Part shown: piece by piece, positions 1-64,000 of the stretch
Layout of the letters: each line of letters opens with the position of its first letter
Position numbering within the stretch: position 1 is the first letter of the stretch
Assembly (NCBI GenBank): GCA_030390025.1
Contig: CM059432.1
Coordinates: 97,590,001-97,654,000, forward strand
Origin: Squalus acanthias
Lineage: Eukaryota
Reading direction: 5' to 3'
Length of the DNA stretch: 64,000 nucleotides
Notes under the pieces: generated by a model
What the model was told of the DNA's origin: nothing
The model's database searches: none
Seen by the model: only the letters and a program-made list of their open reading frames with translations
Made by a program: the position numbers and the translations under genes

Positions 1-1640
1 CATTTTCTGAGGAGTTGCAAAAGGAACTGAACACTGTACAATCATCAGCGAACATCCCCACTTCGGACCTTATGATGGAGGGAAGGTCATTGATGAAGCA
101 GTTGAAATGGTTGGGCCTAGGACACTGCCCTGAGGAACTCCTGCAGCGATGTCCTGGGAATTAGATGATTGACCTCCAACAACCACAACCATCTTCCTTT
201 GTGCTAGGTATGGCTCCAGCCAGTGGAGAGTTTTCCCCCTGATTCCGATTGACTTCAGTTTAACTAGGGCTCCTTGATGCCACACTCGGTCAAATGCTGC
301 CTTGATGTCAAGGGCAGTCACTCTCATCTCACCTCTGGAATTCAGCTCCTTTGTCCATGTTTGAACCAAGGCTGTAATGAGGTCTGGAGCTGAGTGGTCC
401 TGGTGGAACCAAAACTGAGCATCAGTGAGCAGGTTATTGGTGAGTAAGTGCCGCTTGATAGCACTGTCGATGACACCTTCCATCACTTTGCTGATGATTG
501 AAAGTAGACTGATGGGGCGGTAATTGGTTGGATTGGATTTGTCCTGCTTTTTGTGGACAGGACATACCTGGACAGTTTTCCGGATTGTCGGTTAGATGCC
601 AGTGTTGTAAATGTACTGGAACAGCTTGGCTAGAGGTGCGGCTAGTTCTGGAGCAAAGGTCTTCAGCACGACAGCCGGGATGTTGTCGGGGCCCATAGCC
701 TTTGCAGTATCCAGTGCGCTGAGCCGTTTCTTGATATCACGTGGAGTGAATCGAATTGGCTGGAGACTGGCTTCTGTGATGGTGGATCATCCACTCGGCA
801 CTTCTGGCTGAAGATGGTTGCAAACACTTCAACTTTGTCTTTTGCACTCATGTGCTGGGCTCCACCATCATTGAGGATGGGGATATTGATGGAGCCTCCT
901 CCTCCCATTAGTTGTTTAATTGTCCACCACCATTCACGAATGGATGTGGCAGGACTGCAGAGCTTTAATCTGATCCGTTGGTTGTGGGATTGCTCAGCTC
1001 TGTCTATAGCTTCCGCTGTTTAGCATGCATGTAGTCCTGTGTTGCAACTTCCCCAGGTTGGCACCTTATTTTTAGGTACACTTGGTGCTGCTCCTGGCAT
1101 ACTTTTTTGCACTCCTCATTGAACCAGGGTTGGTCCCCTGGCTTGATGGTAATGGTAGAGTGAGGAATATGCCGGGCCATGAGGTTACAGATTGTGGTGG
1201 AATACAATTCTGCTGCTGCTGATGGCCCACAGTGCCTCATGGATGCCCAGTTTTGAGCTGCCAGATCTGTTCTGAATCTATCCCAGTTAGCACGGTGGTA
1301 GTGCCACACAACACGATGGAGGGTGTCCTCAGTGTGAAGACGGGACTTCGTCTCCACAATGTTTTTGCAGTGGTCACTCCTATCAGTACTGTCATGAACA
1401 GATGCATCTGAGACAGGTAGATTGGTGAAAACGAGGTCAAGTAGATTTTTACCTCGTGTTGGTTCTCTCACCACCTGTTGCAGGCCCAGTCTGGCAGTTA
1501 TATGCTTCAGGACTCGGCCAGCTCAGTCAGTATTGGTGCTACCGAGCCACTCTTGATGATGGACATTGAAATCCCCCACCCAGAGTACATTCTGTGCCCT
1601 TGCTACTCTCAGTGCTTCTTCCAAGTGGTGTTCAATATGG
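1..1640 (-). mobile_element. Decayed non-LTR retrotransposon (CR1-group APE-RT LINE), frameshifted, runs off the window start
   Basis: Minus ORFs 1004-1474 (PTRGKNLLDLVFTN, end of APE) and 70-486 ([25 protein letters not shown]). Same family as 18193-20745. Confidence 0.9.
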
Positions 1641-1758
1641 ATACAATGATAATTGAGTTGTTGATAAGTCATAGCAATCAATCTCTACCAATTAGTCTGC
1701 AACAGACCCAGAAATAATACAAGTAATACCCTAGTGGTGGAAAGCTTTGGGAACTATG

Positions 1759-2612
1759 GCCTGGAGTTTCTGCATGATTTCTGCCCAGATAGCAGCTTAA
1801 TCTGGGCAGAACCAAATCAAATAGCGCAAAAGATTGTGGAATTTTAGGCGTACGTGAGTTATGCCCATACCTACATTACGCCCAATTATCTGTAATCTTT
1901 TAAGGCCATTTAATTTACTCTTCACCCAAACCAGTCCCCACCCACAAAACTGGCCAGGCCCCAGGTCAGAATGGAGAGTATCCGCCCATTGCACTCATTC
2001 GTGGGCGGTTCTTTGAAGTGTGCCCAACTTCTCCGCCGCACTGCACAAGCATCCGTGGTCATATGAATCCAACGTTAATTACCTGACCATCAGCAACCAG
2101 CAGTCAATTGAAGCCACAGCCCTGCCCTGCTGTTGCAGAAATCATCAATTACATAGAATTTACTGCACAGAAGCAGGCCATTCAGTCCAACAGGTCTATG
2201 TCGTTGTTTATGCTCCACATGAGCCTCATCCCACCTTACTTCATCTCACCCTATTTAGCGTAACAGTTTAAAAGTTAAAGAATTGCTCAAATCCTGGCGA
2301 TTTAAATCAATTACTGTGTAAAGTTTTAAAAGTTGTCAAACGGAGAGATAAGTGCTGCTTACTTACTTTGTTATCGCCAGCCTCACCCTGATGAGGAATT
2401 TTGAACTTTTATACTACCCTATCTTAGCACCTTGAGGTCCCATTAGCCCTGTTCCAGTCATAAATCGATTTCAATTGATTACGCTGCTTGATTGTGCTGA
2501 TTCATGGGAGATTTCGCGGAAATTTAGGCACAATTTCACCTCGGCTAGACAGGCGCTGTGTTGGGTGCATTTTGGGCGTAATTTACCGATTGTTTCCAAA
2601 GGAAACTCAAAA
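1759..2612. mobile_element. Probable decayed Harbinger-type MITE
   Basis: Starts GGCCTGGAGTTTC and shares CCCCACCCACAAAACTGG with the 32149-32883 MITE. Ends approximate. Confidence 0.45.
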
Positions 2613-3629
2613 CGCATCGGGCCAAAGTCATCTTTTTCCTCCCAAGCATGCTACACTTCCCAAGTTCAGTCTCATTTGGGAGATTGTTTGTACATTGCCT
2701 TCTCTCCTGGATTTCAATTCTCCCTGTCTTTGCTGTTGTTGAAGGTTTATTTATTCACCATGTTACAATTCTTCACGTCTAATATTGTAGATGATTATTC
2801 ATAATGGGGTAGATTTGAACTTGGACCACCTGGCGTAAAGGGGACAGTAGTGGCCTGAACATGATTGATTGCTCGGGTTATGCCGGCGCTCCAGCCACTG
2901 CCATTCTCAATGGGGGACCTTCTACTTGGTGGCCCGAGCACCTGCTTGTTTCAGATAGTCGGCCCTGTTAATATCAAATCGGGGTCCCTCGATTGAAATT
3001 TTGATGGACAACTGGGTGGAGTGTGCGCCATGCTGGCTTTACTGGACCAGGTTTACTGGATGGTACAGCAGAAGAGGCACCAAAAAGGTAAGTTTAAAAT
3101 TACACCTTCCAGCCGGCAACTTATGCTGCTGTATGCAGCCTTTTCTGCTAGGGTGCGCTTTAAATTGGCTCCCCAAGTGCCATAGTTCTGCTTCTCCTGC
3201 CCCCGTCACCACCCCCTCCTCCATGACTCCGCAACCGTTGGTAGGGTCAGTAGTAGGGCACATTCCCGGCACTTACATCAAATTCCTCGTGGATTTTCAG
3301 ATCTGTTATCTTTTTAACCTTTAATTTCCTACGTTTATTAATAATCCATGGGACTAAACAGCTGAGAGGTCGCACAACACCAGGTTATAGTCCAACAGTT
3401 TTATTAGACTAAACAGCTGCACCAGGATTCCCCACAGGAGTTCCCCAGTGGAAGATTGATGGAGCCCCCAAAGAAATGGAATGCACAGCTAAAAATGGCC
3501 ATTCGCAGCATTCCTCCAGGGTTTTCGCCAATCTTCCAGCAAGGTTATGGCAGGAGGCCATGAGAACCAGGCGGAGGCTCCCACGCTTGATTTGAAGCTG
3601 CAAGCAAAGTATGAAACCAACCGAGTCGA

Positions 3630-3767
3630 AGCAAAAACCAAAATATTGCAGATGCCAGAAATCTAAAATAAAAACAGGAAATGCTGGAAATACTCAGCAG
3701 GCCAGGCAGCATCTGTGGAGAGAGAAACAGAGTTAACGTTTCAGGTCGATCCCCTTTCGTCATAACG
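3630..3767 (-). mobile_element. Penelope pseudo-LTR fragment with a degenerate hammerhead motif
   Basis: Similar to 23794-23895. The core reads ATGACGA instead of CTGACGA and stem II is mismatched. Confidence 0.75.
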
Positions 3768-4520
3768 GTAAGTACAGCTTTAAATATCACTCTAAACATA
3801 ATTAAGCCTATTTTATCTCATCCTTCCAAACTAACAGCCTTAGCGCCATTCCATTAAAGGCTAATGGCTCACGAGTTGTCAATATTGGCTCTGCCACCTC
3901 TTATATAAAACTGATTGACATCAGAGGAAAGTCATCATTAGCATTTCTTACGAGTATATTGTAGCACTGCCAACAAGAAAATAAGTACCAAGCGTGATGC
4001 TATGACGCACTCAGAAAAATATCTTGATAGCTGATGAAAGGAAGACGACTGTTGTCTTGGTAAGTGCATTTGAAATACATAAGAAATATTATCCAACAAC
4101 CACCAATTATCACTTGTCTTCAGTGTCATCAAGTACTTTGAAATCTACTATGTGCAACTAAAGAGATCTATTCAATATCAGATTTAGAATGATTAACATT
4201 AACAAAACAACAAGACCTATCTCCCATAATTACCGTAGTACAGTATTATAGCATAAAATACTGCTGTAATCAAAATGATATTATAATAAAGATGTGTAAC
4301 TATACAAGATGCTCACTGATGCTGTGAACAAGTGCAGAGCTATTTGATTTATTTTTAAATTGATAGTAAGTCACAAGAAATTTGTTCCAGTTAGGGTGCT
4401 ATCTGCCATAGGTAGAATAAGTAGAGTATGTCACATGTTCAGAGAGTGAAATAGTGTACAATTTCACCAGAGCCAATTTCACCTAAGAGAGCAGGGAACT
4501 AAAAAATTGAGAGTTCCAAA

Positions 4521-4663
4521 TAATGTTCCCTTCAATTTTTTGGGGGGCCACGCGGCCCATTCAAAAATCCCTGCATGCGCAGTTTTTGCATTTAAATGCC
4601 GATGAGCCAGCTGCGTGGGAGATCCAGAGTGCTGCATGGCCGCACAGCTTAAAGGGAATGTTG
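4521..4663. mobile_element. Short hAT-type MITE
   Basis: Ends TAATGTTCCCT...AGGGAATGTTG. 8-bp flanks GTTCCAAA/GTGCCAAA match 7/8, consistent with a TSD. Confidence 0.55.
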
Positions 4664-4677
4664 GTGCCAAAGCTGTT

Positions 4678-5191
4678 GGCCTAGAAATTGGTTCACACCT
4701 GCTGAGCAGGGGCCACCAACGACCTTCAGTACTCCCGGGGCAATGGCCTCCTGCCACTCTCTGGGTACAGCACTGCCCATCGCTGCTCGACAGCGCCAAT
4801 CAGAGCCACTAAGGCCTGGTCACTAAAGCGCTGAGCTCTCTCCCTGGGCCTATCCATCACTCCTCTCACAGTGGTGGTAGGTCTTTCCAGCACCAGAGTC
4901 AATGCTACAATGAGCAGGGTGTGGCTGGCTAGCAAGATGGACCCTCCCCTTTAAGAACTGGCCGGCGCCAGTCTGGGTTCCATTGCTAACTGACATCACC
5001 TGAGCTTCAGGAGTGTTCTGGGGTAGCGCCTCGCTCCTCAATGTTAGCGCCTTAAGAGAGGTGTGTAGTGCTTGATTTAGCACTCAAATCACCTCCAGGG
5101 GCGATAGAGGCGATAATTAGCGCCGGGCGCTAAACTTTGTGCCCGGCCGATATTAGCGCCCCAAAATGGGCAATACCGAATTTTTCCCCCC
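4678..5191 (-). mobile_element. Harbinger left-end remnant with start of the Myb/SANT gene
   Basis: Minus peptide RERAQRFSDQALVALIGAVE..YPESGRRPLPRE is homologous to the gene at 44601. Terminal sequence resembles 44244-44600. Confidence 0.8.
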
Positions 5192-6237
5192 TCATGTAAT
5201 AGAGCCCAGACCCTGGATATAAAGAGTGGATCTGAATGAGTAATCCCATGTAAATCATTCCCTAACCTCAGTGAAATCAATTAAAATCACTTGAGGAATC
5301 CGTCTAAGACTGGAGACCAAGGTTGAGATTTTTGTATTTGATTTACTATTGAGAAGCCCATTGCTATCCCGTTAAACTATCAGAGCAGAAATCACTCCTT
5401 TTTGTGAAGCATTGTAATGGAACTAACAGAAACAGAAAGGACATTCTTGTAACATGGTGACACCTCCGAAGAAACATGCAGCTTTTGTGTGTAGAAGCAT
5501 AGCTGAACATTTTGGGAAGAGTAAGATTTTCGCAGGGAGAAGAGGTTTTAAGGCATGCTGAACTACAAGTACAGAGCTCCTGGTTCATGAACCTGCTCCA
5601 TCAGACACCATAGCTCCCTGAAGCATGAGGATTTTGAACCTGTTGATTTAATATGCAGAAGTGCTGCTGCTTTAGCACGGATAATTCCCTAAGATTCACA
5701 ACCTGCTCAATGCTTCTTCCTGAAGACTAAAAAAGATTGCCAGCTGGGTCCAGGCTATCTCCGACTGAGAACACATTGCTTCTACCCCAATATTAAAATC
5801 GGAGAAGCAATTGGTTCTTTTACGTTGACACCTAAGCAAGACTCAACAGCAGTTGGACTGCCCCTGCAAATAAATTATATGTTCAGTTGTGTATTTCAGG
5901 CAGGCCGTCCTATGCACTTACTTTCAGGATGTTTTGACTCATTGCTCCATGTCTCCATTTACTTTCTTATTGAACTCCAAACACACTGCCTGATCCAATG
6001 CTACATTTAGGACCACATGAACTATCCATGTCATGTATGTAAACTTTAACCTGCGCTCCGCCTGATGTACAGTACAAAATATGAAATGACTGTATAATTT
6101 TTAACACTCATCCACTTAGTATCCATTTTCAGGTGGCGCATACATATTTTGCTGGAAGAATACCTCTGATTTCAGATTTCACTGTTGCTGTGCACCAGGT
6201 TAAAACCCATTTGTGAGTTTATATATTCAGACACATC

Positions 6238-7080
6238 GGGCTGGATTTTACCAGCCCTGAGGAGGTGGGTTTGGAGGCGGGACTGCTGGGAAAATCAAAA
6301 AAAATGGGTGCAGGTCCCAAACCCGCTCCCAACCCGCCTCCAACCAATCTTCGCAGGAGTCAAGTCCCCGATTTGGGCAGGGACCCGACTCCTAGCGGCG
6401 GGAAGAGGATTATAGCCATTTAACAGCTTGTTAACAGGTAGTTAACAGGCAGTTAAGAGGCTTTTTCCCATTTTGCGACTTCTGCTGCGGGCTTCCCGAT
6501 GTCGGGGAACCCCGCCAGGGTAAGTGAGGCGTGTTGTAATGTTTGTGTATAGATGACAGCTACAGAAGTGGTGTGAAGGATGCAATGGGACACTGGTGAG
6601 TATCAGAGGTAAGGAAATGTTGGGAAATTCATTTTTAATGTGTATAGATTTTTCTGTAGGTGACAAGCTTTGAAGTGTTTGTGTGGCCTCACCTCATTGG
6701 GAGAAGTGACAGATCGCTTCTGTACCCTCATCTGTTTTATACTGTGGAGGGAGTCATTGGAGAGTCTAGGTGCAAGGGCTCACCTTTGTACAGTGATTGT
6801 CAGTGTTTGACAGCACCTCAATGCTGTCAAACACTGTCAAATCATCTGTCAGAAATAGATGGGTCATGTCCCTTTAAGAAAACCGGCAGATGAAGCGTCA
6901 TCAACTGACATCATCTGACACCGGCTTTCCCTTAATTGGCCGGCAAGCCCGCAGGGCAGGCTTAACAAGGCCAATCAGGGAAAAATAGCGTCTGTACGTC
7001 GGATGTCGCTGGGGGCGGGACTAGAACCCGGAAGGCAGCAGTTCCGCCCCCAACTCGTCTCGGTAAGTAAAGTCCAGCCC
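6238..7080. mobile_element. Harbinger-type MITE
   Basis: TIRs GGGCTGGATTTT / AAAGTCCAGCCC, 3-bp TSD ATC on both sides. Confidence 0.85.
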
Positions 7081-8334
7081 ATCATGTTAGTACACAAAAT
7101 GTTAAACAAGGTCAGTTAATGGTTTCTCCTTTATATGATTTATTCACTTAAAGATAAGGGTCTACTTTCCTACTCCACTCAATCAGAAGGGAGGAAATTG
7201 GTTCTTGTTGCACTTGTTTTCTGGGGTAAAATGGGGGCAACAAAGACAAATTTCATTGTGCAACACCGTGCGCCTGGAGTACGGCGCCGCTATATTGGTG
7301 AAGGTGGCTTCCCATGCATCTGTGGCAATTGCCTGAAACAGGCTTTTGTACCATGTACATGTAAATAAGGGCCAAAATGCTTATTTTTAGGACACCTCCA
7401 GGAAATTCAGCAGCCCAGAGGAAGCAGGCGCGGGGTCAGCATTGCCTGGTCTACCTGCAGCCTAACCAGCAGCAAAGGCTCAACCACCTCCCCCCACCCT
7501 GCTCATGAATTAATTACCAGCGGGCCGCTGCCAGTGAGGCAGCCAGCCCAAATGTGATCCTGGCACATGGGTGAGCTCATGGCAATTATTAAAATGTGGC
7601 CTGAGGCCCAATGTCTGTCAAGCCTTGGGCCTCCTGGTTTGGACGCTGCTGGAAGCATGCCATCAGTTATGCTCCTGATTATGAGCCATACAATTTTTTA
7701 TGCAAGGACTCCCAAAGTCAAAGCACAGAAAATATATTTGAATAATTTACCACAGGGGTAGTTTAAATTCAAGCTCCAAAATATATTGGCACCATTAATA
7801 TTACAGCAACCTAAAGGTTGAGGAAGAGAATACATCCTTGTTACTGGTGCTTACTGGCACTGACACTGATAACATTTATTTATATTCTAATACTTAACCC
7901 TTAACCTGTTACATGTGAATTTCTATTGCGTATTCAAATGAATTTTGCAAGCTTTCAACAGCCCAATGTTAAAATTTCAATGAGACACTCAAGCAGACAA
8001 ATAAAGAGGGTCAATAATATAAAATCGGTAAAATATAAAGTTATTGTAGCTATATCTTTTTTTTAAGCTTTAGTCCTATAATGGATTTTCAAGATGATGA
8101 ACAAAAACTGCGGCCAAGAGATGATACATCGCACTTAGGTTGGAACAATCTAAAATAACATGAATTGGTCAATAAAATAAGTATCCTTCTACTATTACAT
8201 TTATACCCGACTTATGGTGTAAGCACATAAATGAATTTAAAGCATATATCCTATTCTGTGACCTGCATAGCAAACTGTGGCCTAGAACTTCAATGGCACC
8301 TCGCCCATTTTTCAGGCATGAAACGAGTGCCTAA

Positions 8335-9177
8335 GGGCTGGATTTTCAATGACCCATGGAGTCGGGTTTGGAGGCGGGGGGGGGTTAAAGTTCCAGATTC
8401 GTGGGTCCCGACCCCATCCCGCCTCCAACCCGCCTCCATGCCAGTTTCTCTGGCGGCGGGTACCCGACCTGTGCTGGGACCCGACTCCCCGAGGCGGGAA
8501 GGGATTAGTGACAATTAACTGCCTGTTAACAGGTAGTTAACAGGCAGTTTTTTGCCTAATCCCTATTTTAATCGCTGAAATGTGGGCTTCCCGACAGGTG
8601 CCAACCATGCCAAGTTATCTGGGCGGGCCATGCGTCTGCAGGGGTTGGAGGGGTCGATATGTCTGGTGGGCAGGTGAGTGATGGGTGCATGTGTGCAGAG
8701 GTAAGTGTGTAAGGTAAGTGCAAAGTGTGGAAAAAAGTTTTACTTACCTTAACTTCCTCCTGCAGGTGTCAGCCCTTCAGTTCTCGGGAGTCAGAAATCT
8801 CACCGGCACAGAAAGCAGAAAAGCCGTGGTGCTGTCAAAAACTGCAGCCTTCTGTTTTCTGTGCTGGAATGATTTCTAACTCAGCCTGAGAGGAAGGACT
8901 CAAGTTAGAAGACAAATTGTCAGTGTTTGACAGCTTCACAGAGCTGTCAAACACTGATATTTAATCTGTCAAAAGCTCTTGACAGATGAAATGTCAATCT
9001 GTGACGTCACCTGTTGCCGGGTGGCCCTTAATTGGCCTGCTGAGCCCACTGGGCGGGCTCAACAAGGTCAATCAAGGGAAAATACAGTGGGTTGGCCACA
9101 AGTCGATGGAGGCGGGTCTACAACCCAAAAAGTGGGATTCACGACACCAACCCGACCCCAGTATCAAAATCCGGCCG
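8335..9177. mobile_element. Harbinger-type MITE, same family as 6238-7080 and 63191-64000
   Basis: TIRs GGGCTGGATTTT / AAAATCCGGCCG, TSD TAA. Nested in an older element. Confidence 0.85.
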
Positions 9178-9449
9178 TAAGGATCCAATATAGCGGACCT
9201 GAAGAGCGGTGCCTCCCCTATTAGTAAACACAGAAATAGAGGCATCTGGGGCATTGACTATGCAAATAGGAGACCTAATAGCTGATTGAGGCCCCCTATG
9301 CTAAAGTGGGCTGCCCTGAAGGCAGCTAGCGTTGGACCATCTGTGTTCAGGATAACATGATCTACATGTGGCCTAACTAATGGTCCTTAAAGGCACCACT
9401 GGAGGCTGCTAGTAAAATGGTAAGTTTTTAAACAATTACTTACCTGAAT

Positions 9450-10981
9450 ATGGAGTTGGGAGGAGCATTCCGAAGAGTGTGGCGGGAGGTGGCTCAGCAC
9501 GTCTCCTCAAGGAGCCTGGTGCCGAGGAGTCACACTCAGTGTAGGAAGAAGTTCAACGATCTCACTTGGGTCGTAAGGGTGAGTGGATGCTTTTCAATAC
9601 CTCCACATCCCTCCATCTCAACTTCACTCTGTGGCCAGAGGGTTTAAAATCCCACATGCACAGCACTCATCCAAGACCTATGGCCATCTCATAAAAGACA
9701 CATGCACAATCCACACCTTGCATACATTAAGGGCTATTCAACTCTGGGAGGCACATCAGGCAAGCACATGGCTGCATACATTAAGGGCTATTCAACTATG
9801 GGAGGCACATCAGGCAAGCACATGGCTGCATACATTAAGGGCTATTCAACTATGGGAGGCACATCAGGCAAGCACATGGCTGCATACATTAAGGGCTATT
9901 CAACTACGGGAGGCACATCAGGCAAGCACTCACTTAGATGCTGTCCTTTTTCTTACAGGCCAAGCTCTCTCATAACAGGCGGGAGCAGCAACGCACGGGA
10001 GGAGGACTGGCTGACCTACACCCCCTAACCGATTTGGAGGTGAGAGTGCACAGGATCATTGCCAGCCAGGTCATAGGTGCCGTGGCCGCTGGAGAGGGCA
10101 GTTGTCACAATGGACAGCGAACTGGGAGATATTCGTGATGTCCCCAGTAGAAGCTTGAAAGGAGCCGCTGGCATAAAAATTCAGAGCCACTGTCACCTTC
10201 ACTGCCACCGGCGGAGATGTCCTGGTCCTGAGTTGAGGCTGCAGATCTGGTTGCAGCAGGTGGCAGAGCTCAGTGACCACCTCCTTGCTGAAGCTCAGCC
10301 TGCGGAAAAACTGCTCCTCAGACAAATGAAGGTATGAGAACTGCTCCCTGTATACCCTCGGAGGGTAAGGTCTCCTGTGCGGAGGCCTGTTGGCCCTCCT
10401 CCCTCTGGCCATATTTGCCTCTCTCTCTCTGCGCCTCTGCTGCCTCCGATTCTGCAGGTGCAGGACTACGCCCTGAGTCAGTGCAGCTCCCATAGTCTCT
10501 TCTAAATTGTTGGAATGAAGGTGAAATAAAAATGAACCTCCAAAGTGCTGCTCAGGACCCAAAACTTCTTCGCACAGCGTTGAATCTCTCCAGACGTCTC
10601 TCTCCCTCTCAACCTGCGTGGTACAAAAATTTAGCCGACAAGAAAAGGCAGGAAGCTGCCGCCTTTAAATAGCGCTCCCCCAGCCCCGTCCCGACTGGAA
10701 AACGTTCCCCTCTACCTTTCGTTCCTAGCGGCAGGCGGAAAGGCAGGGGGTGAAACTCAATATCCGGTCTGGGGCATTACCGGGGCGTTGCATGCTTGAC
10801 TGACGTCACGATCTGCGGGCGCAGGACATCATGGCGGTAGTGTTTAGCGCTGTCGCAAAACATCTGGTCAATTTTGCGAGTGGAACTAAACTCGCCACGC
10901 TCAGGCACTAAGTTCTTAGCGCCCCATTACCGCCCCCCGGAGGCGTTAACGGGAGGCGATAACCAACCAAATATTTCCCCC
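9450..10981. mobile_element. Internally deleted Harbinger: Myb exons 1-2 (+) joined to the 5' part of the transposase (-) and the right end
   Basis: QCRKKFNDL motif (9450-9647) and exon 2 AKLSHNRREQQRTGGG. Minus ORF 10071-10562 has YPPRVYREQFSYL..ALNFYASGSFQ. Colinear with 44244-48727. Confidence 0.9.
9719..9930 (+). repeat. 54-bp minisatellite, ~4 copies, in Myb intron 1
   Basis: Repeated unit TGCATACATTAAGGGCTATTCAACTATGGGAGGCACATCAGGCAAGCACATGGC. Confidence 0.95.
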
Positions 10982-11155
10982 GAGGACATTTGTTATTTTG
11001 GAGTTGCTGGAAAAAGAAAAGTAGGTTTGTGAAATGGAGGCAGGAGAAAGAATATAAAACAGAAGAGGAAGAAAAGGAGAAGTGAAAAGAAAAAAGAAAA
11101 AGAAAGAAAAGTAAAGGAGCATGTTGGATAATGTCATTTACCCTTTAGATTCATT

Positions 11156-11900
11156 GGCTGCGATTTTGCCAGCGCTCAGAGGGCGGGTTTGGAGGCGGGT
11201 TGGGAGTTAAAATCCAAATGAATGACAGCGGGTTGCGAACCTGATGCCATCTTGCCTCCACGCAACTTTGCAAAGTGTCGGATCTGCGAGTCCCGATCAG
11301 ACCCGAAACCAAACAGCGGGAGAGGCACTTAAGGCAGTTAACAGCTTGTTAACTGCCTGGATAATCCCATTTTTACTGGCTCTTCCCATTTTAGTACATT
11401 TTCAGCATGTTGCCTGTCATGTGACAAACACGCCAGCTGATTGTGCCGGGTTCAGGAACGACCTGACTTGTTGACCACTGCTCCTGCACCCTAAAAGCGG
11501 ACCTGCAGCATGGCTGACATCGCACAACATTGTACAGCAGCGTGGCTTACCGCTGCCTGAGGAACAAGTGGCTCAGTGCACAGCCTCCTCGGAAGAGGAG
11601 CAGGAGGAGGAGGAGGAGGCGGGAGATGAGGTACACCTTGCGGAGGCGGATGTGCCAATTTCACCAGCACGTGACCACATTGCTGGCCGTGAGGCAAGGG
11701 ATTCGCTAATCCATGCCAGATTCGCGTAAATTTGTGGCTGGTACATGGAAATGAATGTTTGGCTGACCTTCTTAACACACCATACAGCATCTGTACAATA
11801 AACTGTGGTTTCCTATCACTCTCACCACCATCATTACAGATGAAAGGCCTTTTATATTGCAGCAATCTCCTACCCTTACACGACCACCTGCTGTGATGAA
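11156..11900. mobile_element. Deleted derivative of the 52365-56517 Harbinger family, inverted
   Basis: Starts GGCTGCGATTTTGCC (the TIR). Reverse-complement similarity to 56240-56517 and to the transposase 3' end (~54680-54980). Confidence 0.8.
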
Positions 11901-11922
11901 AAGACTATATAAAAAACCTTAT

Positions 11923-12572
11923 GGGCTGGATTTTCATTGACCCGTGGAGGTGGGTTTGGAGGCGTGTGGGGGGTTAAAATTGCGAAAACTGGCGGGTGGG
12001 CACAAGCCCGCCTCCATCCTGCCTCCACGCAATTTTCATTAAATCGTGTCTGCTGGTCCTAACTCCGTCCCGCCTCTAAGAGGTGGGATAGGCTGTAAGG
12101 CCCTTAACAAGCACTAAATTGCCTCTATAATGCCATTTTGAAAGGCCTTTGTGATTTTAACCCTTTTTCTACGTGAAGCACGCCTGTTCTGAACCACGAA
12201 CGTGAAACCTGGCGGGAGCACGGCCGGCCGGCTGGCTATGGGGATGCATATATGGATGAATGGGGAGGAGACATATCTGGGAGTGGTGGTGGTGTAAAAA
12301 TATCTGGGAGCAGACTTAGGACTGCTGCTGCTCATTTTGCATCCAGGTCCTCTCACAGCAAAGGCCAGGCAGTCTCTGAAGACCTTCAATGCAGCAGCAA
12401 TGATGACATCATCAGAGGTGACTTTCAGACTGAAAACACTAATTGGTTCATGGGTTCCCACATGCTGGAACTCAATTGCCCAATTAGGTGAAAATTGCAT
12501 CAATCTCCCACATCCAATTGCAGTCGGGTGGATAACACGACCCCAACCCGCCCCAGTATCAAAATCCAGCCC
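11923..12572. mobile_element. Harbinger-type MITE
   Basis: TIRs GGGCTGGATTTT / AAAATCCAGCCC, flanks TAT/GAT. Confidence 0.8.
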
Positions 12573-12734
12573 GATATGTTTCAATCTTAATAATTCTGTA
12601 AGATCAATATTTCTCCACCTAGCTTATTTATTTATACATGCCTAACTTTATAATACAATATCCTTGGTCCTGAAATTCATCCTTCTCCAATATTATCAGC
12701 ATCATTGAGGGGAAATGACAAGGTTTTTGAAAGC

Positions 12735-13050
12735 ACAGAATCACAGAATCCCCACAGTGCAGATAGAGGCCATTTCGGCCCATCGAGCCTGCACCGACAC
12801 ATATCCCACCCTATCCCCGTAACCCCACGTATTTAATCCCCCTAACACTAAGGGTCAATTTATCATAGCCAAATCAACCTAACCCGCACATCTTTTGGAC
12901 TGTGGGAGGAAACCGGAGCACCTGGAGGAAACCCACGCAGACACGGGGAGAATGTGCAAACTCCACACAGACAGTCACCCGAGGCTGGATTCGAACCCGG
13001 GTCCCTGGCGCTGTGAGGCAACAGTGCTAACCACTATGCCACCGTGTTGC
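12735..13050 (-). mobile_element. HE1-like tRNA-derived V-SINE
   Basis: Reverse complement of 32921-33235: tRNA head, V-domain-like core GTGTCTGCGTGGGTTTCCTCC, CR1-like tail. Confidence 0.85.
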
Positions 13051-15864
13051 ACAATTCTGTCTACATTATCATTCTGTCTTTGTTAGGAATACAAGTCTTC
13101 TTCTTCTTAGGCAGTCCCTCAGAACCGAGGATGACTTGCTTCCACACTAAAAATGGGTTCTCTGGTGACTGATGAGTCCAATGCGGGACCTACAGTATCT
13201 GTCACAGGTGGGGCAGATGGTGGTTGAAGGCGCGGGTGGGTGGGGTGCTTGGGTTGACGTGCGCTCCTTCCGCTGTTTGCGCTTGGTTTCCGCTTGCTCC
13301 CGGCGAAGAGACTCGAGGTGTTCGGCGCATTGCTGGTTAAAGAGGGAATTAACACAATTGTAAGGAAGGATATTAGCTCTGATGATGTGGAATCTGTATG
13401 GGTAGAACTGAGAAATACCAAGGGGCAGAAAACGCTAGTGGGAGTGGTGTATAGACTCCCAAACAGTAATACGGAGGTTGGGGATGGAATTAAAAGGGAA
13501 ATTAGAGAAGCGTGCAATAAGAGCACAGCAGTTATCATGGGTGACTTTAATCTACATATAGATTGGGCTAACCAAATTAGTAACAATACTGTGGAGGAGG
13601 AATTGCTGGAGTGTATACGGGATGGTTTCCTGGACCAATATGTCAAGGAACCAACTAGAGATCAGGCCATCTTAGACTGGGTATTATATAATGAGAAAGG
13701 ATTAATTAGCAATCTTGTTATGCGAGGCCCCTTGGGTCAGAGCAATCATAATATGATAGAATTCTTCATTAAGATGGAGAGTGAAGTAATTGACTCAGAG
13801 ACTAGGGTCCTGAATTTAAATAAAGGAAACTACGATGGTATGAGGTGCGAGTTGGGTAGGATTGATTGGGGAATGTCACTCAAAGGGTTGATGGTGGATA
13901 GGCAATGGCAAACATTCAAAGATCGCATGAATGAACTACAGATTTTGTTCATCCCAGTTTGGCATAAAAATAAAACAAAAAAGGTGACTCAGCCGTGGCT
14001 AACAAAGGAAATTAGGGATAGCATAAGATCCAAGGAGAGGACATATAAATTGGCCAGAAAAAGTAGAAAACCTGAGGATTGGGAGCAGTATAGGATTCAG
14101 CAAAGAACGACAAAGGGATTAATTAAAAGGGGGAAAATAGAGTATGAGAGTAAGCTTTCAGGGAACATAAAAACTGACTGTAAAAGCTTTTATAGATATG
14201 TGAAGAGAAAATGATTGGTGAAGTCAAGCATAGGTCCCTTGTAGTCAGAATCAGGGGAATTTATAATGGGGAACAAAGAAATGGCAGACCAATTAAATAC
14301 ATACTTTGGTTCTGTCTTCACAAAGGAGGACACAAATAACCTCCCAGAGATGTCGGGGAATATAGGGTCTAATGAGAGGGAGGAACTGAAAGAAATCAGT
14401 ATTTGTAGGGAAATAGTGTTAGGGAAATTGACGGGATTGAAGGCCGATAAATCCCTAGGGCCTGATAATCTACATCCTAGGGTACTTAAGGAAGTGGCCC
14501 TAGAAATAGTAGATGCATTGCTGGTCATCTTCCAAAATTCTATAGACTCTGGAACAGTACCCATGGATTGGAGGGTAGCTAATGTTACCCCACTATTCAA
14601 AAAAGGTGGTAGAGAGAAAACGGGGAATTATAGACCGGTAAGCCTGACATCGATAGTGGGGAAAATGCTGGAGTCCATTATAAAAGATGTAATAGCAGAG
14701 CACTTGGAAAACAGTGACAGGATCGGACAAAGTCAACATGGATTTACAAAAGGTAAATCATGCTTGACTAATCTACTGGAATTTTTTGAGGATGTAACTG
14801 GTAAAATAGATAAGGGAGAAGCAGTGGATGTGGTGTATTTGGACTTTCAGAAGGCTTTCGATAAGGTCCCGCATAAGAGATTAGCGTGTAAAGTTAAGGC
14901 ACATGGGATTGGGGGCAAGGTATTGACTTGGATAGAGAACTGGTTGTCCACAGAAAGCAAAGAGTTGGAATAAATGGGTCTTTTTCCGAGTGGCAGGCAG
15001 TGACTAGTGGGGTACCACAGGGATCGGTCCTAGGACCCCAGCTATTCACAATATATATTAATGATCTAGACGAGGGAATTGGATGTAATATCTCCAAGTT
15101 TGCAGATGACACAAAGCTGGGTGGCAGTGTGCGCCGTGAGAAGGATGCCGAGAAACTCCAGTATTATTTGGACAGGTTGGGTGATTGGGCAGAAGCATGG
15201 CAGATGCAATATAATGTGGATAAATGCGAGGTTATCCACTTTGGTGGCAAAAACAGGAAGGCAGATTATTATCTGAATGGCAATAGATTGGGAGAAGGGG
15301 AAGTGCAGCGAGACCTGGGTGTCCTTGTGCACCAGTCGCTGAAGGTAAGCATGCAGGTGCAGCAGGCGGTTAAGAAGGCAAATGGTATGTTGACCTTCGT
15401 AGCGAAAGGGTTCGAGTACAGGAACAAGGATGTCTTGCTGCAGGGCCTTGGTGAGACCACATCTTGAGTATTGTGTGCAGTTTTGGTCGTCTTATCTGAG
15501 GAAGGATGTTCTTGCCATGGAGGGAGTGCAGCGAAGATTCACCAGGCTGATACCTGGGATGGCAGGAATGACGTATGAGGAGAGATTGGGTCGATTGGGC
15601 TTATACTAGCTGGAGTTTAGAAGAATGAGAGGGGATCTCATTGAAACTTATACAATTCTAATAGGACTAGACAGACTAGATGCAGGAAGGATGTTCCCGA
15701 TGGCCGGGGAGTCCAGAACCAGGGGTCACAGTCTAAGGATAAGGGGTAAGCCATTTAGGACTGAGATGAGGAGGAATTTCTTCACCCAGAGAGTGGTGAA
15801 CTTCTGGAATTCTCTACCACAGAAGGCAGTAGAGGCCAATTCATTAAATATATTCAAGAAGGAG

Positions 15865-16161
15865 AAGTCGCACAACACCAGGTTATAGTCCAACAGATTT
15901 ATTTAAAATTACAAGCTTTCGGAGCTATCGATCGCCCCTTCTTCAGGTAAAGTTACTATGAGTGAATCTACAAAAATTCACAGAATATAAACACAGAAAA
16001 AATGCAGAGATACAATCTTTCCTTACATCAAAGACACACCAAGAGCACAGCCAAGACAATGAGATGTGTCCCAGGGGGTCCAACGTGTCAAATCCTGCTG
16101 TCTGCATATCCTCTCCATTTGGGTTTGTTTTTTGTGTTTGTTTTTTGTGTTTCTCCGCATC
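15865..16161 (-). mobile_element. 297-bp non-coding insertion carrying a hammerhead motif
   Basis: Flanked by the 15-bp duplication ATATTCAAGAAGGAG (15850-15864 / 16162-16176) of CR1 sequence. The left part matches 27335-27415. Confidence 0.85.
15909..15950 (-). ncRNA. Minimal type I hammerhead ribozyme motif (family B)
   Basis: Minus strand: ttac CTGAAGA a ggggc gatcgata gctcc GAAA gc t t gtaa. Confidence 0.7.
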
Positions 16162-18192
16162 ATATTCAAGAAGGAGTTATATATATTTCTTAAAGCTAAA
16201 GGGATCAAGGGATATGGAGAGAAGGCAGGGACAGGGTACTGAATTTGGATGATCAGCCATGATCTCATTGAATGGCGGAGCAGGCTCGAGGGGCTGAATG
16301 GCCTGCTCCTGCTCCTATCTTCTATGTTTCTATGTTTCTATGTTTCCCGAATGCTTCTCCTCCACTTTGTGTAGTCTTGGGCCGGGGATTCCCAGGTGTC
16401 GGTGGGGATGTTGCACTTTTTCACGGAGGCTTTAAGGGTGTCCTTGAAGCGTTTCCTCTGCCCACCTGGGGCTGTCTTGCTGTGTCGGAGCTCCGAGTAG
16501 AGCGTTTGTTTTGGGAGTCTTGTATCGGGCATGCGGACAATGTGGCCCATCCATCGGAGCTGATCGAGCGTGGTCAAAGCTTCGATGCTTGGGATGTTGG
16601 CCTGAGCGAGAATACTGACGTTGGTGCACCTATCCTGCCAATGGATTTGCAGGATCTTGCGGAGGCAGCGTTGGTGGTACCTCTCCAGTGCTTTGAAGTG
16701 CCTGCTGTACATGGTCCATGTCTCTGAAGCATACAGGAGGGCGGGTATTACTACTGCTCTGTAGACCATGAGCTTGGTGCTGGGTTTGAGGTCCTGGTCT
16801 TCAAACACTCTCTTCCTCAGGCGACCGAAGGCTGCACTGGCACACTGAAGGTGGTGTTGGACTTCGTCATCGACGCCTGCCCTTGTTGACAGTAGGCTCC
16901 CGAGGTATGGAAAGTGGTTCACGTTGTCCAAGGCCTCGTCATGGATTTTGATAATCGGGGAGCAGTACTCTTTGGTGGGGGCAGGTTGGTAGAGGACTTT
17001 TGTCTTACAGATGTTTAGTGTAAGTAAGGCCCATGCTCTCGTACGCTTCGGTGAAGGTGTTGACGATGGTTTGGAGTTCGACCTCAGAGTGTGCTCAGAT
17101 GCAAGCGTCGTCTGCATACTGTAGCGCAGTCAAGACCACCTACGGCCCAAGCACCCAAGGTCCTACCCCACTGTGGGCTAAGGTAATCATCAAGGACAGA
17201 GAGGCAGTCAGTGCCCGCTGGAAGGAACACTTTGAAGACCTCCTTAACCGAGACTGTTTTCGACGTGAGTGTCCTCAACTCCATCCCTCAGCATGCTACC
17301 CGCCACCACCTCAGCACAACCCCAGCCCAGCATGAGGTTGAAAAGGCCATCCGACAACTGAAGAACAACAAGGCCTCAGGAGCAGATGGAATCCCCGCCG
17401 AGGCACTAAAACATGGCGGAGAAGCACTATTGGCGTGAATACATGAACTCATTTTTCTTATTTGGAAGGAGGAGAGCATGCCAGGGGATCTCAGAAAAGC
17501 CATAATCGTGACCATCTTCAAGAAAGGTGACAAGTCCGATTGCGGTAATTACAGAGGAGTCTCCCTGCTGTCTGCCACAGGGAAAGTCATCGCAAGAATC
17601 CTCCTCAATCGCCTTCTCCCAGTGGCTGAAGAGCTCCTTCCAGTGTCGCAATGTGGATTCCGCCCACTAAGGGGCACAATGGACATGATCTTCACCACGC
17701 GTCAACTCCAAGAGAAATGCAGGGAACAGCACCAACCGCTGTACATGGCCTTCTTTGACCTCCCAAAGGCCATCGACACTGTCAACTGTGAGGGATTATG
17801 GAGTGCCCTCCTCAAATTCGGCTGCCCTCAAAAGTTTTTCACCATCCTCCGCCTGCTTCATGATGACATGCAAGCTGTGATCCTGACCAACAGATCCACC
17901 ACAGACCCAATTCACGCATGGATCGGGGTCAAGCAAGGCTGTGTCATCGCACCAACGCTCTTCTTGATCTTCCTAGCTGCAATGCTCCATCTCACCATCC
18001 GTAAGCTCTCCGCTGGAGTGGAGCTAATCTACAGAACAAATGGGAAACTGTTCAACCTCCGTCGCTGCCAGTCCAGATCCAAGGTCGTCCCATCCTTTTT
18101 CATCGAATTACATTAGGAATACAAGTAATGTAAAAACAAATTGATATTCTTACGGAGCATTGAGAGAGAATGAGGAAGAAAGGGCAAGAGAG

Positions 18193-18895
18193 ATGTCCTT
18201 TAGGGAAGGAAATCTGCCGCACATACCTAGTCTGGCCTAAATGTGACTTCAGACCCACAGCAATCTGGTTGACTCTTAACTGCCCTCTGAAATGGCTTAG
18301 CAAGCCACTCAGTTGTAACAAACCGCTACAAAAAACAATAATAAGAATAAAACCGGACCTGGCATCGACCTCGGCACCAGCTTCGGACACGACAACAGCA
18401 CACCCAGCCCAGTCGACCCTGCAAAGTCCTCCTCTGGGGACTTGTGCCAAAAATGGGAGAGCTGTTCCACAGACTAGTCAAGCAACAGCCTGACATAATC
18501 ATACTCAGAGAATCATCCCTTTCAGCCAATGTCCCAGACACCTCCATCACCATCATATGTCCTGTCCCAACGGTAGGACAGACCTACCAGAGATGGTGGC
18601 ACAGTGGTATACAGTCGGGAGGGAGTGGCCCTGGGAGTCCTCAACAGTGACTCCGGACCCCATGAAGTCTCATGGCACCAGGTCAAACATGGGCAAGAAA
18701 ACCTTCTGCTGATTACCTCCTACCGCCCTCCCTCAGCTGATGAATCAGTACTTCTCCATGTTGAACACCACTTGGAAGAAGCACTGAGGGTAGCAAGGAC
18801 ACAGAATGTACTCTGGGTGGGGGACTTCAATGTCCATCACCAAGAGTGGCTCGGTAGCACTACTACTGACCAAGTTGGCCGAGTCCTGAAGAACA
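18193..18895 (+). mobile_element. 5' part of the APE-RT LINE family (SINE-like leader + APE)
   Basis: ORFs 18444-18650 and 18604-18924 (QPDIIILRES, YRPPS, VGDFNVHH). Leader matches the reverse complement of 20410-20545. Confidence 0.85.
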
Positions 18896-18919
18896 AGGTC
18901 AAAGCGGGTTTGGGAGGGG

Positions 18920-20745
18920 TTTGAAGAAGCATTGGTGAGTTGCTGCAGTCCCTCTTGTAGATGGTACACACTGCAGCCACGGTGCGCTGATGGTGGAAGG
19001 AGTGAATGTTTAACGTGGTGGATGGGGTACCAATCAAGCGGGCTGCTTTGTCCTGGATGGTGTCGAGCTTCTTGAATGTTGTTGCAGCTGCACTCATCCA
19101 GGCAAGTGGAGAATATTCCATCACACTCCTGACTTGTGCCTTTTGATGGTGGAAAGGTTTTGGGGAGTCAGGAGGTGAGACACTCGCCACAGAATATCCA
19201 GCCTCTGACATGCTTTTGTGGCCACATTATTCATGGGGCTGGTCCAGTTAAGTTGAGTATTTAATTGTCCACCACCATTCATGACTGGATGTGGCAGGAC
19301 TGCAGAGCTTTGATCTGATCCGTTGATTGTGGGATAGCTTAGCTCTATCTATAGCATGCTGCTTCTGCTGTTTAGCATGCATGTAGTCCTGTGTTGCAGC
19401 TTCCCCAGGTTGGCACCTCATTTTTAGGTACACCTGGTGCTGCTCCTGGCACGCTCTTCTGCACTCCTCATTGAACCAGGGTTGGTCCCCTGGCTTGATG
19501 GTATGGTAGACTGAGGGATATGCCGGCCATGAGGTTACAGATTGTGGTGGAATACAATTCTGCTGCTGCTGATGTCCCACTGCGCCTCTTGGATGCCCAG
19601 TTTTAAGCTGTTGTTCTGAATCTATCCCATTTAGCACGGTGGTAGTGCCACACAACAAAATGGAGGGTGTCCTCAGTGTGAAGATGGGACTTCATTTCCA
19701 CAAGGACTGTGCAGTGGTCACTGCTACCAATGCTGTCATGGACAAGTGCATCGGCGACAGGTAGATTGGTGAGGACGAGTCCAAGTCGGTTTTTCCCTCG
19801 TGATGATTTTCTCACCACCTGCCGCAGGCCCAGTCCAGCAGCTATGTCCTTCATGACCCAGCCAGCTCGGTCAGTAGTGGTGCTACCGAGCCACTTTTGG
19901 TGACGGACATTGAAGTCCCCCACCCAGAGTACATTCTGTGCCCTTGCTACCCTCTGTGCTTCTTCCAAGTGGTATTCAACATGGAGGAGTACTGATTCAG
20001 CTGAGGGAGGGCAGTAGGTGGTATTCAGCAGGAGGTTTCCTTGCCCGTGCTTGACCTGAAGCCATGAGACTTCATGAGGTTCAGAGTCAATGTTGAGGAC
20101 CCCCAGGGCCACTCCTTCCCGACTGTATACCACTGTGCTGCAACCTCTGCTGGGTCTGTCCTGCGGGTGGGACAGGACATACCCAGGGATGATGATGGAG
20201 GAGTCTGGGACATTGACTGAAAAGTTAGATTCTGTGGGTATGACGATGTCAGGCTGTTGCTTGACTAGTCTGTGGAACAGCTTCCCCAATTTTGGCACTC
20301 GTCCCCAGATGTTCGTGAGGAGGATCTTGGCAGGGTTGACTGGGCTGGGTGTGCCATTGTCGTGTCCGAAGCTGATCCAGTTTTATTCTTATTATTGTTA
20401 TTGTTATTCGTAACGGTTTGTTACAACTGAGTGGCTTGCTAGGCCATTTCAAAGGGCAATTAAGAGTCAACCACATTGCTGTGGGTCTGGAGTCACATAT
20501 AGGCCAGACCGGGTAAGGACGGCAGATTTCCTTCCCTAAAGGACATTAGTGAACCAGATGGGTTTTTATGACAATCCAGTATTTTCATGGTCACCATTAC
20601 TGATACTAGCTTTTTATTCCAGATTTATTTAATTAACTGAAGTTAATTTCCCCAGGTGCCGTGGTGGGATTTGAACTCACATTTCTAGATCATTAGTCCA
20701 GGCCTCGGGATTACTAGTCGAGTAACATAACTACTATGCTACTGT
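18920..20745 (-). mobile_element. APE-RT LINE with internal deletion and a tRNA-derived 5' head
   Basis: ORF 19603-20298 (APE), ORF 19248-19658, ORF 18837-19211 (C-terminus KAQVRSVMEYSPLAW). A/B-box-like head at 20655-20745. Confidence 0.85.
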
Positions 20746-22064
20746 TTCTGTTTCCTAAATGAAATATTAGTAAGGTGGACTTTAGCTTATTTAAATTGAG
20801 TCCAATGCTTGTTGGATCCAAGAAGCGTGCTGTAAATGGAATTGTTGTTTTGTATCAGTAATGTCTGTGCCACTTTGTTCCTAGAAGCATGATAATGCAG
20901 TCACCTCAAAATTCCTATTTGAAGCAACACTATTATTAAAAGTTTCCTCCCATTCTGAGCCTGCTGTTGTATCTTACAGATTTTGTTTTGCTGCAATATA
21001 ATTGATTAGAAATTTCTCTGGTAGCCTGTGATTGGGAGGAAATTAAAATTGGGCAGAAAAATTTTGCGCAATATGATTGCTGACAAACAAAAGTAGAAAA
21101 TAACCAAAGTAACCAATTAGAAAGGAGAAAACTCAGGCATGAGCCTCATGAATATATGTAAATCATGGTCCTATGTTGTACACAGCACCCTGGAGCTATT
21201 TTAATGGCCTACTGGACAGAGAGTCTGCCACAGACCTACGCTCAATAATACGTGGCAGGCAGAGGCCTTTATGGGCAAATGTAACAATTACATTTGTGTG
21301 GCCAGGAGGAGCATCTCAGCAGAACCATCAAATAAACTGAGACCTAAAGTGTCATCAGAAGACCCCTAGTCAAGATACCCAATAGAATTGAGTTTGATTC
21401 AGCCAAAGAAAGAACATAATTCTCTTTGACTAGGCTACCTTCCAGATACAGTCAACTCAGTCAAAGCACTGAGGGAATTCCAACTGTGCCAAAGGATTAG
21501 GATACATTTCATAGCTACATACAAGAGGAGATCAATAAGATGACCAAGATTAGAATCAAAAGAAATGTAATTAACAACACCAAGATTCAATAAAGAAGCC
21601 TGAGTCAACTGTAAGGTTCAACTTGGTCTATGCTAAAATCATAGCCCAGAAATCTTGGGTTGTAAAACGGATATAAAATGTGGAAGAGGTTAACAAACAT
21701 TTTTTGCCCCTTCAACATTGTGCTGAAAGCTCTGAATGCTACTGGTAGAATTGAGTTGGTGTACTTTTAAGTGCAACATGGAAGTTTAATTAGGCCCTTT
21801 GGCATTCAATTGCAAAACAAGATCTTAGGTGGTGCCAATAAGATATCTTACCGCTCCTCCTTTATAATTTCAGTAGTCAACTTGGGCACGACTCATGCAA
21901 ACAAATGAACTTTCCATAACCATAGAAGGTAAGTAGCCATGTAACTGAGACAAAAGGTTACTGATGTCAGGAGGGAAATTCATTTATCCAATGCTATATA
22001 TTCCAGTAACATTTGACCAGTGAAACCACTTGCCAAGAGGTCCTTAGAGAGGCAGCAGGCAAGA

Positions 22065-22580
22065 AAGAAAGAATTAACATTTTTACATTCTCAGAACATC
22101 CAAATCACTTCAGGACCAATGAATTAATTTTGAGAGGTAATCAATTACTTTGCTAATTAGGCAAATGCAGCAACAAACCTTCACACAGCAAGGGCCCACA
22201 AAAAACAAAGCAAAGCAAAATGTGGTGAATGTTGGGGACCTGAAAAAAACAGAAAATGCTGAAAAAACTCAGCAGGCCAGGCAGCATCTGTAGAAGAAGG
22301 AACTGACCTGCTGCCTGACCTGCTGAGAGTTTCCCACAAGCAGCAATTGAACAAATGACCTGTTAATCTGTTTTAGAGGTGTTGTTGAGGAAACAATTTT
22401 GGCCAGGGCACCAGGAGTACACCTGCTCTTCATTGAATAGTACCATGGGATCTTTTATGTCTATCTGCTCAGGCAGATGGGGCTTCAGTTAAGTATCTCA
22501 TCTCTGACAATGCAGTACTCCCTCAGTGTTAGCCGAGATTATGTACTCAAGGCTAGCTTGAACTCACTACCTCCTGACAC
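22065..22580 (-). mobile_element. Degenerate SacSINE1-like DeuSINE interrupted by a Penelope terminal fragment (~22205-22335)
   Basis: Similarity to 58780-59242 and to 23794-23850. Confidence 0.6.
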
Positions 22581-23858
22581 AGAAATTGAGATATGTTGGA
22601 TTTGAATATACTGGAACAAATCCCTCCAATACATGGGACTAACATGCACTGTAAAAAATGGATCTAGCATGCACTTCACATGCTCCGCCCATTTATGCAT
22701 GAAAATTGCAATCAGAGTCCTACAATCATCTACTCCCTTCCTGATAGTCATTGGTATTTTTTGGGAAATTCTCTTCATTCCTACTGTTAGAATCTATGGG
22801 GTTGAATCTCTATGAGGGTTCTCCCAATTGTCCACTTTGGGAGAAGATCCGTGGAAGCCGTGCAAGAAATGTGAAAAACGCCATTTATGCTGTTTCTCCA
22901 GAGTTTCCGCGAATCTTCCACTAAAGTTACACTGGACAATCGGATGAACTTGCATGGAAATTTGTTATGTAAGGGATCTGAAGTTGCACTGTGGAGCACT
23001 ACTGTAGGGATGCTTAATGTGTTTGTCGAAAATTCCAGAGATATTAATCCATTTTTTTAACTCTTCTGCTAATATAGGAAGAGGTTAGCAGAAGTTTTTT
23101 TTTATCTAGACTGAAATACAGAGTTTTTTTTACAGGATATAAAATGCTCTACCAGAAACAGCAATGGAAGCAAAATTACTAACAGCTTTTAAAAAGGAAT
23201 TAGACAAATATTGGAAAAGAAAAGGGAGGAGACTAGAACTAAATGAGAGCTGATACAGATGGAATGGGCCTAATGGCTTCCTTCTGTGCTGTACTGTTCT
23301 ATGATTGTATGTTTAAGGTATCCTATGTTGCAATCACAGTGCCAGAGAAAGAATTTTTTAAAAGCCTGACAGCCAATCAAGTCCTTTTTTTCTGTAGACC
23401 ATGTGCAATCAGCCGAATTGCAAATGCCACCAAATCTATTTAATCTACGTAGCAAAAGTTCCGTGTAAATACCTTCCAAGGGTAATCGTTCAAAAGCATT
23501 TTTTCCTTTCAGTTTGGAAGATTTCAATATCGGAATCAAAAATTAACAAACCAACATCTGCTGTCTGGCAACATTTTACAGTTGAATCAGATTATGAAAT
23601 TAGTTTACAAACATTGAGAGTCTGCAGTTAACAAAGGATAAAAGGCAATAAACCTGGAAACAATAGTGCTAACAGCATGGGATAAAACAAAATATTAGAA
23701 AAACCCAGCGGGGTAGAAATTGGACCTTATTATGACCATTTTACACCCAAAAGACGCCTGAAAGACATCCGACCCGATGTTGTAGTTAACGAGAAATAAC
23801 AACAGAAAACGCTGGAAAAACTCAGCAGGCCAGGCAGCATCCGTGGAGAGAGAAACAG

Positions 23859-23895
23859 AGTTAACGTTTCAGGTCGAAGACCTTTCGTCAGAACT
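23859..23895 (-). ncRNA. Minimal type I hammerhead ribozyme motif (family A) in the Penelope 3' pseudo-LTR
   Basis: Minus strand: agtt CTGACGA a aggtc ttc gacct GAAA cg t t aact. Confidence 0.75.
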
Positions 23896-24208
23896 GGAAA
23901 AAAGCAGGAAATGGAATAGATTTTAAAGCAAGTTTAGGGGCTGGGAAAAGGGGGAGGGGATGAAAGAACAAAAGGGAAGGTCAGTGATAGGATAGCAAGC
24001 AGGAGAGATCAAGAGACATGGAGAGACATTAAGAGATATTCAAGGCAAGAGGAGGTGGTAATGGGACAGGTTAAGGAACAAAGGATGGCTCTAGATGAAG
24101 TGTGAATTGTGCTGGCAGAATGAAGGACAGCTGCTGTGTGGGAGGGAAGAAAAAAAGGCCAAACAAAAGTGTGGATAAAAAAATATATATATGTGATAGG
24201 GACCGAGG

Positions 24209-26940
24209 TTATGATCTGAAATTGTTGAACTCTATGTTGAGTCCAGAGGGCTGTAAAGTGCCTAATCGAAAGATGAGATGCTGTTCCTCGAGCTTACGCT
24301 GCGCTTCCGTGGAACAATGCAAGAGGCTGAGTATGGTGAGGTCTGATTGGGAATAGAGCAGTGAATTAAAGTGACAGGCCACCGGGAGCTCGGGGTCCCC
24401 CTTACGGACTGAACGGAGGTGTTCCGCAAAGCGGTCACCCAATCTGCGTTTGGTCTCCCCAATTTAGAGGAGACCACATCGTGAGCAGCGAATACAGTAT
24501 ACTAAATTGCAAGAAGTACAAGTAAATCGCTGTTTCACCTGGGAGGGGTGTTTGGGGCCCTGGACAGTGGGAAGGGGGGAGGTATAGAGGCATGTGTTGC
24601 ATCTCCTGTGCTTGCACGGGAAGGTGCCGGGCGAAGGGGAAGGGGTGCTGGGGGTGGTAGAGGAGTGGACTAGGGTGTCGCGGAGGGAGTGGTCCCTATG
24701 GAATGCTGAAAGGGGAGGTGAGGGGAAGATGCGTTTGGTGGTGGGATCACGCTGGAGGTGGTGGAAATGGTGGAGGATGATCCATTGAATGTGGAGGCTG
24801 GTGGGGTGAAAGGTGAGGACAAGGGGAACTCTATCGTGGTTCCGGGAGGGAGGGGCAGGGGTGAGGGCAGAAGTGCGGGAGATAGAACGGACACAGTCGA
24901 GGGCCATGTCAACCACAGTAGAGGGGAATCCTCGGTTGAGGAAAAAGGAAGACATGTCGGAAGCACTGGTATGGGAGGTGGCGTCATCAGAGCAGATGCG
25001 GCGGAGATGGAGAAACTGGGAGAATGGAATAGCGTCCTTACAGGAGGCGGGGTGGGAGGAAGTGTAATCCAGGTAGCTGTGGGAGTCATTGGGCTTGTAG
25101 TGAATGTTTGTCAATAGCCTATCCCCAGAGATGGAGAAGGAGAAGTCGAGGAAGGGAAGGGAAGATTCAGAGATGGACCATGTGAAGGTGAGGGAAGGGT
25201 GGAAATTGGAAGCAAAGTGAATGAAATTTTCTAGTTCAGGGTGAGAGTAGGAGATGGCACCGATACAGTCATCAATGTACCAGAAAAAGAGGTGAGGGAG
25301 GGGACCCGAGTAGGACTGGAACAAAGAGTGTTCCACATATCCCACGAAAAGGCAGGCATAGCTAGGACCCATCCGGGTACCCATAGCAACACCTTTGATT
25401 TGGAGGAAATGAGTGGAGTCAAAGGAGAAGTTGATCAATGTGAGAACAAGTTCAGCCAGGTGGAGGAGGGTGGTGGTGGATGGGGACTGGTTGGGCCTCT
25501 GTTCAAGGAAGAAGCGGAGCGCCCTCAGGCCATCCTGGTGGGGAATGGAGGTGTAGAGGGATTGTACGTCCATAGTGAAAAGGAGGCGGTTGGGGCCGGG
25601 AAACTGGAAACTGTTAAAGTGGCGGAGGGCATCGGAAGAGTTGCGGATGTAGGTGGGAAGAGACTGGACAAGGGGAGAAAAAATAGAGTCGAGATAGGAA
25701 GAGATAAGTTCCGTGGGGCAAGAACAGGCTGAAACGATGGGTCTACCAGGGCAGTCCTGTTTGTGGATCTTGGGAAGGAGGTAGAAGCGGGCTGTGCGGG
25801 GTTGGGGATCTATGAGGTTGGCGGCCGTGGGGGGAAGATCTCCAGAGGAGATGAGGTCAGTGACAGTCTTGGAAACGGTGGCTTGATGTTCGGTAGTGGG
25901 GTCATGGTCCAGGTGGAGGTAGGAGGAGGTGTCGGAGAGTTGGCGTTCAGCTTCCGCTAGGTAGAGGTCGGTTCGCCAAACAACCACAGCACCACCCTTG
26001 TCAGCAGGTTTAATGACAATGTTGGGGTTGGATCTGAGAGAATGGAGTGCTGCAAGTTCAGAGGGAGGTAGGTTGGAGTGAGTGAGGGGAGCAGAGAAAT
26101 GGAGATGGCCGATGTCACGCCGGCAGTTTGCAATGAAAAGATCTAGAGAGGGTAAGAGGGCAGAGGGAGGGGTCCAAGTAGAACGAGAATTCTGAAAGCG
26201 GGAGAAAGGGTCAGCTGTACGGGGGGAAGACTCCTGGCCAAAGAAGTGGGCACGGAGGCGAAGGCGACGGAAAAAGAGCTCAGCATCGTGCCGAGCTCGA
26301 AATTCATTGAGATGGGGGCGTAAGGGGATGAAGCTCAGGCCTTTGCTGAGGACTGATCGTTCGGGGTCAGAGAGGGGAAGGTCAGAGGGGATAGTGAAAA
26401 CGCAGCAGGGGGTGAGATTGGGAGAAGGGGGGTCAGAGGAAAGTGAAGGGGAAGAACGTTCTGGAGGGGCGTTGGTGTTCAAGAGTTGTTGAAGCTTGCG
26501 ATCCTTGACATCAGAAAGGAAGAAAAAAAGTTTTTTGTTGAAGCGTTGGATGAGTCGAAGGATGAAATGGAACTGTGGGCCCGGACAGCTTTGAGATAGA
26601 GTGCGTCGGTGCTGCTGAAGAGAGAGGTCGAGAATGTTCATGTGGTGCCACATGGCGTTGAGTGTGGATCTCAAGATGCGGCGAGAGCAGTAGTTCGAGG
26701 AACGATGAATATCTTGGAGATATTTGTAATCCTGGGTGGATCCAAAACACGAAGGGTGGAAGTTTAGTTGGAATCCACGTGGAATAAGTCGGAACCGGAG
26801 ACAGTTGCTGAGGAAAGAGATGTGGCAGATACCTGATCAAACACGAGAAGGGAAACTGAAAGCAATGAAGATGAACAAGGTTGAAGAGACAAACGGAAAT
26901 CCCGTCGAAGAGAAGAGCAGAACTTCTTCAAGGTGGGCAT
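24209..26940 (-). pseudogene. Penelope RT / GIY-YIG endonuclease polyprotein with one N-terminal frameshift and one stop in the YIG motif
   Basis: 736-aa ORF 24464-26674 (KPADKG, LPKIHK, RPIVS, DVQSLYT, GVAMG, YIDD, FLD) ends LVYCIRCSRCGLL*. It continues in frame as IGETK..RFAEH to 24209. ATG at 26940. Confidence 0.92.
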
Positions 26941-27287
26941 TCCTAGAAGAGAGGTGGCAGTGAACCAAACACTAATACAATAGCAAAATACTGCGGATGC
27001 TGGAAATCCGAAATAACAACAGAAAACGCTGGGAAAACTCAGCAGGCCTTCATAGTCCCAGCATGGACCATTACCTTTCAATAGCACAGACTGGATTTGG
27101 CTCTGCACTTACTATGATTTTCAGACCAATTCGCAGGATAATGTGGGAAACGCACACCAAATGTCCAGTATTCACTCTCAGTTGGTGAGGAGCAGAAGTT
27201 TGGAAAATTACTCCTCAACCGTTCACTAACTATGTGAAATGTGAGAAAAACATATAAAATTAAAATTGTGATGGCTGGTCAAAGTAG

Positions 27288-27495
27288 CCATGATGTGGAG
27301 ATGCCGGTGTTGGACTGGGGTGGACAAAAGTGAGAAGTCGCACAACACCAGGTTAGAGTCCAACAGCTTTATTTGAAATCACAAGCTTTCGGAGCGCTGC
27401 TCCTTCGTCAGGTGACGAAGGAGCAGCGCTCCGAAAGCTTGTGATTTCAAATAAAGCTGTTGGACTATAACCTGGTGTTGTGCGACTTCTCACTT
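27288..27495. mobile_element. 208-bp Penelope-type terminal element with an inverted repeat and hammerhead motif (27379-27415, minus); duplicate copy at ~30436-30642
   Basis: 12-bp TSD TGGTCAAAGTAG (27276-27287 / 27496-27507). Near-perfect ~83-bp-arm inverted repeat at 27327-27496. Confidence 0.85.
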
Positions 27496-28732
27496 TGGTC
27501 AAAGTAGTTCTTTATGCATGAGCAGTAGCAATTATTTTCAGGCTTAGGTTCTTTCTGAATTGGGCCCAACTTGGATATATCTTGGCTTAATATGAACTGG
27601 CACAAGTTATTTTTCTTTTAAGTGTGGAAATCATTTGATGCTTTTTCTGACTGATATATATCATTTTTACTGAGTTTAATTCAGCCATTCTGTTATTTCT
27701 AGAATATAAAGGGTTGTTAAAATCAGTGCTTGTATACATTAAACAGGTAAAGTTTATTCTGTGATTAACATGTGAGCCAGCCTGCAATGTTTTTCTCTCC
27801 AATTCAGCAGAATGAGTTACATTAAAGGAAGTTACAGATAAGACAGGGATCTCTGTTAAATGCTGGAGTCACTTTCATGATGCAATGTTAGCATATTGCA
27901 TAGTTCAAAGATCAGAATAGCACCTTGTAAGGAATGATTGCCACTAACAATATATGCAGTATCATGAGGAATAGATCTTATTTTGAGTGTGTTGCTTTGC
28001 ACACTCCCTAAGTCTAATGATGCCTACTTAAATTCAGCTTAGTGTCTAACATTCTGTTCCTAGGTAGAAACATCTACTCACACATTCATTGCCCTGTAAA
28101 AGCTGTTGATCAACTTAGTCAGTTCCAATGAAAACAATCTCAGAGCTGCTCTCGCTCTGCCACTGTAACTTTACCAGACGTGCAATGGAGGCTCCATTTA
28201 CTTTTGAGTTCTGAACCATGGAAGAGAACGGTTTGGATACATGTCCTTATATGCCCTGACCTGGAGTTTCCGCTAGGTTGCACTGTTTTTTTTAGCGCAA
28301 TTCAGCCGAAATCGGCCAAACCAGCGCAAAAGATCACGAAATTTCAAGCGCAAATTAGGTCCAACGTAAATCGAGTTTCCGCGATCTTATGCGCTAATTC
28401 AAAAAAAATCGCACTGGAAGCTGGCCCCACCCACAAAACTGGTCACGCGCCCAAATCGAATTAATCACCATGGCGAGATTCCACTAATTGAGCCCGTTTG
28501 CGGGCCTTCAAGGAGGCTTTAAAAATTAAGCTTTTTTTTAGGCACAAGGGCACTAATAGGTACCTTTTAAAAACATTTGAATATTAAAAAATATTTGATT
28601 TAGTCAGAAACTGACTAGTGTACACCAATGAAACTAGCAAATGGTTCTGTATAGTTTTTTAAAGTCATTTTCAATTACTTAAAATCGGGTTACGCACAGG
28701 TGGTGGACTAGACATTGATTAAAAATGCTGTT

Positions 28733-30196
28733 GGCGGTTGGGGCCGGGAAACTGGAAACTGTTAAAGTGGCGGAGGGCATCGGAAGAGTTGCGGATGTAG
28801 GTGGGAAGAGACTGGACAAGGGGAGAAAAAATAGAGTCGAGATAGGAAGAGATAAGTTCCGTGGGGCAAGAACAGGCTGAAACGATGGGTCTACCAGGGC
28901 AGTCCTGTTTGTGGATCTTGGGAAGGAGGTAGAAGCGGGCTGTGCGGGGTTGGGGATCTATGAGGTTGGCGGCCGTGGGGGGAAGATCTCCAGAGGAGAT
29001 GAGGTCAGTGACAGTCTTGGAAACGGTGGCTTGATGTTCGGTAGTGGGGTCATGGTCCAGGTGGAGGTAGGAGGAGGTGTCGGAGAGTTGGCGTTCAGCT
29101 TCCGCTAGGTAGAGGTCGGTTCGCCAAACAACCACAGCACCACCCTTGTCAGCAGGTTTAATGACAATGTTGGGGTTGGATCTGAGAGAATGGAGTGCTG
29201 CAAGTTCAGAGGGAGGTAGGTTGGAGTGAGTGAGGGGAGCAGAGAAATGGAGATGGCCGATGTCACGCCGGCAGTTTGCAATGAAAAGATCTAGAGAGGG
29301 TAAGAGGGCAGAGGGAGGGGTCCAAGTAGAACGAGAATTCTGAAAGCGGGAGAAAGGGTCAGCTGTACGGGGGGAAGACTCCTGGCCAAAGAAGTGGGCA
29401 CGGAGGCGAAGGCGACGGAAAAAGAGCTCAGCATCGTGCCGAGCTCAAAATTCATTGAGATGGGGGCGTAAGGGGATGAAGCTCAGGCCTTTGCTGAGGA
29501 CTGATCGTTCGGGGTCAGAGAGGGGAAGGTCAGAGGGGATAGTGAAAACGCAGCAGGGGGTGAGATTGGGAGAAGGGGGGTCAGAGGAAAGTGAAGGGGA
29601 AGAAGGTTCCGGAGGGGCGTTGGTGTTCAAGAGTTGTTGAAGCTTGCGATCCTTGACATCAGAAAGGAAGAAAAAAAGTTTTTTGTTGAAGCGTTGGATG
29701 AGTCGAAGGATGAAATGGAACTGTCGGCCCGGACAGCTTTGAGATAGAGTGCGTCGGTGCTGCTGAAGAGAGAGGTCGAGAATGTTCATGTGGTGCCACA
29801 TGGCGTTGAGTGTGGATCTCAAGATGCGGCGAGAGCAGTAGTTCGAGGAACGATGAATATCTTGGAGATATTTGTAATCCTGGGTGGATCCAAAACACGA
29901 AGGGTGGAAGTTTAGTTGGAATCCACGTGGAATAAGTCGGAACCGGAGACAGTTGCTGAGGAAAGAGATGTGGCAGATACCTGATCAAACACGAGAAGGG
30001 AAACTGAAAGCAATGAAGATGAACAAGGTTGAAGAGACAAACGGAAATCCCGTCGAAGAGAAGAGCAGAACTTCTTCAAGGTGGGCATTCCTAGAAGAGA
30101 GGTGGGAGTGAACCAAACACTAATACAATAGCAAAATACTGCGGAAGCTGGAAATCCGAAATAACAACAGAAAACGCTGGAAAAACTCAGCAGGCC
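28733..30196 (-). mobile_element. Duplicated 5' half of the Penelope element
   Basis: Copy of 25585-27048 with a new stop at 29445. Confidence 0.92.
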
Positions 30197-31126
30197 TTCA
30201 TAGTCCCAGCATGGACCATTACCTTTCAATAGCACAGACTGGATTTGGCTCTGCACTTACTATGATTTTCAGACCAATTCGCAGGATAATGTGGGAAACG
30301 CACACCAAATGTCCAGTATTCACTCTCAGTTGGTGAGGAGCAGAAGTTTGGAAAATTTCTCCTCAACCGTTCACTAACTATGTGAAATGTGAGAAAAACA
30401 TATAAAATTAAAATTGTGATGGCTGGTCAAAGTAGCCATGATGTGGAGATGCCGGTGTTGGACTGGGGTGGACAAAAGTGAGAAGTCGCACAACACCAGG
30501 TTAGAGTCCAACAGCTTTATTTGAAATCACAATCTTTCGGAGCGCTGCTCCTTCGTCAGGTGAAGGAGCAGCGCTCCGAAAGCTTGTGATTTCAAATAAA
30601 GCTGTTGGACTATAACCTGGTGTTGTGCGACTTCTCACTTTTGGTCAAAGTAGTTCTTTATGCATGAGCAGTAGCAATTATTTTCAGGCTTAGGTTCTTT
30701 CTGAATTGGGCCCAACTTGGATATATCTTGGCTTAATATGAACTGGCACAAGTTATTTTTCTTTTAAGTGTGGAAATCCATTTGATGCTTTTTCTGACTG
30801 ATATATATCATTTTTACTGAGTTTAATTCAGCCATTCTGTTATTTCAAGAATATAAAGGGTTGTTAAAATCAGTGCTTGTATACATTAAACAGGTAAAGT
30901 TTATTCTGTGATTAACATGTGAGCCAGCCTACAATGTTTTTCTCTCCAATTCAGCACAATGAGTTACATTAAAGGAAGTTACAGATAAGACAGGGATCTC
31001 TGTTAAATGCTGGAGTCACTTTCATGATGCAATGTTAGCATATTGCATAGTTCAAAGATCAGAATAGCACCTTGTAAGGAATGATTGCCATTAACAATAT
31101 ATGCAGTATCATGAGGAATAGATCTT

Positions 31127-31867
31127 GGCCCAGAAATTGATCTCGCTCTGTTCCCGCGGGGGTAAGGCTTCCCCGCGATGTCTCACCTCGCTTGTGCTTT
31201 TTCAGATCCAGCTCGCACGAACTTGATGTTCCAGACATCAGCTGTGCTGGGCTTGCGTATCCCAGCGGCGTAGTGAATTCGTGCGAGCTGTGGGATCACG
31301 TGACTCAGTTAGAGCCAATGGCAGCACACCATCTTCCATTCATAAGTTTCACAGACCTGCTGTGAAATCTATGAATCTTACACCCCCCCAAAATAACAGC
31401 TAAACCTCAATTAAATAAAAAAAAACCATCACATTAATAAAATAAGTATAGTTAATTAAATTAACCATTTTAAATAAAAAATTAAATTTTTGAAAAAATT
31501 TAAAATCTTTTAAAAAGTTATAAAAATAAACTTACCTGTCTTTAAAGTCTATAAAAAAGATATACCTGTAAAAAAAAATTCAAAAAAATACTTAATTCAC
31601 TACTTACCTTCTTAAAAGCGGGTCTTACTCCTCCTTTTTACATTTCCAAAATCTTCAGTACTTACCTGCGCGTCCAAAGCATGAAGTGCACAGCGTGCGC
31701 GCAGCCTGTAGCGCGCACGCGATGCACCCAAGACCCGCCCCCTTTTCAGAAGAGCAATTGCCGGTTTTCAGCGCATGCGCAGGGCATGCAGAAAACCGGC
31801 AATTGGAGTGGGAATACGCGAGAGTACGCAGTGCGTACTCTCGCGTCCCGGGATCAAGTTTCGGCCC
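31127..31867. mobile_element. 741-bp MITE (Harbinger-type, 3-bp TSD), present only in duplication unit 2
   Basis: The empty site GATCTT|ATTTTGAG is in unit 1 (~27974-27987). The filled site has TSD CTT and imperfect 19-bp TIRs (14/19). Confidence 0.92.
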
Positions 31868-32148
31868 CTTATTTTGAGTGTGTTGCTTTGCACACTCCCT
31901 AAGTCTAATGATGCCTACTTAAATTCAGCTTAGTGTCTAACATTCTGTTCCTAGGTAGAAACATCTACTCACACATTCATTGCCCTGTAAAAGCTGTTGA
32001 TCAACTTAGTCAGTTCCAATGAAAACAATCTCAGAGCTGCTCTCGCTCTGCCACTGTAACTTTACCAGACGTGCAATGGAGGCTCCATTTACTTTTGAGT
32101 TCTGAACCATGGAAGAGAACGGTTTGGATACATGTCCTTATATGCCCT

Positions 32149-32883
32149 GACCTGGAGTTTCCGCTAGGTTGCACTGTTTTTTTTAGCGCAATTCAGCCGA
32201 AATCGGCCAAACCAGAGCAAAAGATCACGAAATTTCAAGCGCAAATTAGGTCCAACGTAAATCGAGTTTCCGCGATCTTATGCGCTAATTCAAAAAAAAT
32301 CGCACTGGAAGCTGGCCCCACCCACAAAACTGGTCACGCGCCCAAATCGAATTAATCACCATGGCGAGATTCCACTAATTGAGCCCGTTTGCGGGCCTTC
32401 AAGGAGGCTTTAAAAATTAATCTTTTTTTTAGGCACAAGGGCACTAATAGGTACCTTTTAACAACATTTGAATATTAAAAAATATTTGATTTAGTCAGAA
32501 ACTGACTAGTGTACACCAATGAAACTAGCAAATGGTTCTGTATAGTTTTTTAAAGTCATTTTCAATTACTTAAAATCGGGTTACGCACAGGTGGTGGACT
32601 AGACACTGATTAAAAATGCTTATTTTTTGTGATAAACCCATTTTCAACAAGTTACCACTTTTAAATATATGAAGGAAAATTTTTTGAAACAAAATCTTAA
32701 AAAAAAAATTACCTTCTAAAACGCTGCCTGATTGCACTGGTTGATGGCAGATTTTGCCTTCGGCGATATGCAAATGAGTTTGAGGGAAAACTCGGGGCAG
32801 AAAACACTTTTCAAAGCGAGCGCAATTTTGGGAGCAATTTGCACTGGAAATGCCGATTGCGCCCAAAGTGGAAACTCAAACCC
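32149..32883. mobile_element. Harbinger-type MITE (truncated duplicate at 28258-28729)
   Basis: Imperfect TIRs GACCTGGAGTTTCCGCT / AGTGGAAACTCAAACCC. TSD not matched. Confidence 0.6.
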
Positions 32884-32920
32884 TATGTTTTAAAATGCTG
32901 CCTTACTTATTGTTTAAGTC

Positions 32921-33235
32921 GGGCAACACGGTGGCATAGTGGTTAGCACAGTTGCCTCACAGCGCCAGAGACCCGGGTTCGAATCCGGCCTTGGGTGACT
33001 GTCTGTGTGGAGTTTGCGTATTCTCCCCGTGTCTGCGTGGGTTTCCTCCGGGTGCTCTGCTTTCCTCCCACAGTCCAAAGATATGCAGATTAGGTTGATT
33101 TGGCTATGATAAATTGACCCTTAGTGTTAGGGGGGATTAAATACGTGGGGTTACGGGGATAGGGTGGGATATGTGTCGGTGCAGGCTCGATGGGCCGAAA
33201 TGGCCTCTATCTGCACTGTGGGGATTCTGTGTGAT
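32921..33235 (+). mobile_element. HE1-like tRNA-derived V-SINE
   Basis: A box TGGCATAGTGG, B box GGTTCGAATCC, V-domain-like core, CR1-type 3' tail. Confidence 0.88.
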
Positions 33236-33253
33236 TTATTATTTATTTATTCG

Positions 33254-33702
33254 ATACCATCCAGGACAAAGCAGCCTGTTTGTTTGGCACCCCATCCAAC
33301 ACCTTAAACATTTACGCCCTCCACGACTGGCGTACCGTGGCTGCAGTGTGTACAATCTACAAGATGCACTGCAGCAACTCGCCAAGGCTTCTTCGGCAGC
33401 ACCTCCCAAACCCGCGACATCTTCCACCTAGAAGGACAATGGCAGCAGGTGCATGGGAACACCACCACCTCCAAGTTCCCTCCAAGTCACACACCATCCC
33501 GACTTAGAAGTATATCGCCGATCCTTCATCGTCGCTGGGTCAAAATCCTGGAACTCCCTACCCAACAGCACTGTGGGAGTACCTTCACCACATGGACTGC
33601 AGCGGTTCAAGAAGGTGGCTCACCACCACCTTCTCAAGGGCAATTAGGGATGGGCAATAAATGCTGGCCTTGCCAGCGACGCCCACATCCCATAAACGAA
33701 TA
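33254..33702 (+). mobile_element. 3' fragment of the APE-RT LINE family
   Basis: DTIQDKAA..GTPS, SWNSLP..RFKK motifs and 3' UTR GGGATGGGCAATAAATGCTGGCC. Confidence 0.8.
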
Positions 33703-34431
33703 ATTAAAAAAATATGTAATGCTGGGAAAGGTGGGACCATAGGTTTATTGTATTTGAGGGGGAACACATACACTTTTTTTTTAAGAGGAAAGCAGTGTAA
33801 TGTATTATCACGTGGTTTGGTATTTGCATGCTCAGTTCACTCTGGCCTAATAAACAAGCACATGGATTAGCAACTCATCGTGACTCTGTCCTTCATTTGT
33901 TCTACCCAGGTATATTATAGTGATCAACTTATCTGACTGCAGTACCAGTAAACGCAACCCCAATTCCAAATTCACCAATAATCCCACACCTTACCTTCCC
34001 TCTATTACTGACAATCAGAGCATCCTCTTGGCCACAATGCTGAAATAAAAGCCACCACAAAATAAAGATTCCAAAAAAATGCCATGAATCAAACCATTAC
34101 AATATTTCATTCAAAAGTCAACTAATCATGCTGGTGCATTCCCTTAGTGCTTGTCTTCAGTCTGCCTTTTCTATACAGTGCTAACCCAGTGGCTGCAGCA
34201 CGACTGATGGAAGGCTGCTTACTTTCAGTGGGGGAGATTGCAGATGGCCTTGCAGGGTGACCACGAAACTCTAGGCCTAGAAAGCACGGCTGTAGACTGC
34301 AAAACCTCGGCATGGGCGGCAGCAGTCTCAGCTGGTTGGCTGTCAGGCAAGGGCACTGGTGGATTGGCAGTGGTGTGAGGACGAACGCTATCATCCTGAG
34401 AGAGGACAGCAGGTTCATCCTCCACGGAGCC

Positions 34432-37400
34432 ATAGAGTCATAATGGCACAGAAAGAGGACGTTCAGCCCATCGAGTCCGTGCCAGCTCTCTGTAGAGCAA
34501 TCCAGTCAGTCCCATTCCCCCGCTCTATCCCTGTAGCCCTGCAAGTTTATTTCCCTCAAGTGCCTATCCAGTCTCCCCTTGAAAACATTGAGTGTCTCCG
34601 CTTCCACCACTTCTGTTGGCAGCGAGTTCCAGGTCCTCACCACTTGCTGCGTAAAAAAGTTTTTCCTCAGATCCCCACTGTATCTCTTGCCCAAAATCTT
34701 AAATCTGTGTCCCTTAGTCCTTGTACCATCAACTAGGGGGAACAGCCTTTCCCCGTCTAGCCTATTCAAACCCATCATAATCTTGTACACCTCTATCAAA
34801 TCACCCCTCAACCTCCTTTGCTCTAATGAAAACAAATCCAGCTACTTCAACCTGTCCTTGTAGCTCAGATCCCCCATCCCCGGAACCATTCTGGTAAATC
34901 TCCTCTGCACCCTCTTAAGGGCCTTCACATCCTTCCTAAGTGTGGTGACCAGAACTGGATGCAATACTCCAGTTGTCGCCTAACCAGTGCTTTATAAAGG
35001 TTCAGCATAACTTCTCTACTTTTGTACTCAATACCTCTATTTATGAAACCCAAGATCTCATATGCTTTGCTAACCTCTCTCTCAATATGTCCTGCCACCT
35101 TCAGGGACCTATGCACATTAACTCCCAGGTCCGTCTGTCCCTGCACACTCTTTAAAACTGTGCCAATAAGTGTATATTGCCTCTCCCTGTTCCTTCTGCC
35201 AAAATGCATCACCCACACATCTCTGTATTAAATTCCATCTGCCACTTGTCTGCCCATTCTGCTAGCCTTTCTATGTCCTGTTGCAGTCGATTCGTACCAT
35301 CCTCACTGTTTGCCACACCCCCAAGTTTGGTGTCATTGGCAAATTTAGAAATTCTACTTTGTATTCCAATATCCAGGTCATTTATATATATCAAAAAAAG
35401 CAGAGGCCCCAGCACTGACCCTTGGGGAACACCACTGTTTACCATCCTCCAATCTGAAAAACAGCCATTAACCACAACTCACTGTTTTCTGTCATTAAGC
35501 CAATTCCTTAGCCAAGCTGCCACTGACCCACCTATTCCGTTAACCTCAATCTTGTTAACCAGCCTTCTATGTGGTACTTTGTCAAACACCTTCCGAAAAT
35601 CCATGTAGACAACATCCATTGCATTCCCTTCATCAATCCTTCCTGTTACTTCATCAAAAAATTCAATTAGATTAGTCAAACATGATCTGCCTTTTACAAA
35701 TCCGTGTTGGCTCGCCTTAATTAGCTTAAACCTTTCCAAGTGCCCATTAATATTTTCCTTGATTATTGTTTCTTAAACTTTACCCACCACTGATGTTAAA
35801 CTGACCGGCCTGTAGTTACTAGGATTGTCCTTACACCCTTTCTTGAACAATGGTGTCACATTTGCCACTTTCCAATCCTCAGCCACCTCCCCCGCATCTA
35901 GGGAAGATTGGAAAATTATGGCAAGCCCTTCCGCTATCTCCTCCCCCAATTCCCTTAGCAACCTGGGATGCAAGCCATCTGGACCAGACGACTTATGCAC
36001 TCTAAGCATACCCAGCCTTTTTCGTACATCCTGCCTATCAATTTTCACCTCTTCCATTGCTTCTACCTTTTCCACTGCGACTGATATTTTGTCAGCATCC
36101 ACCTCCTTAGTAAACACCGATACAAAGTACTCATTGAGTATTCTAGCCTTGCCCTGCGCCTCTAAGCATATATCACCTTCTTTGTCGCTAATAGGCCCCA
36201 CCCCGCCTCTTACTACCCGTTTACTGTTTACATGCCGGTAGAAGATTTTTGGGTTCCCTTTTATGTTAACCGCCATTCTACTCTCATATTCTCTCTTTGC
36301 CAATCTTATTTTCATCTTCACTTCCCTTCTCAACTTATTGTATTTGGTCTGGTTCTCCCTTGAATAATTCACCTGACATGCATCATGCACCCTCTTTTTT
36401 TGTTTCATCATCTTTTCTATCTCCCTCCTCATCCAAGGAGCCCTTGCTTTGCTTCCCTTATCCTTCCCTCTTGTTGGAATGTACCTAGCCTGTACTGGGA
36501 ACATCTCTTCCTTAAAGATCACCCATTGTTCCGCTACAGTTTTTCCTGGCAGTCTTTGGTTCCATTTTACCCTGGCTAGATCCTTTCGCATCCCATTGAA
36601 GTTAGCCCTATTCAGTTTAGAAGTTCCACTCTAGATTGTTCCTTGCTCCTCTCCATTGCTAATCTAAATCTTATGATATGATGATCACTCGTACACAAGT
36701 GTTCTCCCTCAGACACTTGGTCGACTTGGCCCACCTCATTCCCCAGCACCAGATCCAGCAATGCCTCCTTCCTAGTTGGGCCAAGAACATGCTGGTCAAG
36801 GAAATTCTCCTGAACACATTTCAGAAATTCCTCCCCCTCCTTTCCTTTTACCCTAGCATCACCCCAATCGATATTTGGGTAATTTAAGTCCCCCCAATAT
36901 CGCCACTCTATAGCTCTTGCACATCTCTGTGATTTCCCTGCAGATTTGCTCTTCTACCTCCCTCTCACTATTTGGAGGCCTATAGAATACCCCCAATAGC
37001 GTGATCATACCCTATTTGCTCCTCAACTCTAACCAAATGGATTCTGTCCTCGTCCCCTCAAGAACATCCTCACTTTCCAACACTACAATGTCTTCCTTAA
37101 TCAGCACTGCCACCCCACCCCCTTTTTTTCCATCCCTATCTTTTCTGAACACCTTAAACCCTTGAATATTACGTGCCCAGTCCTCACCGTTTTTAAGCCA
37201 CGCTTCCGTTATTGTCACAACATCATATTGCCACATGGATAATCGTGCTTGTAGCTCACCAACCTTATTCACCACACATTGTGCGTTTACGCACATGCAT
37301 TCTAAACCCATTCTTGAATTTTTCGTAGACTTTCTTACGCTGCTCCTATCTAATGTGGTACTACTTCCGCCTCTGGTACTACTTTCTTCTCTAGTACTAT

Positions 37401-37745
37401 CCAACACACTCACTCTTTTATGCACCTTCTTCCTCTTTTCTACTCCTATATGCTGGTGCCCATCCCCCTGCCAAGCTAGTTTAAACCCTCCCCAACAGCA
37501 CTAGCAAACCTCCGCACGAGAATATTGGTCCCGGCTCTGTTGAGGTGTAACCCGTCCAGCTTGTTCAGTTCCCACCTTCCCCAGAAACGGTCCTAATGCC
37601 TCAGGAATCTAAAGCCCTCCCTCCTGCACCATCTCTCCAGCCACATATTCATCTGTTCTATCCTCCTATTCCTGTACTCACTAGCACGTGGCACCGGGAT
37701 TAATCCGGAGATTACTACCTTTGAGGTCCTGCTTTTTAATCTCAC
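34432..37745 (-). mobile_element. CR1 LINE truncated in the ORF1 esterase; ORF2 with stops and frameshifts
   Basis: Minus ORFs 37012-37425, 35773-36591, 35479-35739, 35209-35475, 34925-35218, 34506-34835. Confidence 0.95.
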
Positions 37746-38507
37746 CAATGCCACTTTCCCGGGGCGGCGCCTCAGCAATCCTAGTAATCTGCTGGAGGAT
37801 AGATTGCTGGACTGGTATGACACTCTGCAAGCCCCTTTCAACACTGGTAAGCGCAGCCATGATGGCAGCAGTCTGTGCTTGCATGACAGCAAGCTGAGCT
37901 TGCATGACTTCATTTTGAGCTTCCATTGTGGCACTCAGACATTGGGTGGCTTCTGCTTGTGCAGTGTGTGAGGCTAGTGGTGCCGTTTGTGGCATATGCC
38001 ATTTGAAGATTAATTCACTGGCCTTGGCCACTCGTGTGAGGTCATTAAACTTCTTCCTGCAAAGCATCCAGGTCCTCGGGGCTACACTGCTTGCTTTCTG
38101 CACCCATTCCCTTCTCAGTGTCTGTCTGGAGGGCCTCCTGGTCCCTTGTGGATACAGGACATCTCTCCTGCCGTCCACCTCCTGCACCAGGGCCTCGAGT
38201 GCTGCATCTGAAAATCTGGGAGCCCTCTCTCTGCCAGGTCTGCACAGAGCAGGATTAAAATGGAGTGCACTTAAACAGAGTGTTTTATTTGGGAATTTGG
38301 AAAGAGTGGGAATAGGAGAAGAGAAGGAAGGAGTTGTTGCTTATTGCCTACACTACTTGTAGTGCTTTGTGTTACAGGTAGATATTTAACTTCAGCACCC
38401 ATAACTTATTCTAGATTAAGTAAATAGTTAAGAAACTACACTGTAAACTAAGTTACCTAATTATAAATTTAATTAAATTTAATTAAACAAAACAAGGTCA
38501 TATAGGG

Positions 38508-39454
38508 ATGGCAGTGCAGGCGGTGTGCCGCAACTGCAGCATGTGGGAGTTTGTGGAGAGCATTGTGATCCCAGACAACCACGTTTGCAGTAAGTGCCTG
38601 CATCTTGAGGAACTTCAGCTTAGAGTTTTTGAGCTGGAGTCTGAGGTGCAGACATTGCAGGGCATCAGGGATGGGGAGAGTTACCTGGACACTTTAATCC
38701 AGGAGGCAGACACACCTTTTAGGTTCGGTAGTGGTACAGGTCTGGTTAGTGGTCAAGGACAGGAGGGTGTGACTGCAACTCCGGCAGGTAAGGGGACCCC
38801 AGGTGCAGTGCTGGAGGAGCCTCAGCCTTTGACCTTGTCAAACAGGTATGAGGTTCTTGCTGCCTGTGTGGATGAGGGAAAACCCTTCAGGATGGATGAG
38901 CAAGCTGACCGTAGCACCATGGTGCAGGAGGGGAGTGAAAGGGAATGTAGTTGTGGTAGGGGACAGTATAGTCAGGAGGATAGATACTGTTCTCTGCAGC
39001 CACGACTGAGAGTTCCGAATGTTGTTTTGCCTGCCAGGTGCCAGGGTTAAAGATAGCTCCTCACGGCTTGACGAAAACTTGGAGTGGGAGGGGGAGGATC
39101 CAGTTGTCGTGGTCCACGTAGGTACCAATGACATAGGTAGAACAAGCAATGAGGTTCTGCTGAGGGAGTTTGAGGAGCTAGGATCCGAATTAAAAAGCAG
39201 AACCTCAAAGGTAATAACCTCTGGATTGTTACCTGAGCCACACACAAATTGGCATAGGGACAAACAGAGTAGATGTTTAAATGCGTGGCTCAAAATGTGG
39301 GGTGAGATGAAGGGGGTTTCAGTTCATGGGGCACTGGCACCAGTACTGGGGAAAGAGGGAGCTGTTCCATTGGGATGGGCTCCACTTAAACCAGGGCTGG
39401 GACCAGTGTCCTGATGAACTGAATAACTAGGGCAGTAGATAGGGCTTTAAACTA
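38508..39454 (+). pseudogene. CR1 ORF1 (zinc finger/leucine zipper + esterase), frameshifted
   Basis: CRNCSMW..CSKC..LQLRVFELESEV, CLPGA, VHVGTND, VITSGLLP. Confidence 0.85.
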
Positions 39455-42433
39455 ATGAAAGGGGGATGGGAAGATTCAGGAAAGAGTAAATTTAACAGCA
39501 GCAAGAGAAATGTCAAGGCTCTAGAGCAGAATAAATTTCCAGGTAAAAATAAACAGAGTGGGTCAGGAAGGGAGAGAGAGAGTAGCAAAGGTAATAAGGC
39601 ATCAGTGACTAAGGTGACATCAGGGAAAAATAGAAGTAAGTCAAAGCTAAAGGCATTCTATCTGAATACACAAAGCATTCACAACAAAATAGATGAATTA
39701 ATAGTGCAGATAGAAATTAATAGGTTTGATCTAATAGCCATTACGGAGACGTGGCCAAGGTTGGGAACTAAATATTCCAGGATACTTAACTTTTAGAAGA
39801 GATAGGCAAAATGGAAAAGGAGGAGGGGTAGCCCTGATAATAACGGATGGGATAAAGACAGTAGAGAGAAAGGATCTTAGCTCTGAAAATCAAGAAGTAG
39901 AATCAGTTTGGGTGGAGCTAAGAAAGAGCAAGGGGCAGAAAACATTGGTGGGAGTTGTTTATAGGCCCCCCAACAGTAGTTGTAATGTAGGGCAGAGTAT
40001 AAATCAGGAAATTAGAGGCGCATGTAACAAGGGTAATACAGTAATCAAGGGGGACTTTAAGCTACATATGGACTGGGCAAATCAAATTTGCAGTAATAGT
40101 GTGGAGGATGAATTCATGGAATGTACACAAGATAGTTTTCTAGATCAGTATGTTGAGGAACCAACTAGGGAACAGGCTATTTTAGATCTAGTATTGTGCA
40201 ACGAGAAAGGGTTAATTAATAACCTTGTAGTAAAGGGGCCTTTAGGGAAGAGTGACCATAATATGATAGAATTTTATATTGAGTTTGAAAGTGATTTCGT
40301 TAAATCCGAAACTACCGTCTTAAATCTAAACAAAGCAAACTACGTAGGTATGAGGGGCGAGTTGGCTAAGGTAGATTGGGAAACTTCATTAAACAGTATG
40401 ATGGTAGAGAAGCAATGGCTAGCATTTAAAGAATTAATACATAATTTACAACAAATATACTTTCCTTTAAGGCACAAAAACCCCACAGGAAAAGTGGTCC
40501 AACCGTGGCTAACAAAAGAAGTTAAAGATAGTATTAGATCAAAGGAAGAGGCTTATAATGTTGCCAAAAAGAGTAGTAAGCTTGAGGATTGGGAGGATTT
40601 TAGAATTCAGCAAAGGAGGACCAAGAAATTGATAAAGAAAGGAAAAATAGAATATGAGAGTAAACTAGCGAGAGACATAAAAACAGATTTTAAAAGCTTC
40701 TATAGGTATGTAAAAAGGAAAAGATTAGCGAAAGTAAATGTGGGTCCCTTATAGGCTGAGACAGGAGAAATTATAATGAGGAATAAGGAAATGGCAGGAA
40801 AATTAAACATCTACTTTGTTCCTATCTTCACAGAAGAAGACACAAGAAACTTCCTGGAAATAATGGAGAACCAAGGGTCTAGCGAGAATGAGGAACTGAA
40901 AGAAATTAGTATTAGTAAAAAAAAGTACAAGAGAAAATAATGAGGCTGAAAGCCGATAAATCCCCTGGACCTGATGGCCTACATCCTAGGATTTTGAAAG
41001 AGGTGGCTACAGAGATAGTGGATGCATTTATTGTCATTTTCCAAAATTCCATAGATTCTAGAATGGTTCCTGTGGATTGGAAGGTGACAAATGTAGCCCC
41101 ACTATTTAAGAAAGGAGGGAGAGAGAAAATGGGGAACTACAGGCCAGTTAGCCTGACATCAGTAGTAGGGAAAATGCTAGAATCTATTATTAAGGATGTG
41201 GTAACAGGGCATTTGGAAAATAATACTAGGATTGGGCAGAGTCAACACGGATTTATGAAAGGGAAATCGTGTTTGACGAATCTGCTAGAGTTTTTTGAGG
41301 TTGTAACTAGTAGAATAGATAAGAGGGAACCAGTGGATAAGGTGCATTTGGATTTTCAGAAGGCATTTGATCAGGTGCCATACAAGAGGATAGTAAACAA
41401 AATTAGGGCTCATGGGATTGGGATAATATATTACCATGGATTGAGGATTGGTTAATGGACAGAAAACAATGGGTCATTTTCAGGTTGGCAAGCTGTAACT
41501 AGTGGGGTACCGCAAGGATCAGTGCTTGGGCCTCAGCTATTCACAATCTATACCAATGATTTGGATGAGGGGACCAAATGTAATATATCCAAGTTTGCTG
41601 AAGATACAAAACTGGGTGGGAATGTAAGTTATTAGGAGGATGCAAAGAGGCTTCAAGAGGATATAGAGAAGCTAACTGAGTGGGCAAGAACATGGCAAAT
41701 GGCATATAATGTGGAGAAATGTGAAGTTATCCACTTTGGTAGGAAAAATAGAAAAGCAGAGTATTTTTTAAATGGTGAGAGATTGGGAAATGTTGGTGTT
41801 CAGAGGGACCTGTGTGTTCTTGTACACAAATCACTGGAAGTTAACATGCAGGTACAGCAAGCAATTAGGAAAGCAAATGGTATGTTGGCCTTTATTACAA
41901 GAGGATTTGAGTATAAGAATAAAGATGTCTTACTACAATTATATAGGGCCCTGGTGAGCCAACACCTGGAGTATTGTGTACAGTTTTGGACTCCTTACCT
42001 AAGGAAGGATATACTTGCCATAGAGGAAGTGCAATGAAGATTTACCAGACTGATTCCTGGGATGGGGGGATTGTCCTATGAGGAGAGATTGAGTAGACTA
42101 GGCCTATATTCTCTAGAGTTTAGAAGAATGAGAGGTGATCTCATTGAAACATACAAAATTCTTACAGGGCTTGACAGGATAGATGCAGGGAGGATGTTTC
42201 CCCTGGCTGGGGAGTCTAGAACCAGAGGTCACAGTCTCAGAATAAGGGGTCGACCATTTAGGACTAAGATGAGGAGAAATGTTTTCACTCAGAGGGTGGT
42301 GAATCTTTGGAATTCTCTACCCCAGAGGGCTGTGGAGGCTCAGTCGTTGAGTATATTCAAGACAGAGATCGATAGATGTTTGGATATTAAGGGAATCAAG
42401 GGATATAGGGATAGTGCAGGAAAGTGGAGTTGA
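39455..42433 (+). pseudogene. CR1 ORF2 (APE + RT), multiple stops
   Basis: IAITETW, YRPP, GDF, SDH, YRPVSLTS, QHGF, DFQKAFD, RRMRGDLIE. Confidence 0.9.
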
Positions 42434-44600
42434 GGTAGAAGATCAGCCATGATCTTATTGAATGGCCTACTCCTGCTCCTATTTCTTACGTTCTTACGTT
42501 CTTATGTTGCGCCATCTTCACTCTTCCTGTAGGTCACACACACCTCTGCAATGACTTCCAGTACCTGCTGCAGCCAGAATGCACCTCCCCTTGAAGAGGT
42601 GCAGCCTGGCTTTATGAAGTGCAGACTCGCTTTAATTGGTGCTAGCCTCGCATGAACTTGGGCCCCCTGCTGAACGTGCAGCCACTCAGCAGCCCACTTA
42701 GTGCTGGGCTGCATGCCAAAATCATTATAATTAGCAGGCAGCATTAAGTTTGTGTGCTGCCTGCATTACTTTGAATGGGCGGGGGTTAATCGTGCATCGC
42801 AATCCCTGCGCCTGTTTTCGGGGGCAATCCAATTTTTAGCCCTGTTTGTCATTGGGATAACAGTTTTAATATTTTTAACATGACATTCATAGCAATTGTT
42901 ATTTGGATGTCATACTGATTTCAAGTTATATAAATGTCAAAATCACCTCCTTGTAGCATGACAGACAACAATTACACTGCAGCAATTTGATCTATTATCG
43001 CCATGTTTAAAGTGCAATAATCAGCATGTACCTTCAGAACATCCGCCTTTCAATTCTGCTTGTATTTTTCACCTAGATTTTGCTCAGCTTGAGAGTTTAT
43101 GAATTTACAAGTAATACTAATAACTCTTTGTGATTGTAAGAAGATGCAACTGAACTGTAAAGGTTCTTGCATGTTAAAGTGAGCGATAATACATTTAATT
43201 CACATTCCCAAACCAGGTCCAGCAATGAATGGATAAATGGTAAAATTCTCTCTACATTGCCCTAACAGTGCTTAATGCCAACAACCTTAGAAAGTGCCCT
43301 TTACTGCACTCTTGTGACATTTATATTCCACACACCAGCTGTCCTAATGGCCTCTGGGTAACACTGTCACTTTAGTGCCTATTAATGTACAATTAGGTTT
43401 TATGCTGTGGACTCATACCCATTAGTAACTAGTTTGACAATACTCATTTCAAATAGAACTACTGGCAGAGAAAGGAGTCTTGCCGCATCAGTCAGGCTGA
43501 AACTTGAACTCAGGCCTAGAAATTATTATTTTTTTAATTCATTCATGGAATGTGGACGTCAATGGCATTGTGCCCGTTTTTCAGGTGCAAAATGGACGTC
43601 TAAGTATCCACTATGACGGGTGGGTCATAGAATCATAAAATCATAGAATAGTACAGCACAGAAGGAGGCCATTCAGCCCATCAAGTCTGCTCCGGCTCTT
43701 TCAAAGAACAATCCAGTTAGTTCCACTCCCCTGCTCTTTCCCCATATCCCTGTAATTTTTTTCTCCTTCAAGTATTTATCTAATTCCCATTTGAAGGCTG
43801 CTATTGAATCTGTATCCACCACCCTATCAGACAGTGCATTCCAAATCCTAACCACTCGTTGCATAAGAAAGTTTTTCCTCATGTTGCCTCTGGTTCTTTT
43901 GCCAATCACCTTGAATCTGTGCCATCTGGTTATTGACCTTTCAGCCATTGGAAACAGTTTCTCTTTATTTACTCTATCTGAACCCTTCATGAGTTTAATT
44001 CCTCTATCAAATCTCCTCTTAGTCTTCTCTGCTCCAAGGAGAACAACCCCAGCTTTTCCAGTCTATCCACATAACTGTAATCCCTCATCCCTGGAACCAT
44101 TCTAGTAAATCTCTTCTGTACCCTCTCCAAAGCCTTCACGTCCTTCCTAAAGTGTGGTGCCCAGATTGGACACAATACTCCAGATGGGGCCGAACCAGTG
44201 TTTTATAAAGGTTCATCATAACTTCCTTGCTTTTGTACTCTATGGGGTAGAAATTAGGTCGCGCCCCATTTGGGGCGCAAATATCGTCCGCGCGCAAATA
44301 TTAGCGCCTGGCGCTAATTATCGGCACTGACAGGAAACTTCACTTTTACCGCCCCGGGAGGTGAGTGGAGCGCTAAATTAGGCGCTGCACACCTCTCTTA
44401 AGGCGCAAAGGCCTAGGAGTGAGGCGCTAACTCAGCGCACGAGCGCAGCGCAGCTGCTGCCAGTTAGCGAGGGAACACAGACACACTGGCGCCGGACACT
44501 TCTTAAAGCGGGGGGGGCCACTTGCTCCCCAGCCACACCCTGCTCATTGCAGCCTTGAATCTCAGCCTGGAGAGACCTGTAATCCATTTTGCTGCCAAGC

Positions 44601-46760
44601 ATGGAGAGGGTGAGAGAACGCGCTCATCGCTTCACCGAGCGGGCCTTGGATGCTCTGGTTGACGCAGTGGAGCGCAGACGATGCATGCTGTTCCCAGAGA
44701 GTGGCAGGAGGCCTTTGCCACGCGAGTTCAGAAGAGTGTGGAGGGAGGTGGCTCAGAGCGTCTCCTCCAGGAGCATGGTGCCCAGGACCCATGTCCAGTG
44801 CCGCAAAAAGTTCAACGACCTCACTCGGGTCGTCAGGGTGAGTGGCTTTTTCTCAATACCTCTCCATCCCTCCATCTCAACCTCACTCTATGGCCAGAGG
44901 GTCTGAAAACCCCAATGCACAACACTCATCCAACACCTATGGCCCTTTCATCAAACACACACACACATTCCACACTTTGCATACAGTAAGGGCTATTCAC
45001 CTATGGGAGGCACATCAGGCAAGACCATGGCTGCATACAGTAAGGGCTATTCACCTATGGGAGGCACATCAGGCAAGACCATGGCTGCATACAGTAAGGG
45101 CTATTCACCTATGGGAGGCACATCAGGCAAGACCATGGCTGCATACAGTAAGGGCTATTCACCTATGGGAGGCACATCAGGCAAGACCATGGCTGCATAT
45201 TGTAAGGGCTATTCACCTATGGGAGGCACATCAGGCAAGACCATGGCTGTATATTGACTCAGATGCTGTCCTTTTTCTTGCAGGCTAAGCTGGCTCATAA
45301 TCGGAGACAGCAGCAACGGACGGGTGGAGGGCGGCTTCAGCTGCAACCCCTCAGCGATCTGGAGGAGCGCGTCCACAGGATTGTGGCAAGCCGGGTGATC
45401 GGTCCCGTCGCCACTGGAGACGCCGACTCCGTTGTGGACAGCAATGGTAAGGTCATCACCTTTTTGTCCTCTGTCCTTCCACTTGTCCCTCACAATACCA
45501 GCCTTTGACACTTTCAATCCAACTTGCTAACTCGCTGCACTTATTCCTCCCTTACTGCCACCCTGTCCTCACGCTAAAGCCACTCTTGTACCTCCCTGCT
45601 TTCAGATGGTGATTCACCAGCTGAGGAGATGGTCCCTGAAGCTGCCACTGGGAGTGATGCTGCAGCTGAGGAGGAAGAGGAAGCCGGAGCATCAGTGCCA
45701 CCCTCTCCCGAGGAAGCCCATGGCCACACTGGGAACACGCCTTCCCCGGAGGGGAGCAGGGGGGAAGGGGCTGATGATGGTGAAGTTCCAGGACCCAGCG
45801 GGCTGCAGCAACGCCATGGGGGGGGGGAGGGAAGAACGGGGGAGCAGGGGGGAAGGGGCTGATGATGGTGAAGTTCCAGGACCCAGCGGGCTGCAGCAAC
45901 GCCATGGGGGGGGGAGGGAAGAACGGGGGAGCAGGGGGGAAGGGGCTGATGATGGTGAAGTTCCAGGACCCAGCGGGCTGCAGCAACGCCATGGGGGGGG
46001 GAGGGAAGAACGGGAGCCTTCTCCCCAGAGGGAGAGTATGCCAGACACTCCTAATGCAATGGACGCAGAGGAGGAGCGGATGATTGCAGAAATGAACAGC
46101 CAGGCGGTGGTCATGCACACTGAGCTCATGGGTGCAGTGGGAAGGGTGCCCGAATGCATTGAGGCACTGGCAAGGAGTGTGGAGCACTTCGCTGTAGCAC
46201 AGGCGGATGCCATACTAAAGCTTACTGCTGCAATTCAGTCACTGGCTGCCAGGAACCCATCTGAGCCTGCTCTCATGCAGACTCAGATTGAGGCCACGCG
46301 AGCACTGACTGCTGCCATCCTCGATGGTTCGTGCACATGTCCCCGGGGCTGTCACCGCGCCGCAGCAGGCCAGCAATCTGTTCTCAGGCAAATTGCTCCG
46401 GATGCTGAAGTGCTGCCCCGTGGGAGTGCCAGTGTGTCGGGCGAGCAGGGAGTTGCTGTCCTCTCTCACGATGACAGCATTCCTGCTGCCAACACTGTCA
46501 CTTCTCCACTGCACTTGCCACCGCCTGTAGGACAGACTGCTGCCGCCCATGCAGAGTTGGTGCAGTCTGCAGCCGGGCCCTCCAGGCCCAGAAGTGGTCG
46601 AGGCCGTCCTTCAGGGGCATCTGCAGTGTCAGGGTCTGACAAGCAGCAGCCTTCCACCAGCCTTGCTGCAGCCACTGAGGTCCCATTACGGAGGAGCAGT
46701 AGGGTTAGAAGGGGGGAAGTGCGCAAGGGAAGGAGATCACCCTCGAAGGGCAAAAAGTAG
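44601..46760 (+). CDS. Harbinger Myb/SANT-like DNA-binding protein, 3 exons (44601-44837, 45284-45446, 45606-46760), +1 G in a homopolymer at ~45818-45827
   Basis: RF....L..LV..V, W..VA and QCRKKFNDL trihelix motifs. GT-AG introns with compatible phases (0 and 1). Basic C-terminus resembling an NLS. Confidence 0.85.
44978..45250 (+). repeat. 54-bp minisatellite, 5 copies, in Myb intron 1
   Basis: Unit TGCATACAGTAAGGGCTATTCACCTATGGGAGGCACATCAGGCAAGACCATGGC. Confidence 0.95.
45751..46017 (+). repeat. 87-bp coding tandem repeat, 3 copies (29 aa)
   Basis: GSRGEGADDGEVPGPSGLQQRHGGGREER repeated; G runs of 10, 9 and 9. Confidence 0.95.
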
Positions 46761-47054
46761 GAGGTGTGCCAAAATGCTGGTCATTTTTTTATTAAAGGCC
46801 GAGGTTCATGGCCCAACTTTTGTTTAGTGTTTTGGACATTATCTCCAGGTTGTGAGAACCAGTTATGTTATTGACTGTTTTTTTGTGTTTATTTCTATGA
46901 GTTTGTCATGAGGAATTGACACACACAGAGTTTGTACAATAAATAAGTTTCTGTATTCAAAATATACATGGCTGGTGGTTGGAATTATTGGTGCCTTGGC
47001 CGGCTTAGGGGTTGCGTGCTGGGTTGATTCGTGTTTGTAGCACTGGCAGGGGCC

Positions 47055-48215
47055 CTAGAAGCGGCTTGCTATTAGTCGTTGACGGACGGCCCTTGCAGTT
47101 TGACCATTGTGGGCCGCCCTCCTGCCTTGGTGCTGCTGCTGATCATCGTCCTCGGCCTGTTCCTCCTCTTCCTCCTCCTCCTCTTGTGGTGCTGCAAGGC
47201 CTGGTGGCATTGGCTGCGTCCTGAGGATTGCCATGTTGTGCAACATGCAGCACACCACTACGAATTTGGAAACTTGCTCAGGCGAGTACTGCAGGGCTCC
47301 TCCGGAATGGTCCAGACAGCGGAATCGTTGTTTGAGCACGCCGATTGTGCGCTCAATAATGTTCCTCGTTGCTTGTTGGCTTTCCTGGTACCGCAGCTCA
47401 GCAGGGGTGTTTGGCGCACGGAGCGGTGTCATCAGCCAGGTGCTCAATGCGTACCCCTTGTCCCCCAGAAGCCAACCAACTGGCTGATGCGGTGCCTCGA
47501 AAATTTCTGCCACAGTACTCTGGCGCAGGATGAAAGCATCGTGGCAGCTGCCCGGATAGTGGGCATTGACAGCGAGAATCACCTGTCTGTGGTCACAGAC
47601 CAACTGCACATTCAAGGAATGGAACCCCTTTCTGTTCCGGAACTCCTCTGCATTCTCTCGCGGAGCACGCAAAGCCACATGCGTGCAGTCAATGGCGCCC
47701 TGCACCATGGGGAAGCCCGCTACCCTCGCAAAGCCCATAGCACGGTCATGCTGCTTGTCTGGGGTCATAGGGAAGGAGATGAAGTCTCGTCTCCTTGTGA
47801 AGAGGGCATTGGTGACCTGCCGGATGCAGCGATGCACCGCAAACTGGGAGATATTGGCGAGGTCCCCAACAGCAGCTTGGAATGAGCCAGTGGCGTAGAA
47901 GTTCAAGGCCACTGTGACCTTCACTGCCACCGACAGAGACGTCCTGGACCTCAGCTGAGGCTGCAGATCTGGCTGCAGCAGGTGGCAGAGCTCAGTGACC
48001 ACCTCCTTGCTGAATCGCAGCCTTCGCAAACACAGCTCCTCGGACATGTGGATGTAGGAGAACTGTTCACGATATACCCTGGGAGGGTAAGCTCTCCTGT
48101 ACATGCGCCTGATGGGCCTCCTCCGTCTGGCCATCATTGCCACTCTCTGTCTGCGTCTCACTCTGCTCCGATTGAGCTGGAGCAGGACGACGCCCCCAAT
48201 CATTGCAGCCCCCAT
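47055..48215 (-). CDS. Harbinger DDE transposase (HARBI1-like), 386 aa, uninterrupted
   Basis: [57 protein letters not shown], acidic tail. Confidence 0.95.
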   Translation of the reverse strand: MGAAMIGGVVLLQLNRSRVRRRQRVAMMARRRRPIRRMYRRAYPPRVYREQFSYIHMSEELCLRRLRFSKEVVTELCHLLQPDLQPQLRSRTSLSVAVKVTVALNFYATGSFQAAVGDLANISQFAVHRCIRQVTNALFTRRRDFISFPMTPDKQHDRAMGFARVAGFPMVQGAIDCTHVALRAPRENAEEFRNRKGFHSLNVQLVCDHRQVILAVNAHYPGSCHDAFILRQSTVAEIFEAPHQPVGWLLGDKGYALSTWLMTPLRAPNTPAELRYQESQQATRNIIERTIGVLKQRFRCLDHSGGALQYSPEQVSKFVVVCCMLHNMAILRTQPMPPGLAAPQEEEEEEEEQAEDDDQQQHQGRRAAHNGQTARAVRQRLIASRF

Positions 48216-50129
48216 CTTCTCTTTGCCAGAAAAGTAATGAGGTACAGCAACGAAAGTAGCAGCAAAGTTAGGATGAACTAGGCAAAACTACCTCACAAAG
48301 CGTTGAGTCAATGTAGAAGTCTCTCTCTCTCTCTCTCCGAATCTCTCTCTCTCTCTCAGAACGAGTGGTGCATAAATGTCGACCACAGAAAAAGACAGGA
48401 AGAGGCCCCCTTTAAATAGCGCCCCCCCCAGCCCCAGACCGATTGATAACGTTCCAGTCTTCCGGTCGTTGGAAGCGCCAGGCGGTAAGGCAGGGGGCGC
48501 CACTCAATTTCCGCTCCGGGGCGCCCCAAGGGCGTTGCACCACGGACTGACGTCACAATCTGCGTGCGCAGGTGGTCGCAGCGGTAAGTTTTAGCGCCGC
48601 CGCACAATCTCAAGTTAAGTTCTCGAGCGGCGCAAACAGCGCTGCGCCCGGGCGTTAGCGCCTTAACGCCCCATTAGCGCCCATTTAAGGCGCTAACGGG
48701 AGGCGCAACCAACTGAATTTTTACCCCTATGCCTCTATTTATAAAGCCCATGATCCCATATGCTTTATTAACTGCTTTGTTAACCTGTCCTTCAACCCTC
48801 AAAGATTTGTGCGCAAACACCCCCAGGTCTCTCTGTTATGGCACCCCTTTTAAAATTGTACCATTTAGTTTGTATTCTTCCTACCAAATGCATCACCTTA
48901 CACTTTTCATCATCCATGTGTCCGCCCATTCTCCTAGCCTGTTTATGTCCTTTTGAAGTCTATTGCTATGTTCCTCACTGTTTACTACACTTCCAAGTTT
49001 TGTATCATCTGCAAATTTTGAAATTGTGCCCTGTACCCCTAAGTTCAAGTCATTAATGTATATCAAAAACAGCAGTGGTCCTAGTACTGAACCCTGGAGA
49101 GCACCACTGTATACCTCCTTCCAGTCCAAAAAACAGCCATTCGCCACAACTCTCTGTTTTCCATCCCTTAGCCAATTTTGTATTCATGCTACTACATGCC
49201 CCCTTTATCCCATGGGCTTTAATTTTGCTAACAAGCCTAATATGTGCTACTTTATCAAACGCCTTTTGAAAGTCCATATACACAAAATCAACTACACTGC
49301 CCTCATTCACCCTCTCTGTTATCTCATTAAAAAACACAATTAAATTAGTCAATCACGATTTGCCCTTAACAATTCTGTGCTGGCTCTCCTTTATTAGTTC
49401 ATGCTTGTCCAAGTGGCTGTTGATTTTTTCCAGGATTATTGTTTCTAAAAGCTTCCCCACTACTGACATTAAAGTGACTAGCCTATGATCTCCAGGTTTA
49501 TCCTTCTCCCCTTTTTTGAACAAGGGTGTAACATTTGCAATCCTTCAGTCCTCTGGCGCCATCCCTGTATCTAAGAAGGATTGGAAAATTATGGCCAGCA
49601 CCTCCATAATTTCTACCCTTACTTCCGTCAGCAACCTAGGATGCATCCCTTCTGGAAGAGGTGACTTATCTACTTTAAGTAGTGCCACCCTTTCTAGTAC
49701 CTCCATGCACGCTCATTACGCGCTGGAGGTGCGCTGCCTGGCATCCTGGATTGGGCTCCTCCCTTGGTGTCCTTGGCGCATACCAGAACTATTTAAATTG
49801 CTGACTAAAATATGTCACTTAGGGTCCTATCTTGTTGTGGGATTCTTTTGTGATATTGGGCTGCCCCAGCGCCTAACTCCCAATGTGATAAACTCACCTA
49901 GAAACTCGTAGTGTTAACAGATAGGAAGGATCCTTCAGCAGCGCTATTTAAAGGGCTCAGCCATTACATACAGGTTAGTTGCTGGTTTGACATTTGAGGA
50001 TGCTGGATAACTTCTGGTCACTTTTTGGCCTGTTTTCTGACTTAGAGAACTGATTTCTGACTGCTGATAAAAAGTTCTTGCTGGTGCTGGATTGGTTTTG
50101 GCTGATTTCTGAACAGTTTTGCTGCAGCC

Positions 50130-50600
50130 ATGAGTGGTCTGATAGGGCTGCCTTTGGGGGTGGAGGAAGAGGGGGAGCAGAATGGAAGACAAGAGAGAGT
50201 AGGAGCAGCTTGCAGAAGATGGAGGATCAGGACACTGCACAAGAAACTTCAGGGAGCACTTTTCCTACATGAACTTCTCAGAGGAGTAACGTCTCAAGTG
50301 CCTTTGCTTCGTTGTCACCGATCTATGCCAGCTGCTGCAGCCACAACTTGAGGCTCATACCAGGGCATGGACAACACTGCCTGTGGCTGTCAAAGTCAGT
50401 GTGGCCCTTAACCATTATGCCACGGGCTTCTTCCAGGCCGCAGCAGGTGACATAGGCGACATTTCCCAGTTTACACTGCACCGTTGTATCAGGGAGGTCA
50501 CCAAGGCTCTCTACATTATGAGGAACATCTACATCGCTTTTGCCATGGACATAGTGAAGCAGGACTACAGCTTGGTAGGTGGAAGGCTGCTGAGCTTCCA
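50130..50600 (+). pseudogene. Decayed Harbinger transposase 5' fragment
   Basis: AVKVSVALNHYATGFFQAAAGDIGDISQFTLHRCIREVTKAL. Confidence 0.8.
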
Positions 50601-50994
50601 TTGAGAACACTTCAGTTGGCTGTGGTGAATGACCTCAAGCAGTTGTAGGCCTTAAGGGGCTGGCCGAAGACAGCAGCATATCAGCGTGGGCTGGATCAGT
50701 CTGGTCCAGCTGACAAGGGTGGCACTAACAAATACACTGGCAGAGTGGTTGATGGAGGAGCAGGCATGCTGCCAGCCTGCGAGAGGACAGCAGGTACCTC
50801 TTCCATGGAGCCAAGGCTACTCACGTGGGACAGCGCCGCAGCACTCCTATGGCTCTGCGCGAGAACAGATTGCAGGAGTGATGTGTCGGTTTGGAATCCC
50901 GAACAACACTACTCCCCAAAGCCAAAATAGCAGCCGTCTGAGCATCCCAGGCGGTCAGGCGTTAGACCTCTTAAATATGTTAATTAAATATGTC

Positions 50995-51295
50995 CAAAAA
51001 TGTGCGGGTTAGGTTGATTTGGCTATGATAAATTGACCCTTAGTGTTAGGGGGGGATTAAATATGTGGGGTTACGGGGATAGGATGGGATATGTTAGGGG
51101 GAATTAAATACATGGGGTTACGGCGATAGGGTGGGATATGTGTCGGTGCAGGCTCGATGGGGATTCTGTGTGAGAAAGCAGGGACAGGGTACTGGATTTG
51201 GATGATCAGCCATGATCGTATTGAATGGTGGAGCAGGCTCGACGGGCCGAATGGCCTACTCCTGCTCCTAGTCTCTATGTTTCTATGTTTCTATA
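50995..51295 (+). mobile_element. HE1-like SINE 3' part followed by a CR1 3' tail
   Basis: Matches 33085-33230 and 16220-16340. Confidence 0.75.
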
Positions 51296-52615
51296 AGGGT
51301 CTACCATCTGTGGAAGGATCCTCTTGCTAAAATTTGTCTAGGATGAGCAGGGCAGGGCTTGTGCCATTCAGAATTCTTCCGCGGCTCCTGTGGCCACCAA
51401 CAAAAGGTAGGTTTTTAATTTTAAAAATTTCTAAATAACTTCCTGTGGAGCCAAAATAAGAGTTCGTCCCCGATTCCACATGCATCACGATCATCCAGCC
51501 CCCTCCCCCGCAGCCCGCTGCATTCCACCAACCCACGACCTACCAAAGAGCTGCTGCCAGCTGGGCAGGCAGGCCGTATCTTTTTTCCCATCGCGCAAGT
51601 TCCCTGTGGAGGCGTGACAGGTGCCGGCAACTCGCTCCAAGAATGCAAGTGAGGCTTGAGGACCAATACCTGCCCATTCTCGGGCCTCCATCTTCTGCTG
51701 CACTGCGGCTCGGTCCAAAGATGGGCCCAGACGGAAATCTACCCCAGTATGCCTCAGTGCTACATCAAGTGGTGCATTTATGCAAACAAACTACTTTAAC
51801 ACTTAACATCATTGATAACTTCCCAGTATTCAAAACAGATGCATCAGGAACATGTCACAGTCCTAATTTAATAATGAAATAAATGCTTGAAATCACTAAT
51901 TAGCTACTATTGGTGACTTTAATAGGAAATTATTATTATGGCATTCTAAGTACAATCAGTGAAGGATAAAGTATTGTGCCTATAATATTCAACAAGTTTT
52001 TGTTAAGGTTTTGAAAAGCAATTTTGGTTCGTGCAGAATGCACTTTTTCAAACTGCATATGTACCTATATTGCATTAAGCTTATATTCACTCCTACACAA
52101 TGGCCCAGAGTTTGCAGTAACATGGCCTGCGCAGTGAGTTGGATTTTCCCCCAACCTTCAGCTAAAATTATTTTTGTGCCGCAAATTGCTAGGAGTGCGA
52201 GCTGATAATGGCATGGTGAGGTTAGCGGGGCATCCAGAACCTTGGTGGGATCAACAGTCTATCTCTTTAATCAGGAGATTTAAGGATAGAGAAAGAAGCA
52301 GAGGAATGACGGACAAAGAAATAGGGTGAATTAGAGTCAAATTAGATAAAGAAAGAGAACTAAAGGCCGCGATTTTACCATCGGCGGCGGGTTGGCTGTT
52401 CGGCTGGTTCCGGTCCCGTTGCTGGTTTCAGCCGCTCTGAATGAACTATTTTCCCTTAACTGAGCCCGTCGTGCGCGCTACCCGGCCCAATCAGTGGGTT
52501 CGGGTCTGCTGCTCGCCTCTGCTGACGTCTTCCATCCAGCTGTATTTAAGGGGCCCATGCAGCCTTGTGGTTTTTCATTCCTATTCTGATGCTTCTCAGA
52601 GTGGCAGATAGAGAG

Positions 52616-54518
52616 ATGACTGCTTCAAGAGCCAAGGCATCTCCAAGATTCAATGATGACTCCCTCCATGCTATTGTGGAGGGAGTGAGAGGGCGCAAAG
52701 AGGTTCTGCTTCCCTCAAATGGACGGAGGAAGCCTCCTCAGCAAACCAAAGCAGCCTAACTGCAAATTGCTGAGGAGGTGAGCGCCAGGTCTTTGTGTGG
52801 TCGCACCTGGGTTCAGTGCCGCAAAAGGTTCAATGATCTGCTACGCTCAACAAAAGTGAGTATAACATCACACTTACCTTCAATCTGCTCCCCATCTCCT
52901 CTCATCACCAGCACTCTGCATTGTCAACCTACTCCTGCACATCCCAATTTACCCTTACATTCCTTGCACCCTTACCATCCCCCCCTCACTATGTACAGAA
53001 TCACTTCACACTTCTCCTATGCAGCCCTCACACTCGCTATCACTGTTATGCAATGACAACAGCTAACAATGCACAGGGAGGGTCCTTGGTATCGGCACCA
53101 AACTCCGTCTTTGACTCCCTCTAAGCATCTATGCTATGGATTCTCTACACTCACTCCAACATTCTCACTCAAACTCCACTTGTGTCCCTCATTGCAGGAA
53201 AGGAGAGCCCACAATAAGAGGGAGAGGGGGAGGACAGGAGGAGGGCCACCTTCCATGGCGCACTTGACCACCGCTGAGGAGGCTGCTATCGACATGGTCG
53301 GAGGTGCTGAGGAGCTGGAAGTGGGGGACGGAGAGACGGGTGCAGTAGAGCAAACTGGTGACAGAATAGATTTGCAACCCTCTCATTTAGATTGCATGAG
53401 TGACTGATATGGCATCTGATGTTCATATAGATTGAGTTCTGATCATCTGCACAATTGGATGTGTCTGCTACGTTAATATCACATGTCTAACTCATGCCTT
53501 TACTCCCCCACAGGACCATCGAGAGCCCCCTTCCCCACTGTCCAGGAGGAAGAGCTGGAAGACTCCTCAGAGGAAGCTGCTATCTCTGAGGGTGCAGTGT
53601 CAGCAGAATTGAGCGCACCCAGCACCAGCGCAGAGACGCAAACCTCGGTGGGTCATTCGCGAGATGGATTAGTGTTGTCACCTGGTGTATCGCAGCTCAC
53701 AAGTGAGCATCAGCAGATGGTGGAGACAGGGACAGCAGTGGAGAGTCCTCATTGGAGGCCGCAGGGCGCTCCTAGCTCTGCTCAGCTGCATGTAGTCCCT
53801 GTGCCTCTGGGGCCATCCAGAAAGAGAGCAGTGCTGGAACTTCAGGAACAAGTGCAGGAGTCTCTGACAGGGTTTGCAACCACGGTAACTGCGAGTGTGC
53901 AGAGAATGGAGGAGTCCATCTCAAACATGAGCAATGCCGTGGTGCACTCAATGGCGAATGTAGGTGCCGCCATGGAAAAGATGGCAACCTCCATGAAGGA
54001 TATAAATCGGCATATGCAAATGAACATGGTGACTCTTCTAAATAGATAGTCTGCTATGGAGGATAGATGGGCAGCTATTGAGGAGAGACACCAGAGGTAC
54101 ATGGACGTACCTGTTATGAGGACTGTCAGTGTAGAGACGGGTTCTCATGGCGCCACTGACGTGCAGCAAGGTGCACTCCAGCTACTTGCTAGCAGTGAAG
54201 TGCGGGTGACCCTCGAGAGGGATGTTGGTGGTTGACAACAAGGAAGTGTGGGCTCCTCTCCAAGCGCTCACACTCCCATGCCACTGCGGAGCCCTCGGTC
54301 AGAGCCCCAGATTCCTCACCCAACTGAGATGGCTGTCTCAGCCCTTGCACAGCCACAGGAGGAGCAGACTGTTGCCGAGCCCTCCCTGGCTCCCAAACCC
54401 TGAGGACGCCCGCCAAAGGTGTCGAAGCAGGCGCAGCATGAAAGTGAGCAAGGTGCCTCAACATCTGCTGAAGCCACAGGGGAAGTACCACGTAGAAGCA
54501 CGCGTAAGAGAAAGTTAA
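52616..54518 (+). pseudogene. Myb/SANT-like gene (exons ~52616-52855, ~53198-53357, ~53514-54518) with stops
   Basis: PRFNDDSL..V, QCRKRFNDL, AHNKRERGRTGGG. In-frame stops at 52757 and 54047. Confidence 0.8.
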
Positions 54519-54815
54519 CACACAAATAGTCACAAGGGTAGTCACTTGGGTGTTTTGATCTAATATAAAGTGAAGATTGTCATCATTATTTCAATTGTAA
54601 GAAAGAAATGCGATGGCAAAGATTCAAAGAGTTGGCCTATGTGTGCCCAGAAATGGAAGTATCACAGTGAGGGGTCAGGGCGCCTTTCATCTGTAATGAT
54701 GGTGGTGAGAGTGATAGGAACCCACAGTTTATTGTACAGATGCTGTATGGTGTATTAAGAAGGTTGGCCAGACACTCATTTTCATGTGGCAGCCACATGT
54801 GTTTGCTTCTAAAGC

Positions 54816-55960
54816 TTACGCGAATCTGGCATGGAGTAGTACATCCCTTGCCTCATGGCCAGCAATGTGCTCACGTGCTGGTGGAACTGGCACATGCGCT
54901 TCCAGAAGGTTTTCCTCCTCCTCTGTGCACTGAGCCACTTGTTCCTCAGGCAGTGGTAAGCCACGCTGCTGTGCGATGTTGTGCAGTGCACAGCAGACCA
55001 CGATGATTCTGGAGACCCTGGCTGGGCTGGTGAGTACTGTAGGGCTCCAACAGATCTGCCGAGGCATCTGAATCGCCTTTTGAGCAAGCCGATGGTTTGC
55101 TCTATGATGCTTCTGGTGGAAATGTGGTTCACATTGTAGCGCTCCTCAGCTTCGTTTGATGGCCTCCTCATCGGTGTCATTAGCCATGTCTTCAGGGGAT
55201 AGCCCTTGTCTCCAAGTAGCCATCCAGAATGTTGAGTTGGCGGATTAAACAGCTGAGGCACAGTAGACTGCCGCAGGATGAACGAGTCATGGCAACTGCC
55301 AGGGAACTTGGCGCAAACATGCATAATGTTCTTCCTGTGGTTGCATACCAGCTGGACGTTAAGGGAGTGGAAGCCCTTGTGGTTGACAAATACAGCTGGG
55401 TCGTGATGTGGTGCCCTAATGGCCACATGTGTGCAGTCTACGACACCCTGCACCCTTGGCAAGCCTGCCATATTAGCAAAGCCAACCGCACGCGCGGTTA
55501 CACTTGCTTCATCCGTGGAGAAGTGGATGTAATTGTGCGACTTTGCAAAGAGGGCATCGCTAACCTGCGTGATGTCTGCTGCTGATCCCTGGAAGGACCC
55601 TGAAGCAAAAATGTTGAATGCGGTGGTGATTTTGACAGCCACTGGTAAGGAGTGTCCACCCGCTCCTCTGGGCTCCAGGTGTTGGTGCAGCATTGTGCAG
55701 ATGTCAGTGACTACCTCTCGCAAAAGTCTCAGCCTCCTTTGGCACTGCTGCTCAGTCATGTTGAGGAAGCTTATCCTCGGCCTGTAAACCCTGTGTTGGG
55801 GGTATCTCCTGCGGCGAGGTGCAGCCCTGCGCTGATGCCCTCTGCCCTGTGCAGCATCAGGTGGCTGAGGAGAAGGTTGGCGCTCCTATTGTTGGTGCTG
55901 CTGGTGTGCTTGGTTCTGCTGCTGCCACGGCTGCTCTTCCTCTGACTCTGAGGACCAGGA
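54816..55960 (-). pseudogene. Harbinger transposase with a small deletion and frameshifts
   Basis: [33 protein letters not shown] falls in another frame. Confidence 0.9.
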
Positions 55961-57256
55961 TGAGAGGGTATAAATGGTTCCCATTCTGCTGGTATATATC
56001 TCAGTTGAGGAATAAATGTTATAAGCGCTCAGGCAGTGTGGGGACAGGATATTCCAAGGAGATCACAGTGTATATGAATCTCAGCTTAAACACTTACAAG
56101 CTCAATAGACCTGCAAAAAGTGTTCCAAAACCACAAAACACAAAGTTCTGGCATCTGAAAGTCAGCCATGTTACAGGTCCGCTTTTATGCTGCAGGAGCA
56201 GCTGTCAAGAATTCAGGTAGTTGCTGAACGCTGAACGCAAAATCAGCTGGCGTGTTTGTCGCATGACGTGCAACACGCTGAAAATGTAGTAAAACGGGAA
56301 GAGCCTGTTAAAATGGGATTATGTAGCCAGTTAACAAGCTGTTAACTGCCTCTCCCTCCGCTTGGTGTCGGGCCTGATCGGGACTCGCAGACCTGACACT
56401 TTGAAAAGTTGCATGGAGGCGGGATGGCGGCGGGTTTGCAACCTGCGTCAATCATTTAGATTTTCACTCCTGACCCGTCTCCAAACCCGCCCTCCGAGCG
56501 CCGGCAAAATCGCGGCCAAAGAGAGGGAAAGAAAGATTGGATTAAGAGAGAGAGAGAAAAAAGAGGCAGAAAGGAAAGTTAAGAAAATATATTTAATTTA
56601 AAAACCTTCTAGGAGCAATTTGTGGCAATTCGCAACTCACGACGTAACTTTTCCTCGGCACAAGCTGCTGCGTTTTTTGAGCAATAATAACGGGGTGCGC
56701 TGTGAACTTGTGGTTTCCCTGCAAATTCTGGGCCAATAATTTAGCCTCCTGTTAAAACTAGAGCAAGGCTTCTGCACATATGAATTACTAAGGGTAAAAC
56801 TCTCTGAAAGGACAGAGTAAAAGCATCATGTGATGAAACACTAAGTTACACAGGCTAGAAAGTCCCAGGATTGCCCCCCTGGTCCATGCTGAAGTAACTG
56901 ATCACAATCGGGCTGCTACAATTTACCACAGAACCCCAGATTAAGGAGGGGAGAAATCCACCAGGTCTCTTGCTGTTGATTGCCTTCTAAATTATTGAAA
57001 ATAATGCTCCAATACTAAGGGTAGAAATATAAGTAGAACTATTGCCATCTCCAGCACCACTTAAATGCTCCCAGTCTATCGACAAATTAGAGTGATAACC
57101 TTACCTCATCTCAACTGAGAGTGGGGGCAATTTTTCTACTTCTTATAGACTACTTATATATGTTCCATTACAATTCTCTCTCCCTTTATCAAATATTCAT
57201 GTTAGAAATTAAGAAGAGCAAGCTGCTATGAAGGAAAAATACCCTCCTATTTCGCA

Positions 57257-57685
57257 ATGACTCATAGAGGCATAGAGTACAAAAGCAAGGAAGTTATGAT
57301 GAACCTTTATAAAACACTGGTTCGGCCTCAACTGGAGTATTGTGTCCAATTCTGGGCACTGCACTTTAGGAAGGATGTGAAGGCCTTCGAGAGGGTGCAG
57401 AAAAGATTTACAAGAATGGTTCCAGGGATGAGGGACTCCAGTTACGTGGATAGACTCGGGAAGCTGGGGTTGTTCTCCTTAGAGCAGAGAAGGTTGAAAG
57501 GAGATTTGATAGAGGTGTTCAAAATCATGAGAGGTCTAGACAGAGTAGAGAGAAACTGTTCTCATTGGTGGAAGAGTCAAGAACCAGAGGACACAGATTT
57601 AAGGTGCTTGGCAGAAGAACCAAAGGCAACATGAGGAAAACTGAATGGCCTCCTCCTGTGTTGTAACCATTCTATGATTCTATGA
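57257..57685 (+). mobile_element. CR1 3' fragment
   Basis: LYKTLVRPQLEYCVQFW..RRLKGDLIE and tail TTCTATGATTCTATG. Confidence 0.88.
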
Positions 57686-57859
57686 GACACTAACTACAAC
57701 TAGCTCTATTTACTTGGAGAGAGAATATAAGTTACTTCCAATCCTAGTTAGGTCAGGTAAAGATCTTTAGATTAATTATTTTCTAACTTGAAGAGTACTC
57801 TATCTTCACTTGGCCATCTTATATGACTAGTGTCTCTAGATGTAAACTAGAAAGTTGAT

Positions 57860-58778
57860 TGACAGACAGGAAACAATGGGTAAAGGTTAATGGGTGTTCC
57901 TTTGATTGGAGAAGGGTTGAAAATTTGTATCCAATGGGTCATTGTTGGGTCTACTTTTGTTCTCGGTATACATAGATGATTTGGACTTGAGCGGGTTTGG
58001 GGGGGGCACAATATTAAGATTTGCTGATGACACAAACCCTTACTTTTTTGTTATCAGTAAAAGACTTTAGGAGGAGTTGAACAGGAGAGTGGAATGGGCA
58101 GACAGGTGACAGATGCAATTTAATCTGGATGAAAAACAAGGAATGGGATTAGATAAATGGAAAGATGCTGAACTGAGAAACACAGGAGTTCAAATAAATA
58201 ATTCCTTGATAGTACAATAAGAAAGGCCAGTAGCATTTTGGGTTTTATAAATAGGAGCATAGTGTACAAGAGCAAAGAGGTAATGATAAATTTGCACAAG
58301 GCTAAGGATATGGTCAGAGTATTTGTTGTTTGGGATGGCTTATTATTGAAAGGATATTAAAGCCATAGAAAGTGTAGATTCACCAGAAATTATAGTATGA
58401 AGAGAGAATTGAGATATTGCCACTATTTCCATACGGGCAGAGAAGATTGTGAGGAATTTTCATTGAGCTTTTTCAAATTATAAAGGCTTTTTATAGGGGA
58501 ATAAGGAAATACAACTTATTTTTGTTTGGCAGTCAGTAACAAGGAAGTCATCAATTTAAAATTGTCACTAAGAGGGTGAGGAGAGGTTAGAAGATATTTA
58601 TTTACATAGAGTGTTTTTAGACCATTAAATAATTTGACTCAGGATTTAGTGTTGCATTTTTGAATGGAAAAATTGATAAAATATTTGAAGTACAGGAAGG
58701 TACAGGGATATGGGGAGGAAACAGGCAGTGGGATTAGTTTTGAATTATTATAGCAAAAAGCCAGCACAGACACAATAG
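57860..58778 (+). mobile_element. Highly decayed old CR1 3' region
   Basis: Residual AAGATTTGCTGATGACAC (FADD) and colinearity with other CR1 copies. Confidence 0.65.
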
Positions 58779-58779
58779 A

Positions 58780-59242
58780 AAGAAAGAACATGGATTTATA
58801 TCGTGCCTTTCACAACCTCAGGATGTCCCAAAGCACTTTACAATCAATTAAGTAATTTTGAAGTGTAGTCACTTGTAATGTAGAAAATGCAGCAACAGCC
58901 AATTTGTGTACAATAAGGTCCCCAAAACAGCAATGAGAAAATGGCCAGATAATCTGTTTTAGTGATGTTGGTTGAGGGATCAATATTGTCCATGACACCA
59001 GAGAGAACCCCGCTGCTCTTCTTTGAAATAGTGCCATGGGTTCTTTTAAATCCGCCAGGGAGAGCAGACGGGGTTTGGTTTATCATCCAAAAGACGGCAC
59101 CTCCGACAGTGCAGCACTCCCTCAGTACTGCACTGGAAGTGTCAGCCTGGATTATGTGCTCAAGTCTCTGGAGTGCGACTGTGAACCCACAACCTTCTGA
59201 CTCAAAGGTGAGAGAATCACCAACTGAGCCATAACTGACACT
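58780..59242 (-). mobile_element. SacSINE1-like DeuSINE (tRNA head, Deu domain, L2-like tail)
   Basis: Minus head GTGTCAGTTATGGCTCAGTTGG..GGGTTC, central GTGCTGCACTGTCGGAGGTGCCGTCTTT. Tail shared with the L2 at 60170. Confidence 0.8.
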
Positions 59243-60169
59243 AGGCCTGGACAATGGCCATGAAATTCCCGCTCCACCACTGTGGACTTGTGCATGTAAA
59301 CAGGGTTTCCTGACAAGGTGCCAAATAGCCTTCTTCTGTGCTGCAAACTTCAATGGTTCTGTGGTGCACTAAACCTGTTTGAAGGGTCACTCACTTATGA
59401 CCCAACCGAATCAAAATAGAGTCTGGGTGACTAACTGAAAAGACAATGGGGTCTAAGTTTGTCGTGGGCGGTAGCATAAATGGGCGATAGTGAATTGGAA
59501 GCCTGTTTTACGCTCCGGCTGATTATCCTTTCCATTGAAGTCAATGCAAAACAAGCTGCCAATTCACTATCATCTGTTTTATGCTGACGGCCAAGGCGAA
59601 TTTATACCCCAGTAATGACTGGAACAAAGAACATTTGCCAGGAATTTCCTCAGAGCTGCTCCCACTCTGCCACCATAACTTCACCGGACGTGTGGTGGAA
59701 ACCCTGTTTACATGCACAAGTCTACGGCTGTGGTGTGGGAGCAGCTCCGAGGAAATTCCTGCTACAATATAACTAGCGAAAATTAAATTGACTGAGGGAG
59801 TATATTTTCCTCGTTATTTAATTCTCACTGTCTGAAGTGCAATCAAAAAGTATGACAGTGTGTTCCAATATTTCTCTTGGTCGATCCTAGGGAATGCCTC
59901 ACTTTCCTCACTGTGTGACAGAAAGGCGTCCATTTTCAGGGGTGGTTGAAGAAGTTGGCATTTGGCCTTGCAATTGCGACTACTTCAAATCAGAATGCCT
60001 GAGGGGAACAGGCGGCAAGGCAAGGGAGGCCATAAAAGGTAAGTGCTATTTATCTTTTCCAGCCTCCCAATGGATCTTTCACCCTGAAGGCCTAGTAGCT
60101 GTTGTTAGCAGTCAGAAGACTCTCATGCCATCAGCCACTTCTACAGCTACAGGCTTCGCCTCGATGCAA

Positions 60170-61610
60170 CATCAACAACAACTTGCATTTATATAGCGCC
60201 TTAAATGTAGAAAAATGTCCTGAAGTGCTTCACATAAGTGTAATCAGACAAAAATCAACACTGAGCCAAAGAAGATGATGTTGGCCTGGATTTTAGCCAG
60301 GAGCCAAATTCTATGCAGCGGGGCTGTTGTGAGGTTGGGAAACCTAGAGGAACAGGTTTCCCAAATGTCCTGCAGAATTTAACTGCAGGGCCCATTTAAG
60401 TGAGGTTCCTGCCCACAGGCAGTCTGATCGACAGGCTGGTGGCCTTTCAGGCAGGAAGCCTGCTTCACTAGCCTAGAATAGCAGATAGGTGTATTGGGGG
60501 AGTGAGAGAGATCGCGGGGGTTCCGGACCACGTAGGGTCTGGATCGCAGGTGGGGTCCGATGGTGATCTGGTCCTGATGGTTGTCTGGGGGGCTCCCGAT
60601 TGTGTGGGGGCGCAGATGGTGGTTGGGGGGGGGGGCGTGGTTGTAAAGTTTGCGAGGGCGCGTTTACAAGGTAGTTTGTTGGGCCGGGAGGAAACACTCC
60701 TGCTCCACTTGGCCCACAAGCAGTGCTGTAAAGGCACTTACCTTATGGATTCTGCCCATCATGCCGCCTTTAAGCTGTCGGGTTTCTTGAGGCTGTGAAA
60801 CCTGACCGCCTGTGGTTAAAAATAGAATGACTGTTAAATGAAGGCAGGCAGCCTCATTATAATATTTAAATGACCAACCCGTTTCCAGCGAATGAATTCG
60901 TCGCCAGCCCCTCAGCCCACCTCCGTTAAAACTGGAAGTGGGCGGCTTCGAGACAGGTTCGATTCCTGTTCCAGATTTTTTGCATTTTAACTTCTGACAT
61001 GACCCAACCCACCCGTTTTTTTGAGTCAAGATTCAGCCCATTAAGAGGGGTGACTAAAAGTTATTCAAGATGGAGGGTTTTATAAAGGATCTTTAAGGAG
61101 GAGAGAGAGGTGGAGAGGCAGAGAGGTTTAGGGAGGGAATTCCAGATTTTAGTGCCTAGACAGCTGAAGGCACAGCTGCCAAAGGCAGGGCAAAGGGATT
61201 TTGGGATGCACAAGAGGCCGGAGTTGAAGGAACACAGAGTTCTCAGATGGTTGTAGGGCTTGAAGAGGTGAGGCCATGGATGGATTTGAAAATAATGATG
61301 AGAATATTAAATTGGAGACATTGATGGACCGGACCTGAGCACAGGAGTGAAGGGTAAGCGGGACTTTGTGTGGGTTAGGAAATGGGCAGCAGAGTTTTGG
61401 ATAAGCAGAAGTTTATGGAGGGTGGAGGATGGAAGGCTGTCCAGCAGAGCATTAGATACGTCAAGTTTGGAGGTTGCAATGGCATGGATTATGGCTTTGG
61501 CAGCAGATGGACTGAGGCATGAGTGGAGATAGGCATTGTTATGGAGGTGGAAGTAGGCAATCTTTGTGATGGAGAGGATATGGGATCAGAAGCTCAGCTC
61601 GGGGTCAACT
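60170..61610 (-). mobile_element. L2-like LINE 3' fragment interrupted by a MITE
   Basis: L2-type 3' end (GGCGCTATATAAATGCAAGTTG on minus) and WNSLP-region sequence AGGGAGGGAATTCCAGA. Confidence 0.7.
60283..61039. mobile_element. Harbinger-type MITE
   Basis: GGCCTGGATTTT / AAGATTCAGCCC ends, flanks GTT/ATT. Confidence 0.7.
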
Positions 61611-61834
61611 AATTGTGTTCTTGACGTCGTCTGAGTTGCAAAGGAGCTTTCACCATAGCACCAAGTGTCATCAGCCATGGTTGAATCAAACAATAGTCCA
61701 GGTGCACACATTATTTAGCAATGTGAATGAGACAGCACAAGGTGACGTGCAGGTGGCTGGTCATGAAGGGGAAGTGGAAGAGGTAGATAGCAGATAGGCC
61801 TAAGTTCGATATGTTGAATGCCCTCCTCAGTTTT

Positions 61835-61990
61835 TTTTTATTCATTCATGGGATGTGGGCGTTGCTGGCAAGGCCAGCATTTATTGCCCATCCCTAGTTG
61901 CCCTTGAGAAGGTGGTGGTGAGCCGCCTTCTTGAACCGCTGCAGTCCGTGTGGTGAAGGTACTCCCACAGTGCTGTTAGGGAGGGAGTTT
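61835..61990 (-). mobile_element. 3' end of the APE-RT LINE family
   Basis: Reverse complement of 33552-33702. Confidence 0.8.
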
Positions 61991-62971
61991 GCCCTCCTGA
62001 GTTGCCTTAGGATACAAACCTTGGTGGGCCTACTTTCCGACAGAGGACATTTTAACACATGTACAATATTGGAAAATAGTCTCTTGGTCCGTATCCACAG
62101 CCATGCAAGTGATGAAAAAATGGTTCTCCAGACTGCAACCTGCCTTTCAGCAGGAAGTAATCCCAGTGGCAATTTCAATTATGCAAATCGTAGACAAAGC
62201 TTCCCTCTCGAAAACTTCCACTATTTTTATGGATATTTTAGGATTCAAGATTCAAGAAGCAGTCAATGCCAGTTTTAATGTGCGAGCAGTGCTTACAGAC
62301 AAACATCAGGGAGCGATTTTAAGACCTCATAGAGAGCAATTGTTCTGCGTTCAGTCAGATTATTGAGCCCTGTGTGGAGATTGCCTCTAGCAATGACAAC
62401 TGTGAAGCAGCAGAGGAGCAATTTAATGACAGTAACATCAGTGCCAGTCCTGGGCTGCTATGTCACCCTACAGAGGCAGCTGTAGGCACAGCCTCAAAAT
62501 AAACAGAGACTCTAATGACTACAGCACAGGGCACTCGTGGCACTGTTGCAGAATACTCAAGAGTAGCCGCAGATGCAAATTCGAAGGCTTCTGAATCCCA
62601 GGCAGCTTGCCAGTTATATGAGCAGCCAACCACTATTGCTACTCCCTCATCTAGAGGAACATCCAAGGGCAGGGGCACATGAACAAACAATATAATATGT
62701 AGAGCCACAGGAAGAAATATATTAAACATCTTAGAGAAACACCTGGAATACTCATGCCTCATGCATTTATTTAACATGATTTCCCTTGGATTATAAATTT
62801 CAGAAAATCTATTCTATATTCTACAGAAGAAGTGTAATATTTTCAGAAGTAGATCAAATATGCAGAACATATGCATTTAATTTAAACAACTAAAGCAACT
62901 AGCAGTTTTCCATTTAAGACCAATAGACATTAATAGTGGAGAACTGTAGAACAAACTAGAAACTCTGGCCC

Positions 62972-63105
62972 AAAAGCAAAATACTACAGATGCTGGAAAT
63001 CTGAAATAAAAACTGAAAATGCTGGAAATACTCAGCAGATCAGGCAGCATCTGTAGAGAGAGAAACAGAGTTAATGTTTCAGGTCGATGACCTTTCATCA
63101 GAACT
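62972..63105 (-). mobile_element. Penelope pseudo-LTR fragment with hammerhead motif (63069-63105)
   Basis: agtt CTGATGA a aggtc atc gacct GAAA ca t t aact. The stem III palindrome is lost by CpG-type decay. Confidence 0.75.
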
Positions 63106-63190
63106 TTTAACAGAATTGAAGGTGGCAGGACAAATTGAGAAAGCTGTTAAAAAAACATATGGGATCATTGGCTGTATTAATAGAGGCTAT

Positions 63191-64000
63191 GGGCTGGATT
63201 TTGTCAGCCCAGAGGAGGCGGGCATGGAGGCGGGACTGCCGGTAAAGTTGCAGAGAGTGGGGGCGGATGGCAAACCCGCCCCATCCCGCCTCTGTGCCCT
63301 TTTGCCAGGAGGCGGGAAGCCATCCTGCCCCGGGTCCCATCTCCTCGAGGCGGGAAAGGGATTAAATCCTTTTAACTGCCTGTTAACAGGTAGTTAACAG
63401 GCAGAAAAAAGGATTAGTCCCATTTTACCTTTTCAAGTGCAGGCTTCCCGACATCTGAGAACCCCGCCGGGGTGGAGGAGTCGAGTAGGAGGTCTGCGGG
63501 GGTCGGAGAGGTCTGAAAGTGCAATGTAGAGGTGACTGATGGGTGCAAGTGTGGAGTGGTAAGTATGTAAGGTGATTGTAAAGTGTTATAAAATGTTCAT
63601 TTACCTTTGTTTCTGCCTACAGCCTTCAGCCACGGTGGTTCCGGAGTCCCGACATCTTCATTGTAGATTTCACAGACTGGCTGTTGGATCCTCCAAACCA
63701 ACACTCATCTGATTTCTACAAACTAGAAAGGATTGATGAGTCCTGAACACAAGGGATCATCAAACTACACAAAAAGTCAGTGTTTGACAGCTTCACAGAG
63801 CTGTCAAACGCTGACATTTCTTCTTTCAAGAAGTCTTGACAGATGGCACATCAGACGTTGATGTGCTCTCTAGTGACTTCCCCCTAATTGACCTGCTGAG
63901 CCCGCAGGACAGGCTTAACAAGGTCAATCAGGGGAAAATCCCGCTGGTTAGCCAGAGGCTGATGGAGGCGGGACTGAGACCCATTCACAAAATCCAGCCC
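63191..64000. mobile_element. Harbinger-type MITE inserted in a CR1 fragment
   Basis: GGGCTGGATTTTGT / ACAAAATCCAGCCC TIRs. The right flank lies outside the window. Confidence 0.85.

Follow-up and report, generated by a model that had tools for sequence, protein, structure and literature searches.

Penelope-like elements (PLEs) leave a recognizable signature, i.e. 5' truncation, inverted copies and an optional tail of 30-40 bp (PMC8557442, PMC3846280, PMC8969392; here and below each source is cited for a part of its text), and reverse transcription starts internally, at two sites that are marked by the PLE tail (PMC11167929). Covarying minimal hammerhead ribozymes are the rule in autonomous PLEs, and most minimal hammerheads of metazoans are single motifs, for which a relation to truncated PLEs is probable (Cervera & De la Pena 2014, PMC4209133). 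These minimal ribozymes cleave weakly and as dimers (PMC4209133; Lunse et al. as cited in PMC6765202), and in PAc, a Poseidon PLE from Anolis carolinensis, hammerhead mutants left insertion in vitro unchanged and cleavage needed protein (Frangieh et al. 2024, PMC11167929). Kin to the PLE termini (pLTRs) are the non-LTR retrozymes, of which solo monomers have been described and which are present in one chondrichthyan (Cervera & de la Pena 2020, PMC7229834; Li et al., bioRxiv 10.64898/2026.07.22.740005).

Here we analyse a hammerhead-bearing insertion in a window of 64,000 nt from Squalus acanthias (contig CM059432.1, positions 97,590,001 to 97,654,000; "the window" denotes this whole stretch), which a first-pass annotation had read as a separate non-autonomous retroelement. 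With a probability of about 0.6 we regard it as a 5'-truncated retrocopy of the 3'-terminal ~300 nt, i.e. 3' UTR/pLTR, hammerhead and start of the tail, of an abundant PLE subfamily.

Results

The insert (15865-16161, 297 bp) is flanked by an exact 15-bp target site duplication (TSD), ATATTCAAGAAGGAG, located at 15850..15864 and 16162..16176 of the plus strand; the repeat cannot be extended and occurs twice in the whole window. The final 3 nt of the left copy, GAG, also fit the element's tail, i.e. the left boundary is ambiguous by 3 nt, and this microhomology lies at the priming end. The host is a LINE (13258..16341, plus strand) for which Pfam itself gives domains only, namely APE endonuclease and RT fragments upstream of the insert, and which we take, by recognition, to be of the CR1 type. 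The insert sits near the end of its ORF2 in the opposite orientation. That ORF2 had been interrupted by a 297-bp insertion with a 15-bp TSD is confirmed not only by the exact repeat, but also by the reading frame, which continues from the left to the right flank across the empty site, by a CR1 paralog at 42.3 kb that aligns straight over this site, and by the empty-site joint 15849->16162, which is among the joints listed in two of four runs.

On its minus strand the insert carries a minimal type I hammerhead of the PLE type (15909..15950), with the cut predicted after the U at 15913. Stem I, TTAC/GTAA, comprises 4 bp (15950-15947 pairing with 15909-15912), the core is made up of CUGAAGA (15946-15940), an additional A at 15939 and GAAA (15920-15917), stem II, GGGGC/GCUCC, has 5 bp including one G-U pair and is closed by a loop of 8 nt, and stem III is the palindromic AGCU with U17 at 15913. 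The core pattern CUGANGA ... GAAA ... UH, the unpaired base between positions 9 and 10.1, the G10.1-C11.1 pair and the palindromic helix III are thus all present. Rfam yielded no hammerhead family at E<=1 for the window or E<=10 for the insert, and the ribozyme call therefore rests on the motif descriptor and on pair counts. A descriptor scan of the whole window gave six hammerhead-like sites, five of which have tight stems and were used (15946, 23891, 27411, 30559 and 63101, all on the minus strand), a loose plus-strand match at 4031 being left out of the pair counts. Across the five motifs 45 of 45 cells in helices I and II are paired, as compared to 18-42% in slid controls, and seven of nine pairs show double-sided compensatory change, most of it between two families, while covariation inside the insert's own family comprises one double-sided and one one-sided change.

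The differences to the copy at 27379-27415 were recovered as first described: stem I covaries (TTAC/GTAA in the insert versus TCAC/GTGA), stem II keeps its pairing via a G-U while the loop changes in length, and only N7 differs in the core (CTGAAGA in the insert versus CTGACGA). Selection on structure, which had been proposed on these grounds, stands for the source lineages, in which the stems are kept, but inside the family covariation is limited to one base pair. U17 is found in all five motifs and is a poor cleavage base. In the full insert stem I has a pairing probability of 0.24-0.29, and a homodimer cofold, whose lowest-energy form is not the active dimer, is uninformative. The copy at 30559 has lost the helix III palindrome, showing that genomic copies decay.

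The hammerhead is followed by a PLE tail (15865..15908, minus strand) that reaches the short 3' end of its family and that, over 15862-15921, is identical to the 27.4-kb copy at 57 of 60 nt. This tail has been inserted three times independently in 64 kb, the insertions being 42, 208 and 297 bp long with TSDs of 13, 12 and 15 bp, respectively. The shortest is a tail-only stub without hammerhead (3365..3406, minus strand; 3352-3419 with flanks), whereas the second is a fold-back insertion of hammerhead and tail (27288..27495, no strand assigned), one arm of which is long-tailed (+44 nt) and the other short-tailed. The 3' termini of all three coincide to within 5 nt or, for the long tail, lie 44 nt beyond this position. 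The fold-back recurs at about 30436-30641 via a 99.2% segmental duplication, and the two versions differ at their centre. The local duplications (25585-27979 = 28733-31126, 99.2%; 27977-28729 = 31868-32620, 99.5%), which copy the 5' part of a PLE, are either recent or an assembly artefact.

Among the three tail insertions both 5' truncation and inverted copies with TSDs are present, and the family has the order of hammerhead and tail with an optional 44-nt extension. The series of 42, 208 and 297 bp hence fits the PLE pattern of truncation, inverted copying and optional tail and argues for a truncated origin of the insert; by analogy to this signature we infer that the tail family has an ORF-bearing parent. 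Moreover, as the 42-bp and 208-bp insertions have TSDs of their own, being short and flanked by a TSD is not sufficient evidence for an independent element.

A near full-length PLE lies at 23793-27048 (minus strand) and comprises an RT frame of 790 codons, a GIY-YIG region interrupted by an in-frame stop, a hammerhead at 23891 and a tail in which the element's own 5' start recurs. Its hammerhead is of the same design as that of the insert, but its tail is different, i.e. this PLE is not the parent of the insert. It is instructive as to length, however: 317 nt separate its stop codon from its hammerhead versus 215 nt of non-coding part in the insert, and a truncated copy of the insert's length would thus likewise lack an ORF. 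The endonuclease part of this PLE is matched by 27 proteins among 86 candidates, those named by species being from sharks, skates and rays, which supports an origin of the window in a cartilaginous fish. Two database proteins, P0015 (shark receptor-transporting protein 3-like) and P0028 (skate DCC isoform), contain pieces of PLE endonuclease, reflecting exonisation or a gene-model error. Stubs of the same second PLE family are found at 62971-63105, 3634-3766 and 22229-22294, and the hammerhead descriptor detects only the one at 63 kb. Apart from PLEs the window contains related open frames at 47055-48287 (minus), 54809-55885 (plus) and 10071-10981 (minus), which by eye resemble Harbinger-type transposases and whose adjoining frames may be a partner gene, as well as tandem repeats of 54 bp and about 87 bp inside related repeat elements (9719-9929, 44978-45253 and 45751-46014).

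Upstream of the hammerhead the insert consists of a body, putatively 3' UTR/pLTR (15951..16105, minus strand), and an A-rich, low-complexity 5' part (16106..16161, minus strand), which contains a 13-nt duplication and in which sister subfamilies diverge. The ~210 bp beyond the hammerhead had been called unique, which turned out to hold inside the window only, where the body has no second copy; elsewhere it recurs in many copies, which fall into sister subfamilies, are seen in organisms A, B and C and are deepest at about 16015-16100. The insert is present in 20 of 24 listed runs (organism codes A-F), in 19 of them with at least half of its words, and since tail and hammerhead make up less than a third of the insert, such shares must include the body. 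Contigs of runs X3, X8, X7 and X6 (organisms A, A, C and B, respectively) were aligned to the insert at 85% likeness, run X20 (share 0.15) being left out; all 30 bins of the insert are covered in each of the four runs, and contigs span the junction of hammerhead and body. These observations bear on the idea that a PLE tail once took along 210 bp of single-copy host DNA. PLE pLTRs can indeed mobilise unrelated DNA (PMC3846280), and the single occurrence in the window would agree with such a capture, but the many contigs with subfamily variants over the body in 4/4 runs, the bridged junction and the word shares in 19 of the 24 runs largely refute it, leaving it a very small probability.

The sister subfamilies differ directly upstream of the hammerhead and past 16092-16106, and they carry different hammerhead alleles. 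Variants listed at a frequency of at least 5% affect N7 (A/G/C), one base of stem II (G-U -> A-U) and the loop (two changes). The outer base of stem I also varies, which breaks the outer pair unless the partner changes, and no partner change is among the variants listed. The invariant core bases in 15909-15950 are free of variants listed at >=5%, a hint at constraint that, with five variable positions, is suggestive and not significant (about 0.2 by hand estimate). Depth summed over contigs does not translate into copy number, and X7 and X8 are labelled as RNA by guess, so that these data establish neither abundance nor expression.

Exact nucleotide patterns gave no matches, neither for the tail in genome, viral and metagenome contig collections nor for the body in metagenome contigs. 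ARAGORN reported 0 tRNA genes in 15700-16400, although a decayed head could escape it. The view that the insert is free of an ORF needs to be qualified, as one of the minus frames runs through 72 codons without a stop, yet this frame has no homologue: protein searches with two of the six frames of the insert returned none, and Pfam assigned 0 families. A motif in the 72-codon frame that resembles the C-terminus of GIY-YIG was rejected with a profile built from the window query and 25 homologues, which covers only close relatives of the window PLE: it ranks 513 of 60,766 positions, with about 0.8 expected among the 98 minus-frame positions, and none of the HMM scores was positive. Likewise discarded were descent of the body from the tail by inverted copying and decay (equal scores in 750 of 1000 shuffles, and anchored versions are reached by 7% and 12% of null windows), a relation to the 3' UTR of the window PLE (682 of 1000 shuffles score equally) and a hairpin at 15962-15981, whose pairs are broken by three listed variants. 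The insert has no global fold (z 0.36 for the minus and 0.10 for the plus strand), and a rod-like or viroid-like fold was dismissed on the same values.

A pyrimidine-rich AG is located directly upstream of the hammerhead in both the insert and the window PLE, and the Drosophila pLTR intron ends at a comparable pyrimidine-rich AG position (PMC4209133), a likeness that counts in favour of truncation. In the insert this AG is the acceptor of a candidate 59-nt GT..AG intron (16026-15968, minus strand), for which no spliced joint is among those listed in two runs guessed to be RNA.

The position of the 5' end is where the truncated copy and a discrete element would differ. In run X3 the summed depth amounts to 694k at the hammerhead, dips to about 40k over 15950-15975, peaks at 632k in the body and then declines to 150k at 16106-16118 and 8k at 16145-16157. 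With the reservation that summed depth is not copy number, this fall resembles a sharp border more than a slow tapering-off. Loose ends of sister subfamilies at 16106 in X8, X7 and X6 (5, 5 and 6 contigs) agree over about 14 nt and then differ, and could mark a fixed 5' end; no parent of the insert was seen, as there is no ORF remnant and, among the loose ends listed, none continues past 16161, which speaks against truncation. We also consider a discrete non-autonomous family of about 250-300 nt, SINE-like or a solo pLTR with a fixed 5' end, that is copied in trans by an autonomous PLE and retains the PLE hammerhead and tail as landing signal for the PLE protein. Besides the nearly level depth from the hammerhead to about 16100, the 57/60 identity of the tail to that of another family whose body differs argues for it, as does the missing coding trace, i.e. 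protein searches with two of the six frames and the GIY-YIG profile found no ORF remnant of the kind a truncated PLE might have left; moreover, non-autonomous PLE derivatives exist (PMC8557442; bioRxiv 10.64898/2026.07.22.740005). However, the depth drop coincides with a low-complexity, copy-specific duplication that is enough to stop contig alignment, each loose-end consensus is built from 5-6 contigs only, a tRNA head is missing according to ARAGORN, and the 42-bp stub implies that length varies freely in the tail family. The depth edge and the loose ends near 16106-16145 fit a fixed 5' end and a variable low-complexity stretch alike. Taken together, we consider a discrete family possible, but less probable than truncation.

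One detail of the 5' junction was noticed post hoc: the final 10 nt of the insert together with 2 nt of the TSD correspond to the long tail end in inverted orientation (11/12). In the window 39 of 62,954 12-mers match the long tail end equally well, and the snippet gives no more than a lead that both nicks were primed. If the family was of fixed length, this inverted snippet of 10-12 nt may record a second priming from the long tail end, which would fit priming of both target strands.

Discussion

In the first-pass annotation the insert was a retrotransposed, protein-free and hammerhead-bearing element with ties to PLEs, and to this extent our analysis agrees. Its status as a separate non-autonomous element, by contrast, is called into question by the short stub with its own TSD and by the length of the UTR. 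We favour a truncated PLE copy, and by analogy to the Anolis PLE the following scenario can be outlined. The RT/GIY-YIG protein of a PLE would nick an AT-rich site with a stagger of 15 nt, and reverse transcription would be primed within the tail, some 50 nt 3' of the hammerhead, using 3 nt of microhomology. The template would be uncleaved RNA, as the ribozyme was copied intact, and a single retrotransposition event would end early, before the ORF was reached. The hammerhead of the insert would thus be a passenger, its stems being kept by selection on the source elements and not on this copy; in the source elements, cleavage is probably weak and occurs in dimers or with the help of protein.

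As an alternative, the insert might be a dispersed monomer of a non-LTR retrozyme, i.e. the product of tandem transcription, self-cleavage to unit length, circularisation and reinsertion. Its size would fit, given a range of 150-450 bp (PMC7229834) and an average of 363 bp in the one chondrichthyan tested (bioRxiv 10.64898/2026.07.22.740005), the motif is intact, and the runs guessed to be RNA contain the sequence. Nevertheless, the locus holds a single unit that lacks terminal redundancy, the 5' end of the insert does not carry on the tail in direct orientation, the cleavage site is at neither end of the insert, the motif is of the minimal PLE type with U17 and not of the canonical retrozyme type, and no stable global fold exists. 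Moreover, no head-to-tail joint is among those listed in four runs, a weak argument as the contigs are short. The tandem or circular version is thus not sustained, and we rate it as improbable, albeit not to the same degree as a one-off capture of host DNA.

PLE hammerheads and truncated solo ends, non-autonomous PLE derivatives and pLTR-related vertebrate retrozymes have been described already. Among the papers returned by our literature search none describes this particular shark family, although a related consensus may be contained in the supplementary tables of bioRxiv 10.64898/2026.07.22.740005. Read as a truncated PLE end, the insert extends a known pattern by a further family, and its significance lies chiefly in repeat annotation. 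More tentatively, it might belong to a high-copy, fixed-length non-coding family that is common to several cartilaginous fishes, relates to its PLE as a SINE does to a LINE, has a hammerhead and tail that are under selection in its different subfamilies, has a conserved body motif of its own, and is never tandem. A true family of fixed length would define the smallest RNA mobilised in trans by a vertebrate PLE protein and would offer a natural experiment on whether the life cycle requires the hammerhead, given that PAc mutants inserted normally in vitro (PMC11167929).

Among the known systems, the minimal hammerheads of metazoan PLE pLTRs (PMC4209133) are close counterparts of the ribozyme. 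Like that of the insert, they are of type I with 4 bp in helix I, a base left unpaired between 9 and 10.1, the pair G10.1-C11.1 and a palindromic 15.2-16.2, and they form covarying families of mostly single, dispersed motifs. In contrast, helix II has 7-8 bp in the Schistosoma families versus 5 bp in the insert, and no shark family was found in the part of that paper cited here. As covariation is usual in autonomous PLEs, it does not set the insert apart as a non-autonomous element. Non-LTR retrozymes (PMC7229834; bioRxiv 10.64898/2026.07.22.740005) resemble the insert in being non-coding, about 300 bp long and low in GC, with a type I hammerhead, a long TSD and kinship to PLE pLTRs. However, their definition asks for units in tandem and two or more complete hammerheads, whereas the insert consists of one unit that ends in a PLE tail. 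The non-autonomous Chlamys PLEs, e.g. MRC1 (Craig et al. 2021, PMC8557442), are short PLE partners that share the 3' end of an autonomous family, but unlike the insert they are algal, belong to a clade without canonical hammerheads and are often arranged head-to-tail.

For the insertion as a whole, PAc (PMC11167929) can serve as a comparison. It differs in that it has an attached ORF, in that priming occurs at a non-homologous site instead of at 3 nt of target-tail microhomology, and in the tail extension, which amounts to 30-40 nt versus 44 nt in the insert's family. In PAc as in the insert, though, the hammerhead is located upstream of the tail, and PAc and the insert's family have in common two alternative 3' ends, an AT-rich target and a hammerhead that is copied uncleaved.

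Follow-up and report, generated by a model that had tools for sequence, protein, structure and literature searches.

Within the 64,000 nucleotides of Squalus acanthias DNA analysed here, in the following called the window, a transposable element interrupts a decayed copy of CR1 (Table 1). It contains a DDE_Tnp_4/HARBI1-type transposase gene and, in convergent orientation, a separate gene for a Myb/SANT-like protein, is bordered by terminal inverted repeats (TIRs) and a target-site duplication (TSD) of 3 bp, and lies at a site with an extended target preference. On every testable feature it is thus a two-gene PIF/Harbinger element.

Table 1. Features of the element and of its insertion site (positions in the window)
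Feature	Position	Strand	Remarks
PIF/Harbinger element, 4,484 bp	44244-48727		Two-gene type, full length
TSD, left copy, TAT	44241..44243	+	Inside CR1 ORF2
Left TIR, 12 nt, GGGGTAGAAATT	44244..44255	+	
Left subterminal region, 6 RGCGCWAA copies (either strand)	44274..44430	.	Candidate Myb-binding sites, putative function
Myb-like exon 1, 237 nt, Myb/SANT-like domain	44601..44837	+	PF13873, E=1.3e-9; 60% identical to P0122 residues 65-137
Intron 1, GT-AG, phase 0	44838..45283	+	Holds 54-bp tandem repeat, 5.1 copies, 44978-45253
Myb-like exon 2, 163 nt	45284..45446	+	58% identical to P0122 residues 140-177
Intron 2, GT-AG, phase 1	45447..45605	+	Splicing predicted from homology
Myb-like exon 3, 1155 nt	45606..46760	+	Assembled frame stops at 45860-45862; homologous frame continues to 46760
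In-frame coding tandem repeat, 3 x 87 bp	45751..46014	+	Single unit in homologues
G10 run in first 87-bp unit, +1 frameshift	45818..45827	+	
DDE transposase ORF, intronless, 386 aa, no stop	47055..48215	-	DDE_Tnp_4
Right subterminal region, 5 RGCGCWAA copies	48591..48696	.	
Right TIR, 12 nt, GGGGTAAAAATT (reverse strand)	48716..48727	-	
TSD, right copy, TAT	48728..48730	+	

An earlier, sequence-only reading of this DNA had claimed two TIRs, a clean TAT duplication in a CR1 and CpG-rich ends, and all three were confirmed. The TIRs differ from each other at a single position and are shorter than the 25–50 bp described as usual for PIF/Harbinger elements (PMC9179366). Four further CR1 copies of the window run through this site with just one trinucleotide, and one of the four is identical across the junction. 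Removal of the element together with one TAT in silico leaves the CR1 reverse-transcriptase frame open across the junction; the TSD is therefore exact. In the two outermost bins of 250 bp, the observed/expected ratio of CpG reached 1.03 and 1.24, versus 0.10–0.43 in the flanks; this richness of the ends is partly due to the repeated motif RGCGCWAA. This motif occurs 11 times in the two terminal 300-bp stretches and not once in the interior, compared to 0.28 terminal copies expected, and none of 2000 simulations reached 11. RGCGCWAA may be likened to the subterminal motif of Harbinger3_DR, which is 9 bp long (PMC9710019), and on this analogy is a natural candidate for the binding site of the Myb protein. 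The insertion site spells A-N-N-Y-(3 bp)-R-N-N-T, as at other Harbinger-like ends in the window. A-N-N-Y precedes the triplet at 7 of 10 TIR-like ends, both ends of the element included, against a background of 0.13, in a comparison for which the pattern was picked after the ends had been seen and to which two insertions each contributed a pair of ends.

The transposase matches PF13359 (DDE_Tnp_4) with an E value of 5e-38, and its residues D176, D226, D252 and E288 lie in conserved columns of an alignment with 120 homologues, in agreement with the uninterrupted 386-aa frame with D-D-E motifs that had been claimed before. Among 3026 candidates, 372 homologues with up to 66% identity were found, and sharks and rays were the source of the majority of the 120 homologues listed. 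The transposase departs from the consensus at only 2 of 90 well-conserved columns, which places it among the best 5 of 121 sequences, whereas the median deviation among 71 near-complete homologues was 10 columns. Judged by these comparisons, the transposase looks intact. Its structure was predicted with a pLDDT of 88.6; a sequence search of the PDB gave no true match and two chance hits, and a Foldseek search with the model gave no match at E<=0.001 and weak matches to DDE transposases and integrases. A complex prediction for transposase residues 30–340 with the distal helices of the Myb protein yielded a score of 0.01 and a mark of 0.34. Just before the catalytic glutamate, the nearly invariant asparagine and histidine are replaced by glutamine (Q277 and Q280, codons at 47376–47387 on the minus strand); the homologues contain N in 104 and H in 96 of 120 sequences, respectively, and Q277 in none of the 120. 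A similar pattern is found in Pong-type transposases. A contig from the sequencing run X6 is identical to the window over both codons, which indicates a trait of the lineage instead of private damage to this copy. Q277 could nevertheless impair catalysis in the whole lineage, and this counts against the explanation of the copy that we favour below.

The three-exon model of the Myb-like gene holds when it is compared to predicted proteins of other sharks. P0122, a gene model from a sawshark, matches exon 1, exon 2 and the parts of exon 3 before and after the G run in colinear order (E values of 9e-29, 3e-13, 1e-8 and 8e-41, respectively). Together with the domain match to PF13873, this bears out the previously proposed convergent gene with three exons and phase-compatible GT-AG introns. 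At the codon position of intron 1, a GT donor is also present in two relics of the window (near 9580 and near 52856). With the distal part of exon 3 as query, 11 matches were obtained, among them P0122 and P0132, both with an N-terminal Myb domain, and exon 1 alone retrieved one longer protein among 158 candidates. The alternative frame before the G run found a match in none of six homologues tested.

The assembled exons add up to 1555 nt (3n+1), and the fault can be located in the first of the three 87-bp units, which contains a run of ten G in place of the nine G in units two and three (45906 and 45993). As assembled, the Myb protein would end after 218 aa instead of 517 aa, losing about 300 residues with the conserved C-terminal part and keeping the DNA-binding domain. 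Beyond the G run, 310 open codons lead up to the stop at 46760, the end point that the earlier reading had given for a spliced frame with nine G. The colinearity of P0122 with all exons and with the frame beyond the run makes G10 a real frameshift in the sequence as assembled. Rescue of the frame by cryptic donors in the 87-bp units (45780, 45868 and 45955) is unlikely, as these sites are weak and lack a pyrimidine tract. An autonomous element has two uninterrupted frames, and the assembled copy has one; it is probably non-autonomous and mobilizable in trans, unless G10 is an error of the assembly. G10 had been called the only visible lesion. The run itself is there as described, and the transposase is unusual at Q277 and Q280 as well, albeit as a trait of the lineage. 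We consider it fairly probable that this account applies as a whole: a young, full-length copy of the autonomous type, the Myb gene of which was cut short by the change from G9 to G10, and which may still be moved with Myb protein from a sister copy.

In Harbinger elements, both proteins are required, the Myb protein binding the ends and importing the transposase, and excision is usually precise, as described in PMC2836001 and PMC9710019; the earlier statement on the need for both proteins agrees with these descriptions. Taking Harbinger3_DR and Ping/Pong as a guide, the Myb protein of the shark element would bind the repeated subterminal RGCGCWAA sites and serve both to import the transposase into the nucleus and to place it on the ends, whereupon the transposase would excise the element precisely and reinsert it with a 3-bp duplication. 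Slippage from G9 to G10 in the recently triplicated 87-bp unit would have reduced the length of the Myb protein from 517 aa to 218 aa. The copy could then still be moved and might even donate transposase, with the Myb protein having to come from a sister copy. Supply of the two proteins in trans has been proposed for an active nematode Harbinger (10.64898/2026.05.26.728016).

All or part of the element was found in 20 of the 24 sequencing runs listed, the 20 being from ten studies, and at least half of its sampled words were present in 16 runs under six organism labels, which may not all denote species. The element was compared with the contigs of four of the 24 runs (X1, X6, X17 and X19). In X6, with 184 contigs, five aligned pieces differ from the window at 9 of 3,434 bases, corresponding to 99.7% identity; the piece spanning a microsatellite upstream of the transposase gene contains four gap letters at places not displayed. 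For the X6 contigs of the Myb gene no gap is listed, and several of the nine substitutions were not displayed, so that a stop may be among them. Three left ends in X6 have other flanks and no contig extends beyond the ends of the stretch, indicating that X6 represents a sister sequence at other sites. X17 likewise shows other flanks. In X1, 6,858 of 33,212 aligned contigs are at least 99% identical to the element. At 47265, 47518 and 48116, X1 and X19 carry other, nearly fixed alleles, with which X17 is in agreement; these three runs thus contain a sister lineage and not the copy in the window. The family is multicopy and has very close relatives. Joints in X1, X17 and X19 that skip the whole element were considered as signs of excision or polymorphism and are interpreted as CR1 paralogues that lack the insertion. 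A horizontal transfer between the six coded organism labels was considered as well and need not be invoked, as slow vertical descent suffices.

The differences between these relatives and the window copy can be assessed on a biased subset, 40 of the 189 listed. None of the 33 coding differences in this subset creates a stop. In exon 1 and the transposase gene, 10 of 18 are synonymous, compared to 23% expected (p=0.003 in this biased subset), and in exon 3 of the same subset 3 of 15 are synonymous, with no enrichment and no signal of selection on the tail. Among the differences listed, the only indel at a G run is a frame-keeping deletion of 3 nt in X17 and X19.

G10 has been read in one assembly, and long runs of G are prone to error. 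If G10 were a homopolymer error, the copy would be a fully intact autonomous element. In favour of such an error, no other change breaks the frame in about 2.7 kb of coding sequence, no homopolymer of the element is longer than this run, and the 87-bp units are otherwise 100% identical. In the X6 bin 45724–45878, a depth of 5.0 was expected and 5 was observed, and a contig ending at 45780 accounts for this depth, so that no contig specific for G10 was aligned from X6. However, contigs drop variants, and the depth ratio of the collapsed repeat in X6, which favours three 87-bp units over two, does not discriminate between the cases, being 1.57 where 1.50 is predicted for G9 in all units and 1.62 for one unit with G10. 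G and C runs of differing length are also a natural feature of the family (+GG at 44509, +C at 48421, –3 at 45993), and near-private changes elsewhere in the window copy (44905 and 46213) indicate that it has accumulated private mutations. We regard an assembly error as rather unlikely. That the truncated protein of 218 aa is enough and the copy autonomous despite G10 appears very improbable to us, even though this form retains the Myb domain and the conserved segment of exon 2, its premature stop falls in the last exon, and the reconstructed zebrafish Myb partner is reportedly of about the same size. In shark homologues the distal part is retained as far as the basic tail at the C-terminus, and in other lineages the indel at a G run keeps the frame. 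In Arabidopsis, the C-terminal part of the Myb protein of the HDP1/HDP2 pair was found to be needed for interaction (PMC5339849). The interaction region of HDP2 (residues 151–259) is unmappable onto the Myb protein of the element, which counts against our favoured account, and the 218 aa may still include a portion of the corresponding region. Domestication of the pair as host genes of the HARBI1/NAIF1 type is hardly credible. The best database matches are indeed named 'putative nuclease HARBI1', but the element has TIRs and a TSD where a domesticated pair would have neither, it interrupts a CR1, its sequence occurs with other flanks in X6 and X17 instead of at a single orthologous locus, and the window contains related relics as well.

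Whether the truncated but movable copy that we favour belongs to a family that still transposes is a separate matter. The window copy had been suggested to be active or one base away from it; one base from intact is correct at the level of the sequence, and the near-identity of copies is no proof of activity, given the slow shark clock. At the mutation rate of the epaulette shark, 7e-10 per base per generation (PMC10587355), the divergence of 0.26% (9/3,434) translates into 1.9–3.7 million generations, and over the interval published for this rate into 0.9–19 million generations. The family may accordingly have ceased to move long ago, its fresh look being due to slow mutation in sharks, and we give somewhat less than even weight to this reading, which is compatible with our account of the copy. 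It draws on the millions of generations implied by the nine differences and on the near-identical sequence under six organism labels, as expected if the element is older than their split. On the other hand, the 1.9–3.7 million generations date the ancestor shared by two copies rather than the last jump, the rate was taken from one other species, and the coded labels perhaps do not all stand for species. The undepleted CpGs at the ends, the identity of the 87-bp units apart from G10 and the large share of X1 contigs above the 99% threshold also fit less well with a long standstill. Transposition of the family in the present shark germ line, from natural intact copies such as the window copy if G10 is an error or a sister of the X6 type, seems doubtful. 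If it did occur, an unreconstructed pair of vertebrate Harbinger proteins, with its target motif defined and its catalytic helix of the non-canonical Q..Q type, would be expected to work in a cell assay.

As to transcripts, none of the runs listed is recorded as RNA. No GT-AG splice joint was found among 15 of the 89 joints listed, in contigs from runs of which two are only guessed to be RNA. These two runs cover the introns and ends as well as the exons and may contain DNA. Record 10 of X17 crosses donor 1 unspliced. The start of record 18 of X19 at 45605 was considered as evidence of splicing and set aside, because any variant at 45604 would produce the same start.

The element can be likened by description to Harbinger3_DR and Harbinger3N_DR from zebrafish, which share with it a gene for a DDE transposase and another for a Myb-like protein, short TIRs, a repeated subterminal motif, a 3-bp TSD and an extended target preference. 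Harbinger3_DR is a reconstructed consensus that was shown to transpose (Sinzelle et al., 2008, as reported in PMC8151067, PMC2836001 and PMC9710019), and the mention of this reconstruction in the earlier reading agrees with the accounts in PMC8151067 and PMC2836001. In contrast, the shark element is a single natural copy with the motif RGCGCWAA, known from its sequence alone. Natural vertebrate Harbinger elements with intact two-gene copies are represented by Harbinger-Snek of sea kraits, for which PMC8437027 reports 269 fully intact copies in Laticauda colubrina, and one intact copy in L. laticaudata, both genes of which are covered by RNA reads. Harbinger-Snek is described as horizontally acquired and as making up 8–12% of the genome, whereas the closest proteins to those of the shark element come from other sharks and rays. 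By description, the coelacanth Harbinger, which has been reported to be still accumulating (Smith et al., 2012, according to PMC5381603 and PMC9179366), is similar as a young-looking element in the slowly evolving genome of a fish. The nearest known proteins, P0001–P0003 and P0122 from Pristiophorus japonicus, are annotated as 'putative nuclease HARBI1' or 'uncharacterized protein'; the transposases are 63–66% identical and the Myb protein is colinear over its length. The shark element differs from them by Q277/Q280 in place of N/H, by the triplication of the 87-bp unit and by a Myb tail whose central helical region is shorter, and judged by these differences appears to represent a distinct family.

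In the literature searched, shark Harbingers are mentioned in repeat tables at superfamily level only (PMC8455134 and PMC12498223). A survey from 2022 recorded no Harbinger in the elephant shark and called for the study of other cartilaginous fish (PMC9179366). The main text of PMC4255032 and the Squalomix preprint make no mention of Harbinger, the accessible part of PMC9392472 has nothing on shark Harbingers, and no description of a shark Harbinger at the level of the element was found in the literature searched, which comprised neither supplements, subscription papers nor Repbase/Dfam. The family is apparently undescribed. Its novelty is weaker than first claimed, because Harbinger-Snek's 269 intact copies have already been reported, and its significance is limited by the natural intact vertebrate Harbingers known before and by the conjectural nature of any present activity. 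The near-intact copy offers a ready gene model, ends and a candidate binding motif for an assay with the two proteins.

Further Harbinger-like sequences are scattered over the window. A related element with internal deletions occupies 4724–5190 (minus) and 9468–10981 (plus) and is 73–92% identical to the full-length element, depending on the region. An inversion of about 4.7 kb seemingly broke it in two within Myb exon 1; its outer ends have a matching GAG triplet, and the overlap between the two pieces is about 8 nt. Within this element, the 54-bp tandem repeat of the intron recurs at 9719–9929. It is the region in which both elements are most alike, with 92% identity compared to 76–84% for exon 1, the 5' part of the intron and the transposase gene, which suggests homogenization or exchange of the repeat. 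A different Harbinger-like element with GGGCTGGATTTTG ends covers 810 bp at 63191–64000, its right flank lying beyond the window, and is inserted in another CR1 copy at the CR1 position homologous to the insertion of the full-length element. Degraded relics with pieces of the Myb and transposase genes are located at 34187–34411, 37753–38232, 50254–50598 and 52646–55777, the last of which retains both genes in convergent orientation, and more Harbinger-like ends are present at 6238, 8335, 11923, 23710 and 42842.
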